Of a stretch of 64,000 nucleotides of DNA, positions 1 through 64,000 are shown one piece after another. The stretch comes from Folioceros fuciformis (lineage: Eukaryota), in NCBI GenBank assembly GCA_049999805.1, contig JBNGIO010006272.1, positions 1-64,000 on the forward strand. Reading direction: 5' to 3'. The notes beneath the pieces were generated by a model. That model saw nothing but the letters and a program-made list of their open reading frames with translations, was not told the origin of the DNA and ran no database searches. The position numbers were made by a program, and so were the translations under genes. Position 1 is the stretch's first letter, and each line of letters begins with the position of its first letter.

Positions 1-776
1 CCTCTCGAAAGGCAATTCCAAGAGCGGTCGCCGGGAGAGGAGCGAAATCCTGAGCACCTGGCGAGCGCCTGTAATGCAAGATTCCAAGAGCAATGCACAA
101 TCCGCAGCTGTCGTGCAGGCCACAATCCAGGCGACAGCGAGGGCTCCGCGAGCCCTCTTCCACTTCCAAGGCGGATTCCAGCTCAAAGAGCAAAAGGTCG
201 CTTGCCCCCGTGGCCGGCCGTGCTCGCCGTAAGGGAAACGGATCCCACTGTCGCGTCACACCCAACGCCGTTAGGGATTCTATAATTAACACATGCATGT
301 TGTCGGTCCTCGAAAGGACGAAACAGGATCGCGCATAAAGCCTGGCGACCTGAGCCTCCACCTGGAGAATAGCGGCCTACGGAAAGGACGGGCTGTGATA
401 CCCCTCTCTCTTTCGAAGGGCTATTCCTCAATGCCCTAAAAAAGCCGGAGGTTATCCCTCGGTTGCTGTGCTCTACAGGCTTTGAACAGTTCCCATGTAG
501 CATCTATGGATTTCGCCTTTTCATAGCAAACACTGAACCAGGCCAGATATCGATCACACCACTTAGCTCTACACTATCTAGCAAATTAATTTAGAAGTTA
601 ATTTATTATCAAGTTAAGTAATAAACTATCCCTCAACAACAGGATTATGGGCAACTGGAGACCAACCCATGAGGACTAGCTCTACAATTGTCCCCCTCTA
701 AGCTAGCCAATACTCACAAGATGCCATAGTGTGGGATGAGGAAGGGACTACTCACTACTTCGCATTGGAGCTCAAG

Positions 777-3488
777 ATGCAACAACCTCTTGCAATGCCA
801 TATGTAGGGCTATATGACAAGATCATCACATTCCATAATGGGAACATCAACATACTATATCTCATCCAACTTCTATGTAGTGTTGTTGCAAAGTTTGCTG
901 TAGTTGAGGGCTGGGGTCTTTTGGAAGTGGATAACTTAAAAGTTCCACCAAGCTCTTCAGAAGAAAGGGATACCATTGCACTGGGTGGAACAAACATTGC
1001 AACTTTTAGTACGACCCACCTTTCAAAACAAGATCATGGAAAGGTTATGCTGGAACAAGCACATGAAAGGGGCAGTAGGGATACATGTTTCCATAAGGCT
1101 TATGGTATTCTATTAAACAATTGTCACATTCTATCAAAAGATGAGGAGACAAAATCACGCATGGCTTTGGACATTGCTGATTGTTTCTTAGCAAGCTCTA
1201 GAAGGGCACCTATAAATTGTTCCATTGCTACACCTGTACTTCGATGTGTTAGTACATTGAATGATCACAATCACAAGATCTATTTGAAGTTCTTCATTGA
1301 AGCCGAACAAATATGCCGCTACATAGAGTTAGTCTCATTATCCCTGGATAAGATACCATTGGCATTCTTACCATGCCAAAAGCAAATTGCAACGGTTCTT
1401 TTCATTGATGTTAAGAATGTTTTGTTGTGGGTTGTTTAAGTTGTTCATGATTTAGGAATATGAGCTAATCTTAGCTTAGTCGGCCCCTAGGAGTGCTGCT
1501 TACAATGCAAAGACTGAGCAACTTATCAACGAATTGAAAGAAACAACAGAATTCGTTCAAGAGAGGTTGAAAAATGTTAGCCTAAAGTCAAATGTCATCT
1601 TGGAAAAATCAAGTGACATTCTCACATCACAAGACACTTTGAAATCAAGCCAAGTTGAATTGCAAAGTGCAATCAGCAAAGGCATGACAGAATTGAGCGA
1701 CATCGCAAAACAAGCACGCACCTATTTACTGGTACGGGAATCTTGAATCTCATTCAAGTACAGAAGTTGTTCATACTTCCTGGTTCTCTTGTTTCCAAAT
1801 CTTACATGTATGTCTAATCTTATGGGACAGACAATCAATGAGGCTCAACAACGATTGATTGGATCTAACGAGGAGTTATCCTTTATCATAGATGACGACC
1901 TAATCAAGTTAAGAGAGAAAACTATCATGATCACAAATGCATTGTCCTCATCTCTTATAGAACAAGAAAAGTTGCTCAAAGACCAGGAATCTACCGTAGA
2001 AGGATTAACAAACATAAAAGGCAAAGCATTAGATGCTGCCCAAGAGAGTCAAAAAGAGTTCTCCAAGTTTTCACAAGAAGCCAAAAAACACAAGGATGAT
2101 ATGATCAGTTGGCAACGTGAAGTTACCGAGTTATATGATCGGCTTATGCTCGGATCAAGAACCATGTTAGAGGCTCAGGTAACAAAAACACTCAATTCCA
2201 TTCCAACAACTTTTCTTCTTTCTCCATGATAAAATGCTAAGCAATATGATGAACATAATAAAACAAGTCCAATCAAATAATCACAACATAGGAAGAATTT
2301 ACCGAGCAGCAAGCAAGGATTTTCCAATCTTTACACAAATTGTTCAAATTACATGCGACCATCATGAACCACTCTACATCTTACACAATTATTTTAATTT
2401 ATATATTTGGTATTATTATTTTATTCTACATTACAAGTTTTGAGAGAGCTTCTCATGCACGGTTACCATCTATGATAGGTATTTGTCACTACTTGAACTT
2501 TAAACCCTTAACCCTAAACCCTAAAATATATAATATATTTACATATTATGGATACGAGCCTAATAAAAAAAACACTCCTTTTTATACAGTCATTATATTT
2601 GGGATTTTATGTGAATTTTGGATTCATCATAAAAATGTTGTTATAGCTGGACACGAAATGTGGAGGTTAAGACAACAAGAAATCTGGATTGGTATAGTAG
2701 TCATTATTCTAGAATTCAGCATCTTCATTTACACAATTAAAAAATTCAAGTAAGAATTTATGCACATGCTATATACTAACCTCATGGTTTTGATTTAGTG
2801 ATTGATACAAATCATATATTCGTCTTGTTATCATTTTATAATTTATTCTGGTATGAAGCTAATTATTGTTTCATTAATGAACTAAGGAATAAGCTTGATA
2901 TAAGCTTTAGTGAGCTACAAAAAGTAGTTCAAGATAACGCCTTCTTGAAAACCAAATTGGGTATTACTTCCTTGGCACTAGGAATGAATCAAACAACATC
3001 CTCTACCTTCTTCTTCATGGATTTTGTTACCATCATATGATATGATGATGCATAGAACTACATACTTAGGAAAGACTTATGGACAAGATTTTATCTTTTT
3101 TTTTCTCAAAATATATTTGGTAAATTTATTATTTTAAAAATAATTATTTCAATAATTTATATTATTTATTAGATTAAAAATTTGATTTCAATGTATAGAT
3201 TATCTTATTCAATGGCACCAGGAGAAGAAAGAAAGAAAGGAAGATCCAAGTTACAACCCTAAAAAAATGCATGATTACTACTTAAGAGATCACAAGTATG
3301 ATCCACTTATCTATCTTGCTTTCTAAATTATAGTGATTTTGGGTCTGTCAGCGAAATAAAAAATAAGGTTATCTTGATTTTCATGTTGCAGGCCTATTGA
3401 TCATCGTGCAAGTCCTGGAGTATCTATTTTAGCCCATGAAACTCCTCGAGATTTTACTAATTTGATTATGAAAGGTCGGTCGTTTTGA
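777..3488 (+). CDS. GEX1: GAMETE EXPRESSED 1 (GEX1/Kar5-family nuclear fusion protein), multi-exon; boundaries approximate
   Basis: Hydrophobic leader ending ...VEGWG. Cys-rich domain CFHKAYGILLNNC...KSRMALDIADCFLASS...C...CVSTLNDHNHKIYLKFFIEAEQIC. The next exon AAYNAKTEQLINELKE is followed by coiled-coil exons (1534-2180) and TM exons (about 2340-2750). The putative last exon ends at TGA 3488. Confidence 0.8.
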
Positions 3489-4354
3489 AAATCGTGTGGC
3501 CCAAACTTGGAGCATGTGGTTTATGGCTTACCATCAAAATCTCTAGGTTTCCCATCTCTCTCCATTTCCTTTCATGCGAGAACTAATCACCTTAGCAAAC
3601 TATACATTCATGCTAGAATCAAACACTTGTATGTGGTATCTTTGGCGTAAGAGTTCCAGCCTTCGGGCCAGCTCCCCCTCCCGCCCGCGTGGGCTAGGAG
3701 GGGGCAGTGGCGACATGGTATACTCTAGTGAAAAGCACATCACCCTGCATGCAAGGCTGAAGTATCATCGTGTATCATTAAATCCTATAGGCAACAGCGT
3801 AGGATCATAACTCTAATTGGGATACAATTCGTCTACATCCAGATGCTCTCCCAGATACAATTCGCCTTCCGGAGACACAGACTCAGCTATCACACCATCG
3901 TTAGTGACATTCGTCTCGAAGTTCGTGCTGCACAAGTCGGGAGTGCAGGTGCGATGAACAAGCTGCGTTGGTATCCTCAAGCTTGAGGCATTGGCGGTAA
4001 CATGATGCGCAGTTCCAGTCATCATGAAACACGTCACTGCACATGCACTCACAGCACGTCTCGCCCCGGCCGCAGCTGATATTTGCAGGCTCCTCTATAC
4101 GCAGGCTGATAGGCAACATCGACGCAAACCGAAAACAATTAGGTGCCGCGCCGCACGTCGGGGCATGCATTAAAAAGCTAGAGCTTGCACTAGAGTTGAT
4201 AAAACAAGGAAGACAGGGCAAGGAACAAGAAATGGACAATGGAAGCCACATGCCTCACCAGTCTTGGTCAGCCGATTTGAATCGTGCCACTCAGGAGTAC
4301 CTCACGCCAACACGCAGTGACGGGCGTGGCTCAAAGCGCGGCAGGCAGATGTCC

Positions 4355-4434
4355 ATGAGCACAGATGTAAGCAGAAATGTGAGCACAGATGTAAGCAGAA
4401 ATGTGAGCACAGATGTAAGCGGAGACATGAGCAC
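4355..4434. repeat. 24-bp tandem repeat (TGAGCACAGATGTAAGCAGAAATG), about 3.3 copies
   Basis: Read directly in the sequence. Confidence 0.9.
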
Positions 4435-4832
4435 CATGGCGACCCGGGAGCGTGAAGACGAAGTCTGCGGAGCAGTTCTTGAAATGCAGACAGGCGGGCA
4501 GGGTAAAAAGAGCGTGCACTGGACAGGAACCGTGCTGCTGTGGGTGAACGTGCCGGACAAGGCATTGACCCCGTGAAATATTAACGTTAATTTGCGCGCC
4601 CCCCTTGACTCTTTTGAACTGCGTCGTTGGTTGATAAAAGTAGACGTCCAAGAATTGATATATATATAATTACAATATTCCATCACGCCAGGTATACCCA
4701 GACGGTCGATGTTTTTTTGCGACAATACTTAAAGCTTGATAATCAGGTGTAGAGAATTGATACACAAAGGATGAGCTTCAAGAGTAAGGCGAGGGCAGGC
4801 AACCGAGGTCCTCCAAGGGCTACCAAGAAGAC

Positions 4833-4984
4833 GACTGCCTTGAGAATTCTTGCGAGGCAAGCAAGAGTGCGCCTGCCTTGAGAATTCTTGCGAGGCAAAC
4901 AAGAGTGCGACTGCCTTGAGAATTCTTGCGAGGCAAACAAGAGTGCGACTGCCTTGAGAATTCTTGCGAGGCAAGCAAGAGTGC
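4833..4984. repeat. 38-bp tandem repeat (GACTGCCTTGAGAATTCTTGCGAGGCAARCAAGAGTGC) x4
   Basis: Four near-identical head-to-tail copies with no spacers. Confidence 0.95.
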
Positions 4985-5566
4985 ATGGATGTCACGGCCT
5001 TCTTCTACTTCTGCATTTCATAACTCAAAATAGTTAGCAGAATCTTGCAAGTGCTGGGCCCACGAAAGGTGAAGTATGGGACACCACCATCAGAATACCT
5101 GAAATCCTTGCAAATGGCTCCCCCGAACCAGAGTTTGGAGCATCTGTCCACAGGGAACAGACTGGTATGGACCACGTCACTAGCTACCGTTTGTCAATGG
5201 TGGGCAAAACCAACAAAAGCCTGCCGAAGACCAACACGTAGTCCGTTGTTACAGCACCAACGACTGTATCAGTAGACCCCACGTAGCAAACTTTGCCGGA
5301 CACATAATGATCAACCTCACCAGGAACATGAACTAGATCCCTGTAAGCCGTTCATTCGGGAAAATGACTGGCAAGAATGCGAGCATGATCTCCCCAGCTG
5401 CTTGATTAAGTAGCTCACCAAAGCCAGGCGGGCTGCTGGCATGAGAGCCATCCGCAAGCCGTCTGCGCTCTTCCAGGAAGGAGGCCCCATTGAAGCATCC
5501 ACTATCATGATGATATCCGCTCACTCTGCACGGTACGAGTGGAACCAGAGGCATGCCTGTAGCCTT

Positions 5567-8500
5567 TTAACTGTTCAGACACAGCTCCACAGGTGTTTGA
5601 AGCCACAACCCCTGCCACGGCATTTGGACAGCCAACATATGTGAACGAACAGACTTCCCTCCGCCCTTTGCTGTGGGACGAGTCCCAAAGGAGCCAGGAT
5701 CGAGGTTGTTCAATAGAGTCATTACCAAGGTAGGAAGCTCAGCGGAGTGACGGCAGCTTGTCCCAGCAAGCTGCAAACTTCAAGGGCAAATACGTGTAAG
5801 GAGTCAGAGCGGCCTTACGGCGTCATGTAAACACTACCATCAGAGCGGGCTTTTATTACCTCACCACGCTCCACGGTCACTCTTGCTCGGCATTTCCTGG
5901 ACCGCTGGCGCCGTATACTCTCACCATGCGGACACGAGGGAGAACAAACTTTCCGACACTTGCAGCACTTGAAGCCAATTACGGTGGCTAAGAGTTCTCC
6001 TGACAGCCCCAAGGAATCTGCATGGAACCATTCTGCAAGACAGTGAAGAAGGTTAATAACCCCTCAGTATGCCAAGGAATGCACGAGCACAAATGACACG
6101 TTCGCCAGCATGACCTAGAAGCAGACATACCATGACAAAAGCCGCAGCCTATGTAAGCCAGAGTTGGATTGTATTCCTGCCAGCAGATGTAGCACCTCGG
6201 ACAAGCACTTGGATCAGATAAGCGCTGGCCAGGTAGCAAAAGTTTCTGTCGTCTGTATGCCCTATGCTTGGCGCTTAACTTGATTCCCCTTCTTGACAAG
6301 TCGTTCATGAAAACCAGACCATGAAGTGGTGTGCCTGCGAGAACAGTCTGCATGTTACAGTCATTGCCACACTTTGTTGATGTGCCCTCAGGGTTCTCTG
6401 CTCGTGCCAAAGTTGAATAGGGCTCTGTTCTGGAATCCGTGATTTTTGGGCCAGTACAATGATTTTTGCCCTTCAAGTTAGGACGAGTTCTACCTGCCTC
6501 TTGGGGCTCTGATTCAGCTACAGCAAGTTGCTGCGCTGTAAATTCACGCCCTCTTGTTTTGCTAGAAATTAGCCCGTCATTGTCGATCAGTTCCAGCATC
6601 TTGTAAGTTGGTTTACGTCTTCGTTTGCTCGTCCTCAAAGCTAGACAATTTTGACATACATTTTCAGTAGGCGTGTGAATGTTCGGAGCTGGTGAAGTAG
6701 CTGCAATCCAAACAAAAGGCATTGTCAGATGATGAATTGCCAACTTCGGAGGGCAGGATGTCCCCAAAGACGGATTCAAAAGATTTTTATACGCAATGTT
6801 CCCGGACTTACTGTTGCATATCTGGCAGAGGAACAACTTCCTGCGAGACAGAAGTCTAACTGTTAGCGTGGAGTTTTGAAACTCATCAGATTGGAGAGTG
6901 CTCAACTGACGTTCAACAATTACCTGTCAGCAATAAGATTCTTTCGCCTCGTCCCTGGTGGGCATTTCTGTGAGTCGTCTTTGATCGGCTTAACCCTTTG
7001 ATCGACTAATACCTGAGGAGGAAAAGGCGCACATAGGCTTGCCCAAAATGAGCCTCTTCCCATAGTCTTCCGTTTATTTTGAAATCTCCGAGCACACCTG
7101 CTGAGCTTCGTATGACGCCATGACCTAGACCTCTTCTCAAAGTCCCTCACAAGATGGAGCGGCACATCCCTTTCACACATCCATCCAGGAGGACTTTCAC
7201 AAAGCCCTGCCTCGTCTGTGTCAAAGCCTGTCTCTAATGCATTGTCCGAGGTCCTGAATTTCGGATCCCTTTTCTTCCCACCAGCAGACTTCCAATCCCG
7301 TTCTCTGCTTGCAGCGCCAACCAAGTAGATCACAGCACCTCCTTCAGCTGTCTTTGACTTGAGAATCACGTTTCTGTGGGCATCATCTTCAGATTTCAAA
7401 CACTCTTCAGAAGCAGTAAGATCATTCCACTTGATATACTTGTCCAATTGACGCACCTGGAAACAGAGCTCTGTTACGTGATATTGCCCCGGGCTAAGGA
7501 TAGGAAGCCAGAAACTCAGCCCTCGGCTTCAGAGCTGAGGAAACCAACCACAAAAGTGTGCAGAAGCAGTGTGTGAAAACCTGTACAGCAAGTTGCGCGA
7601 CATTGATGGCCATTTCAAGCCTAGACTCCCACGCGCACTTCAAACTCCTGCACGCAGCTGCTTGACCCTCGGCGTAGATAAGCTCAGGGACTTCCTTGAG
7701 TCCGCCTGCAAAACGAGGGAATACATCATCACGGCTCTGCTGGCCAGGATTAGTGTACTAGAACGTACGAGAAAACATCAGGCATGCCTTGCCGGCCGGC
7801 TCGCCTAAGTGTTGATGAAGGAAGCCTCTCGGATCGTATCAATTGCCGAGAAAGCTTCCCACCTCGCATCCAAAAGAGTCCAGAACCAAGATCTCCATCC
7901 GATACTGATTTAGGTCTACAACCAGCAGCTCCAAGCGGCCTCCCAGGTCTTCCTCTCCTAGGAACGCCGGCTTCTGTGTTGTAAGACGTTTTCCTCCATG
8001 ACAGTAACGAACAATGCTCGCTCTGCCTCGTCCAATCTGTTGATAAAGCAACGAGCCTTAGACTAGATCCCATCTGCAAGATCAGACAGAGAGTACTGCA
8101 CTTTTCAGCGACTACTCTATTCCTGACCCGAAGTTCAGCAGCCCAGATCGAAATCCAGGCAAAGACCCCGCCTTGCGTCATGACTCAGTCTCAGCTTGTC
8201 AACATCAACTTGAGTTTCCAAGCATCCATAGTTCACTTACTTGCAATATTGCGGTCTTAAGCGAGTGTAACGACACGGCCAGTTCCACTTCTCTCCTCCA
8301 ATTCTTCCTGTGATCGCCATACTCCCATGGTCCAGTCAGGAGCCCGTCAAGGCTCTCCTCCATGTGGAGTACATACGCAACAAGTGCTGGAAGATGGCTA
8401 CAGCCACCTTTCGTAAAGCGAAGTCCGCCCGGAACAAGAGCAGCTCCAGTGGACAGAGTTCCCGCCACAAGGTTCAAAAGGCATGCTCTTCGGGAAGAAG

Positions 8501-10790
8501 ACTTGCAGGGGATGCACCACCCACATCTCTCTTTCCGGCACTCCACCTGCTTCTTCTTGTTGTGTGGCCAGTAGAACTGCGCTGGTGCTTGCGAAAAGGC
8601 TTTTATCTGGTCCGCAGCATGAATACTCTTGGATTTCTTGCGGGCAGACGTACTCTCTGGAATGCCATCAAGGCCAGACATGACCGCCAGGCTAGCTGCG
8701 GCAGAAGCTGCTGCATCCCCGAGCACATAGTGATTCACGTAAGCACAAGCTTTCACCTCGGATGTCCTCTCCGTGAGAACATCTAACCGCAGGGCTTTTA
8801 TGTTGCCTTGAGAGTCTCGCTTCACAGGTCCAACATGCGACATCTTCACATCTACAGGGTCGCCCACAGTATCGGCTCCTTGCTCGCCTGCACTGCAACG
8901 GGCAAGGTCTGTTCTCTCCTGCTCAGTGATCTCCGCACTTTGCGTACCCCGGCAGCAATGATTGCTGGACGTAGATGGTGTCCGTTCTGAGTCTTGGCAG
9001 TTCCCATCATTCGACAGAGAGAGAGCTGCATTCCAGCCAGAAGCAGGATCTGTGGAAGCTGGGCATGACGAGGATCTAGAAGCATGCACATCCTCTCCAT
9101 CCATCATCACCCATGAGGACTGCCCTTGACCAGAACTTCCTTCCCACCATCGCAGAACAGAAGATCGAATACCATCGTAGCAAGGGCCACAGTCCTGAAA
9201 GAATCTCACCAGTCTATGGATATCAGAGCCGTCATACAGGTGATACTCCTTAGGTGAAAGGTACGAATCCGACCTGCAATGATCATGACGAAACATTATG
9301 TCCACCGTACACTGACGACAGAAGCTACACAAATTCGTTTCACAAGCTTGGCATTTATCGCTTACACCAAAAGGTAGCCGTAAACAGCGGTGTAGAGATG
9401 GCCCTGCGGATCAACACCCAACACTTGTGCTCCCCGCAATCCTTTGTAGTCTTTGGAACCGTGCAGGCCTGCACTGCCCATTCTACAATCAGGACACAAC
9501 CAATCACCCTCTGGCAGAAGCGCTTTGGATACTCCAACGCAGCGGGCGTGATAGGCAGCTGGACACCCATCACAGCAAATCAAGCTTCCATCCATTCCAC
9601 ACAGCACACAGTCGTCATAATTCATGTCCCTAGCTTCCACCAGTTCCTGGTCCACAGCTGAAACCCCTGCTTCGCATTCCACCTCTGCTCGCTGACACTG
9701 GTCCCCAGATTTCCTTCCCTTCACGCCCATCTCCTTCTTTCTGCCAGTCACTATGTCCACGGTTACGAAATCCCGATCCAGACATCCATTTCCTCGGCGC
9801 TTCTGTTCTGTACACCATCTTCCGCTGGCCGGGTCTCTCAGCCTTCTCAACACTCTTTTGGCCCCTGGGAACTCTGCTTCAGCATCCAAAAGAGTCACCC
9901 GCATCTCGATCTCAGCCTTTGTTTCATCTGATTCCAGCACGTTGTCGCACAGGAATTTGAGGATGGCGATCTTCTTGGACACATCTAGCTGGTAATACTC
10001 ACAGTCCATAATCCCGAGCCTCACCAAGTCCACTCCACCTCCCTTGCTCACAGTAGCCGTGGCGAGGTAGGCCAACATATAGGCAGGCCATGTCACAGCA
10101 TCCAGGAAATCCCAGTCATACATCCTGCCAGAATTGCGTGCCATGAGGGAAGGGCCATCATCACTCCAGCCTGAGAAACAAGAAAAGAGACAGATTCACG
10201 TAACCCCGACTGACACACTTCGCAGAAGCACAGCATACCTGAGACAGGCAAGAGCAGAAGGAGAGTCGTCCCTGGCAAGCCGGTCTAGATGCCGCCTGAC
10301 CGCTTGCAGAAGGCTAACGTGAACGCAGTCACTTAACGCATTGGCCTCCTTCAAGCACAGTGAACAAACAAGTTCGGGGAGAGAGAAGGGGCTGAGAAAC
10401 AGCACTTGACTGAATGATCTCAGAAAGCTGTATACTTCAAGCAGATGAGCTATGGACTCACTTGGCACAGTGACATCCCTGGCTGGCGCCGGACCGGGCC
10501 ACAGTCTACCATCACTTGCCTGCGGGACGAGCAGATTGCCGGCAGGCAATTCCGATCCCAATTGCGACTGGAACTGCCCACAATCCAGCCCTGCGCTCAC
10601 CCTACAGCATTCGACCACGGCTTTTTCCAGGAAGCCTGCTTCTTGGGCCCCCGCTTCTTGGGTTCCACCCATCGCCTTCGCTACCCACGAGGGCAGCAAT
10701 CTGCCGCTCCTTCTTGAGCAGGATGTCATTCCCTCACACCAAGCCCACTGCTGCTCCCTCCCGGCTGCGCCTTCAACTCCGCATCCGCAA
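5567..10790 (-). CDS. DDT-PHD domain chromatin protein (PTM-like), multi-exon; 5' end unresolved
   Basis: DDT domain (LLEVYSFLRSFSQVLFLSPFSL...), WDFLDAVTWPAY, PHD finger CVLCGMDGSLICCDGCPAAYHARC...WLCPDC, CGWCIPC motif, and a C-terminal PHD CYIC...CGFC|WFHAD...FKCCKCRK. GT-AG introns join the ORF pieces. Confidence 0.85.
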
Positions 10791-11691
10791 CGTGTTTCCC
10801 GCCCATTTCAGCAGACCATCCAGAAACAGGCTTCCCTGCCTCCTGAACCGTATCCCAGCTGCGCAGGCGTCATTTGCAAGACCCCAACTTGCGCATTCCT
10901 GGCCTGCCAACGCTTGCGTACCATACACCGTTGCCGGCTACATACAGTACTTGTACGAGGCCGCGATTGAGCGTCCCCCGTTCACTCTGTCTGCGCTAAC
11001 AACATCTTAAGCTAGGAGGTTGAAGCCGCTAAGATCTGTCAACAGGGCGCATTCATGCAACCATTGTGATTTGAAGGAAGGAGAGATCTGGAGGGAGAGG
11101 TTTGAGAAGTTGCTCGTCTGGCTGCTCGTTACCTACACGTGTCAGTTGTCCTCCGCTATCCACCATTCCCACATACGTACATACATACCCACATGGGTTG
11201 CCCACCTTCATCACATCCTTGGGTCTGGTGAACTGTCGCAATCGTGCGCGGCCACAGAATCCCGGGGTGGAGCCAGCATTAAGGATCGACGGCAGCCTGG
11301 CAAATACCAACCAAGTCCCCCGTCAGCTCCACCAGCTTTGATACTCATGCGCATCTGGCATCACAGGACGTCTGGGAATGCATGGCGGAAATATTTGGAT
11401 AAGCTTTCAGGAGATAGTGGCCAGCCGCCATGCGTGACAAGGATGGAAGGGATGAAGAACTTGGAAAGGAAACTAGCCGAGCCCACATTGCACATGGCTG
11501 GGATCAGGCACAGTGTTTTCCAGGGGAAGGTAATGGACCAGGCAACTGGCGGAAAGCTGAGCGACCAGCATGGGTGGACGCTTGTTCCTAGGCCTGCAGA
11601 CTCAGGGCACCTGGACGCGGCTGAGAGCATGACACGGTTGTCGGCAAGGAGGATCGTTGCAAGTGCGATGCCCGCAGTCTGACACGGTTGG

Positions 11692-14600
11692 ATGGCATGC
11701 CACTGCAGGCTTGTGCATTTTGCATGCCAAGTGGATGTGTTTGGACAGGTGCCTTGGACTCCGACGCTTGCACAGTGGGGGAAGGGGGAGAGGGCAGTGC
11801 AGTGTCATGCTGAAACCAGAGATGCAGGTGTTACTACTCCTCGTGGGGTGCAATGGCTTGAGAAACTTTGTGACCGAAATGTTGTCACTTGGACGGCCAC
11901 CATATCAGCCTTGTGTAAGGCTGGACGATGGCGGGAAGCTCTGGAGAGGTACCACCAGATGCTGGAGGACGGTGTGGAGCCCAGCAGGTCCACGTTTCTC
12001 AGCTTGCTCAAAGCTTGTGGCAGCTTAGCAGATTTGCAAGAGGGGAGGCGGATCCATGCTCATGTTGTGCGGTACAGATGGATTTCGGATGTATATGTGG
12101 CCACCACTTTGGTTGACATGTATGCGAAGTGTGGAAGCACGGCTGAGGCACGACTTGTGTTTGACGATTTGTGCCAGCGAGATGTCGTGTCGTGGAATGC
12201 CATGCTCGCAGGGTACGCTCAGCAGGAACAAGGACAGAAGGCAATGCAGCTCTACCGCCAGATGAGGAAGGAGGGGATCAGTCCCAATCATCGGACGTTT
12301 GTCAGCCTGCTGCAAGCATGTGGGTGCCTTGCTGATGCGGAAGAAGGGCTTCTCTTGGACGGACAGGTTATCAAGACGGAGGCACTCCATACGGGGAAGG
12401 CTGTACACCATGAAGCTGCACGGATTGGTTGCGAGTCCGATGTTTTTGTATGTACCACTCTTCTCCGTGTGTATGCGAGGTGTGGGAGCATCGTAGATGC
12501 TGAACAAGTGTTTAATACCTTGTCGCACCGCAATGTGGTGTCGTGGAGTGCAATGCTTGCAGCGTATGCTCAGCAGGCTCAAGGTGAAAGGGCTTTGGAG
12601 CTATTTGGGCAAATGCAAGAGGCAAGTGTCAGTCCAGACCATCAGACCATGGTCAGCGTGCTTCAAGCATGCAGTAGTCTGGCAGAAAAGGAGGAAGTTA
12701 TCCCTCTGGATGGACAGGCCATCAAAGTAAACTCACTTCAGAAGGGGAAGGCCGTGCATTCTGACATAGCAATACGTGGGTACGAAGGAAATGTGTTTCT
12801 GTCGAATAGTTTGGTCAGCATGTACACCAAGTGTGGGAGCGTCATCGATGCCGAAACAGTGTTTGACAGATTGTCGCACCGGACTGTGGTGTCTTGGACT
12901 GCGATGCTTGCAGGATATGCTCAGCTGGATGAAGGAGAGAAGGCTTTGAAGCTTTTTGATGAGATGCAAGATGCAGGAATTAGTCCAGATGATAGGACAT
13001 TCGTGAGCGCACTCCAAGCATGTGGAGCCCTTGCCGAAAAGGAAGATGGTCTTCTCTTGTATGGGCCCCCCACCAAAGTGGAGTCACTTTGGCGTGGGAA
13101 GCATTTACATGTTGCAGCAGCCAAAAGGGGCTACGAAGGGGATGTGTATGTTTCGAACACTCTGGTTTCTATGTATGCGAAGTGTGGGAGTCTCCCAGAC
13201 GCAGAAAAAGTGTTTCTCAGGCTATCTCAGCGTAAACTGGAATCATGGAACGCCATGGTGGCGGGATACTCGCAGCTGGGACAGGGCGAGAAGGCTTTTG
13301 AGCTCTACGGGCAAATGCTGCAACTGCACGTAGTGCCTAATCATCGCACCTTTGCTAGCTTGCTTCAAGCATGTGGTTGCCTGGCAGAAAAGGAGGAGGG
13401 TACTTTGGTCAATGGACAGACCATCAAGATCAAGGCGCTGGGTAAGGGGAAAGAAATACACGCTGAAGCTGTAAAGACTGGATGTCTCTCAGATCTGTTT
13501 GTTGCTAATTCTCTTGTTAGTATGTATGCAAAGTGTGGCAGGGTGACAGACGGTGAAGTGGTGTTTGATACAATGCCCAAGCGTAATGCGGTTTCATGGA
13601 GTGCGATGCTTGGAGCATATGCCCAACAAGGAGACGGAGAGAAGGCCTTGGAGCTCTATGCACAGATGCAAGAGGAAGGTGTAAGTCCAGATCATTGGAC
13701 CTTTGTGTGCTTGCTCCAGGCATGCAGTAGCCTTGCTGAAAAGGAAGAAAGCGTCATTGTAGGTCGGCAGTCCATCAAAGTGGAATCACTTCTTCAGGGG
13801 AAAGCGATACATGCTGAGGCCGTCCGACGGGGTTACGAGCCAGATGTATTTGTGGGCGCCAGTCTTGTTAATATGTATTCCAAGTGCGGGAGCGTCACAG
13901 ACGTGGAAAACACGTTCCCCACATTGTTGCAGCCCAATGTGGTATCATGGAATGCAATGCTTGCAGGATATGCCCAGCATGGTGAAGGAGAGAAAGCTTT
14001 GCAGATTTATGACAGAATGCGAACAGATGGGATAAGCCCAGATGATAGGACATTCGTCAACACAATTCAAGCATGTAGCAGCCTTGCGAGAATGGAAGAA
14101 AGCACTGTTTTAAACGGACAGTCCATCAAAGCCGAGTCTTTACGGAAGGGAAAGCAAATACATGTTGAGGCTGCTAAGTTGGGCTATGACAGAGATGTGT
14201 ATGTCTCCAACACGATTCTTAGTATGTATGCTAAGTGTGGGAGCATTACAGATGCTGAGAATGTGTTCTACTCGTTATCTGAGCGCACTTTGGTGTCATG
14301 GAATGCAATGCTTGCAGGATATGCACAGCAGGACCAGGGAGAAAAGGCCTTGGAGCTTTACAAGCAAATGCAACTCGAAGGTGTCGTTCCAGATGATCGA
14401 ACATTTGCCAGCTTGCTCCAAGCTTGTGGTAGCCTTGCTCAGAAGGAGGAAGACGCCATCTTGGATGGGCAGCACCTAAAAGTGCAGACGCTCCGGAAGG
14501 GGCAGGCGATACATGCTGATGTTGTGCATGCTGGTTATCAGTCAGATGCATTTGTTTGCAATGCTCTTGTAACAATGTACGCGAAGTGCGGGAGCGTTAG

Positions 14601-15642
14601 AGACGCACAAGACGTGTTTCACAGACTGTCTCATCGAGATGTGGTGTCATGGACTGCGATGATTGCAGGCTACACCCGGCAGGATGAAGGAGAAAAAGCT
14701 GAGCGATTGTATCACGAGATGCAAGCCGAAGGTGTTGAACCAGATGAGGTCACTTTGGTCTGTGTCCTACAGGCTTGTAGCAGCATGGGGTCTCTGAGTA
14801 AGTGCATTCAGATTCACCGTGAGGTTGTCAAGCGTGAATTTGAGAACAGTCCTATGGTCGCGACTGCTCTTGTCCACGCATACTGCCAGTGTGGGAGCAT
14901 GTTGCACGCTCGGAATGTATTCAAGACTGTTCCCCAAGGCGATGTCTGGGCTTGGACTGCGCTGATTGCCGGGTATGCCAGACAAGGACAACTTGAGCTC
15001 AGCACACGCTGCTTCCAAGAAATGTGTGTGGCAGGGGTACAGCCAAATGGGGTCACGTTTCTCTCTCTCCTGTGTGCGTGCAGCCATGCCGGGAAAGTCG
15101 ACGAAGGCCTGGAATACTTCGAACGCATGATGACGGACTACGGAATCGCTCCCGTGATGGAGCATTTCGCCAGCATGATCGACCTCCTGGGCCGTGCTGG
15201 TTTGTTCAAGAAGGTGGAGGACTTGCTTCAGCACATGCCGATGGAGCCGAACTCAGCCATATGGTTGTCGTTACTCGGAGCTTGCCGAAATCACGGCAAC
15301 GTTACACTGGGAAGACGCGCTTTCGATAATCTGATCCGGTTACAGCCAAAACAGGGCGCAGGCTACGTGCTGATGTCAAACATCTACGCTCATGCTGACA
15401 TGCCGGACCACGCGAAGCAGGTCGAGGAGCTCAGACAGAAAGCAAGTGCTTGGAAAAGACCTGGCCAGAGCTGGATCGAGCACGACCAAGAGGTGCACTC
15501 GTTCGTGGTAGGAGATCGCAAGCATCAACAGCACAAACGGTTGTACGCATACCTCGAGAAGTTGTGCAGGGAGCTGCAATATCAAGAAACGGGGACTGTG
15601 CAAGACACCATTCCACGCGCTTGCGGCCGTCTGCTCTCATGA
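11692..15642 (+). CDS. PLS-class pentatricopeptide repeat protein, E+ type (PG box, no DYW deaminase), intronless
   Basis: Recurrent MYAKCGS / VVSWNAMLAGYAQ / PDxxTFVSLLQAC motifs. E domain followed by WKRPGQSWIE...FVVGDR. No HxE/CxxC motif before the stop. Confidence 0.95.
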   Translation: MACHCRLVHFACQVDVFGQVPWTPTLAQWGKGERAVQCHAETRDAGVTTPRGVQWLEKLCDRNVVTWTATISALCKAGRWREALERYHQMLEDGVEPSRSTFLSLLKACGSLADLQEGRRIHAHVVRYRWISDVYVATTLVDMYAKCGSTAEARLVFDDLCQRDVVSWNAMLAGYAQQEQGQKAMQLYRQMRKEGISPNHRTFVSLLQACGCLADAEEGLLLDGQVIKTEALHTGKAVHHEAARIGCESDVFVCTTLLRVYARCGSIVDAEQVFNTLSHRNVVSWSAMLAAYAQQAQGERALELFGQMQEASVSPDHQTMVSVLQACSSLAEKEEVIPLDGQAIKVNSLQKGKAVHSDIAIRGYEGNVFLSNSLVSMYTKCGSVIDAETVFDRLSHRTVVSWTAMLAGYAQLDEGEKALKLFDEMQDAGISPDDRTFVSALQACGALAEKEDGLLLYGPPTKVESLWRGKHLHVAAAKRGYEGDVYVSNTLVSMYAKCGSLPDAEKVFLRLSQRKLESWNAMVAGYSQLGQGEKAFELYGQMLQLHVVPNHRTFASLLQACGCLAEKEEGTLVNGQTIKIKALGKGKEIHAEAVKTGCLSDLFVANSLVSMYAKCGRVTDGEVVFDTMPKRNAVSWSAMLGAYAQQGDGEKALELYAQMQEEGVSPDHWTFVCLLQACSSLAEKEESVIVGRQSIKVESLLQGKAIHAEAVRRGYEPDVFVGASLVNMYSKCGSVTDVENTFPTLLQPNVVSWNAMLAGYAQHGEGEKALQIYDRMRTDGISPDDRTFVNTIQACSSLARMEESTVLNGQSIKAESLRKGKQIHVEAAKLGYDRDVYVSNTILSMYAKCGSITDAENVFYSLSERTLVSWNAMLAGYAQQDQGEKALELYKQMQLEGVVPDDRTFASLLQACGSLAQKEEDAILDGQHLKVQTLRKGQAIHADVVHAGYQSDAFVCNALVTMYAKCGSVRDAQDVFHRLSHRDVVSWTAMIAGYTRQDEGEKAERLYHEMQAEGVEPDEVTLVCVLQACSSMGSLSKCIQIHREVVKREFENSPMVATALVHAYCQCGSMLHARNVFKTVPQGDVWAWTALIAGYARQGQLELSTRCFQEMCVAGVQPNGVTFLSLLCACSHAGKVDEGLEYFERMMTDYGIAPVMEHFASMIDLLGRAGLFKKVEDLLQHMPMEPNSAIWLSLLGACRNHGNVTLGRRAFDNLIRLQPKQGAGYVLMSNIYAHADMPDHAKQVEELRQKASAWKRPGQSWIEHDQEVHSFVVGDRKHQQHKRLYAYLEKLCRELQYQETGTVQDTIPRACGRLLS

Positions 15643-15758
15643 CCCGTTCTTGAACATGGAGTTCACTGATGAAACAGAGAAAGTCACTCCGACTAACCCT
15701 AGAGTTCTATTACGCAATGTAAGTCTCTATTTCAGTCGCAGAAAACAGTGACCTACGC

Positions 15759-16382
15759 CTACTTTTTCTCCAGTCTGAACGAGTAATCCACTCCCAGATC
15801 TTGATCTTCATGCCCAGGATATAATACGATCGGATTTTTAAAGGAACAGTGTGGCTTGCATGCACGATTCCAGTTAAGCGACTCTGATGCAAGAGTAGAC
15901 TTGGTCAGCAGCATCGTATTTGGCCGCTGGGTTTCACGTTTGGCAGGCTGTCTCGGCATGTTCGCAGCTGGCTGGGGTCCACTTTTAGACTTGATCAACG
16001 AGCTCCCAGGTGGCTTGGACCCAAGCTTCGTCTTGCTGGATGGCGTACTATGCTTCTCGATATCCGCTTCGGCTGGTTTGGCAACGCCAGGTGAAATCTC
16101 CCAATCGAAGGCAACACCGGGAGTTGCTGGCCGAAAGGAAGGACACCTCTCCAGCTCGTATGGCTTCTTGCTTGGCTCAATTTGTTTGCTACTTGTTTCC
16201 TCGGTCGTTTTTCTTGCAATTTCGGATTCGCGTTTGCTCATCCATATGCCAGATCGGAAGATAGGTTTTCGTCTCGAGCGTTTGAACCCTCCCACAGACA
16301 CTTTTGCGAGCTTGATTGAGATCTTCTTTGTCTTCCGAAGTGCCTTCCGATAAGACCTCATGAGGAAGGCGGCCAGCTTCAT
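15759..16382 (-). CDS. Basic protein with DUF688-like motif
   Basis: ATG-initiated 207-aa ORF containing PGVAFDWEISPGVAKP, which resembles the plant PFxWExxPGxPK motif. Confidence 0.55.
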   Translation of the reverse strand: MKLAAFLMRSYRKALRKTKKISIKLAKVSVGGFKRSRRKPIFRSGIWMSKRESEIARKTTEETSSKQIEPSKKPYELERCPSFRPATPGVAFDWEISPGVAKPAEADIEKHSTPSSKTKLGSKPPGSSLIKSKSGPQPAANMPRQPAKRETQRPNTMLLTKSTLASESLNWNRACKPHCSFKNPIVLYPGHEDQDLGVDYSFRLEKK

Positions 16383-16868
16383 TGTCGTTTCGGTAAAATG
16401 CTATTGAGTTTCTTTAACGGACGCGGCAGAAACGTTGGAACATACACTTGAGAATTTTTTTTGTCTGATAATGCATGTTCACATATATAGACGTAGGCAT
16501 TTTAATTCGTTCTCCGACTGAAGCCTAGGTATAATCGGCCCTCCCTAAAATCTCTCGGAAAAAAGCGTATGTATTGTGGGGCCCACCCTAAAAGTGAGTT
16601 GAGTTGGAGAGATCCCGCTCTGACGGAGCCGGGGATTCCCTGAAGGGTAATGGGATGGGATTTCCTCAAACATACGTTACTTCCTTCAATGAAATTTTTA
16701 ATTCTGTGTGTGTGTGTGTGTTTGTGTTACTACCAAAAATGTTCCAGCGACCTGCACCCTCGGGTTTACCTGTGCTTGGATCTGCACAATCTCTTTCAAT
16801 TTACCCGAGATGAGTTCCGGGAATCCATAGTTTGCCACTGACGCCGGAAAAGATTCTATTGGGGTGTC

Positions 16869-19381
16869 TCACGCATTTCCGCTGGAGCCACGTCCAGAAG
16901 ACAGTGTGAAAGGTACGCTTGGTGCGTTACTTGGAGCCTGAAGACTGAAACCCCGACCGCCTCCATACGACTGGTCTTGGTCGTCACCCGATGCCCTTAC
17001 AGTTGCACGCTCATTCCCGTACCTTTGCTTCCCCTGATCCAGCTTTGAACCTGTTGCCCACTTCTCCTTTGGGCTGGAGGTTTCATCACCACCTTTGCTG
17101 ACAGCAGGATCATCTTGAGAACTACCGCTTTGTGACTTGGGCAAATTTCCTGCAATGCCTTTGTATATGGATAGAGCTTGAGCCATCATACTTGCTGGAT
17201 CGGACGCATTGGTTGGAAGAAGCATTGTTGTACCCTGAGACAAAACTTAACCATATCAACGAAGTCCACGAAAGAGCACCACCGATGTTCAAGCAAGAGT
17301 ATGAAAGAATTGGATTCGCAAAGGCAAACCCGGCTGCGCGACAGAGGGATGCCAGAAAAGTGTGTCAGCAAAAAAATAACACATACCTCTTGGGCAATTT
17401 TACCAAAGGCGTGCAAGTATTGCTCTGCGATTCTCAAGGATGCAGCCTGTTACAACACTGGCATCAGTTCCTAAGCCTTGTGAACCAAACGTATTGCCAT
17501 GTACAGACTACACTGGCTTTTTCACGTCGGTGCACAATATCTAGCATACCAAACTTTGTCCATGCTTCAACCAATCTTGAAACAATCACTGTTGTGCTCT
17601 TCAACACGAAACACACTCCCAGTTCAAAAAATGGATGCATTTGCTTGATAGTTAAGGGTGTAATTTCGACCTCAGGACCACCATCAGCTCTGATAGCATG
17701 AGACAGCTCCTTAATACCCTTTGCTGTTGCTTCAGCTTTTGCAAAAATAGCCTCAGCCTCTCCTGTAAGTCATGCAACAACCATGTCACCAACAATGATT
17801 TCAAGGTTAAACATGAGTACATCTTTCCTTCGTTTGCAATGCAGCCTCACCTCGAGCTCGGTTGACTTGATCTGTCATGGCAGCTTCGGATTCCAAGATG
17901 ACAGAGTTCTTTTTTCCATCAGCTCGGTTGATGTGTGCTTGTCTCTCTCCTGTTTGCAGATATGCCGAGATGTCAATTTTCTCATTATCTAGTCAACACA
18001 GTACTTGGACCACAATGATGATCACTTGCCTTCGGACTCCAGCACTTGAGCTCGCTTTCGCCGTTCAGCTTCAGCCTGCATCTCCATAGCTGCTTTTACT
18101 CCGGGTGGGGGGGATATGTCCCCTGCAGGCAGAACTTCCGATGAATGGCACATTCACCTGCTTCTCATGCTCATTCAATGAAAGAAAACCACGGCAAATC
18201 ATTGAAGCCTCATGTAGAGTCACGTAAGCTTAACGAATTTCATATCGGAGACAGGTGAGGCCCCAGTCTGTAGCTGCTTCATTAATTGATTTCTGCACGG
18301 CACCATCGACAATCAGAGGCGCATAAGGTCAAGCACGGCTGAAAGACCATTCCTCGGCCAAGGATACACTTCAATCCCAGGCTCACCACAATGTTCTCAT
18401 TCAACATATCTCTCTCCTCGAAAGTCTTGTCAAGTGTGATTTTCCCAAGCTCACTCCTCATAGTTGTTTGAGCGAGTTGTATGATTGCATAAATGGGATT
18501 TTCCACTCCATATGATGCCTTTATGGGGTCAACAACCTAATCAAAAACCACGTCAGTTTCAGCTTCCTTCATAAAAGTGCTGGCAATGCTCTTCCTTCGA
18601 CATACCGTGAGGAACCAGCAAGTCCAGAACACATCCAACTAATTCTTAGTTCGAAGAAGCGCAGAGAGCAAGGGAGTCTAAAGGGTACTGATACCTTTAC
18701 ATAAAGGACACCATCGATGGATATGCTGACATTATCTTTCGTAATGGCTGTCTGATTAGGAATAGGGATGGCTTCTTCCTTCAGTGAATGCACGTAGGCA
18801 ATCTTATCGACGAAGGGAATCAGCACATGTATGCCCGATCCTAGGGTCTTCATGTACTTCCCAAATCGCTCCACGACGAAGGCACTCTTCTCCGGCACTA
18901 TCCGTATTCCCCAGTTGGTCGGGGGGCTCACTTCATACCTTCAAGGAACTCAGGAATTTACACAACACAACACTCCTCACAATTCCACCATTACGCAGCT
19001 ATCCATGCCCTTTCAGAAGTCAAGCCCTAGTCAGGAGACTACGAGGTGAGGCAGACCCAGATCTAAACCACAAATCAGATGGCAAATTGAAGCTTCTTCC
19101 CCTTGCAGTGCGAATCAAGCAACTGGCGATTACTTTAAGCTCGCTTTCCCCATCGTATAACACTATCCCTGACCCACAGCTCACCTGTAGGTGGCGTCCT
19201 CCCGGAATCGGCTGAACCACCGGACTCCCCCCAATGCTGCCCCCAGCTCACGCCCAGACGAACTGCGGGCAGCAGATTCGCGCAGAGCAAGCCCGACCTG
19301 ATATCCCGATCCATTCGAGAGAGTCGACCTCAGCAAACCCCTTGCCACGGCCACGCCGACCCTCCTGTTCCTCCATGCCAT
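16869..19381 (-). CDS. Stomatin-like protein 2 (mitochondrial SPFH/band-7), multi-exon
   Basis: Arg-rich presequence, [74 protein letters not shown]. Confidence 0.93.
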
Positions 19382-20183
19382 CCTTCCCTCTCACGCACCG
19401 CACGCCCAGCCCAAAGTAGCCCAACTCTTCTCCTACTCCATCCCGATCAACCACGCCGATTCTCCAGCGAGGAGCATCCAAATTTAGACAAGCGCGCCCA
19501 CGGCAGGAAGTTACACTCAAAGCCCCAGCGAAAAGCGTGCATCTTCACAGCAAATCCAGAGATGACCCCAGGCTCACCAGCCAATGCATTAGGCGAGCTC
19601 TGGTGCCGCTGATTTTCAGTCCCCTTAGCGCAAAGTGCAGAATCGGGATACGGATTAGGGTTTGACTTGCGCTTTCAGCAATCGGTGACACCGGTAACCG
19701 GCAACCGGTAACCGGACGGGAGAAACGGAACATGCGAGGGAGAACCTGGGTCCAATTCTCGTTGTGAAGCTTCGCCGGACCGGTCTGCTGGCCAGGCGCG
19801 GGAGTCTGAGACTCTAGAGCAGAGGGGAGGCAGCAGGCCGCGGCCTTCACGACTGCGGCTGCCTTGCTTGGCGCGGAGAGCCGGAACGTTGAACCGTGAA
19901 ACGTGAAGCTAGAGCAAAGCGTGGAGCGTGGAGCTTGGATCCACGATCTCCGCCCAGGAGAGGGGCAGCAGGGTAGAGCGGCCCGAGCCGACCCGAGCCG
20001 GCTGCAGCTGCCGGATCGCATGCTGAATCTGCCAGACATCCTTCCCCAAGGGGGCGTCGCGATGGTGCCCTGGTGGATCCGGGTGGACGGGAATCCGTAG
20101 CGCCAAAGACGGGCTCGCGGCACATTGCAGGAGCGGAGCAGGGTTCAGTGGGGGAGTCGGGGAGGTAGATCAAGGCAGCAGGG

Positions 20184-23100
20184 ATGGCGGTTTCAGGTAT
20201 GAGGGGGCTCTCGGTGTTCATCAGCGACGTACGGAATTGTCAGAACAAGGAGCAAGAACGCCTGCGGGTGGACAAGGAGCTGGCCAACATCCGGACGCGC
20301 TTCAAAAACGAGCGAGTACGTGACGTGCGTGGTTTGGGGTCGGAGTCGGGATTTTGCTAGCTTCTCCATCGACATTTTTGGTTGTGGGTCTTTGGAAGGA
20401 AGGCTGGAGGATCTGGGTTTTGGGAGGGCTGCGGCATCCTCCAACGTGTGTGCTGTTTTGTGGTGTTGCAGCATTTCAACTTAGTCACGACAGCCCGTGT
20501 TTGCATGTCAGCAGGGTCTAACACCTTACGAGAAGAAGAAGTATGTGTGGAAGATGCTGTATATCTACATGCTCGGTTACGACGTTGACTTTGGGCACAG
20601 GGAGACTGTTGCGCTGATCTCGGCTCCTAAGTATGCAGAGAAACAGGTCGGGACTCATCCTTTGTCTGTCCCGGCACATTCCTGGGATTTGCCCCTGATT
20701 TGGTTTGGTTTCCTGTCACTGATGCTCTATCTGATGTCGTCGGGTGCGTCCGAACAGGTGGGTTATATTGTTACGTCGTGCTTGCTGAACGAAAACCATG
20801 ATTTTTTGAGGCTCGTCATCAACACTGTCCGTAATGATATCATCGGCCGCAATGAAACTTTTCAGTGCCTGGCGTTGACCATGGTAATCCGTTTCTGTTT
20901 TTCTCTTTCCTACTAATTCTCGTCAGTCATTCCTTGCTGCAATGCATATCATGCTCTCAAGACAGCTGGTACCTTGCTGAATGAGGATGTCTCTTTGCCA
21001 CAAGCACTGGTGGTGATGATTTCGAGAGAGCAGAGAGGTAATCGTTTCGAGATTTTCGTATATGACGTCCTCCTGCCAACTGCAGGTTGGAAATGTCGGT
21101 GGCAAGGAGTTTTCTGAGTCATTGGCTCCCGATGTTCAAAAGCTTCTGGTGAGGATCGGCACGTACCTGCTTTCAAAAGAAGTTTGGTTGCTTTATATTC
21201 TGCAACCTATACTTCATGGGCCTTCTGTTGCAGATTTCGAGCAGTTGTAGGCCCCTCGTTCGAAAGAAGGCAGCTCTTTGTCTGCTTCGGTTGTATCGAA
21301 AGAATCCGGATGTTGTGAATGTTGATGGCTGGTAAGTTGGATTTGGTAGGCTCCTGTATGGTTCTCATCCGTGCATTCTTGCAAGCACACTGGAAGGCGT
21401 GTGTGCACAGTCTTGGAGCCAATCCAGTCATGCTTCCAATCGTTTATGGGTAACAGGGCTGATCGCATGGCGCAACTGCTAGACGAGAGGGACATTGGTG
21501 TACTCACTGCTGTCACGAGTTTACTTGTGTCATTGGTGGCAACCAGTCCAGAGGTGTATGGGAACTGCGTGCCTAAATGTGTCAAGATCCTTGAGAGGCT
21601 AACAAGGGGCCAGGACATTCCCCAAGAATACACTTACTATGGGATTCCATCTCCATGGTTACAGGTTTTCTTTCACTCCATCTTTTCCTTTGCTGCATGA
21701 GCACCGTATGGAACAAAAGGCAGCCTTTACCACAGAATCTGTAAAATGTATCAGTTTGGAATCACCAAGTTTCAAATCCTGCATAACCAACTATTCGCTT
21801 AGTTGATCTATGATGAATCCTATAGTCTGAAGGTGGATTGGGTGATTGTAAGGGCAGCCATCGTTTCTTATGCTTCACCATTTGCATATTACAGGTAAAG
21901 ACGATGCGCGTTTTGCAATACTTTCCAGCTGTGGAGGATCCAACAATTAGGAGGGCTCTCTTTGAGGTATCAGTCAACATCTTTCAATCTGCCTTTTCTA
22001 CAGACCTTGTGCCTGCGTCTAATTGAAAATTTGTGGGCTGGGTTATGCAGGTTCTTCAGCGGATAATGATGGGGACTGATGTTGTAAAGAACGTGAACAA
22101 GAACAATGCCTCCCATGCGGTTCTTTTTGAAGCTCTTGCTCTTGTAAGCAACAATCTCTGATGATACTGATGCTTCCTGCTGTATGTTATCAGCTCCGCT
22201 TTGTTGTGGATTTGCTGCGAGTCCTTTTATGTTTTCTGGTCGATCACCAGAACGTGGTCTTGGGGGTCTCATGCGTTGATTGCTGAAGTACAGGTTATGC
22301 ACCTGGATGCCGACAAGGACATGCTGTCGCAGTGTGTCACGCTGCTTGGGAAGTTCATAGCTGTTCGGGAGCCCAACATCAGATACCTTGGATTGGTACT
22401 CCTCCCAAATCAGCTCTTTGATGTGTTCTGAAGCTATCACCTCCATCAGTTCACCCTTGGCTGGTGAAGGTGCGCAGCGTATAATCCAGTATTTGCCATG
22501 CAGGAAAACATGACAAGAATGCTGCTGGTGGCAGATGTTCAAGACAGCATCAAGAGGCATCAAGCCCAAATTATCTCGTCACTAAAGGATCCTGACATCA
22601 GGTACTAAAACAGAGTATTACTACACTCAAATCTTTTCGCGGTTGAAATCTCTGTGATGGCTCGTGTTGATTTCCACTGGAATGGGACTCTCCAGCATAC
22701 GGAGAAGATCATTGGATCTGCTATATGGGATGTGTGACGTGAGCAATGCGAAGGATATTGTTGAGGAGCTCTTGGAGGTGATAATCATACCTTAGACACT
22801 CGTTCTGCATCTGGTATTTGACGGTACAGGTGTTAAACCTGCCTTCTGCATGTTGATGCAGTATCTTACAACAGCAGACTTTGGGATCCGGGAAGAGCTG
22901 GCTCTTAAAGCTGCGATCTTAGCAGAGAAGTTTGCTCCAGATGTGTCCTGGTAAGCAGATATTTGGTTGCAGGTTTATCTTCTCTCGTCCGAGCTGTGTT
23001 GATGTCTGGTTGTAGGTTTCACTGCATGGTTTGCCTCTCTCCAGACACTGGCACAGCAATGATCTGTAGATGTGGTGTGCCCTTCTTTCCCTGTCCGTGT

Positions 23101-26100
23101 TTTAGGTATGTGGATGTTATTCTCCAGCTCATAGAGAAAGCTGGAGATTTTGTGAGCGATGACATCTGGTACCGAGTCGTTCAATTCGTGACCAACAATG
23201 AAGATCTTCAGGTATTTGTCAGCCCATGTCTATGGTGAATGCAATCAGGAACAAAATTTTATATCACGTTTGGTAGGGCACCTTGAGGATGCCCTCCTTT
23301 CGTGGATCTCTCTTCGTGCCCATGTTTTAATTGCCTTCTTAGATACAGGCAGTTAAATTTGCATTGTAATGTGCAGGCTTATGCTGCTCAGAAAGCCAAG
23401 GAGTATCTTGATAAACCTGCCGTACATGAGACCATGGTGAAGGTGTGGCGAAACATATCATTTTTTTATCGTACATGTGAGTGGAAGTGTTAGATTCTTC
23501 GTATTGCTGTGTCTGGAAATTATTCATTTGGGAGTCTCATGGAACAGGTAGCTGGCTATCTTCTAGGCGAGTACAGTCATTTGCTAGCCAGAAGGCCTGG
23601 CTGCAGTCCGAAAGAGATTTTTGGGATCATCCATGACAAATTCCCGACAGTTTCGTATGTACACCTACCTTATTCTTAGCTAGTATGAAGTGACTCATGT
23701 TCGTACATTTGCATTCATGTGTCACATAATTATTCCAAGATTGGGTCAGTCGTGTCTTATGTTCCAACCTTTTGTTGCAGGACATCTACAAAGGCTCTGC
23801 TTTTATCAGCATATGTGAAAATTCTGATGCACTCACAGCCAGCAGATCCTGAGCTCAGAGATCTAGTCCTCTCTGTCTTCAGAAGGTCATAGCCAACTAC
23901 TCTTGTCTTTGATCCAGGAGCTCGACTAGGGGGATTTGTCGGTTTGAGCAGTACCTGCTTAATAGGCTTGCATAACTTAAGGCTTGTTGTGACTCCAGGT
24001 ATGAGAGCTTCATTGATGCTGAAGTGCAGCAGCGTGCTGTCGAATACTTTGCCCTTACACAGAAAGGAGCACCTATGGTGGACATCTTGGCAGAAATGCC
24101 AAAGTTCCCAGAACGTCAGGTACTATTTGATTTGTTAGCCACTGTAGCCAATGTATCTCTTCCACGATGTGCAATTCTAAAGCTGGTGTGTTCTCTTGGC
24201 AGTCTGCTCTCATTCGCAGAGCTGAAGACACTGAAAGTGATTCTGCTGAACTGAGTGCAACGAAAGTGAGGTTACAACAACAGACGTCAACTGCTGTGGT
24301 CCTAGCAGACAAGGTTCCATCCAATGGCACCTCTCATCACCTTCCAATAAGTCGGCCAACAGTTGCTGCTCGAAGTGTTGTAAGTGTTACTGCTCCTGAA
24401 GTTTTTAGCTAGGGTAACGGTACGATCATTGTTGGGGAGCTTTGCAAGGTGCAACCTAAATGAATTTTTCTGAAGACTTGCTTAGATTGCTGTGTAATCA
24501 GATGGTTTTTTCTGTGAACAGAAGAACCCTTTGCATGAGTGAGAAGAGCGATGTCTTCTGAAATTTTGATTCATGCCTGTATCTGAATTCACATTCCAAA
24601 TGTGGCTGCAGGATCGACCTGGAGTGTCTGACCAGGATCGGCATGTGCCTTATTCCAATGGGACTTCGGCAGCTCAATCTGGTGTCCCACCTCAGCCCGA
24701 GGCACCTGCCCGGGTTGTTGACACAACTGCGGATCTTCTTGGAGATTTGCTTGCTCCTCTTGCCATTGAGGCTGCGCCTGGGTCCATGGCGTCCCCTTCA
24801 ACAATACCAAATGTTATCCTGTCACTGGAGGCACCTCCAGGACCTTCTGCTGTTAGCGGTGGTGGTGTGGGCGATCCATTAGCCCTAGCACTTTACGAGC
24901 AGAGTTCCACTGTGCAGGTGAAGCCCATGTCTTTCAAGGCAATATGTATGAGGCTCAAAATCATCTTCAGTGCATTACATATCACCGCATGTGTGCATGA
25001 TGTTGTCGTTATTCCCAAGGGTGGTGCAAGTGTGAGATGACTTTTGTCATTTCTAACCATGAAATTGTGTTGGCTTGTCATGTCCTTCGATACAAGCAGC
25101 CTATAGGTAGTGTTGCTGAATGGTTCCGGGCTCTCACATTGAAAGACAGTGGCATACTGTATGAGGACCCCTACATACAGGCAAGAACGTTCGAGAAGTA
25201 TTTAGTACGGACAGTGTTGCACTTGTGTATCAGTTGCTTCTGAGTGTGACGAAGGTTTTTTTTGTTTAGAGTGGGATGTTGGGACTGAGCCCGTACGGGA
25301 CCTGCAGATTGGTATTAAAGCAGAATGGAGAGGTTCTTTGGGTCGGATTGTTTTCTTCCTCGGCAACAAGAGTACAGGGCCACTGCAAGCAGTTCGTGCT
25401 TTGTTTCTTCCTCCTCGACATCTCCGGGTTCAGCCATCACCTCTTCCTGAGAGTATTCCTCCCAGGGCGCAGGTCCTTCACCCTTACAGTACAAACTGTT
25501 TCTTTCTTCCTGAATCTAGCATTCTTCTCCTACATCACTTTCCCTTTTGTTGCGACTGACTTGTTGAAAGTTTGTGATCACAGGTGCAGTGTCCGGTTGA
25601 TGTTGCCTGCATTACTGCAAGCAGAGAGCTTCCTATGTTCGACTTCTCATACACAACGTCAGCTATTCCTGTAAGTATTCTTCAGTTTTGCTTCTTTACA
25701 TCGCTCATGAGCCGAAAATATCCTGACAAATTCTTGGTATAGGTGAACCTGAAGTTAAGACTTCCTGTAGTCATCGCCAAATTTCTTCAGGCCTCTCCGA
25801 TTTCACCAAATGATTTTGTTGTGCAATGGAAAGCTCTTGTTGGACCTCCCACAAAGCTGCAGGAAGTTGTAAGCCTTCACCGGATGTTGGGTACCTGCAG
25901 CATGTGTGGCTCGTGTACACATCGTGTTGGTAATTTCTCTTGACGATTTCTCTTGACGTAATAATGCAGGTTCGTGGAGTGCGTCCAATTCCACTCGTCG
26001 AAATGGCAGAGCTATTTACAAGCATCCATATCGCTGTTGCCCCTGGGCTTGTGAGTACATCAAGGCCCATAATAAGGATTGTCTGTGTCATGTTATAGCT

Positions 26101-26638
26101 AAAAGGAACGAAGTAGCTTGTCTCTACTGGAACGTTTAAATATGTGGTTGAATTGTTTCAGGACCCGAACCCGAATAACATTGTCGCAGCTGCAACTTTC
26201 TTCTCTGAGGCTGGAGGTGCCATCATGTCTCTGGTGAGTCCTAGATGATGGCGTGACAACGCCTACCCACTACTCACCTGCTCTTGTCATCACTAACAAG
26301 AACTGTGGGTCACAGATCCGGGTGGAAACTGATCCCGCTGACAGAACTCAAGTGCGACTTACAGTGGCAACTCCAGATCCCGCTGTGACATTCGAGTGAG
26401 TCTCGCATACAGTAGGCAGCGTGTGCTATGCTCTGCTCTTGAGAACAACTCTCTTATGGGTTGTGTCATGTTTTGCAGGCTAAAAGAGTACATCAAGGAC
26501 CATTTAGTGGATATCCCATCGGAAACGGCTGCATTTATACCCACGCCAGTCGCGCCTGCCAGTGCCCCAGCCCCTGCTCCTACGCCACAATCTTTGGGTT
26601 TCACGGGCCCTGCAGCTGCACTTGCTGGTCTACTGTAA
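20184..26638 (+). CDS. AP-2 adaptor complex alpha subunit (alpha-adaptin), more than 20 exons
   Basis: [72 protein letters not shown], and an ear domain; stop TAA at 26638. Confidence 0.96.
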
Positions 26639-27663
26639 CTTCTATGTTGTGTTGCTCAGTCTGGTACCCTGTCCTCAGTGTCACTGGCATAATGCTTATG
26701 ATTTCACTGCAGAGATTTATGCTTTATCGTGCAAGTGGACATCAGGAATTGCATGACCCAGTGACATCTGATGATGCGGTCTGGAACGGCCGTGTATGTT
26801 TGTGCCACATGCCTGTCAAATGCCTAATCTTCAGCCTCGCCAGGTGCATGGAACCTGTAACCATGTTTGCAGGAAATAGATGTCATTCTTGAGGGCACCT
26901 GTAAGAAAATGCAAGCCTGCCCGCTGCCGATTTATATTCTCAAATTGTATTGGTACTTCTGCTTGGTCTCTTGTTCCATTCCTTGTAACTGGAGTGTCAG
27001 TTTCGTATCCATGGCCTAGTGATTGCCAAGAGCATAGGGAGCCGGGACTTCAGGGTTGTCCGTTTTGTCAAGAAAATGAAATCTTCTGTGCTGAGCTACA
27101 GCGCCGATATCCTGAGGTCCCTCACGATAAGGCGAGACTTTTGGAAATTGTTTGTGTCGAAGTAAATTTGTTTAACCACAGATATAGATCTTTAACCGTA
27201 GCCCTACGGAGAATGATTGGTATCATTTGTCACCGCGTTGGATGCGGACCGTGTACCCAACAGCCTTCCTACGCCAGTTGTCTGACGCCAGTGTAAGATG
27301 CTTCTCTGGAACGGTTCGCAGTTGGATCTCCGTTTTCAGGACTTTCGCAGACTGCACTGTCGAAGTCTCAGGTTTGGCGATGGCAGAAGCATGCCTCATC
27401 GCTCAGGTGCTGCCGATTCCCTTCCTCCTGCCCCTCGGCTAGCTTGTGCCCGTGTGAGGCCAATTTCTTTCTCAAGCCGTGTGCGAATGACCACAGCGGC
27501 GATTTGGTTTCTGGTTGCGCACATCATTGGACCGGTTCCGCTTTGTCGAAACTGGAAAACCGGTCGACTCTGCAGGATCGCCGCCAGCAAGGTAGCATTG
27601 CTTCAGATCTGGTCGCAAATTCCGCCAGCCAGGACCTGAAGGCCTGCAGTGGACAAGTTCAGG

Positions 27664-29138
27664 ATGATTCAGCTCCCAGGATTGCGACGGTATGCGCGCC
27701 TGGAGACGAAACTTGAGCTTCTTCCTGTGACACAATTGGGGAAGAAGAAAAAGGCAGGGTGTCGGACTTGGATGCGTTTTGATTCTTCAGGGGTATCGGA
27801 GAGGATGGAGCTGGACAGAAATACTCTCGTGAGAATGGCCGGACTCTCTGCTCGCGATCTTCGAATTCTAGGACCTATATTTGCTCAGTCATCTTGCATC
27901 CTCGGTAGGGTGCTAGGTCAAGCCGCTGAATCCAGCCATCCTCTGTGGACCTTCAGCTTCCGTCCTCTGCTTTCCTCTCACGCGTGTGATGTGCTTGTGA
28001 TGCAGCAAGGGAACGAGCCATGGTGGTAAACCTGGAATTCATTAGGGCTATTGTGACGGCGGAAGAAGTTTTCCTTCTCTGGTCTTCCAATCAGCAGGTC
28101 ACGAAGTTCGCGGATGAGCTCAGTACGCAGTTGCCGAAGGTAGACTCTCCTCGTGTTGCTGAAGCAGCAGGAGATGGCATGCCGGAACAGCTTCCGTTCG
28201 AGTTTAGGGTTTTGGAGATTGCTCTTGAGGTGGTGTGCAGCTATTTAGACGCCAAGGTATACAATTTGGAACGGGCCGCACATGAAGCTATCGAGGCCCT
28301 GACTGAAAGTGTGAGCACTGAAAAGTTAGAGTCCGTCCGAACTGCGAAGAATGAGCTAACACGTCTGACTGCTCGCGTCCAGAAGGTGTTGTGCCTCTCC
28401 AAATTTGTCAAGATGTAGCCAGGCAGTTTTATGCAGTGCTTGACGTCTAACTTCCATCCTTTCCTTGTGGCTAAGGTCAAGGAGGAGCTTGAGCAGCTGC
28501 TTGATGATGACGAGGATATGGCGGATCTTTATCTTACACGTAAAATGGTGCAATGGCAAAATGTGGGCTCTCCACCAGAAGCTGAAATCTCTGGGAACGA
28601 ACTAGTTGCCCGACCCCAACCTGCTGCTGCGGGCTTCCGTGGCTCTGTAAGTGTAATCACGGCTACCACAGGGAGTGAAAACAGTGTGGACGAATTGGAG
28701 ATGCTTCTGGAGCTCTACTTCATGCAGACAGACCAAACTCTGAACAAGCTTGCTAGGGTAAGTTATCACTAGCCATTCATGTAACTTGTCCTGAGATGGG
28801 ATACAGGCGTATGCTTATGCGGGAACTCTTCCTGAATTGCTCGTCTCGTGCAGCTGAGAGGGCACATTCACGATACTGAAAACCTTGTTAACATCGAGCT
28901 GGACAACAAACGCAACAATCTGATTCAGTTGGAACTGATAGTGACAGCGGCATCTATGTCCATTGCCTTTTGTACTGCTGTCTGCAGCGCACTGAGCATT
29001 AATCCACCTGTCTCTTTGTATCATGCTGACAATGAGACCCCCTTTCGTTCCGTGGCGATTGGGGGGCCTGTGCTCAGTTTCCTCATTTTTACTCTTGTTA
29101 TATCCTATGCTCGCAAAAGGAAGCTTATCGGAGCTTGA
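27664..29138 (+). CDS. MRS2/CorA-family magnesium transporter-like protein (4 exons) with SIN replacing GMN
   Basis: RTWMRFD...ARDLRILGP...ILGRERAMVVNLEFIRAIVTAEEV, LPFEFRVLEIALE, DDDEDMADLYLTRK, ELEMLLELYF, NIELDNKRNNLIQLEL, then two TM helices. Confidence 0.93.
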
Positions 29139-29229
29139 TGACCTCGCGTCTTGGCGGACCAAGCTTTTGCTGTTCGGGTTTTGTAGTTTACTGCCCTCGA
29201 TCCAAAGCGACCAAACAGGGCGCCTCAAA

Positions 29230-29480
29230 GTTATGCCCAACAAGGCGTCTCACAGTCAGGCCCAACAAGGCGTCTCACAGTCAGGCCCAACAGGACGCCT
29301 CACAGTCAGGCCCAACAGGANNNNNNNNNNACAGGACGCCTCACAGTCAGGCCCAACAGGACGCCTCACAGTCAGGCTCAACAGGACGCCTCACAGTCAG
29401 GCCCAACCGGGTGCCTCACAGTTAGGCCCAACATGGTGCCTCAAAGGTAGGCCCAGAAAGGCGCCTCACAGTTAGGCCCA
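29230..29480. repeat. 25-bp minisatellite (CAGTCAGGCCCAACAGGACGCCTCA) spanning an assembly gap
   Basis: Multiple tandem copies lie on both sides of the N-run at 29321-29330. Confidence 0.9.
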
Positions 29481-30431
29481 GTCGCCAACCTGGAATGTGG
29501 TTTGGATGCCAAAATAGGTTCGGGAAAGGCCAGTTCGAGCGAAATCGGAAATGGTTGATTCCCGTCTGCAAAGAATTGCCCGGCCCATTCATGGAAGCGT
29601 GAATTCCCCTGCTTTCTTGCGTCTACTTCTTTTCTCTAAGCAATTGCTTGTCATTCTCTCCAAGTACTTGCTTGTCTACACAAAGGGCTTTTGTACCCGT
29701 CTGTTTCATGTTTGCCTAATTCCAAGACTTTTCGCGCCTACCTCCAAGTATTTGCTTGTCTCTAAGGGTTTTACGGTCGTATGCTTGAATCTCTTCCGAA
29801 GTCTTGTTAGCCCTAAAGAGCTCGACCATTAGCTAGCACAGACTAAATAGACTTGGATGCTTTATCTCTGCGATCAACATTAACTCGCATCCATTTTTCC
29901 TTTTCGATTGCCAAGCATTGGTCATGACACTCTGCATGGACTACAAGAAATTCTTCACGCTTCCATGGAAGCTTATGTTGCATTAAACTCAAGTTGCAGC
30001 TTGTCTATGTGGACGTATTGATCCACCTCTCTCTTGAAAGTCTTGCCCTACAAGAGCAGAGATGATGAAGATGATGTGATGATGCCCAAACCTGGTGGGT
30101 CCAAACTTGATCCAAACTAATTGGAAAGCTTGGCTCATGGATCGCATTGCTATATGCCTTATTAGTGTAGAATGTTGTCATTTTCTTTTAGTGCTAGCCA
30201 CCACGTAGCCAACACCCCCAAGTAATTCATTTGCAGTGCCACTCCAGTCTCCTTCAAGGAAGGCGAGTGGGTTTCAACACAAACGACTTTTATAGAGCGG
30301 CATTCAGGCACACCTTCTTTCTTGAAGTAATCGTCAAGTAGTCATGTACTTCCTCTTGTCTAGCTACATCCTTCTACCTTAGTGGTGACAGTCCTTAGTC
30401 CCTTTAGCAAGGAGAGAGGTTTATAGGCATG

Positions 30432-30611
30432 ATCTACTATGATGGTGTACAATAGTTGTTCAACATAATCCTTCGCACACAACCTCATCTATGTTGCTTC
30501 TCAAGACGCACAGCTCACATAATCTACTATGATGGTGTACAATAGTTGTTCAACATAATCCTTGGCACACAGCCTTATCTATGTTGCTTCTCAAGACGCA
30601 CAGCTCACATA
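30432..30611. repeat. 90-bp tandem direct duplication
   Basis: ATCTACTATGATGGTGTACAATAG...CAGCTCACATA occurs at 30432 and 30522 with few mismatches. Confidence 0.9.
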
Positions 30612-30899
30612 GGTTTGTGCCGGCCACAATAATATCCGGCCCACTTGTGGGAGATGTGGGCTCATCCATAGTAGCTACGTGGGTCATGTGTGCAGCGAGA
30701 CCTCTAAAGGGCTACTTACATTGAGGTTAGCCTTCATCCGTAAAAGTTCCGTGTATAGCGAGTACCAAACGGAGACATAGCGAAACCTGCAGGGCACCAT
30801 TAATGGTGTCACACTTGTTATATATGTGAATGCACTATTTCTTGTTAACTTAAGGCCTTTGTTAAGCATCACCCATTACATTTCACGAGTACAAGGTCC

Positions 30900-33800
30900 G
30901 CTGTTTTCTCTTCCCTACATATAAAGCTCAATAGATTATATATTCTACTCGCATAAACACAAGAAAATCAGTAGGCTGACAAATGGAAACGATGGTCCCA
31001 CTTTACAAAAATCTAGGACTAACACCAAATGGAGCAAACGAAGCTCGATCTCTGATACAGAGCCCTCCTCCTGACTCATCACGGAGCTTGGTACATTTTC
31101 TTTTTTAAGAATGTTCTTGCAACTTCGTACCGTATGGATACGATCATCTTGGCAATGTAAGTAGCCCTTGAGATGGCTCCCATCTCTCCTGGTCTGAGAG
31201 AAATGTTTCTCCATCATGGTGACCGCAAAGTCATTCAGTGTCCTACATCCTTCATCACCTTATACACACGATTTTGCTGGAGCAGGCACTTCTGCAAACA
31301 CCACCACCTCAACCCTAATATTGCTCCACTCTGCATGGGATGCTGAGGAGCATTTGTAAAGTTGTAGTATGGTGGATGTCACATTCTAGTTCACTCCTTT
31401 CAAACGTGGTGTCCAAGGTAAAGTAAATGGTGGACGAACACACTACAGGCTAGGACCATAAGGAAGAAGTAGAGCACCTACTCCTAACCTATAAGGTACA
31501 CAACGAAGTCTTCGCTACTACTTCGGTTCCTACAACATTGCCACAACCATACTTCTTTGTATCCCTCCATCTACACGTGTCATTAGCACTTAGTTAGTAG
31601 ATATGGCCTTATAATCTTTCAAGCATTATCGCCCATATACCAACTGAAGTTCTCAATGCTTCTCTTCTGCAAGGGAAAAACCTTCCTTTCCAACATTGAT
31701 TTAAATGATCAGCCGGATATTTCAATGCATGAGGACAAGCATAGCAAAGTTTTTTTTTCTAAAAAAAATAAAAGAGAAATAGGAGAGATGTAGCCCTTCT
31801 CTTCCTACTTGGCGAATGCAATATCGCAATATCGCGGTATGCTACCTCTCTATGTCCACACGGGAAAGTGAGTGAAGAAAAAATGTTTAGACATTTCTTA
31901 GATTTTTAAACATGTAAGTACAAATAGGAATTGGCTAGTTGGTAGAGTCTTCAATCAACTATAATCTCAACCTTCGTTGCATAGCATTTAAAAACAACAC
32001 AAAGTTTCTTGTTGAATGTTTTCACTCTTAAAACTATTCACAGGGGTTCAAACTTGATTAATCAAAGTTAAAAATACTACAATGAAACATCGAGTTCAAT
32101 GAAGTGATATCAAAGATATTACAATGCAACATCATGCTAGATTAAGCATTATTCAAAAAACTATAAAGCAATAGTCCTTTACAAATGGAAGAGAGAATGA
32201 TTCAGAAAGTAATGATTTCTTCCCATTCATGTGGCTTTGGAAAATATTTTTTCTATTTCAAATTATGTATTATATGATTTTTCTCCAAGAAAAAAAAAAG
32301 CTAAAGTAAGTACAAGTTCAACTTCCAAATATCGTATTCTTAATGAAAAAAATGATGGTTCTAAGCTACAGAAGGATAATTCTTCAATTGGAATGCCTTT
32401 GTGGATTGCTTCTCTATTAGATGATATTGTGGTGCAAGAAGTAGAATATGATAACATTACCAGATTTTGGGTTACCAAAGTAGTATTTACTACTTTGGAT
32501 TTGCTTAGATCTAAGCCTCTTGCTTTCACTTTAGATAATAGCTTAGAAGAGCGTTTGGAAGCATATACTGCATCTTATTCTACAAATCTTAGAGCAAAAT
32601 CAAATTCCTCTCCATTTGAGGATTCTTTCTCACCTATTTTCTCATTTAATAACATCTTTAAAAAAATTAAATAGTGGTTAATTCGTAGGTGATCTAATTT
32701 ATTTAAACATGTTTTCATTGTACGAGATATTTCTCACAAGTTAATTATAGTATATCATAAGCAAAAGGGTTTGAGAATTTTGATTCAGAAAGATGTTAAA
32801 TAATTCACTTGAATTCATCTCATGAAAAAATTGTGTACTATCATCAAGATGTTGTCAAACTCAAGTTACATCTTAAAAGAGGCCAACAACTACAAGTAAT
32901 ATCTTACAATGCGTGTGAGAGAACTTTGAAGATAGAACATAGTGAAGGAAAAATAATGATTTCACTTGATTGCAAAATGACTCTGGATTACCTCTCTCAT
33001 GCTAAAGCTCTTTACGTACTTAAATCTATGTTGGTTTGATAATTAAACATCACCCATTTTTGGATGGGATGACAAATTCTACGTTCAAGCAGGTTGTCAA
33101 AACTTTGCCATCATTTTAGGTACATCTCTGTTGGATCACTTTCCTATGTGATTGAATTGCACTTGGTTAAAAATTGGGAGGGTGTGTAGTGTCTTCTTAA
33201 GAAAGTTCTTCATGAGTCCAAACCTTTCTATCTGGATGCTTGCAACCATCTAAATGTTCATAAGCATATTTGTGCCACTTTCCACAACCTCAACTCCCTT
33301 TGAGTCAACTTCTTTGGCATGGGGATGATAATAATAGGAATGAAAATGTTTCAATGACAAATAGAATAGAGGAATGCCCTTGCTACATAGTGGACTTGAT
33401 ATGTTTTCACTCACTAGCTCTTGAGAGTCTTACCTAGAGGGCCATGAATAAGGAGTTTTCATGATTTTATAAAGGAGTGTGTCAAGGTCCATCAAAACTA
33501 TAAGAATGTAGTTTTCCCTTTCTTCAGTGGTAACCTTCTAGTGGCCCTTACAAAGGGCATTGGCCAATGCGGTCTAGTCTATAGTATCCATTGTTGTGCC
33601 AAGGGCAGTGGCCAATGGGTTTGTTCTATAGTATCCATTGCTTTGCAAAGGACATTGGCCAATGTAGTGTGGTCTATTGAATAGAACCAAGTCTAAGTCT
33701 GCTGTTTCATCAGCAGTGGCGACAAGGTACATCCTTCATTGTTTGGCATCTTGTGGAATTGATATATGAGGAACCTAGTCTATAAGGAAGCTAATCCCTG

Positions 33801-33900
33801 GTTTAGTTGTTCTTATTTTTGGTGGTTAGGATCTCCCATCTCTTTTGGGTAGTTAAGATTTTTAATTCTCTTCTTCAATAAATTTTGTATGCTTTAGATG
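30900..33900. mobile_element. Highly decayed AT-rich retroelement-like relic
   Basis: Gene-free AT-rich block. Minus-strand fragments near 33250-33550 (LKHFHSYYYHP.., ..ENYILIV) loosely resemble a Ty3/gypsy integrase core. Confidence 0.3.
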
Positions 33901-34271
33901 AGGGACCACTTCGTGGATGTTAGCCGCTGTGCATGGATTACTTATATAGATTCTGGCCGTTCCAGGCTTTCTTTTTGATTCTCCAAATGTTGTTTACCAG
34001 TAGGCAGTTTCACATACCTTACGTTTTCCGAAAGCACACCGTGGTGATTGCGTGTAGCTTCAGGTAGTTGATCAGTCGCGACACTTTCCCCTGGTTCATC
34101 TCATGTGCGCAGCTTTCGCCCAGCGAGGTGACAACTACGTACCGTTGGAACATAACCTTTGAAGATGCTTTCCCGCCATGTGTGTGATCATGCAAGGCCA
34201 CCAATGCTAGTGCGTTGGGTCGGCTGTTGCTACCTCCGATTCAGGCCGGCTCTCTTATACCATGAGCAGGA

Positions 34272-36541
34272 ATGGTTCTTGGGACTGCCTGGTTGGGCCT
34301 CTGTTGGGACCTGCTGAGCATGGGGGTGGCGCATGGTTCCGGGCATGGACAAGGCAACAGTGGGTTTGACGGCGCAACGGGTCTGGATCCGGCAGTGGGT
34401 GGTTCGGAGAGGATGGCGTCCATTGTGGGAGCGTCCACCACCCAGAGGCACCCTGGCCCATGGAGGGAGCTAGGATTCAGAGCTCTGGTCGAAGAGATTT
34501 TGTGGCACGGGGGCTCAGCTGGAGATGCCTGGCTCACCAGTGCGTCCCATCAGGTGAAAGAAGAGAGAACTTGTGTACCTGTGTGTGGTGAATAACCGTT
34601 GATTACAAGGTTTGTTTGGGTGAACCTTGTAAGAGCGGTGAGCATGTGGGTGCTGGAGTTGGCGCAGGTGGCACAGGTGCTCTTGACGCTGCCTTATTCG
34701 TTTGCTCAGCTGGGATATGCGTCTGGCATCATCTTTCAGCTCTTTTACGGCCTGGTGGGATGCTGGACCTGCTTCTGTGTAGCAGCGCTGTATGCGGAGC
34801 ATCGTGTTCGGCAGCAGAAGGATGGCGTGACGTTGAAGAATCACACTGTTCAGGTAGGTTGGGGTGAGAGTAATCAGCCGTTTGCTTCAAAATGAGTGAC
34901 AAATCATTATAAGCATCGCTTGCCTTGACAGTGGTTTGAAGTGTTAGAGGAGCTCCTTGGTCGGCGCTGGAAACTTGCTGGGCTCCTTGTCAACTGCCTC
35001 TACCTCTTCGCTTCTGGCACCATTCAGATCATAGCCTGTGGAAGGTAAGCGTTACAAGCCAGCCATGAGCTAGCTAGCCCTTGCCAAGGGCTGGCTCGAT
35101 GAATAAAAACCGTGGAGGCATGGCTGAGGTGCTAAAGAACTGAGCCAGGGATTTGCACATACAGCACCGTCTACCTTGTCAATGACAACTTGGACAAGAG
35201 GACATGGACGTACGTGTTTGGGGCAGGCTGTATGCTGAGTGTCTTCATCCCTACCCTTCACAACTTTCGAGTCTGGTCCTTCACGGGCCTGTTCATGACC
35301 ACCTACACTGGCTGGTACATGACCATCGCTGCTCTTATCCACGGCCAGGTGAGCCTGCCGGCTTCTCTCTCGCTTGCTTCCACTCCCATCATCCAGCCAG
35401 ATGTTAATGTTCCTGGACCTGTTTTCTCCAGAAACCTAGCCCTGTGAAGCACACAGGACCGCAAAACCTTGTCCCGTTTTTCACGGGAGCCACCAACATT
35501 CTCTACACCTTCGGCGGCCATGCGACCACAGTGTGAGTCTCCATGGGCCGCCGCAGATCCCTCCCATCCACGGTTTGTGCTTGCTGGTGACTGTTGTGCG
35601 CAAGCGTGCAGAGAAGTGATGGACTCCATGTGGAAGCCACAGAAGTTCAAGTGGGTGTACGTGCTTTCCACCCTCTACGTCTTCACACTGACACTGCCGT
35701 CCGCCAGCTCAGTCTACTGGGCTTTCGGTGACAACATGGGTTCCATTCCCAACGCTCTGTACGCCCTACCTCGGACCCCATTCCGGGACACCGCTGTAGT
35801 CCTCATGCTCATCCACCAGGTACACCAACAACCGCTGACGTGTGAAGTCTCATTCCCTCATCTCCCTTTCGTTCTGATTCCGCCATCCCCAGCAACATCT
35901 GCAGGACTGTGCATCCACCATGTCATGTTTGTGCAGAAGAACCTCCACGTGAATCAATACCAATCAATTTGCTGTGGTTTCCTCCCAGTTCTTCACTTTT
36001 ACTGTCATCAGCATCCCAATTTACACAGTGTGGGAAAAGCTGCTGGGCGTACACACCTCAATAGCCAGTAAATTCTTCCTCAGAGCGGCAATCAGGCTCC
36101 CGGTCGGCCTCTTCATCTGGTTCGTTGCTCTAGCAATCCCCTTCTTCGGCCCCATCAACTCTGCCGTGGGAGCCTTCCTCGTCACCTTCGGAGTGTACAT
36201 AATCCCTGCCGCAGCCTTCAACGTCTTCTACTCCAGCCCATCTGCCCGAGAGGTACATGACTCTTTAGGGAAGAGTTTCCTCAAACCCAACAACATAATT
36301 CCGTTGCAGGGACTGACCGACACACCCGCAGAACGCCGTGGAGAAGCCCCCGTTCTTCATCCCTAGTTGGAGAGCCATCTTCGTGCTCAACACCTTCATA
36401 GTGATGTGGGTCTTCATCGTGGGATTCGGCTTCGGCTGCTGGTCCAGCATCACCAATTTCGTCAAGCTCGTGCACACTTTTGGCCTCTTCGCCAAGTGCT
36501 ACCAGTGCCCCGTCACAGACGAACACCTGAGCCTGCCGTGA
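34272..36541 (+). CDS. AUX1/LAX-family auxin influx carrier-like, divergent paralogue A (8 exons; start could be 34320)
   Basis: LWHGGSAGDAW..|VAQVLLTLPYSFAQLG, LDKRTWTYVFGA, TGATNILYTFGGH, MWKPQKFK, PFFGPINSAVG, TFGLFAKCYQC; GT-AG introns. Confidence 0.93.
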
Positions 36542-37291
36542 ACAGGAACTTTGTTGAATTCATGGCGGTGCAGTCACAGCAATGTGTAATTTGCCAGTCA
36601 AATCGTACACATCTGGTATGCGCACTTTCGGGCGGCCCACCCTGTTGACCGAGATTTACTCTCACAGGACCTGATTATGTACGTCTCCAGGAGTTCTTGC
36701 TCGCGTGACCCACGCCAACACAGTGTGAACACGGCACCACACGCCTGACCATGACTGCATGCGCTGCCACTACGACCCCAGTCGCGGCGCTTGTCGGTTA
36801 GAATCGATGCATAGACTCCAGTCCGGTCAAGCGAATGTCTTCGGAGCTAGTCGGACAAAGCCGGCAGTGGGCTCTCTCTATCTCCTTCCTAGGAGCCTTG
36901 TCTCGTCCAAACCGAAAGGCGTTAGGCCTTCTACGAGGCGGTGGGATATTGACCTCCTTTACAGCAGAGCCCGAGAAGGAGTGGATCATTCGTACAGCCA
37001 TGCGCAGTCGCACTGAGATTGAAATTCCTACCCCTGGAGGATGGATATCCGATGCCCTGGCCTGCGCAAAAGCGGCTTTCTTTCGGTAGGCTGAGGAATG
37101 CTGAATCTTTTGACTCCTGTACATGGGCTGGACCTCCCCTGGCACTGGCCAAACCTGAAGAGTGAAGGAAAAGCTGCGGCTGGCAAAGCGAGCTTCGAGC
37201 TCGAGTTCCGGCAGCTTATGAGGCAGATGATGAAGACTCTCCCTGGGATATCCTCAGCCTGAGTCTGGGCGGGGGCTTGAAGGTCGTGGCC

Positions 37292-39325
37292 ATGGGGGCA
37301 GGAGAGCGGAACGGTGTGGTGCCTGCGGACTTGGAGGGCTCTGGGTGGACAGGGGGAGATGGCAGCCGGCACGACCAGATCGAAGAGGACGTGGGAGATG
37401 GAAGGGGAAACGTTAAGGGATCGTCCCGTGGTAGTTTTTTGTACTGGGCTCTGTGGAACGGAGGCTCCAGCTTTGATGCCTGGCTGAATGCAGCGTCCAC
37501 GCAGGTGGCCCAGGTGCTGCTCACTCTGCCTTACTCCTTCTCGCAGCTGGGAATGGTGTCCGGCATCTTCTTCCAGATCTTCTACGGGATCATGGGCACC
37601 TGGACTTGCTACCTCATCACCTGCTTATACGCCGACTACCGCTCCAGGAAGGAGAAAGAGAACCCAAGAGCATTCGAGAAGCACACCATTCAGGTAATGC
37701 CCAGTCGTGGATTGCGTTCGGTTTATGTGTCGCAATTCGATCGTGACATTGAAACATGAGTTCCACGAGGCTGATGGCTCATTGCTCTGCAGTGGTTTGA
37801 AGTTCTGGGTGGACTTCTCGGGCCCCGATGGAGGATGGTAGGCCTGGTGTTTAATGGCTTCGTGCTCTTCTGTACTGCAACCATCCAGCTCATAGCTTGC
37901 GCGAGGTTAGTATTCGTAATCAACCATCATCTCCTCCTACCTAATTGCGATGTCCATGACCGACACTGGAGAAGCCCACAAAACCTCGGGGCCATGGCAG
38001 CAATGTATACTACCTCAACAACCATCTGGACAAGCGAACATGGACATACATCTTCGGGGCGGGCTTCATGTCCACCATACTCGTGCCCGCTGCGCACAAC
38101 TACCGTGTGCTGTCAGCCATGGGCATCACCATGACCACATACACTGCCTGGTTTCTCACCATTTCTGCTGTCAAACACGGCCAGGTGCGATGTCGATCCC
38201 CATTTCACTTCCCTCTCCTTCCATTCCGTACCTCGTCTTCATCTAACTGCCGCTACTGGAGCGCCTTCGCATGCAGATCGCCAACGTGCAGTACACGGGA
38301 AGCCACCATGGCAAAGTGGCCTACTTCACAGGAGCCACCAACATCCTCTACACCTTCGGCGGCCATGCCGTCACTGTGTACGCATCCAAGCACATGCCTG
38401 CCCATGAAAGGTCGTCTTCCCCGGCTGCGATGAATGACTAACACTCGCAAACTCTGTCCAGGGAGATCATGCACTCCATGTGGAAGCCCAGGAGATTCAA
38501 GGTGGTGTACCTGGTGGCCGTCCTCTACATCTTCACCCTCACAATCCCGTCTGCAGTTGCCATGTACTGGGCGTTCGGGGACAAGCTGTTCAAGAACGCA
38601 AACGCCTTCGCCGTGCTGCCCAAAACCAAGTGGCGGGACGCTGCCGTCATCCTCATGCTGGGCCACCAGGTGAGATCCAAGCCACCACACGTGCCCCGCG
38701 ACTCACTTCCCACCCCTCTTGCGTCTTCCTTCCTCGCTTGCCACTCACAATCTCCGTCCCCCCCTGCCACACCACCAGTTCTTCGAATTCGGCATGGTGA
38801 GCCTGCCCTTGTACATCATGTGGGAGAAGCTGGTGGGCGCGCACGGCAAGCACTACCTGGTGAGCACCATGTCGCGGGTGCCGGTGGTGCTGGCCATGTG
38901 GTTCACGGCGCTCATGATTCCCTTCTTCGGGCCAATCAACTCCGCCGTCGGATCCCTTTTCGTCTCCTTCGGCGTCTACATCATCCCTGCCGCCGCCTAC
39001 ATCACCTTCTACAGAAACGCCTCCGCCCGCGCTGTAAGATGCCGCTTATTCGAATTCATTGGTTTGTACGATCTCAGCTCCAACCGGACGTCGCTGACCA
39101 ACGCCTGGACCGAATCCTGACGTTGTGCAGAGCGCCGTGGAGAAACCCCCCTTCTTCCTCTTCAGGAGCTGGTATACAGTGTTCGCTGTCAACATCGTGA
39201 TTGTCTTGTGGGTTGTTGTTGTCGGGTTCGGCTTCGGCGCCTGGGCCAGCGTCACCAACATTGTGGACCAGATCCACACTTTTGGGCTCTTCGCCAAATG
39301 TTTCCAGTGCCCCAAACGCTCGTGA
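37292..39325 (+). CDS. AUX1/LAX-family auxin influx carrier-like, divergent paralogue B (7 exons)
   Basis: LWNGGSSFDAWLNAASTQVAQVLLTLPYSFSQLG, LDKRTWTYIFGA, YFTGATNILYTFGGHAVT, PFFGPINSAVG, TFGLFAKCFQC. Confidence 0.93.
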
Positions 39326-39614
39326 GTCGGGACTGAAGACGACGAGACGAAAATAATACAAACGAGCTTTTTGAAAGGATTTCTTTTCGAGAAGGGTTTC
39401 GCCTCAGTCGGGCCGGAGACTGCTCATGCGTCAGGCTGGCGTCATGACCAACTACACCAAACCTTGAGCAAAAACATCATTTACTCAAATAATATTAGTC
39501 TAAAATTATGTACAGTTCCTTCCTTGCCCTGCTACTTGGACTTTTCTGCATGGATACAAGTTTATAAGAACTATGGGATTATGTATTTTTATTATACTTT
39601 AATATAATTTAAAC

Positions 39615-40300
39615 TTCTTCAACTACTCCAAGTACCGGGATACAAAATCCATCCTTAGTGAACTCTAACAGAATTCTTCTTCTTCTTCAACTCCTCCAAG
39701 TCCTAGGACAAAACAATCCATCCTTGGTGAACTCTAATAGAATTCTTCTTCTTCTTCAACTCCTCCAAGTCCTGGGACACAAAATCCATCTTTAGTGAAC
39801 TCTAGTAGAATTCTTCTTCTTCTTCAACTCCTCCAAGTCCCAGGACAAAAAATCCATCCTTGGTGAACTCTAGTAGAATTCTTCTTCTTCTTCAACTCCA
39901 GAATTCTTCTTCTCCTTCAATTCTTCCAATTCCTAGGAAAAAAAATCCATCCTTGGTGAACTTTACTAGAATTCTTCTTCTTCTTCAACTCCTCCAAGTC
40001 CTAGGACACAAAATCTATCCTTAGTGAACTCTAATAGAATTCTTCTTCTTCTTGTTCTCCAAGTCCCATGACAAAGACCTATCCTTAGAGGAATCTAATA
40101 GAATTTTTCTTCTACTACTCCTCCAAGTCCATGACAGAAACTTATCGTCAATAGACTCTAATAGAATTCTTCTCTTTCTTCAACTCCTCCAAGTCCCATG
40201 ACAAGAAATCCATCCTTCGTGGGCTCTAGTAGATTTTTTCCTTTCTTCTACTCCTTCGACATTTAGTGGGCTCTAATAGAGTTCTTCCTCTTCTTCTACT
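39615..40300. repeat. About 61-bp minisatellite with (CTT)n core, roughly 10 progressively diverging copies
   Basis: Repeating CTTCTTCAACTCCTCCAAGTCCTAGGACAAAAAATCCATCCTTGGTGAACTCTARTAGAATT. Confidence 0.9.
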
Positions 40301-41610
40301 CCTCTAACATTCATGCTAGATAACAATCTAAGAAGGATATCATAAGTGGTGTCATCTAATGTAATGACAAGATGCTTGGTACTTGTCCTAATCTTCTAGT
40401 CATACACATTATAATTATTAATTTATATTTTTATAAAAATATTTCTCCTCATATTATTAATAAACTCAAAATGACATAATTACCATTATTGGGTTTAGGA
40501 TTTAGGATTTAAAGTCCTTGGAACGTTTTTGAAAAAAATAACTATAATAATCGAAAAAAAAACCCCTTTCCAGCAAAGAAATGTAAGGGATCTTATGCTG
40601 GTTTTTGAAGACGAATAACTTTAGAGACAAAGGTAGTGCAACAAAGTTCCGTCCTCATTCGGCGTCAGTAAAATTCTTCCTCCCTCACTACGTAAACGTT
40701 ATTCTTAAATTCATATAATAGAATTCTTGTTGGTATATGGTAGATAAGATTCTACCCACAGACAACACGGATATATGACGCGTGCCGGCATTGGTTTAAC
40801 GGCCCATGGTTCTGATGACGGACTTCCCGGGTTGGTTTGAAACCTCCTCCGAGACGTTGGTCTGGGCTCTTAACCTCATCCGTGGGTCGGGTGTATTTTT
40901 AGGAAGTCGGGAGCTGAGTTGTAGAAGCTGCTAGTCGAGTCGAGCAAGAAGGATCGGACATTGATGCGGAGGATCATTGTGCGTGCCGGCAAGAGCGCAT
41001 TGCATCACAAGTTCGTTCTTCATTTGCTACCAGCAGCGGAATCACAGACACTTTGCTTCACGGAGCCTGGCCAGCTCTGATCGCGTCAATCACTTCTGGT
41101 TTCTCCTGAGGTGAGAGCTGATTCTCGCTGTGTTCTGCGATTGACGCTTATCGCCAGTGCTTTCTGGCAGGAGGGAAACGGGTGTGTTGCTCTGGCTTCT
41201 GCTTTTTAGAACGGATCTTGTAAGCTTGACTGGTGGAGGACGGAGGTGGCCAGGCCGATGTCTCCCGGAGCTCGCTTCCGTTGGATCTGACGGGGAGGGG
41301 GGATGGTTAGGTTTCCGAGAGCGCGTCCAGCCTTGCTGTGTTGGAACTCTGTGGTGAAGGGGAATTTGTAGAATCCAGATCTTGCTGTGGAGACTGGCTT
41401 GAGAAGCTTGTCTGGGCTGGCAGCGGGGGACTTTGTGGCAGCTGAATTGAGTGGTTTGTGTATGGATAATGTCGAACTCGTTGGTGCTGGCTCCCTGTGG
41501 TCGTAGCACGGGAGTTTGGAGTTGCGGGGCCCTGTGTGGAGTAAAGCTTGGTTTGCCGACTGTGTGATCTGTTTGAAGCGGGAGGAGGCGGACGAGGGTA
41601 GGTAGTAAGC

Positions 41611-42975
41611 ATGGTGGCTGTGTGGGAGTACCGCATCCCACTGCCTTTCACGTTGGAGGAGTATAAGACTGCGCAGTTGTACATGGTGGCGAAGATCAGT
41701 GCTATTGAGTCCAAGGGCAGCGATGGGGATGGGGTTGAGGTGCTGAAGAACGAGCCCTATGTGGATGACAACAGGGAAGGGCAGTACACGCACAAGATTT
41801 ACCATCTTGCTAGCAAGCTTCCAGGATGGCTTGTGGCGCTTGTGCCAAAAAAGGCGTTGCTTCTGGAGGAGGAGGCTTGGAACTCGTACCCTCACTGCAC
41901 CACCGTAATCAAGTGTCCCTTCTTCAACAAGTTTCGCCTGATCCTTGAGACCACACATGTAGCAGACTGTGGGACGACAGAGAACGCCCTGAAGTTGGAT
42001 GCGAAGACGTTGAAGAAGAGACATGTGGAGTTTATTGACATTGCGACGGACCCTGTGGAGAATTACGTTGAAGAAGAAGATCCGTCCAAGTATTCTTCTG
42101 TCAAGACGGGGAGGGGGCCACTCTTGCCTGGCTGGCAGAAGCAATGTAGGCCTATGATGTGCGCATACAAGCTTGTGACAGTGGATGTGCCTTACTGGGG
42201 TTTCGGCTCTCGCTTGGAAAAATTCATTTCTAAGCAGGCTCAGCGGAAAATTATGCTGGAGGGTCATCGGAAGTGTTTCTGCTGGATGGATGAATGGCAT
42301 GGTTTAACAATGGAGGATATTCGAGTTATGGAGGAGGAGACAGCACAGGCTATTAGGAGGGCTCGTGCCACAGCCCTACGGAGGCATGGCTCAGACGCTG
42401 GGGAATTGGTAGAAGATGCCACTGAGGAGGACCACTGTGGGAGCCCTTCAACAGCTGACTTGCTCCGGGAAGATCGCGACGCTGCTCCTTTGAGACTGCG
42501 AGAACTCGTTACTAATTCAACCAGAAGCTCCAGAAGCAATTCCAGGAACAGTTCCAGAGAGCTCACTAACTATGCAAGGCACCCTAGTCTTCTCGGATCT
42601 GCGGCTGCTCTTGGTGTACCTTTTGCTTCTGGGTCAGATCTTCAGCAGAGGCAAGATGGCACTCCCCGCTCGCCGTCACCACTGAAGTCTCCTATGGGGA
42701 AGCCGCTGTCACAGTCTCCTCCAACATCGGTATCTCATGCCGGTGGACTTGTTGAACCTCTTCACACTTTTGGATCGGCGAGCCCATATTTTGATGATTG
42801 GAAAGCAGAAGCGAAGGAAGCTGAGAGTGACTCAGATGCAGCTGAACTCGAGAACTGCGTGGATGTGCTGGACAGAGCTATAGCATGGGCAAAGTCAAGA
42901 GCCAAGTCCAAAAAGCTGGCCTCCAAACAGCAGGGGCCTCAAGTACATCCCATGGAGACTATGCTAAGTCCATGA
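41611..42975 (+). CDS. START-like phosphatidylinositol transfer protein (PITP/RdgB-type) with Ser-rich C-terminal tail; intronless CDS
   Basis: EYRIPLPFTLEEY..AQLYMVAK, GDGVEVLKNEPY, GQYTHKIYHL, EEAWNSYP, KTGRGPL, MCAYKLV, HRKCFCWMDEWHGLTMEDIR. Confidence 0.92.
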   Translation: MVAVWEYRIPLPFTLEEYKTAQLYMVAKISAIESKGSDGDGVEVLKNEPYVDDNREGQYTHKIYHLASKLPGWLVALVPKKALLLEEEAWNSYPHCTTVIKCPFFNKFRLILETTHVADCGTTENALKLDAKTLKKRHVEFIDIATDPVENYVEEEDPSKYSSVKTGRGPLLPGWQKQCRPMMCAYKLVTVDVPYWGFGSRLEKFISKQAQRKIMLEGHRKCFCWMDEWHGLTMEDIRVMEEETAQAIRRARATALRRHGSDAGELVEDATEEDHCGSPSTADLLREDRDAAPLRLRELVTNSTRSSRSNSRNSSRELTNYARHPSLLGSAAALGVPFASGSDLQQRQDGTPRSPSPLKSPMGKPLSQSPPTSVSHAGGLVEPLHTFGSASPYFDDWKAEAKEAESDSDAAELENCVDVLDRAIAWAKSRAKSKKLASKQQGPQVHPMETMLSP

Positions 42976-43647
42976 ATGGCAGCGATTCGTTTCAAGTTGT
43001 GGCATGGTCCGTCTCCTCCGTGTGGGGTCATGGAGCACTTCGGCGTCGTGGATTCCTTTAGGCTAACCTGTCCTTGAGATACTTGTTTTCCATCGGTCCT
43101 TTCTTTTGCCTTGCCGTTTGCAAGCATGACGATTGGTTGCTTAGACTCCTGTCAGCAATAGGATTGTTGACCTCATTCAGCCCGTTGCCTAAACTGGCTG
43201 TCCAGGGCTTGAAATGGGCAATTGTCCGCCTCTTTGTCCATCTGTTTTTGTTATCAGCAAGGTTTCTCCATGTTTTCCACCTGGGAACAGTAAAGCTAGC
43301 AAACAGCGAAGCTAGCAGACAGAAGGGGTGGATGTGTGTGGGACTCCTGACCGACACCGAACTTTTCAGCCCTGGTGACTTAACCTACTGTTCGTCGTGT
43401 AGCCAAAAGGTCGGTTGCATTTTGGGGAGGCACCTTTATGCCGTATTGTACGGTGGAAAAAACANNNNNNNNNNCATTTTGGGGAGGCACCTTTATGCCG
43501 TATTGTACGGTGGAAAAAACAAGTCCATATTCGCAATAAACAACGCTGCATTCGCCATGTCCTAAGGTTTCACCCTGTGGAGATCGTGATGGCTTCAGGC
43601 TCAACGACGGAGCCTGGCAGCAATTGTAGCACAAATGGGTGGATACC

Positions 43648-45702
43648 TCAGTGAGCTTTGGGCGGGCATTGAAAGCATTTGTCGAATACTCCAAATGTTG
43701 ACACTAGCGACACAAAATGCTTCACGCTTGCCCATCCTCCCCAGCCCATTCCAATGACGGCAATCCATACCACGACGAATGCATTGATGAGGTAGACGAG
43801 GATCCAGCTTGGAAAGAAGAATGGAGGCTTGGCCACCGCTTTCTGTAAACAATGTCCGCCATCAGACTCATCTGGTGAAGACTTTCGTGAAAATAGAAGC
43901 TTGCACGTCACTCACCCTGCGAGCCTGATCAGTGCGGAAGACCATCATGTGGGCCGCTGCAGGAATGATGTAGACGGTGACGGTGACGAGCAATGCTCCA
44001 ACTGTGGAATTGATTGGCCCGAAGAAGGGGAAGATGATGGCGAAAAACCACACGGGCAACACAACAGGTATTCTTGCCACGGCCTTCAGGAGAAGGCCCC
44101 CTGTCTCATGAATGCCGATGATCTTCTCCCACACGAAGTAAACAGGTGTGATGGCAAATCCGAAGGTTATGAACTGGGGGAGAAGAAGGCAGGAGCTGCT
44201 GTGAGGACCAGGAGGTGGGCAAGCATTATCAATGGACAGACACAAGGACTCATGCGAGCTGGTCTTACCTGATGGATGAGCATGAGAACGACGGCCATAT
44301 CACGCCAGGGAGTCCTAGGCAACAAGTAGAGGACGTTGTTTTGCTTCAACAACCTGTCTCCGAAGGCCCAGTATCCAGTGATGGCAGAAGGTACGGTCAG
44401 AGTCAGCACATACATCGTCGCGTACACGTAGACAACCTTGAACTTTTCTGGTTTCCACATAGCATCCATAATCTCCCTGTCACCAGCAACCAGGGGAATG
44501 AGTCCGCAGGCCCAATTTCCAGAATTGGTAGGAACTTGCACAAGAGGCATACGCTCACACTGTTGCAGCATGTCCCCCGAAAGTATAGAGAATGTTGGTG
44601 GCACCAGTAAAATACAGTTCCTTGTTGTGGGCCCCTACATGGGATGTAGGCCGAACCTGCATCAACAGGCATGCGAGCGATGAGAATTGTGTCTTACCCC
44701 AATCGGTTTCTCGCATCGCTTCGACAGGAAAGTAATGAGATCGTGATGAAACCTGTCCGTGAACGATCGACCCGATGGTAATATACCACGCAGTGTAGGT
44801 TGTCATCAAAATGCCTAGGAATGACCAAATTCTGTAGTTGTGGAAAGTGGGGATGAAGACAGTAAGCCCACAGACTGCCCCGAAGATGTACGTCCACGTC
44901 CTCTTTTCCAGGCTGTCGTTGATGAGGTAGATGTTGCTGCACCCAACGGGATTCAGTCAGGACCGTCCTCACCCTCACACCACAACACCACCAGCCTGCA
45001 TTGCATCGACAACAGCATGACAACAGAATCAGACCATCACCTGGCGCAGGCAATGAGCTGAATCACAGAGCCGAAGAGAAGAAACGTGACATTGAAGAAC
45101 AAGCTGACCGCCTTCCAGTAGGGACCCAACAGCCCATCCAGCACCTCGAACCACTGCAACCCAACACAGCTCAGTCTCAAAAAAAAATCAGCAAGCAGCG
45201 ACGCATTTCACAAGCCACCCACTCCCCGCCCACAGCACCTGGATGACGTGATTCTTGAAATTGTCAGACTCCTTCTCCTTCCTACCCCGGTACTCGAGGT
45301 AGAGGGAATTCATGAGGTAAGCGGCCCAGCAGCCCAAGAAGGCGTACAGCAGCTGAGCTGCGACCCCGGACGCCAGTCCCATTTGCGCAAACGAGGTCGG
45401 GAGCGTGAGCAGAACTTGCGCAACCTGCCAGCCAAGCCAGACAGACAAAACCACGTGATCGAGGAACAGAATTGCATTCCAAGCTTGCAAACCCGGTCCC
45501 GGTGATCCAACTCCACCTGATTAGAAGCCGAGCTGAACCAGGCATCGTAAGCGGAGCCGCCGTGCCAGACATACTTCCTGAACGTCCCGGCTATGGAGGA
45601 GTCCTCCTGGCCCGATGACAGCCGCAGTTCCCGCAGCTCCAGCGCCTCCTCCTCGTCAGCCGCGCGCGGTTGGGAATTCGCAGCCCCGACCTCCAGTCCC
45701 AT
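43648..45702 (-). CDS. AUX1/LAX auxin influx carrier, paralogue C (closest to canonical; 8 exons)
   Basis: VWHGGSAYDAWFSSASNQ|VAQVLLTLP, FNVTFLLFGSVIQLIACA, YFTGATNILYTFGGH, FITFGFAITP, FPFFGPINST, TFGVFDKCFQC. Confidence 0.94.
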
Positions 45703-45799
45703 GGCTTCCTGACAACAGCTGTCCCTGCCCAATGCGGTCGTCCCGTGCCACAGCTGCGCAATGCCGGATACGTCAGAGCAATTAGCAGAGTTCAAACGG

Positions 45800-45930
45800 A
45801 AAGGCGAGGCGAGGCGGAACGGGACGGCGGGCGAGGCCCGGCGGGGCGGGTCTGGGCTGGGCGAGGCGGGGCGGGGCGAGGCGGGGCGAGGTTGAGGCGA
45901 GGCGAGTGGACGAGGCGGGCGAGCGCGAAG
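45800..45930. repeat. GC-rich GGCGA/GGCGG pentamer low-complexity tract upstream of LAX-C
   Basis: Read directly in the sequence. Confidence 0.7.
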
Positions 45931-48900
45931 GAAACGAAGGGAAGGAGACGAGAGGAAGACGTTTCGAAACGAACGGAAGGCGTTTTCTCACTGGAAGAGG
46001 AGAAAGCGGCGGTGTTGGCGGAAATCAGCTGGGGATACGGGAATCCTACACCCACTGCACAGACAAACAGCAGCCGGACAACATATGTACACAGGTACAC
46101 CTTCGCCTTTATCTGTTACTAGGCGCCTGCCTATGGCCATGAGCCGCAACATCTCTAACACGGACAATGTAGAACATTAAGCGGGATAATATTAGGCCCC
46201 GACCAAGCGCCCTGTCTTGAAAGCGTATCGTGTGTGATCGATCCACAACGTGGTCGTGGAGTATCATATCTGGTCATAGGATATTGTAGGTACTTACTTC
46301 AGTTTGGTTTAAGGGCATTTTACAATAGTTTGCTGGTTTGCTTCTTGGCTGCTTTTGGTAGAAGCACCGAGCGACTCTCCTATCAAAGCCCCGGGCTCTG
46401 GTGAGATGAGATGCCATAGACCAGGCCTGCAAACGGACGGACCCGTTCTTGGAGCAACTGGGAAAATGTGTGACGAAGGTTGGTGGAAAAAGTGAGAGAA
46501 GAAGAAGGAAGGAAAGGCGGGATGCTTTAATGGCTGCATTTCCCACAAGCTAGAGGATGATGCTGCAAGATCTGAACCGGGGCAGGTACTGTGTGTGGCC
46601 TTCCTTGTGTTGCTTGGAGGTTGTTCACAAAAGCGTGCAGGTGTGAGAAAGAGGGGTATGTTATGTGTGTATGTAAGTTGATACGTCATTTCTTTTCAGT
46701 TGCTGTTGTAGAGGAGGAGTCTGGGGAGGTAACACCGTCCGGTGAGAGATGTCTGAGCTACCGATCCGAAGCTGGCACTAGAAGTACCCGCCTACCGCAA
46801 CACCTACCCCAGCTGATGGCAACTGTTCACGCCCGGGCTGCAGCGGAGGAGGAGGCTGGAAGTTTGGCGTGTTTGTGAAACCCGGTTTTGGAGCTGGGAT
46901 GGTCGAGTTTGTGCGAGAGTGACAAGGCTTGGCTTCTGACGGCGCGCACGTGAATGCTGACAGCCACCCTTGTTTGGGACTTCGATGGATCTTCATACAG
47001 TAAGTATGAATCTTGTTGGAATTGGGTTGCTGCGGGCCTCTCATGGGACGTCGTGTGTCCAGTGTCTGCCTCTGGAGTTCTGGAGTGTGACATACCTGTA
47101 GCAGCCAGCAGGAGAGGGAAGGCAGTGACGGGATTGGACGCCTTTGAGACTCCCCGGCGAGCATTCGTTTGAGATAGACATCCAGGGCACGGGACTTCTG
47201 GGCGGTGTATGTGTGAGTGAAGCAATCCACATCGTGGCTGAGAGAGCAGGACGGTGTTCAGTGCTCACGAAACTAGTGGTTGGCTGTTTTGGATCGTGGT
47301 TCGCTGGCTGTAGTGAAAGACCCACCACATGTGCCAGGGATGAAAGCTTTGCCAGCAGGAAGGACTGCGACTCCAGTGCCACTAGCCCACCGACCTGCTG
47401 CATCCTGTAAAGTTGCAGTCCACCAGCCCGCCACCGCATGAATGGACAATAGGAGATGGTACCCATCATCTGAATTCAACTTGGTACATATGTACGCTGT
47501 ATGCTGTACCTGCCTGCCTGGCAAGAGGTTGTGAGCTTCCGCCTCTTTCAGGGAGCATATGTATGTATGTCGATCATTGCAACAGGTGACGCATGCGCGG
47601 CCATGATTTCGGGTCAGGTGGAGGTGGCACCCGCCGGAAGGTGACAAAGAATTAGGCGAAGTGGTCATAGCTCTGCATCCCAACCCTTCCCCTTCAAGGT
47701 GACGTAGAACTCCACTGCCCGACAGCCTGCGAACAGTGAACATCCCACTCACTGCGCGCAGTTAGGACTGCAGTCAATTCCCTGTTCTCTATAGCCGCAC
47801 TGTGCACGGCAAGGTTCAAGCCTCTCTGCTGCCAAGTCCTGTCAATGAACAGCCTCCAGAGTGAGACCTGCCCTTCGATTTCTGCAGCCTGACCAAAGGG
47901 GTCAGATCAAGTGCACGGAGGCTGGCCTTGCACATGTGACTGGGACATGTGCTGGTGCAAACAACAGGACAAACAATAAGATACAAGCATACAGCTCTGC
48001 ACAAAGACGGTTCACGGCCTTCAGGCTTACGCACGCAGGAACGCAGCTTCCACATAACAAAGATCATGAATGCCCAAGTCAACAGGAAACAGACTTCTCT
48101 GATATTGCTTTTGGTGCTCCGTCCATCAAAGTGATGAGTATAAGCGACACCGGCGCCTTTCCTGTGGTAGGGTACCTGGACAGGACTGCTGCAGAGCAGT
48201 CCCTGACACCCCTTGGTCGGCACGCTTTCTGTTCGCTCACCACCAAGCCCCTTCTCATATCGACCTACAAGCTCTGGCTCTGAAGTCTTTGGACCACTCC
48301 TCGACCCTGATTCGTATCCTCCACAGGGTTCCACTTTGAATTACTCCATGCCAAGCCTATCACCAGGGAGCACTGTCGCAACTTGCTGTAATGGGCTCTG
48401 CCAGACTGTCCCGAAGCGCCGCCATGCCAGTCTTCTCGTCAGTTTAGCCTCACAGATTTTACTCACCCATCCTCTCGATGTTCGTGATCACCGCAGACCT
48501 CTCTGACGTTCTTTTGTTTTCCTTTACTGGCTCATGTCTATTCACTATCCCCAGGGGAAATGGGTTTGCAAGCTGGATGTTCTGTGCTGAACCACTGCGG
48601 CATCGGTCTCGGCGTCCACTGTAACCTTAACCAGGCATGTCAACTACCCTGACCGTACAAGACGCTGCCTGGCTGCCATACCAAACGTCTCTGCAGTCAA
48701 ATAGAGTAGTATTCTTTGTGGCAACAGATCCTTTGGCCCCACCAGGCACCACTACAGGGGGGTCAGGTGAGCCCCAGCACATCTGTCTTATTCCCCTATA
48801 GTCTCTGGAGTGCAATCATGGCTGATGAGCCTTCCTCATAGCACAATGATCTGCGTCTCCTCTCTCTGAATTTACCAACCTGTTTGCTCTGCCGTCCTTC

Positions 48901-49879
48901 CATTGAACTGCCCAAGGCGTCCGATGACGGCCCCCAGTGCCCCCAGTACCCCCCAGTAGCTCCAGTCTGCCAGTATATGCTGTGTAGGTAGAATTCCTGG
49001 TACAACAAAATGGGTACATGTGGGAAAGAGTGTGGTAGTACGAATCATGCTTGCGTGCAGCCTGAGTGCTCCTGCCACTTCCTGCACCTTGGCAGAATAA
49101 CCAGACCAATTTTGCTTTTGATCAGGCTCTTGCCATTCGTGTCATTCATGTGTTGGAACAAAAGATCCGTCATATTCCTACTTTGCCTCCCGGAGTACAG
49201 AGCATGACGAATTTTTTCTTGGCGCTTATAGGAGCAACAAGATTGGGCCTGGAAGAAGGCTACCGCACCTGCATCGCATCCGACCACACATTTGTGGGCG
49301 CCGTAGAATGCTTGGGGCAGCGAGTGTGCATGTGCTTTTCTACAGTCCTACAGGAAGGCATTCGCTGCCGCCAATACAACACTTGGACTACGGGTACCGT
49401 ACCTTTCCCCGCGTGTTCATGTCACTGCCTTCCGCCTCCAACACCCTTATAGCCTTGTATAACACTTCTTTCCGCTGGGTCATACCATCGCCCAATGACG
49501 GGTCAGGCAGTCTGGGGAGGCCCACGTCTCCCGTGAGGAGAGTCCCAGGGCAGGAGTGAAAGCACTCGATTAGAGCTCAAATTAGGCACGAAGTGGCCAG
49601 CGGCTTTAGAGGTTGCCAAGAGCCGCAAACTAGGGCATCCCACCCTGTATATCGGACACGTAAGACCTCCTGCGAGGCCCTGGAGCGTCCCATCTACCAA
49701 CTTTCCAGTCAACGTCAATGTTGGGTTTCGTTTCTGAAGGGGACGGTCCAAGGATGAAAAGCCACATGCCACAGTAGCGACCATCATCAACGAGAAAAGG
49801 TTGTTCAGAGCTCCGATGGAAAGCATGTAAATATAAATGGTATACAACATGCAACGTATACGATACACGAATCCTCCTG

Positions 49880-51045
49880 TCATGTCCGTTTGTAGCTTAG
49901 CTTGGCAGACTGCAAGGCAAAAGCAAACCATTTTGAACAAGATTTTGGAGTGGCTGCTATTGCTCAAAGAGAAGGGCGAGCCGTTCTCTGGAATTTTAGA
50001 TAACTTCAAAGCGGACAGTTCGTACCTTTATCAGCATGTCGGTGGGAAGCCATGCAGGTGAAGTTGGAATACCGGCCCACGCAATCTGGATCGTCAACGA
50101 CACGAGGTCAGATATCCTCAAGCGTCCAGCTTCGCCCAATCTAGGGATCCTACCAAGTGGTGTGGAATGCTACAGACTCTTACCAGAGCGTATTCGCCTG
50201 TCTCAAAAATCCTAATGTCCAGGACCTGTAGGCCAAAGGTGAAAAGGTGATAAAATACTCCTACCAACACATTGATGAGAACCACATGGAAGCAAACGAA
50301 CGCGGCATGACAGTGCCACGCACAAGAGGCTCTTGTCCAACAACTATAAGGCACAGCGAGCATCCATTTCAACAGAGAATGACCTATACTAACCTCCCCA
50401 CGATCTTCGTAGATGTAGTCCAGGCCCTTGAAATAAGGTGGATGACCTACAGAGAGATACTGCAGCGTCCACGTAGGTCAGTCACCCCTACAGCGTGACA
50501 GGCAACCCCTAACCTAGCACAACCTTCAAACAAGCGACAGCGAGATGGCAGGCATTTCGAGCAAGAGCCTTAATTACATTAACACTGTTGAGGTACTTCT
50601 CTTTATCAACCCTCACGATTTGACCCTTGGTCACTGCAGACAAGTGACGGAAACCAGCATTCAGTGCTAAGCATTGGAATCAGTAGACGGAATGCCTCAA
50701 ACTCCTACCCGGAAACAATGCACTCACTGCTGAAGGTAGGCTTAGCTGAAGGCTTGGGAGGCGGCTTCGCAGCAGGAGCCGGCTCCTCTGCTGCTCGCAC
50801 AACCCAAGAGGTGCTCCTCTGCAATCTCTGCAAAAAGAAAACAGTCCGTAACAAAGTGAATTGATTATCAACCATCCACAATCCTAGGACACAATGAAAT
50901 CGCGCATATCCTACATTCAGCTGACCTGGTGTGAGGTCCAGGAGAAGGTGCAGCCAGAGCTTGCAGCCCACATCGGAGCTGCTGCCGCGTTCTGCAGGCT
51001 GTGGCCGGCAAGCCGCGTGCTCTGTTGCCACACCAACGACGCCAT
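49880..51045 (-). CDS. NdhO: Chloroplast NDH complex subunit O (7 small exons)
   Basis: Spliced by hand: transit peptide MASLVWQQ...|RLQRSTSWVVRAAEEP..FS M|TKGQIVRVDKEKYLNSVN|YLSVGHPPYFKGLDYIYEDRGE|VLDIRIFETGEYAL|IAWAGIPTSPAWLPTDMLIK|SAKLSYKRT*. All junctions are GT-AG and in phase. Confidence 0.95.
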
Positions 51046-51698
51046 AGCTCCTGAAATCTGGACCTCACGCCTTCACGAGACAGCCACTGACTGGATCACG
51101 TTTCTCGTTATTTCACCAGACTTTTACCTAGACATAACAATAACTTTACCGCCATCCACCTCATCCGCATTTTCAGCCAAATGTCATGCACACAACTCAA
51201 TGTAATATGGACCATAACGGTAAACGAACTGCTCGAAAATCATCGGATGTTCGAGAATACAGGAGGCAATTCGATGCTTTGAGAAAGTCCTGGCGGGAGA
51301 TTCCCACTCTGTACATCTCACGACATTTCTGAGTACGCTAGGACATGGAACACAGTTATGGAGGCATGCAGCCAAGAACATCACAAGTGGCCACTCGAAC
51401 GAGCGCAGTTTTAGGATACTCCCAAACGCTCTGGCTTTGGAGGAGATTGCTTACTTTACCAGCCATTCTTGCTGGATCATGAACATCCTGCTCCACAGAG
51501 CCTAAGTTTGGAATACACACAGAGTCCGGAAACTTTCTCCTTGTCAATCCCCGTTTCTTCTCACCTAACTGGCGAGGGGAGGAGCTTTGGCCCGGAGAAG
51601 GACGGCCATGCAGGAAGCGAGAGATACCCCTCAATGGATGGTCGCCCGTCTTCGCAGAGACTGTACGATTGACAGGCTTCGCAGGTCGTTCCTTTCCT

Positions 51699-52676
51699 CT
51701 ACACATCAGAGTTCGGTCGAACGTCGTCGGGCTCACAGGGAAAACAGAACCTTGCCTTAAGCTTCCCGCTGAACCTGCCGATAAACAGTGCTGTCACTTC
51801 CAGTTTGTACTGATGTTTGCACCAGCAAGGGGTTCCCGTTGCACAGTGCGAAGCTTGTATAGGGTTTAGATCAGGATTATTACCTCCGACACGCTGGAAC
51901 TGATCTTCATTTCCACGTCTCGCTGTTGACAGGCACCTCGGTGACGGTCTCAGAGGCTCCTCTTCAAGATCGTCGTCAGAGGCTGCTAACGCATTGCTAC
52001 ACCACAACCGGGGTTTACCTGCCTTGTCTCTGTCACACGTAACCCTGTCGTGAAACATGCAAGGCTCGGGCAACATTGATCCATCCTTAGGTTCGCAGCG
52101 AGATGTAGAAACCACCTTTTCGGATCCCTCGACATCGCTTACCCGTCCGCACAACAGAAACACAGATCTACGAGTGAGTTTTACCCGATGCGCCTTCCTT
52201 GGCCAACGTGGCCTTTGGTAGACCTCTTCCCCATCGCGGGGCCTATCCTTGCCCGGGACTTCCTCCCAGGCGAATGCAATATCTGGCGGATTGTCGGATC
52301 TGTAGTTTGGTGTGATACTCCCTCCCGAAATCACTCTTCCATTTGAAGCTGGAACATGGTCTCTCATGCCGTTGACCTCGATGACAGTCTCCTCGCGCTG
52401 CCTCTCCTCGTTCACAGCTTCCTGGCGCAGCCTCTCCTCGTTCACAACCTCCTGAGGCTGCCTTTCCTCGTTTACAGCCTCCTCCTCGCGCTGCCTTTCC
52501 TTCTCCACAGCCTTCGCGCGCTGACTCTCCGATGTGGATCGGAGCTTGGTGAGGTGGCCCGGATGTGCGCCGAATACACGCGGATCATACATTTTGGCAG
52601 TGCTTCCTTTCGTTCCCTCCTCGCGGTCTCTGCACACACGCAACCGATCAGTAAAAAATTCTCCAAGACAGATCAC
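51699..52676 (-). CDS. Protein with DUF688-like motif and EExVNEERQ repeats; true start and exon structure uncertain
   Basis: 325-codon ORF containing PPDIAFAWEEVPGKDRP and 30-33-bp repeats encoding EEAVNEERQ. Confidence 0.5.
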   Translation of the reverse strand: MICLGEFFTDRLRVCRDREEGTKGSTAKMYDPRVFGAHPGHLTKLRSTSESQRAKAVEKERQREEEAVNEERQPQEVVNEERLRQEAVNEERQREETVIEVNGMRDHVPASNGRVISGGSITPNYRSDNPPDIAFAWEEVPGKDRPRDGEEVYQRPRWPRKAHRVKLTRRSVFLLCGRVSDVEGSEKVVSTSRCEPKDGSMLPEPCMFHDRVTCDRDKAGKPRLWCSNALAASDDDLEEEPLRPSPRCLSTARRGNEDQFQRVGGNNPDLNPIQASHCATGTPCWCKHQYKLEVTALFIGRFSGKLKARFCFPCEPDDVRPNSDV

Positions 52677-53739
52677 TCAAATCTTACAATTTCCACTCAC
52701 CAAGTACACAGACCGCAAGTAAGCAACAGTGGCAAAGCAGTGAGATACAATACCAATTTCAGGCACCCATGCCCGCAGTCTGCATGCTTCCTACACCTGT
52801 GTCAAGCTGTGAGGCCACCAATCGCTAGCTTTCCCGTTTGCGCAGCTAGTGCAACAGCTGCCTACTCCACTGTCCACAGACAGTCGCAGTGTGAGCTGCG
52901 ATCCCGCGCAGCGCTGGAGGTCGACGGGGCCTCCAGCGCGGCGAGTTGTGAGGAGGAGGCGGAATTGATTCCCGGAGACAGGGGAAGGGGAAGTGGACGG
53001 GGGAAACTGCTGCCGCACAACTCCAGGCTGTGGCGTCTGGCAAGCCAAGCACGGGTTCCTGCCGAGTTGCCCGTGGACCATGTCTCGAGGAGACACTGGT
53101 TTTGGGAAGTGTGGTAGCGACTGCAATTGGGTTATAATATTTTAGAATGTCGCGACTAGAACAGTCAGTGTGGATAACTTTACGTTGGCAGACAGCACAG
53201 TATCCTAGCGTCATGAATGGCAAGTCGCCTTTCCCTCTTTGTCACACGATCATTTGGACACACCCTCCACGATCCCCATATGACACATTATTGACTACGA
53301 GATCCTCTCCATTGGAGTCCTCTCGATTCTCACATAATCTGGAGAATTTCTGCAGAACTTTGATACATGGCGGTTTCTGGTGAAGCCAGTTCCTCGCTAA
53401 CTCAACGAAATTGAAGAGTGGCACACAAGTTCCTCACTTAATCAACCCCAATTGAAGATCAAAATCCGAGAGTCAAGTACTTTGAAGTGAAGAACATGAA
53501 CTTCATGGTTTTTTAATACCCCATAACAGCTAAGGGAGAGTGACATACATGGACTGTTCACTTTTAATCTTTTTTAAAACAGTGCAAAAAAAAAAAACCC
53601 TGCTGGTAAGTTAGAAGAAGAAGAAGTCTGTTTTAGTTACAAAGTTACAAGTTAGAAAGGCAGTTATTGACATACGATTCAGATTTGATGTACAACGACC
53701 GAATCAGTCTAAGGCAGAATGAATACACATGAACGCACC

Positions 53740-56667
53740 CTAAATCCTAATCGGCTGTATCCTTGCGCTTAACCTTTTCAGTAGCTCGTACAGGATTGCA
53801 TCTTGGCGATGGCGGTGATCGCCGACTGCAAACTTGTGTACTTGAGAGTCATGCTCGATCCAGCTCTGGCCAGGCTCCTTCCATGCTCCAGCTGCAAGCC
53901 TCAAGCCTTGTATGTGCTCTCCATGCTCCAGCAGGCCAGCATTTGCCAACATGTTGGACACGAGCACGTATGCTGAAGGTTGCTTTGGCTCTAAGGCAAC
54001 AGCTTCATCAAAAGCACGCTGTCCGAGTGAGATGTTGCCATGTTTGTGACAGGCACCCAGCACAGACAGCCACACTGACAGGTCAGGCTGCATAGGCATT
54101 TGCAGCAGCAGCTCGTCCACCTTGTTCAAGAGGCCTGCGCGGCTGACGAGATCAATAACACATCCATAGTGCGCCAGATCTGGAACTATGCCGTGGTCTC
54201 TTGCCATGGAGTGGAAGTAACGTAATCCCTTCTCAACCTTGCCAGCATGACTACAGGCCGTCAGGAGGGCCAGGAATGTGATCCTGTCCGGGTTCACTCC
54301 AGCCAGAAGCATGTTGTTGTAGCACTGTATGCTCCTCTCATAGCATCCTACCCGAGCATACCCAGAAATTAGGGCAGTCCAGGACACCACATTGGGCTGT
54401 GTCAGCGAGTGGAATACCCTTTCTGCGTCCACCATGCTCCCGCATTTGCCGTAGGTGTGGATCAGACTAGTGGCCACACAAGGGCTGCACTCAAGTTCAG
54501 TGCCTAGTATACTTTGGTGGATGCGCACGCAGATGTCCAATGCGCCTGTCGTGCCGCATGCTTCCAGGACGGAAACAATGGTAGCTTCATTTGGCTTCAT
54601 GCCAACTGCTTCCATCTTAGCATAGAGGTGCAAGGCCTTCTCCCCTTGCTCTCGCTGAGCGTATGCTGCAATCATGGCAGTGCATGACACCACATCATGC
54701 TGGGGCAACGCATGGAACACGGTTTCGGCATCTTTGATACTCCCACACTTTGCGTACAAGCTAATCAAGGAAGTACCGACGAAGACATCGGACGAAAATG
54801 CACTCCCGGCAGCATTTATTTGCTTCCCTTGCCCCAAGGAATTCACTTTCACAAGTTGGCCCTCCACAAATACTTCTTCCTCCTTGTCTGCAAGGCTACC
54901 ACATGCTTGGACAAGGCTGACAAAAGTCCGTGCATTTGGCCTTACACTTGCTGCCTTCATCTGCTGATACATATGCAATGCCTCTTCCCCCAGCCCCTCC
55001 TGTGCATATGCGGCAATCATTGCAGTCCACGAGACAACATCATGCTCACGCAATCGGTCGAAAACCTGTCTGGCATCCACCGTGCTTCCACACTTCGCAT
55101 ACATACTAACCAGACTGGTTCCAACAAACATGTCAGATCCAAGACCACTCTTCACAGCTACATGATGCACTTCTTTTCCCTTCTGCAGTGACTGCAGTTT
55201 GACCCACAGGTTGTCTACAGGTGCACTTTGCTCCTGCTCAGCGAGACTGCCGCATGCCTGGAGAGCACTGACAAATGAGTATGCATTCGGCTTGATTCCA
55301 TCCTCTTGCATATGCCAAAAAAGCTGGAGAGCCTTTTCTCCTTGCTCCTTCTGACAATATGCTGCTATCATAGCTGTCCAGGAAACAACGTCACGCCTGG
55401 ACAAGCTATGGAAAACCTGCACCGCATCCTTCATACTCCCACACTTTGCGTAGAACTTCACCACCGTATTGACCATATAGACATCCGTTCCAAACCCCAT
55501 CCCTACAGCCCCAGCATGTATCTCCTTTCCCTTAGCCAAAGACTCTATCTTGACACCTTGCCCGTCCATGACTGCTTCTTCCTCCTGTTCTGCCAGGCTG
55601 CTGCATGCTTGGAGAACGCTGATAAATGTCAATTCATCTGGCACCACCTCTTCTTCCTGCATTTGAGAGTATAGCTGCAAGACCTTTCTTCCTTGACCTA
55701 ACTCAGAAAGTGGACCGAGCAATGCATTCCACGATACCACATCTGGCTGGGACAGTTTGCGAAACATAAACTCTGCATCCGCTATGCTCCCACATTTCGC
55801 GTACATACCCACCAGTGAGTTGCCAACAAACACATCAGACTCAAATCCTCGAGCAGCAGCTGCGGTGTGCACTTGCTTTCCTCTCTGCAATGCCTCCACT
55901 TTCACATTCTGCGTGCCAACAACCAAAACTCCTTCTTTCTCTGAAAGAACGCCACATGCTTGGAGAACGCTGACAAAGGTTCTTGCATTTGATTTAACAC
56001 CTTCCTCCTCCATCTGTGCATGTAGCCGCAACGCTTGCTTCCCATGGCCCTGTTGAGCGTATGCTGCAACCAACGCATTCCACGAAACAACATCACGCTG
56101 GGACAATCCATCAAAAACCTGCTGGGCATCTGGAATGCTCTTGCACTTGGCATACATACTTACCAGAGTGTTGCCCACATACACGTCAGCCTCAAACCCA
56201 TAGCTCACAACGGCAGCATGCATCCTTTTCCCCTCTTCCAGATCCTCCAGCCTGCTGCAAGCCTTAAGCAAGCTGACAAACGTGTACTTGTTGGGCTGCA
56301 CGCCCTCCTCGCGCATGCGCTGGTAGCACAACAGCGCTTTCCGACATCTTCCTGCATTGCTATACCCTGAGATGATGGCTGTCCACGAGAAGACAGTCCG
56401 GCTTGGCAACCTTCGAAACAAATGCAGGCCATCGGCAAAGCTTCCACACTTCACCAACGCGGTGACAACAAGGTCGCCCAACACGGTGTCCAACTCCAAA
56501 CCATGTTTCACCAAGTGATCATGTACCTGTTTGGCGTCCTTCAAGGCTCCGCTCTGCATGCATGACTGCAACAGTTGCTTGTACACTGGCACCGACGGCA
56601 CACCCCCTTGCTTGTCCAAGGCAACAAGGGCCTTTTCAAACCCCAGCGTGATGTTGATGGGCCCCAT
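53740..56667 (-). CDS. PLS-class PPR protein, E+ type (no DYW), intronless; N-terminus may extend upstream
   Basis: Repeated PLS motifs and E domain; WKEPGQSWIEH...FAVGDH followed by stop. Confidence 0.95.
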   Translation of the reverse strand: MGPINITLGFEKALVALDKQGGVPSVPVYKQLLQSCMQSGALKDAKQVHDHLVKHGLELDTVLGDLVVTALVKCGSFADGLHLFRRLPSRTVFSWTAIISGYSNAGRCRKALLCYQRMREEGVQPNKYTFVSLLKACSRLEDLEEGKRMHAAVVSYGFEADVYVGNTLVSMYAKCKSIPDAQQVFDGLSQRDVVSWNALVAAYAQQGHGKQALRLHAQMEEEGVKSNARTFVSVLQACGVLSEKEGVLVVGTQNVKVEALQRGKQVHTAAAARGFESDVFVGNSLVGMYAKCGSIADAEFMFRKLSQPDVVSWNALLGPLSELGQGRKVLQLYSQMQEEEVVPDELTFISVLQACSSLAEQEEEAVMDGQGVKIESLAKGKEIHAGAVGMGFGTDVYMVNTVVKFYAKCGSMKDAVQVFHSLSRRDVVSWTAMIAAYCQKEQGEKALQLFWHMQEDGIKPNAYSFVSALQACGSLAEQEQSAPVDNLWVKLQSLQKGKEVHHVAVKSGLGSDMFVGTSLVSMYAKCGSTVDARQVFDRLREHDVVSWTAMIAAYAQEGLGEEALHMYQQMKAASVRPNARTFVSLVQACGSLADKEEEVFVEGQLVKVNSLGQGKQINAAGSAFSSDVFVGTSLISLYAKCGSIKDAETVFHALPQHDVVSCTAMIAAYAQREQGEKALHLYAKMEAVGMKPNEATIVSVLEACGTTGALDICVRIHQSILGTELECSPCVATSLIHTYGKCGSMVDAERVFHSLTQPNVVSWTALISGYARVGCYERSIQCYNNMLLAGVNPDRITFLALLTACSHAGKVEKGLRYFHSMARDHGIVPDLAHYGCVIDLVSRAGLLNKVDELLLQMPMQPDLSVWLSVLGACHKHGNISLGQRAFDEAVALEPKQPSAYVLVSNMLANAGLLEHGEHIQGLRLAAGAWKEPGQSWIEHDSQVHKFAVGDHRHRQDAILYELLKRLSARIQPIRI

Positions 56668-57594
56668 TGGGCAGGCATCAGTGCTTCCTCATCTTGTTCG
56701 CATGCCACCATCACTGCTGCCCTTAAGGCTCTACAGCAGCAGAAATTCGTTACAGCCCAGAACTTCAAGACGAGGGAGACGTACGAGACGCAGCGGGGTG
56801 CGAACTCTTAGGAGGTAGGCGGATCATGTTGCACAGGCGAGCTTCACATTGAGCACTCAGGATGGAGGTGCGTTTTCCCTGACCCGTCGGGACAGCAGAC
56901 GCGGATACGGATATTGCTGATGTTGAGTGATCAAGGCCATGCTCATCCACAGGAACTACATGAAGGGTTACTTCTCCCACAAAACCGAAGTGTTGATGTT
57001 CAGCCAGGCGTATCCTTTTCGGATTATGACCTCCAGACAAGAGCGATGGCCACATGCCTAACGCTGCGTGTCTCAAGTTTGGATGACCAGGCTTCCCCAA
57101 AACCTTGCAGCTAGGAATGGTGCGATGCTGCTCCAACCAAGGGACGTTGTGGTATCTGAAGTCCACCACAGAGGACTACCTCCTCTCTACAACTCGGTTG
57201 AAGAGAGCTCCTCCTCGAGAGCTTTGATGGGTTTATTCATTGGGGTGACCCAAGAGTCGTTCGGAGGCTTCTACGCTTTCGTCTCTCACACTTTTCACTC
57301 GTGTTGTCATCATCTCCTTAGTATGAAGCGTCACATGACACTTGCCTGAGAATCTCGCAATGCACTAGTCCTAGCATGCTAGAACTACATGAAGAAGGAC
57401 CACGGGCCTGGCAGAAAGGCTTTACTCATTGCCTTTGTACATTCAGCAGAGCTTCCTTTGTGACGTGGGGTGCTCTGATACCTGCGATGGAAGCACAAAT
57501 CAAGGTCTTGCCCCAAGGCACGTGCTGCGCGTGGACAACCGGCCCGCGGGATTTTGGCTGATCGAGTTACCGCTGGTTGCCCCTTGATGGCCTG

Positions 57595-57700
57595 TGGAAG
57601 AAGGGCACTCACGGGTTGTCAAAAGAGGACTGTTGGATGGATGACATACGAGGTAGTATCCATAAGCACCAGCCTGGTGGACATGTATGCCAAATCTGTA
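57595..57700 (+). pseudogene. Short PPR motif relic
   Basis: ...ATAAGCACCAGCCTGGTGGACATGTATGCCAAA encodes ISTSLVDMYAK, but there is no surrounding intact frame. Confidence 0.55.
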
Positions 57701-59619
57701 AACTTATAAATTTGTTTTTGGTATAATTATATTACCTTGAAAAGCCATGTATCCTACTCTTTATGCACTCCAAACATATAGAATATGGTGACTCGCCTCT
57801 TCCTCCATCTCTTCCTTTGCCTTCGAAATTAGATTATGGAGGCACTCAAGATGTTGTAGCGACCTTAAACACAAACAGTTGATCAAAGGATTTGAATCCA
57901 AGGATTTCATTATCTTTTTATTCCCCTCGTTTAAGAGCTTTATATCCATCTACTTGTATGCAAAAGTGCAAGTTGGAAACCAATTGACATTTGGAAGTCC
58001 ACGCTAAGAACCAATGCTGGTACAAAAGTTTGCGCTATAAACAAAGCAGTGTGCGCATAAGGTTTTGCTTGGAGCATGCCTGTCCTCATAAGTATGCACA
58101 ATGACCCCAGCTGCTATGTACATGTACGTGGCATCACCCAATTCATGTGCACTTGTGCGCAACATAAACTAACTAACACACATTTTAAGCACATAATGGT
58201 CAAAAACATCCTATAAAATAGAAAAAACAAACCCAAACAAATCTCATTTTCTAGGCAATGGCGCACACTTGTGTTTGCCATGGACTAAAGGTTTTATAAT
58301 TCTTTTCCCCTATTTTTATTATTTAGGGTTTTTTTTTCTATACAAAGTCTAGTTTAATCGTGTTTAACCCCTTTTTGCACAGTTATGTACTGAGAATTTG
58401 AGTTCATATTAACTAGTCCTCATCTTTCTTTTGATGATCTAAACCTTGAGCAAGTAGTGAAGACTTTAAGCATATTTTACATCTTTGGATATTCAAACCT
58501 CTTGGGCTTAACTATAAGTATCCATGATACCCATGTCCTTCTAGCGTGGCACACAAATCTAAAGCATCAAGTGATTATTGAAGAGCAAGAGTGGTATTAG
58601 GACAAATAAGTGATAGACCTCTTTACACATGAGGATTTCAAGCATGTTTTACAAGAATTCAATATATTTGTATTCCAACCAAACTTGAGAACAACCTTGT
58701 TACTTAAAACCCTTTGAAGTCAATAACTTTAAAAATAAAATAAAAAATATTTATGTTTATGTAAGAAAAATCTTAGCTCTTCAAAATGGTCATGTTCTAT
58801 GTGGATTCTTTAGTGTAGAAAAAGCTCTAAGTCCAAAAAGAGGTTTCAACACAAACTCCATTTACAAGGGACATTGTTGATGGCATCCGCAACTTTTATG
58901 CACCACACATTATATCTTATGAATAGTGTGGATATCAACCTTTTAAAATAACTATTTCAAACAATTGTTATCCCTTCTACTCTATTCGTTGTCGAAATTT
59001 AGGGACCCAGCCTCTTATATTCTTTCTAGGGTAAGGTAGAAAGAGTTCAGTCCCCCTTTCTCCACTTCCATATTTTCTTAAGCATTCCAAGCCCTTACCC
59101 ATCTTTCTACTTTCTCCCATCTTCTTTCCTTTATCACCTCCACCTTCCTTATTTGGCGAACCTAGTCCTACCCCTTGCCATCTTCTTGCTTATAGGTCTT
59201 TTCATTCCCTTTAGCTCAATACTAATTCCCAAGCTTCTTTTTCTTGGCTCTCCCAATTTGCTGCTTGGCTTCTCGAATTTAGCTTTAGCCTTCATAACCT
59301 TCTTGTATAGCCTACTTCTTTTTCTCTACTCCACCTACCCATCTTCCTCCTAATTATCTTGTTCTCTTGATATTGAATTTGAATTTATTTTTTCATGGTT
59401 GTAAGAGGGGTTAGATGGTACAATGAAACACATGTTGATACAATAACCTCATATGGCCACTGAGGGGTAGTGTGCGTATTCTATGGAAAGTAAGGAAGGG
59501 GAATATGAGGTGGATGAACAACTTTCTCAGCGCAGGGAGTGTAGAATAATTCCTCCTTATATGCATACAACACATTAGCTCTCATGGTGGGACTAGCATA
59601 GTCGATTAGAATCGGCTCC

Positions 59620-59960
59620 GAGTACTTCAATCCACACCCTTCCTACCATGGCTTTGATATTGTACCAACCGTGTAATGCCCAACCTCTTCCAATATCTCA
59701 TTTGCCTCAACGATTGGGACTTCAGAGCTAGCATCTCAACCACCCTAATCCCTTCCAACACTGTGAGCTTTTTTCCATATGAGGAGGTAATGGCCAAGGC
59801 CATGCGCTGAACAACTTTGTGTAACGCCTTCCTTGCCTTAGCCACTGCAATTTGATCAGTGGTCTATGGACTTAAGGTTAATTGGAGCAAGACTCGTATG
59901 ATGTGCCTTCACATGGAAGGGGAGCCGCCTCAATGCATTAGTCACATTAGGAGGGTTTCT
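59620..59960 (+). mobile_element. Degenerate LINE (non-LTR) reverse-transcriptase fragment
   Basis: VYGLKVNWSKT resembles the SGLKVNxxKT motif at the end of L1-type RT domains; stops occur nearby. Confidence 0.45.
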
Positions 59961-61892
59961 CTAGGCTCCACTCACAATCAAGAAGGATCCTTCGAGAAAC
60001 GAGTTCGCTTCCCTACGGTCGCCTTCATGTTTATGTGGTTGCCCAATCTCAAGCCTGGATCACTGACAGTTCTCCAAGTTGGAGTACAATAGGCCAATCC
60101 TACAACAAGACACACGGATCTTGATAGAGAGGAATCCCAAAATTGTGAGTTAGGCTTATGACCTGGTACTGATAAGTTATTGTTTAACACTGAGGCAGGC
60201 ACATGGTTGTCCAACATTCCTTATTCAAGGAGCACTGTACTCTCCTTCAAGTTGTCTTCGACTTCGCTACGGGGAGCCTCAATTCGTGCCACCTCTCTTG
60301 AATCCGGAGGAATCAACGTTTCCCCACTACTTGAACCACTCTCGTCCCAAGTCGTCTTGTGCTCTTGGTTGGTGTCATTTTCCGCTGTGATAGGAGCTAA
60401 TGTACACTCTTCGACTATGGAGGTTTGTAGCCACCCAAGTTGACTGAGGTAAAAGACTAGTTAAAACCAACCAGCCCTCCTCCAACTTGCTTGGCATTTC
60501 TCTTAAAGCCTGATGAACAAATGCGGGATGAATCCTCAGCCTAATGGTCCACGTTTGGGTCCACAATTGCTAGTTTCATGATAACTGAATTCAGATTGGT
60601 GAGGATCTTCTCTAACGAAAGTGCCTCAGCCGCCAATGAGGTCCCTTCATGATGTTCCTCGAATCCACTAATAATTTGGTCTCCCACTACTCTTTGGTTC
60701 ATCCGTCGACTCCAGCCAATGCACCCAACCTGCACCGAAGTCCAAGCAAATGCAAGAACCTTCCCCCCTACACAAGATGTCATGATACCAAAGGTGAGCT
60801 TAAGGTTGAGTAAGCAGCGTGAAACAATTATCTTTTAAATAAGGATTAGTTTAGGATAATGCCATTTAAATGTTGGCAATTAGAAAACGCTAAACGGGAA
60901 CTGGGTAAACACCAAAAACTAGAGAACGTGGATTAGGGCATGCTTGCAACTGCCCCACTGAAACCCGTGGGCCCACATCGAGAGTGTGAGCCCAACCAAA
61001 TGAACATGACTCAAAGAGGCAAGCCCGCACAGAATCACTGACGTCAGCCATGGCCGCCACGCTAAACCCTGGAGATGGAGATGGAGGCCGCTAGTCGTCG
61101 AATCGCACCAAGGGAGAGTGCCTACCGCTATCTTAGAAACTCAATTGCGTTTGTTGTTCCAGCCATATTTGGGCTCAAGAGTTGTAAGGGTTGATGTTCT
61201 TCGTATCTCGCTGCAACACCTGGTGTGATTTACCCGACTCCAAGCTGCCTGGCATAGGCAGCTCGTCAATCAAGTTCTTCCAACAAAAACATCTAGAAAC
61301 CTGCGTGTGAGCAGATTCCATGTCACTTCGACGACTAGCTGCGAGATCTGAGTGCGACTGGGCAGGAGGTGGTGACGCACCTACAGCAAGGCACCATCAT
61401 CCCCGTCTCGCAAGCCGCCACCTGCAACGCTGACTTAACAAGTTTAGGGTTACCAACCTTCCAGGGTTCATAACGCCTGCATTACAGATTGGTTGCTATT
61501 GATTCTTATACCATTCGACTTGCCTTGTCAAGGTAAGCAGTTTGGTATACTTTGTGTGCGATTTGGAGCCCTATCTAGGGACTAATTGCATTTGAAAGTT
61601 TCGAACAACAGGGTTTTGCTCTTGTTGCATTTGCTTTGATTTTCGATTTGGCATCGCGAGTGAGCGAGGCCGCGTGCTGCAATCTTCACATGTGAGCTGG
61701 AGTTTTGCTATGCTGTGTTCTTAAATCCTAGGGCAGACATAGGGAATTGTGGGTGTTGCAGCATGATCAGATCTAGATCAGTTCTGCTTTCTATTTTGTG
61801 CTGGGAAGGCATCTAGGGTTCTGTAACAGGTGTGCTTGCATGCCACCTCTTGCTGAGAATTGGTCGTTTGTGTGTGAGTTGTTGCATGGGTT

Positions 61893-63464
61893 ATGCAACC
61901 CGAGGAGCCTGAAGGCAGCCCATGTTATCATCTGCGATCGAGGAACGTCCCTGCTAGGGTTACACCGGAGCGTGGACAAGCCAGGAGGAGGAGAGCTGCA
62001 CGTCAGCGACGTTTGTCTTGGGAAGACAAGGTCCAAGAGGACCATCAAGCTGGGCCAAGTGTTGTAGACCAACAGCAACCAGAAATCGAGAGTTGGTTTT
62101 CGTTTGTGGGCTGGATAGCCACAACTGCCCCCATAGTTCCTTTGGGAAGCCAAGGAGCTGGTTTTAATTGTCCTGTAGTCACAACTACGAGGTTAGGATC
62201 TCAAGGTCAGGCAGACCTCTTTGAGGATTTAGATACTGAATCCATGGAGGGAGAAGCACCTTACAAGCAGGAGAGATTCTCCGGAAGACTAGGGACATAG
62301 ACTTTGCGGGATTTTAGACTGCACCTCAATGCTGTCATCAGTTGGGTAAAATTCAAGCATGCTGGAGCTTACAACCATTTGTATATGTTCGAGCAGCTTT
62401 CAAGTTATCTAACAGATGAAGCTCTAGACCTTTATGAGCTGCATCAGGCTGAGCTCACAGCCATGGTGTCCACGCCTAATCCAAGGTTCTAGGAGGCTCT
62501 TCAGCTGGCTTACAACGTCAAGCTGGCTGCAGCCATGAGCAGGCCATTGTTGCAACCACGGTGGCACCAACAGTGCCACCCCCAACGGTCGTGACTCTTA
62601 CACTAGATAAAAGGATAGCAACCACTGTGGGCATACCCGATGAGCTGCAGGTTCCTAAGTATGCCAACCTCGTCGGAGAATTCATGGGCATTCTGGAGAA
62701 AGCCTTCCCATTGAAGACTCCGGAGAAAATTGCAGAGCTGGCATCTTTTGCTTGGAAGAAGGGAGAAACCGTGTAGATGGCGTTCCGTAGACTGCAGAAG
62801 CTATGTGAGGGCACAGGGATGCTAACGGACCAGGAGGCAGCAAAGAAATTCCTAACAGCCTTGGAAGGAGACCCACTCTTTCACTTTCAGCTCATCACAG
62901 CGTTGGTGGATATAAATGGTGAAAGGTATACCTTGGAGCAAGTACATAAAGAAGCTGAACGCAGGGAGATCGCTTTCTCTGCATATGCTTCACGACACTC
63001 CAAGGCATTTACTCATTACCAGTCTATTTTCTCCACAAAGGGGTCTACTGCAACAGGTTCATGGGCCAAGTCACAATAGGCAAAAGCCTGTCAAGGCTGG
63101 AGCAGCTGCAGCTACAGTTGCTTCTTTGTGCAACTACTATGGCAGTTTTGAGCATATGAGCCCAGCTTGCAAATGCCCACGGGAAGGCTTGTACTGTACA
63201 CATTGTCACAAGAATGGACATGTGGTCACGGTATGTTTTCAGAACCATCTAGAGAGAAGATCTCAAAAAAGTGCAAGCAGTGGGATAGGGACTACAACAG
63301 TCGATGCTGGAGGTACAACTACCACAGAAGCTAGTATTAGTGTTGGGGTCTCACGCAGCCGACAGCAAAGGAACAAGGCCAAAGCTAAGGCTGCATCCAA
63401 TGCAGAGAAGGTATCTAGATGCCCTAGAAGCCACTGTTGTTATCTTCACAGCTGTTCGCACTAA
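61893..63464 (+). mobile_element. LTR-retrotransposon gag pseudogene with zinc knuckles
   Basis: Gag-like segments (ERFSG..DFRLHL, QLSSYLTDEALDLY, FAWKKGETV, KFLTAL) broken by TAG stops and frameshifts. CNYYGSFEHMSPAC is a degenerate knuckle and CTHCHKNGHVVTVC is a CX2CX4HX4C knuckle. Confidence 0.75.
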
Positions 63465-64000
63465 CAGCCAGTGTTGTTGAACTGGTCAGAGACAAGGAGG
63501 AGGATTACAGCTCACCACATCAGGTGTGTGTCACCAACTGAATGGAGGCTGAGATGACAACTGCTGAGTTGCCACAGACGTGGGTAGGGCAACATCTATA
63601 CCCACCTGTGTTGGAGACAGCAGCAGGGCCAGTCACTTGGCAGCGAGGAGCGAGGGCGGTCATGCCCCAATCTTTTGCACCACTGTCACCAGGAAGTGCA
63701 ATCCATATCCGAGGGTAATAGCATTCCACATTGGCAGGAGGGCCACATGATAAGAATCATACACCATCTCAAGCAATGTGTGTTGCATTGATTCATAATA
63801 CAAAGTACATGCCTTCATGTAGGCAAGGTTGTTGTAACCGCTAAGTGCTAAGTGGTTGTAACAATTAACCAATTAAATAACTACTAAAAGAAACTACCTA
63901 GAGCCCTAAGGACTAAATTAATTATTAAGTCCTAGGTGCCCTAGCGAAGAGTGCCCTAATAGTAAGCTATTTTATCACTCCCACTCACTATGAACTAGGG

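Follow-up and report, generated by a model that had tools for sequence, protein, structure and literature searches.

In MRS2 channels, the Gly of the Gly-Met-Asn (GMN) filter contributes a main-chain oxygen and not a side chain. For the plant members, sorted into clades lettered A to E, we take clade D to be AtMRS2-4/MGT6 together with AtMRS2-6/MGT5. At the mouth of human MRS2, the hydrated Mg2+ is met by five N362 side chains and by the G360 main-chain oxygens (passages of PMC10404273 and PMC10462007). Exchange of the filter Asn for Ala cancels Ni2+ uptake by a fungal Mrs2 (passages of PMC11919701), whereas N362A merely halves the currents of human MRS2, which are cut sharply by changes at D329 (passages of PMC10462007). 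Single GMN substitutions can abolish transport (passages of PMC4613352). The variants in print are AMN, GIN, and GVN (passages of PMC4613352, PMC9948656, and PMC13048270). For the monocot AMN members (OsMRS2-4, OsMRS2-5, ZmMGT6, and wheat TaMGT1), weak or no complementation is described (passages of PMC9948656 and PMC4613352): ZmMGT6 rescues a Salmonella Mg-uptake mutant, though less strongly than GMN members do, and neither the rice AMN proteins OsMRS2-4 and OsMRS2-5 nor the GIN-bearing OsMRS2-8 complements yeast (both as cited in passages of PMC9948656). The Gly of GMN is regarded as all but invariant and serves as a selection criterion in surveys; in one eukaryote-wide tree, GMN-bearing sequences alone were kept and the others discarded (passages of PMC13022745).

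The window analyzed here is a stretch of 64,000 nucleotides from Folioceros fuciformis, which carries on its plus strand a four-exon gene with one open frame of 395 amino acids. By direct reading, positions 28995 to 29003 (AGCATTAAT) are AGC ATT AAT, giving S-I-N as residues 349 to 351. Coding probably begins at ATG 27664, the first in-frame ATG after an in-frame stop at 27637 to 27639. Exon 1 (27664 to 27904) contains an intact RDLR motif (27853 to 27864), named as a regulatory motif of Mrs2 in passages of PMC11919701. By the Pfam model PF22099, exon 2 (28006 to 28385) encodes the remainder of the alpha/beta domain and a helical hairpin, and exon 3 (28476 to 28757) an acidic LDDDEDM stretch, a linker, and an ELEMLLE helix. 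In the AlphaFold2 model, exon 4 (28854 to 29138) encodes the stalk helix, TM1, the filter loop, TM2 (29040 to 29117), and the stop. The three introns, at 27905 to 28005 (101 nt), 28386 to 28475 (90 nt), and 28758 to 28853 (96 nt), are all of the GT-AG type. At the column of intron 3, the moss orthologue P0270 has an insertion in the family alignment that looks like intron read-through.

We examined the assignment of this gene to the MRS2 family. PF22099 (MRS2-like) matched the exon 2 frame at 52.2 bits and the exon 3 frame at 32.3 bits, both above the curated cut-off of 27, which places the product in the MRS2/MGT family; no match to PF22099 was obtained on the exon 1 or exon 4 frames. In the pairwise alignment with human MRS2, S-I-N fell without gaps on G360-M361-N362, a match that is weak by itself (E 1.3), and the family alignment agreed in placing S-I-N at the G-M-N position. 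A profile of 23 clade members found Mrs2 structures at E values of 7e-26 to 3e-16. The model of exon 4, built using a family alignment (mean pLDDT 78.5), contains helices at 2–48 and 63–88, that is, a long stalk/TM1 helix, a short loop, and the C-terminal TM2, with the Ser of S-I-N as the final residue of the TM1 helix. The top five Foldseek hits of this model were all MRS2 structures (TM 0.67 to 0.75), none of them significant (E 0.86 to 2.7). The protein retains the RDLR motif, the filter Asn, and the pore Asp and Arg rings at 28902 to 28913, which align with D329 and R332 of human MRS2. The canonical 2-TM-GxN/GMN channel has G-M-N, or at least G-x-N, at the end of TM1. Here S-I-N stands in that place, and therefore the gene is filed as a variant and not as a canonical GMN channel. 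These results bear out the first-pass annotation, which had described SIN in place of GMN in a gene with intact frames and splice sites.

The codons were then compared with sequencing reads. Run X3, which has the same species label and comes from a different sample and study, yielded a single contig from which precisely the three introns are missing and which has no differing letter across 27100 to 29100, the S-I-N codons included. DNA run X2 is unspliced and has no other letters over 27678 to 29264; its sample is a possible source of the assembly, so it is not independent. X3 is called a transcript because of its precise intron loss against the unspliced X2 DNA, and we infer that X3 and X4, runs with no RNA on record, are both RNA. 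The gene is transcribed and spliced, although the contigs carry no expression level. The source genome is a draft assembly (87 Mb in 7240 contigs), and an N gap lies 180 nt behind the stop, yet it is scarcely conceivable that S-I-N arose from an error of sequencing or assembly or from a wrongly chosen exon: the same codons occur in the spliced contig of the independent sample and in X2, and the two codons would each require an error of their own. The agreement of X3 and X2 refutes an assembly error. RNA editing that would give a GMN transcript was likewise unsupported, X3 containing no other letters.

The same gene is present in a related species, represented by a spliced run (X4) and a genomic run (X5) from one sample, with the same exon layout and ~88–95% identity by exon. 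Introns 1 and 3 are skipped in X4, which has no bridge across intron 2. The first piece of the relative has 13 gap letters, all upstream of the ATG; in exon 4 two gap letters offset each other and the stop lies at the same place, and none of the coding pieces of X4 has a net indel. In X5, a second contig matches part of exon 3 (28543 to 28724) with 18 differences and 12 gap letters and is possibly a partial duplicate of this region.

We next investigated the position of the protein among plant MRS2 proteins. The best database matches were proteins named MRS2-4, with 47–58% identity over exon 2. In a 25-row tree, the window protein fell in clade D with support of 100/100, and an earlier tree gave this grouping an SH-aLRT of 99; support dropped to 80/75 (91/98 for a wider group) after two very long rows were added. 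Within clade D of the 25-row tree it was placed between the moss-liverwort and vascular groups without resolution, on an end branch of 0.95, the longest in the clade D tree (median 0.14). Its union with bryophyte clade B was rejected (p-AU 3e-6), and its union with moss and liverwort clade D was compatible with the data (p-AU 0.385). These results indicate that the gene is a clade D (AtMRS2-4/MGT6-type) MRS2. The domain order and the C-terminal two-helix end are those of plant MRS2/MGT clade D proteins, from which the window protein differs in its long branch and altered stalk segment. ZntB is recognized by a G-I/V-N motif together with ZntB ancestry, but here Ser comes first and the protein is nested in plant MRS2. 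ZntB (GIN/GVN), CorA, and human MRS2 (both GMN) share the fold and all keep the Gly that is Ser in the window protein. The middle Ile is shared with ZntB, although ZntB is a distant proton-coupled branch and the ancestry of the window protein is that of an MRS2.

Searches for close orthologues gave none: 0 of 51 candidates among longer proteins with the exon 4 query, a best database identity of 58% over the whole exon 2 query, and 0 relatives in 592 pattern matches in a metagenome scan with exon 4 peptides. When a bryophyte alignment was used for a second metagenome scan, 80 loci were recovered, of which 45 had no readable TM1 exon and 5 were cut by introns; the remaining loci read GMN (26), AMN (3), and SMN (1, 96% identical to a Sphagnum protein), and a hornwort-like locus was absent among the 80.

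The filter residues were compared across clades. Among the 120 rows of the exon 2 search, 106 read GMN, one SMN (Sphagnum), one AMN (Asparagus), and one SIN (Acacia pycnantha), and 11 were unreadable; GMN was thus present in 106/108 readable non-Sphagnum matches, in contrast to the SIN of the window protein. A further set of 149 rows (97 unreadable) added SMN from Hevea and Closterium, SLN from Forsythia, and 10 rows with AMN. Bryophytes were covered by using the C-terminal portion of the Sphagnum orthologue as the query. Among its best 120 of 1552 matches, the top 8 were of bryophyte-type clade D and 7 of these had lost the Gly, 6 as SMN (Sphagnum, an unnamed moss-like protein, Calypogeia, Marchantia paleacea, and two Riccia) and 1 as CIN, from a Physcomitrium pair whose other member is GMN. 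The other 112 rows were of clade B, a label given by name and by seven placements in the tree, and Gly was kept in 111/111 readable rows (106 GMN, 5 GVN). SMN was also found in Marchantia polymorpha and three further Sphagnum species. The window protein resembles these moss and liverwort proteins (Marchantia P0409/P0274, Riccia P0275/P0276, Calypogeia P0271, Sphagnum P0001, and Physcomitrium P0406) in having Ser or Cys at the Gly position. The Cys-Ser-Ala just upstream of its filter is shared with Marchantia and Riccia, most rows having Gly at that Ser. Most moss and liverwort rows keep the Met and an acidic EYIDDTEDY stalk segment, which is altered in the window protein.

The filter Asn was invariant in 23/23 aligned clade D rows. 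In the 25-row tree seven changes were required at the first motif position, and the direction of change therefore cannot be read from the tree; a single origin of Ser in bryophytes was not rejected in a topology test. The monocot AMN members are also alike in having lost Gly and kept Asn, and the Canna and Asparagus AMN proteins fall in the same clade as the window protein in the 25-row tree, but they have Ala and not Ser, keep the Met, and have a separate origin inside the angiosperms. These comparisons suggest that clade D is the place of repeated Gly replacement in plants, that S-x-N is the usual state of bryophyte clade D in a small sample of six named genera and the window gene, and that S-I-N arose at least once more, in Acacia. 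The first-pass annotation had called the loss of both Gly and Met unusual. This holds for the family as a whole but not for clade D, in which Gly is often replaced; rather than a one-off double loss, the window gene has a Ser common to moss and liverwort clade D, with only the change from Met to Ile added here. Its proviso that close orthologues might all retain GMN was not borne out, 6 SMN and 1 CIN being found among the 8 bryophyte matches. Five unnamed MRS2 proteins with AMN (P0188, P0191, P0201, P0226, and P0241) form a separate group adjoining a GMN protein of Apatococcus and probably represent a clade of green algae.

With most of the subscription literature lying outside the search, neither a description of SMN or SIN in a plant MRS2 nor a functional study of the moss and liverwort SMN/CIN proteins, which are database entries, came to light. 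None of the best literature matches listed treated Anthoceros and MRS2 together, and the partly available main text of a paper with a Marchantia-containing MRS2 tree lacks the term "SMN" (PMC8733655). The bryophyte S-x-N series is apparently undescribed. Interest lies less in the single gene than in this series, which contains it: natural S-M-N and S-I-N filters are test material for the contributions of Gly and Met to permeation, and one SMN member, in the model liverwort Marchantia polymorpha, is directly testable. The series could also show whether, in early land plants, the MGT6 clade served a different function. Should the members of the series turn out to be merely weaker Mg channels, the result would be modest, namely one more tolerated variant beside AMN.

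We then examined selection by comparison with the related species. The base-by-base comparison made 40 of 152 difference rows visible, all outside exon 4. The 23 visible coding differences, all in exons 1–3, comprised 12 synonymous and 11 non-synonymous changes at 283 synonymous and 902 non-synonymous sites, giving an omega of ~0.29 (binomial p 0.003 against neutrality). A dN/dS near 1, which the first-pass annotation had named as the mark of decay, is rejected for these 23 differences in exons 1–3. The cytoplasmic part is under purifying selection. Exon 4 differed from the relative at 38/303 bases, exon 2 at 26/362, and exon 3 at 13/283; the difference between exon 4 and exons 2–3 together (39/645) was significant (p 0.001, or p 0.005 if five differences are assigned to the UTR). 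Intron divergence, roughly estimated by subtraction, was ~33 substitutions in 287 nt, close to the ~12% of exon 4.

The window protein departed from the consensus at 10 of 98 core columns, defined as those conserved in 97 vascular and 8 bryophyte rows. Five of the 20 core columns in exon 4 were affected and 5 of the 78 elsewhere (p 0.028). The exon 4 departures were E304G, D311N, Y312L, Q328E, and W389K, the first two of which remove acidic stalk residues. The same count for the bryophyte rows was 0–5, except for Physcomitrium CIN (15/113), these counts being lowered because the rows have close kin in the set. In the Sphagnum SMN orthologues, exon 4 differed at 4, 8, and 5 of 91 residues and exon 2 at 1, 6, and 2 of 127. 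Acacia SIN differed from a GMN relative at 19/92 residues of exon 4 and 4/127 of exon 2, and the Physcomitrium CIN branch was 0.31 against 0.12. Exon 4 was thus the most variable exon in Sphagnum SMN and Acacia SIN, but not in liverworts. In the window gene, the divergence and departures of exon 4 fit a relaxed constraint on the pore; the pore part appears to be either relaxed or being remodelled.

Taken together, we put at about even the chance that the product is a functional channel subunit for divalent cations, attenuated in activity and carrying a serine-type filter of old origin. A conducting pore, less efficient or less selective, is the likeliest outcome because Ser should still be able to offer a main-chain oxygen at the Gly position. 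Ser and Ile might stiffen or narrow the pore mouth; the pentamer would pass Mg2+ (and Co, Ni, and Zn) at a lower rate or with looser discrimination, and the main load of Mg uptake would fall to the GMN paralogues. For such weaker flux, ZmMGT6, an AMN protein of clade D, would be the analogy. The independent spliced contig, the conserved layout, the omega of ~0.29, the kept Asn, Asp, and Arg, and the shared Ser argue for a working channel. The failures of the rice AMN and GIN proteins, the loss of transport that single GMN substitutions can cause, the long branch, and the exon 4 departures argue against it.

Shifted selectivity, one of the two roles proposed in the first-pass annotation, would mean a filter that favors Zn, Co, Ni, Mn, or Ca over Mg; it is unlikely, although the Ser is retained across mosses and liverworts, the pore-facing changes cluster in exon 4 (Q328E, E304G, and D311N), and the quicker change of the pore exon is also compatible with positive selection. 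The middle Ile matches the GIN of the zinc transporter ZntB (passages of PMC4613352), a likeness on which the first-pass annotation had drawn. However, this analogy is weak, since Mg, Co, Ni, and Zn were all transported in liposomes by ZntB as well as by two CorA proteins (passages of PMC6972854), and the middle residue alone therefore does not set selectivity. Human MRS2, with GMN, is itself described as non-selective (passages of PMC10462007), GVN occurs in 5/111 otherwise ordinary clade B matches among the best 120 of 1552, and one Physcomitrium orthologue is plain GMN. In a related scenario, which is possible but on balance doubtful, clade D began as an S-x-N subfamily with a job unlike that of GMN Mg2+ channels, either another cation preference or the tuning of heteropentamers. 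S-x-N in the zygnematophyte alga Closterium (SMN), liverworts, mosses, and this gene would then be the older state, vascular plants and one Physcomitrium copy would have returned to GMN, and SIN would be the most derived form. The Closterium row in question has a branch of 2.21 and comes from a poorly predicted, repetitive gene model.

The retention of the filter Asn and of the pore Asp and Arg also bears on two further readings. The regulatory role proposed in the first-pass annotation, that of a non-conducting or modulatory subunit assembled together with GMN paralogues to tune or damp the flux through them, appears distinctly improbable given these residues, even though the same genome offers at least seven GMN-bearing CorA/MRS2 loci as candidate partners, constraint is stronger on the cytoplasmic exons than on the pore exon, and a heteromeric CorA is described in Cupriavidus (passages of PMC6972854). 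Hetero-oligomers of MGT6/MRS2-4 are not claimed in the titles and abstract openings of the best literature matches, and the passages on yeast Alr2 in PMC3125163 show low activity and not a regulatory role. Early decay, with the gene still transcribed and its pore drifting under relaxed selection in this lineage, is a slim prospect for the same retained residues. Frame and splice sites are intact in two species ~8–12% apart in DNA (exon 4 of the relative being judged by length and stop), no coding piece of X4 has a net indel, omega is ~0.3 in exons 1–3, and a fast exon 4 is also seen among the Sphagnum SMN orthologues. What decay would explain is the long branch, the closeness of exon 4 divergence (~12%) to the rough intron estimate, and the fast evolution of both other Ile-bearing clade D genes (Acacia SIN and Physcomitrium CIN); a divergent GMN gene of the same genome, C6178, could moreover be a paralogue.

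Searches of the same genome gave at least seven other CorA/MRS2 loci, and 7/7 read FGMN. One of them, C5789, is a separate CorA/ZntB-like gene. C6178 (~273000 to 277000, minus strand) is a very divergent MRS2 with a tree branch of 4.43, in which an acidic insert of ~350 residues separates the alpha/beta domain from the helical part. In the tree with the very long rows it fell loosely at the base of clade D, and the window gene is therefore perhaps not the sole clade D copy; C6178 could be its paralogue, the positions of C6178 and Closterium at the clade D base being unsure because long branches meet there. Two closely similar clade B genes, C5925 and C644, one intronless (a 416-codon frame) and the other with introns, are a probable pair of retrocopy and parent. 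Beside the MRS2 paralogue on C5925, positions 2 to 397 encode a DYW-deaminase domain with a GRP ending, from a PPR gene; GRP marks the hornwort DYW:KP variant, linked to U-to-C editing in hornworts (passages of PMC9478123). Taken as a lineage marker, this ending points to a bryophyte source that is probably a hornwort.

Within the window, the plus-strand region from ~20187 to 27663 holds an alpha-adaptin gene (Pfam Alpha_adaptinC2) whose stop, at 26638, precedes the MRS2 gene by 1 kb. Of the 5721 nt of the X3 contig, 1714 fall on 27100 to 29100 and ~4000 continue upstream, a length near that of a spliced adaptin mRNA plus spacer. This suggests read-through or overlapping UTRs, and the contig need not equal a single transcript; the contig of the relative has just 339 nt before position 27512. 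An open stretch of 117 codons (27286 to 27639, plus strand) is in frame with the MRS2 ATG and is closed by a stop 24 nt ahead of that ATG. A net indel of +7 nt in the related species makes it improbable that this stretch is a conserved coding extension. Behind the gene, a 25-nt tandem repeat of ~10 copies (29214 to 29480) starts 75 nt after the stop and includes the N gap (29321 to 29330), and a 90-nt duplication occupies 30428 to 30611. Three genes of the amino-acid-permease family lie between ~35400 and 46000 (PF01490 at 35448 to 36071 and 37166 to 39200, plus strand, and at 44167 to 45987, minus strand), presumably resembling AUX1/LAX auxin influx carriers, with a phosphatidylinositol transfer protein gene (41602 to 42975) in their midst. 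Two long single-frame PPR genes with an E motif are located at 11683 to 15642 (plus strand) and 53740 to 56688 (minus strand).

Follow-up and report, generated by a model that had tools for sequence, protein, structure and literature searches.

A hornwort cluster of three AUX/LAX genes, two of them encoding putative carriers with altered indole-pocket residues

Organization and integrity of the cluster

The window analysed here, a 64,000-nucleotide stretch of DNA from the hornwort Folioceros fuciformis, contains three AUX/LAX genes (A, B and C) within 11.5 kb (Table 1). An initial annotation had described them as intact and arranged +,+,-, and the spliced models bear this out: the 20 introns are all GT-AG, their positions and phases match across the genes, and there are no internal stops. 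The motifs quoted in that annotation are likewise all present in the alignment (SHQ, STQ and SNQ in A, B and C, respectively, plus three TM3 and three TM8 motifs), and TGATNILYTFGGH is kept in A, B and C. Pairwise identities are 55-56% (264/482, 259/460 and 244/445 positions), with A and C at 56%. Pfam Aa_trans was matched by the three exons tested, while the PDB matches of the gene C exon (4/4 sequences) were AUX1/LAX3 chains only; the same genome carries at least seven members of the family. In gene A, translation may begin instead at the second Met (34320). The PITP gene lying between B and C, convergent with C, is a bystander.

Table 1. Features of the AUX/LAX cluster and its surroundings (positions in the window)
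Feature	Position	Strand	Details
Gene A, non-canonical AUX/LAX-family carrier	34272..36541	+	8 exons, 515 aa
Gene A exons	34272-34553, 34668-34853, 34932-35044, 35165-35348, 35432-35532, 35612-35819, 35989-36252, 36332-36541	+	
A-B spacer, A stop to B start	36542..37291	+	750 nt; 16 ATGs; covered by one spliced X1 contig with both genes
Gene B, LAX C-type carrier	37292..39325	+	485 aa in 7 exons; first intron absent
Gene B exons	37292-37693, 37793-37905, 38001-38184, 38277-38377, 38462-38669, 38779-39033, 39131-39325	+	
Tandem array of degenerate 68-bp units, in the interval from B to the PITP gene	39614..40255	none	
Intronless phosphatidylinositol transfer protein (PITP) gene	41611..42975	+	PF02121, E 5e-102; covered by public contigs
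Gene C, orthologue of the canonical (LAX D) auxin importers	43648..45702	-	8 exons, 475 aa
Gene C exons	45702-45517, 45424-45239, 45153-45041, 44936-44753, 44656-44559, 44476-44269, 44173-43916, 43842-43648	-	

Predicted introns are skipped in contigs from public runs, none of which is recorded as RNA: introns 1-4 of gene A in run X1, introns 2-5 of gene B in X1 and X2, and all seven introns of gene C in X1 and X2. Runs X3 and X4 gave short conserved pieces only, and in a related run gene A was represented by just two low-depth pieces, one of them unspliced. The skipped introns and the intact gene models rule out a pseudogene or an assembly artefact. The X1 contig that spans A and B does not establish a single transcript, and if there were a dicistronic A-B mRNA, the number of ATGs in the spacer would make translation of B by scanning unlikely. 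Compared with a relative's transcript, gene B shows a pN/pS of 0.27 (p 0.007) and is under purifying selection. Of the refuting cases named in the initial annotation, lack of expression is contradicted for both A and B by splicing in these contigs, and neutral evolution is contradicted for B only. It is, in our opinion, very improbable that A and B are poor ligand binders retained as sensors or regulators, or duplicates in decay: their long end branches (1.06 and 0.73) and the poor representation of A in the related run would fit, but the frames are intact, splicing is full in X1, B is constrained, and both proteins retain the two histidines and R192 discussed below.

Phylogenetic position of the three genes

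The tree described here comprises 30 rows, long ones having been dropped, because a 60-row run gave no more than a quick tree that carried long-branch warnings. (i) Gene C lies inside the clade of AUX1 and LAX1-3 (98/99). (ii) Gene B groups with nine lycophyte proteins from Selaginella and Diphasiastrum (94/85, the bootstrap being only 94; 91 in the 60-row quick tree), and shares 19 of 31 diagnostic residues with them. On account of the Selaginella expansion, this group very probably corresponds to LAX C as defined in 2018 by Singh et al. (PMC6275028), who give 12 members in Selaginella moellendorffii. (iii) Both A and B fall within a 22-row clade uniting LAX C and LAX D (100/99), where gene A stands beside LAX C with a joining support of 72/37. 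(iv) Four further genes of the genome group with LAX A/LAX B, two of them with Sphagnum, Calypogeia and Wollemia proteins and two with a Ceratodon protein. All four LAX clades are represented in this genome, with three of the genes in a single 11.5-kb locus and spliced in public contigs.

The initial annotation implied that A and B arose from the canonical gene by local copying and remodelling, and this part found no support. A clade of A, B and C, as expected from recent local triplication, was rejected by the tree test, as was derivation of B from C (B+C clade, AU p 2e-5); B belongs instead to an ancient clade that also has lycophyte members. An origin of the C/D split by a lycophyte-only duplication was also rejected and, with a hornwort as host, the split between LAX C and the canonical lineage would predate the living land plants. 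Gene B, and probably gene A, would descend from an old sister lineage of the canonical importers. The neochrome and LCIB genes carried by the same genome point to a hornwort host and led to a Selaginella being discarded as a candidate; LCIB/C has been reported in other non-angiosperm land plants too (PMC7027989). A and B do not form a clade in the best tree, nor is such a clade rejected (p 0.135), and their 55% identity argues against a recent tandem pair.

The situation with gene A is less clear-cut. It lies outside the canonical clade in the best tree and in both half-trees; its N-half joins the clade of B (SH-aLRT 90), whereas its C-half has no firm placement. Its 31 diagnostic sites comprise 11 canonical, 10 LAX C and 10 other residues, and neither these sites nor the half-trees support a half-and-half chimera. 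Could A, though not B, be a lineage-specific duplicate of C whose pocket was rebuilt later, or a mosaic produced by C/B gene conversion within the cluster? This would confine the neofunctionalisation suggested in the initial annotation to a single gene. An A+C grouping is not rejected (p-AU 0.137), A shares eight rare residues with C against five with B, and it keeps T323; even so, the half-trees and an identity to C of only 56% lead us to consider this origin unlikely.

The substrate pocket and the proposed transport activity

We compared 215 aligned proteins, 160 of them canonical, using LAX3 numbering (17/17 in a check on a LAX3 orthologue), at two sets of residues: a carboxylate/proton set (A59, Q60, Q151, Y242, H247 and H319) and an indole-pocket or ring set (N56, F143, L144, V249, T323, F326, A327 and P330). 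The first is kept entirely (6/6) in A, B and C, which also retain H189, R192 and E252. Each of the eight ring residues is conserved in 150-160 of the 160 canonical proteins; A keeps three (N56H, F143Y, V249T, F326V and A327I being its changes), B also three (N56T, F143V, T323E, F326M, A327V), and C seven. Gene C, although canonical by clade, is not entirely so in sequence, with V249A as its single ring change and with changes at 28/267 conserved positions. In B, four of the six highly conserved ring positions are altered against a background of 58/267 (P 0.02); in A the enrichment is not significant (3/6, P 0.11). E323 occurs in B and in 8 of 14 lycophyte rows.

The 2025 AUX1 and LAX3 structure papers name N56, F143, T323, F326 and A327 as substrate-facing (PMC12364708, PMC12337342). 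Mapping on these structures, a check proposed with the initial annotation, places the changes of A and B at substrate-facing residues, which argues against their facing lipid. The suggested neofunctionalisation of A and B is supported in part, as regards the pocket, but not in the form of B being a modified copy of C.

Within LAX C (10 rows), the ring positions have undergone 3.4 changes on average, compared with 1.2 at the 258 other sites that canonical-clade proteins conserve (p 2e-4), a rate about three times faster; they also change faster than 80 TM1/3/6/8 positions (p 8e-4). This speed could reflect relaxed constraint rather than tuning. The acid positions average 0.33 changes, a borderline conservation (p 0.051). 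Parts of the acid site are missing from three Selaginella rows, all of them very divergent.

A and B may, of course, still import IAA, but with a lower affinity, with a broader choice of auxins (PAA, IBA) or with the ring posed differently; expression would then be their main difference from C. The carboxylate, proton and exit network is whole, and the summed side-chain volume at the ring positions (1165 in A and 1117 in B) is about that of LAX3 (1118), which could leave room for IAA in a different pose. Moreover, P0006, a Selaginella relative in the same clade as B on which the fold comparison was run in place of A and B, has a predicted LeuT fold with 11 TMs, like that of LAX3 (rmsd 1.7 A), and a moss protein of the canonical clade likewise has F143Y and L144C. 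Against this, five nearly invariant ring residues are replaced, these positions vary freely inside LAX C, and reshaping at 326 or 327 abolishes IAA uptake by LAX3 (F326A and A327F; PMC12364708), although these mutations are harsher than the F326M/V and A327V/I of A and B. We give continued IAA import a minor share of the probability.

We slightly favour the reading in which A and B import, with proton coupling, carboxylic acids different from IAA, or are much less selective for it: the parts that grab the acid and the proton are kept and the residues that hold the auxin ring are swapped, so a different molecule is probably carried. While gene C would be the canonical H+/IAA importer of the plant, A and B would most likely cycle by the same rocking-bundle mechanism, presumably at the plasma membrane. 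The substrate carboxylate would be held by Q60, Y242, Q151, the A59 backbone and protonated H247, with H319 as a second proton site and R192 guiding the exit of the anion into the cytosol. The rebuilt sub-pocket (positions 56, 143, 323, 326 and 327) would then admit a differently shaped carboxylic acid, and we infer that selectivity for IAA is weak or lost. More speculatively, the substrate might be another aromatic acid or an amino acid, and an amine or hydroxyl on it could be the partner of E323 in B.

A broader scenario is conceivable, if rather doubtful. The locus would keep both products of the pre-land-plant duplication that created the IAA-selective importer, the acid/proton site (A59, Y242) having been completed first and the indole pocket fixed only in LAX D; LAX C would be an overlooked hornwort and lycophyte family whose members import other organic acids or amino acids with proton coupling and are tuned by a hypervariable five-residue pocket, and A would represent a third lineage of intermediate kind that may be co-transcribed with B. 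Apart from this scenario, A and B could serve to test how auxin import arose and, as the structures narrow their difference from C to about five residues, a direct pocket swap between B and C is possible. With the canonical pocket present in one of the seven AUX/LAX genes counted in a family of at least seven, the number of auxin importers in seed-free plants would be overestimated if every AUX/LAX hit were taken for one.

Comparison with known carriers

(i) LAX C is already known, and gene B shares T56, E323 and most diagnostic residues with it. In PMC6275028, members of LAX B and of LAX C come from mosses and lycopods only, in a Phytozome sample, and neither its text nor its supplement text names a hornwort. 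That study predates the structures and contains no pocket analysis; here, a LAX C-type gene is linked to a LAX D gene. Neither hornwort members of LAX C nor its pocket pattern turned up in the literature searches, and for the clade names the 2018 review was the only source listed. (ii) Members of LAX A/LAX B keep Q151, H247, H319 and R192, as do A and B, but have none of the canonical ring set; the IAA pocket of the canonical clade may accordingly be a derived state. However, they carry G59 and F242; A and B have instead the canonical A59 and Y242, a completed acid site common to both and to LAX D, and with their position in the C+D clade they do not belong to LAX A/LAX B. (iii) The AAAP and amino acid-polyamine-organocation carriers, such as SLC38A9 and AdiC, have the LeuT fold and Pfam Aa_trans in common with A and B; identity in the structural matches is 9-15%. 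(iv) Arabidopsis AUX1 and LAX1-3 (LAX D; PDB 9lva, 9h61; PMC12337342, PMC12364708) are alike to the cluster products in fold, carboxylate residues, both histidines and the R192 gate. They share intron positions with gene C, their orthologue, whereas A and B lie outside their clade in the best tree, each with five of the eight indole-pocket residues replaced.

Structure and expression of the cluster

The initial annotation had described a three-gene AUX/LAX cluster, which proved real and expressed: the models of A, B and C are all intact, public contigs lack their predicted introns, and the motifs cited for each gene are present. Borders are GT-AG at 20/20 introns, and intron positions in the protein and phases are common to the three genes, except that B lacks the first intron. 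The proteins are 55–56% identical; one exon from each matched Pfam Aa_trans, and the PDB matches of C's exon were AUX1 and LAX3 only. An intronless PITP gene sits between B and C. An out-of-frame ATG lies 10 nt upstream of A's first Met, and its 35-codon frame, a possible regulatory uORF, overlaps both candidate starts of A (34262–34369).

Genes of the AUX/LAX cluster and other features of the window
Feature	Position	Strand	Length	Basis
Gene A	34272–36541	+	515 aa	gene model
Gene B	37292–39325	+	485 aa	gene model
Gene C	45702–43648	-	475 aa	gene model
DDT/PHD/WHIM chromatin protein	8205–10807	-		
Long intronless PPR gene, E motifs, lengthened repeats	11683–15642	+		
Adaptin large subunit	about 20485–26900	+		
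MRS2 magnesium transporter	27990–28418	+		
Long intronless PPR gene, E motifs, lengthened repeats	53740–56688	-		

Four public runs were compared with positions 33500–46500; their RNA status is presumed, yet their contigs skip predicted introns, which among the 15 joints listed of 30 are introns 1–4 of A (run X1) and introns 2–5 of B and 1–7 of C (runs X1 and X2). Record 1 of X1 spans 34229–39622 in 4096 aligned letters, exactly the sum of spliced A, spacer, spliced B and flanks, so all 13 introns of A and B are missing from it. X1 may derive from the assembly's source organism and would then not be independent of the assembly. X2 is from a relative, about 90% alike, with orthologues of B, C and PITP; A appears there as two low-depth pieces, one unspliced. 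The single spliced contig is continuous across A, the spacer (36542–37291) and B, reflecting either read-through or overlapping UTRs, and the relative's B contig matches upstream to about 36870. Within 43417–43531 the transcripts of PITP and C abut or overlap at their 3' ends. An N gap here (43465–43474) has a duplicated stretch on its flanks; the X1 contig contains that stretch once, and the duplication is probably an assembly artefact.

The substrate pocket of A and B

Pocket residues were taken from the available text of the LAX3 (PMC12364708) and AUX1 (PMC12337342) structure papers, in LAX3 numbering verified on a LAX3 orthologue (17/17). Our grouping puts A59, Q60, Q151, Y242, H247 and H319 in an acid/proton set of six and N56, F143, L144, V249, T323, F326, A327 and P330 in a ring set of eight, the equivalent of A59 being classed as a ring contact in the AUX1 text (PMC12337342). 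Each ring residue is retained in 150–160 of the 160 canonical proteins among 215 aligned. Mapping on these structures bore out the remodelling from which A and B had been proposed as neofunctionalised carriers: each is changed at five indole-pocket residues (N56H, F143Y, V249T, F326V and A327I in A; N56T, F143V, T323E, F326M and A327V in B), and C at one (V249A). None of the three departs from the canonical state at the six acid/proton positions or at the exit residues H189, R192 and E252. Measured against the 267 positions with conservation of 95% or more, ring changes are enriched in B (4/6 versus a background of 58/267, P 0.02) and not in A (3/6 versus 57/267, P 0.11).

C would perform H+/IAA symport, as LAX3 does. 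For A and B, these residues tip the balance slightly towards the same transport cycle acting on an acid with a body other than indole: (i) the acid would be gripped by Q60, Y242, Q151 and protonated H247; (ii) it would be released via R192; and (iii) E323 of B may, speculatively, contact a substrate amine or hydroxyl. With side-chain volumes from standard tables, the ring sums of A and B are similar to that of LAX3: the pocket is reshaped, not closed. That A and B do not transport at all is very improbable. A minority prospect is that both import IAA with altered kinetics; the intact acid/proton set speaks for it, and against it stands the abolition of LAX3 uptake by F326A and by A327F (PMC12364708).

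Of 40 listed differences between window and run contigs (424 in total), 28 fall in B's coding region. Among codons 52–209 of B, 9 differ silently from the relative's transcript and 8 carry replacements (pN/pS 0.27, p 0.007), a sign of purifying selection on B, with no listed difference at 56, 59, 60, 143, 144 or 151, and in the N-terminal tail 9/9 listed differences are replacements. An AlphaFold2 model (pLDDT 83) of P0006, a Selaginella protein of B's clade, best matched LAX3 and AUX1 (rmsd 1.6–3.2 Å), other APC carriers matching far lower; this match of a predicted fold validates the alignment register and does not bear on the substrate.

Phylogenetic placement and probable order of change

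B's top 7 of 135 matches are Diphasiastrum and Selaginella proteins. A profile search (8000 candidates scored, best 120 of 824 listed) and a search of cluster representatives added further lycophyte members to B's group; members from mosses, liverworts, ferns or seed plants did not turn up among the rows examined. In a tree of 30 rows, chosen to avoid long branches and leaving out three highly divergent Selaginella rows, C lies within the canonical clade (98/99), B groups with nine lycophyte proteins (94/85) and A stands beside B's lycophyte group (72/37). AU tests rejected clades of A+B+C (p 1.8e-5) and B+C (p 2.2e-5) and did not reject A+C (p 0.137) or A+B (p 0.135). C is an ordinary canonical member, and the placement of A beside B's group is provisional. 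A lycophyte-only duplication as origin of the split was also rejected (AU test, p 8.2e-5).

At 31 diagnostic sites, B has 19 lycophyte-type, 9 canonical and 3 other residues, C has 3, 26 and 2, and A has 10, 11 and 10. A remains outside the canonical clade in half-protein trees, and its later derivation from C, with which the A+C test is compatible, is unlikely.

Positions that changed no more than once across the 11-row canonical clade numbered 272, and at these we counted changes in B's 10-row clade by simple parsimony. The mean is 3.4 changes at the eight ring positions, 1.2 at 258 others (p 2.4e-4; p 8.4e-4 versus 80 positions in approximate TM1/3/6/8 bounds) and 0.33 at the six acid positions (p 0.051). 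E323 is present in B and 8/14 lycophyte rows; the acid site is partly lost in the three very divergent Selaginella rows. Deeper AUX/LAX clades have G59 and, in most cases, F242, and they lack the canonical ring set entirely. With polarity drawn from these outgroup states, the simplest reading is that A59/Y242 would have arisen before B's clade and the canonical clade parted, with the N56/T323/F326/A327 pocket following that split.

The family in the genome and in known schemes

The 87 Mb genome holds at least 7 AUX/LAX members. Four further genes were modelled (G000:C3425, L008; C6013, L009 and L010; C2281, L012); their frames are open and their introns sit at the same 7 sites. All four fall in clades resembling LAX A and LAX B: in the 30-row tree a Ceratodon protein groups with two of them (99/95), and the other two join proteins of Sphagnum, Calypogeia and Wollemia (100/100). 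Two of the four are a tandem pair, one has a 2636-nt fifth intron, and one has S replacing the conserved Q at 60. A distinct AUX/LAX-like clade of diatom and unnamed proteins (P0126, P0130, P0134, P0251, P0253, P0258) mostly retains both histidines.

The genome also carries an LCIB gene (L014) and two PHY matches, one an open GAF-PHY-PAS-PAS-kinase frame, a neochrome (L018:1-3783). In the available texts, neochromes are restricted to zygnematalean algae, ferns and hornworts as far as known (PMC4525182), and LCIB among land plants is reported from hornworts only (PMC8075897), LCIB/C being listed for other non-angiosperms too (PMC7027989). Taken as lineage markers alongside the small genome and the PPR genes with E motifs, these two genes make a hornwort host very probable.

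The available text of PMC3355733, PMC5927418, PMC8521068, PMC10015382 and 10.1101/2024.05.22.595400 contains no pocket analysis; that of the last reports an Anthoceros AUX1/LAX gene, paralogue unspecified, rising under nitrogen starvation. Our literature search found nothing closer, with Vosolsobe 2020, Bowman 2021 and the auxin notes of two hornwort genome papers outside its reach. The tree groups would correspond to the LAX A–D scheme of Singh et al. 2018 (PMC6275028), built on a Phytozome sample with no hornwort named. B is a new member, probably hornwort, of what would be the LAX C clade named there, and the cluster contributes a sharp pocket contrast of B and A with C and an earlier date for the split.
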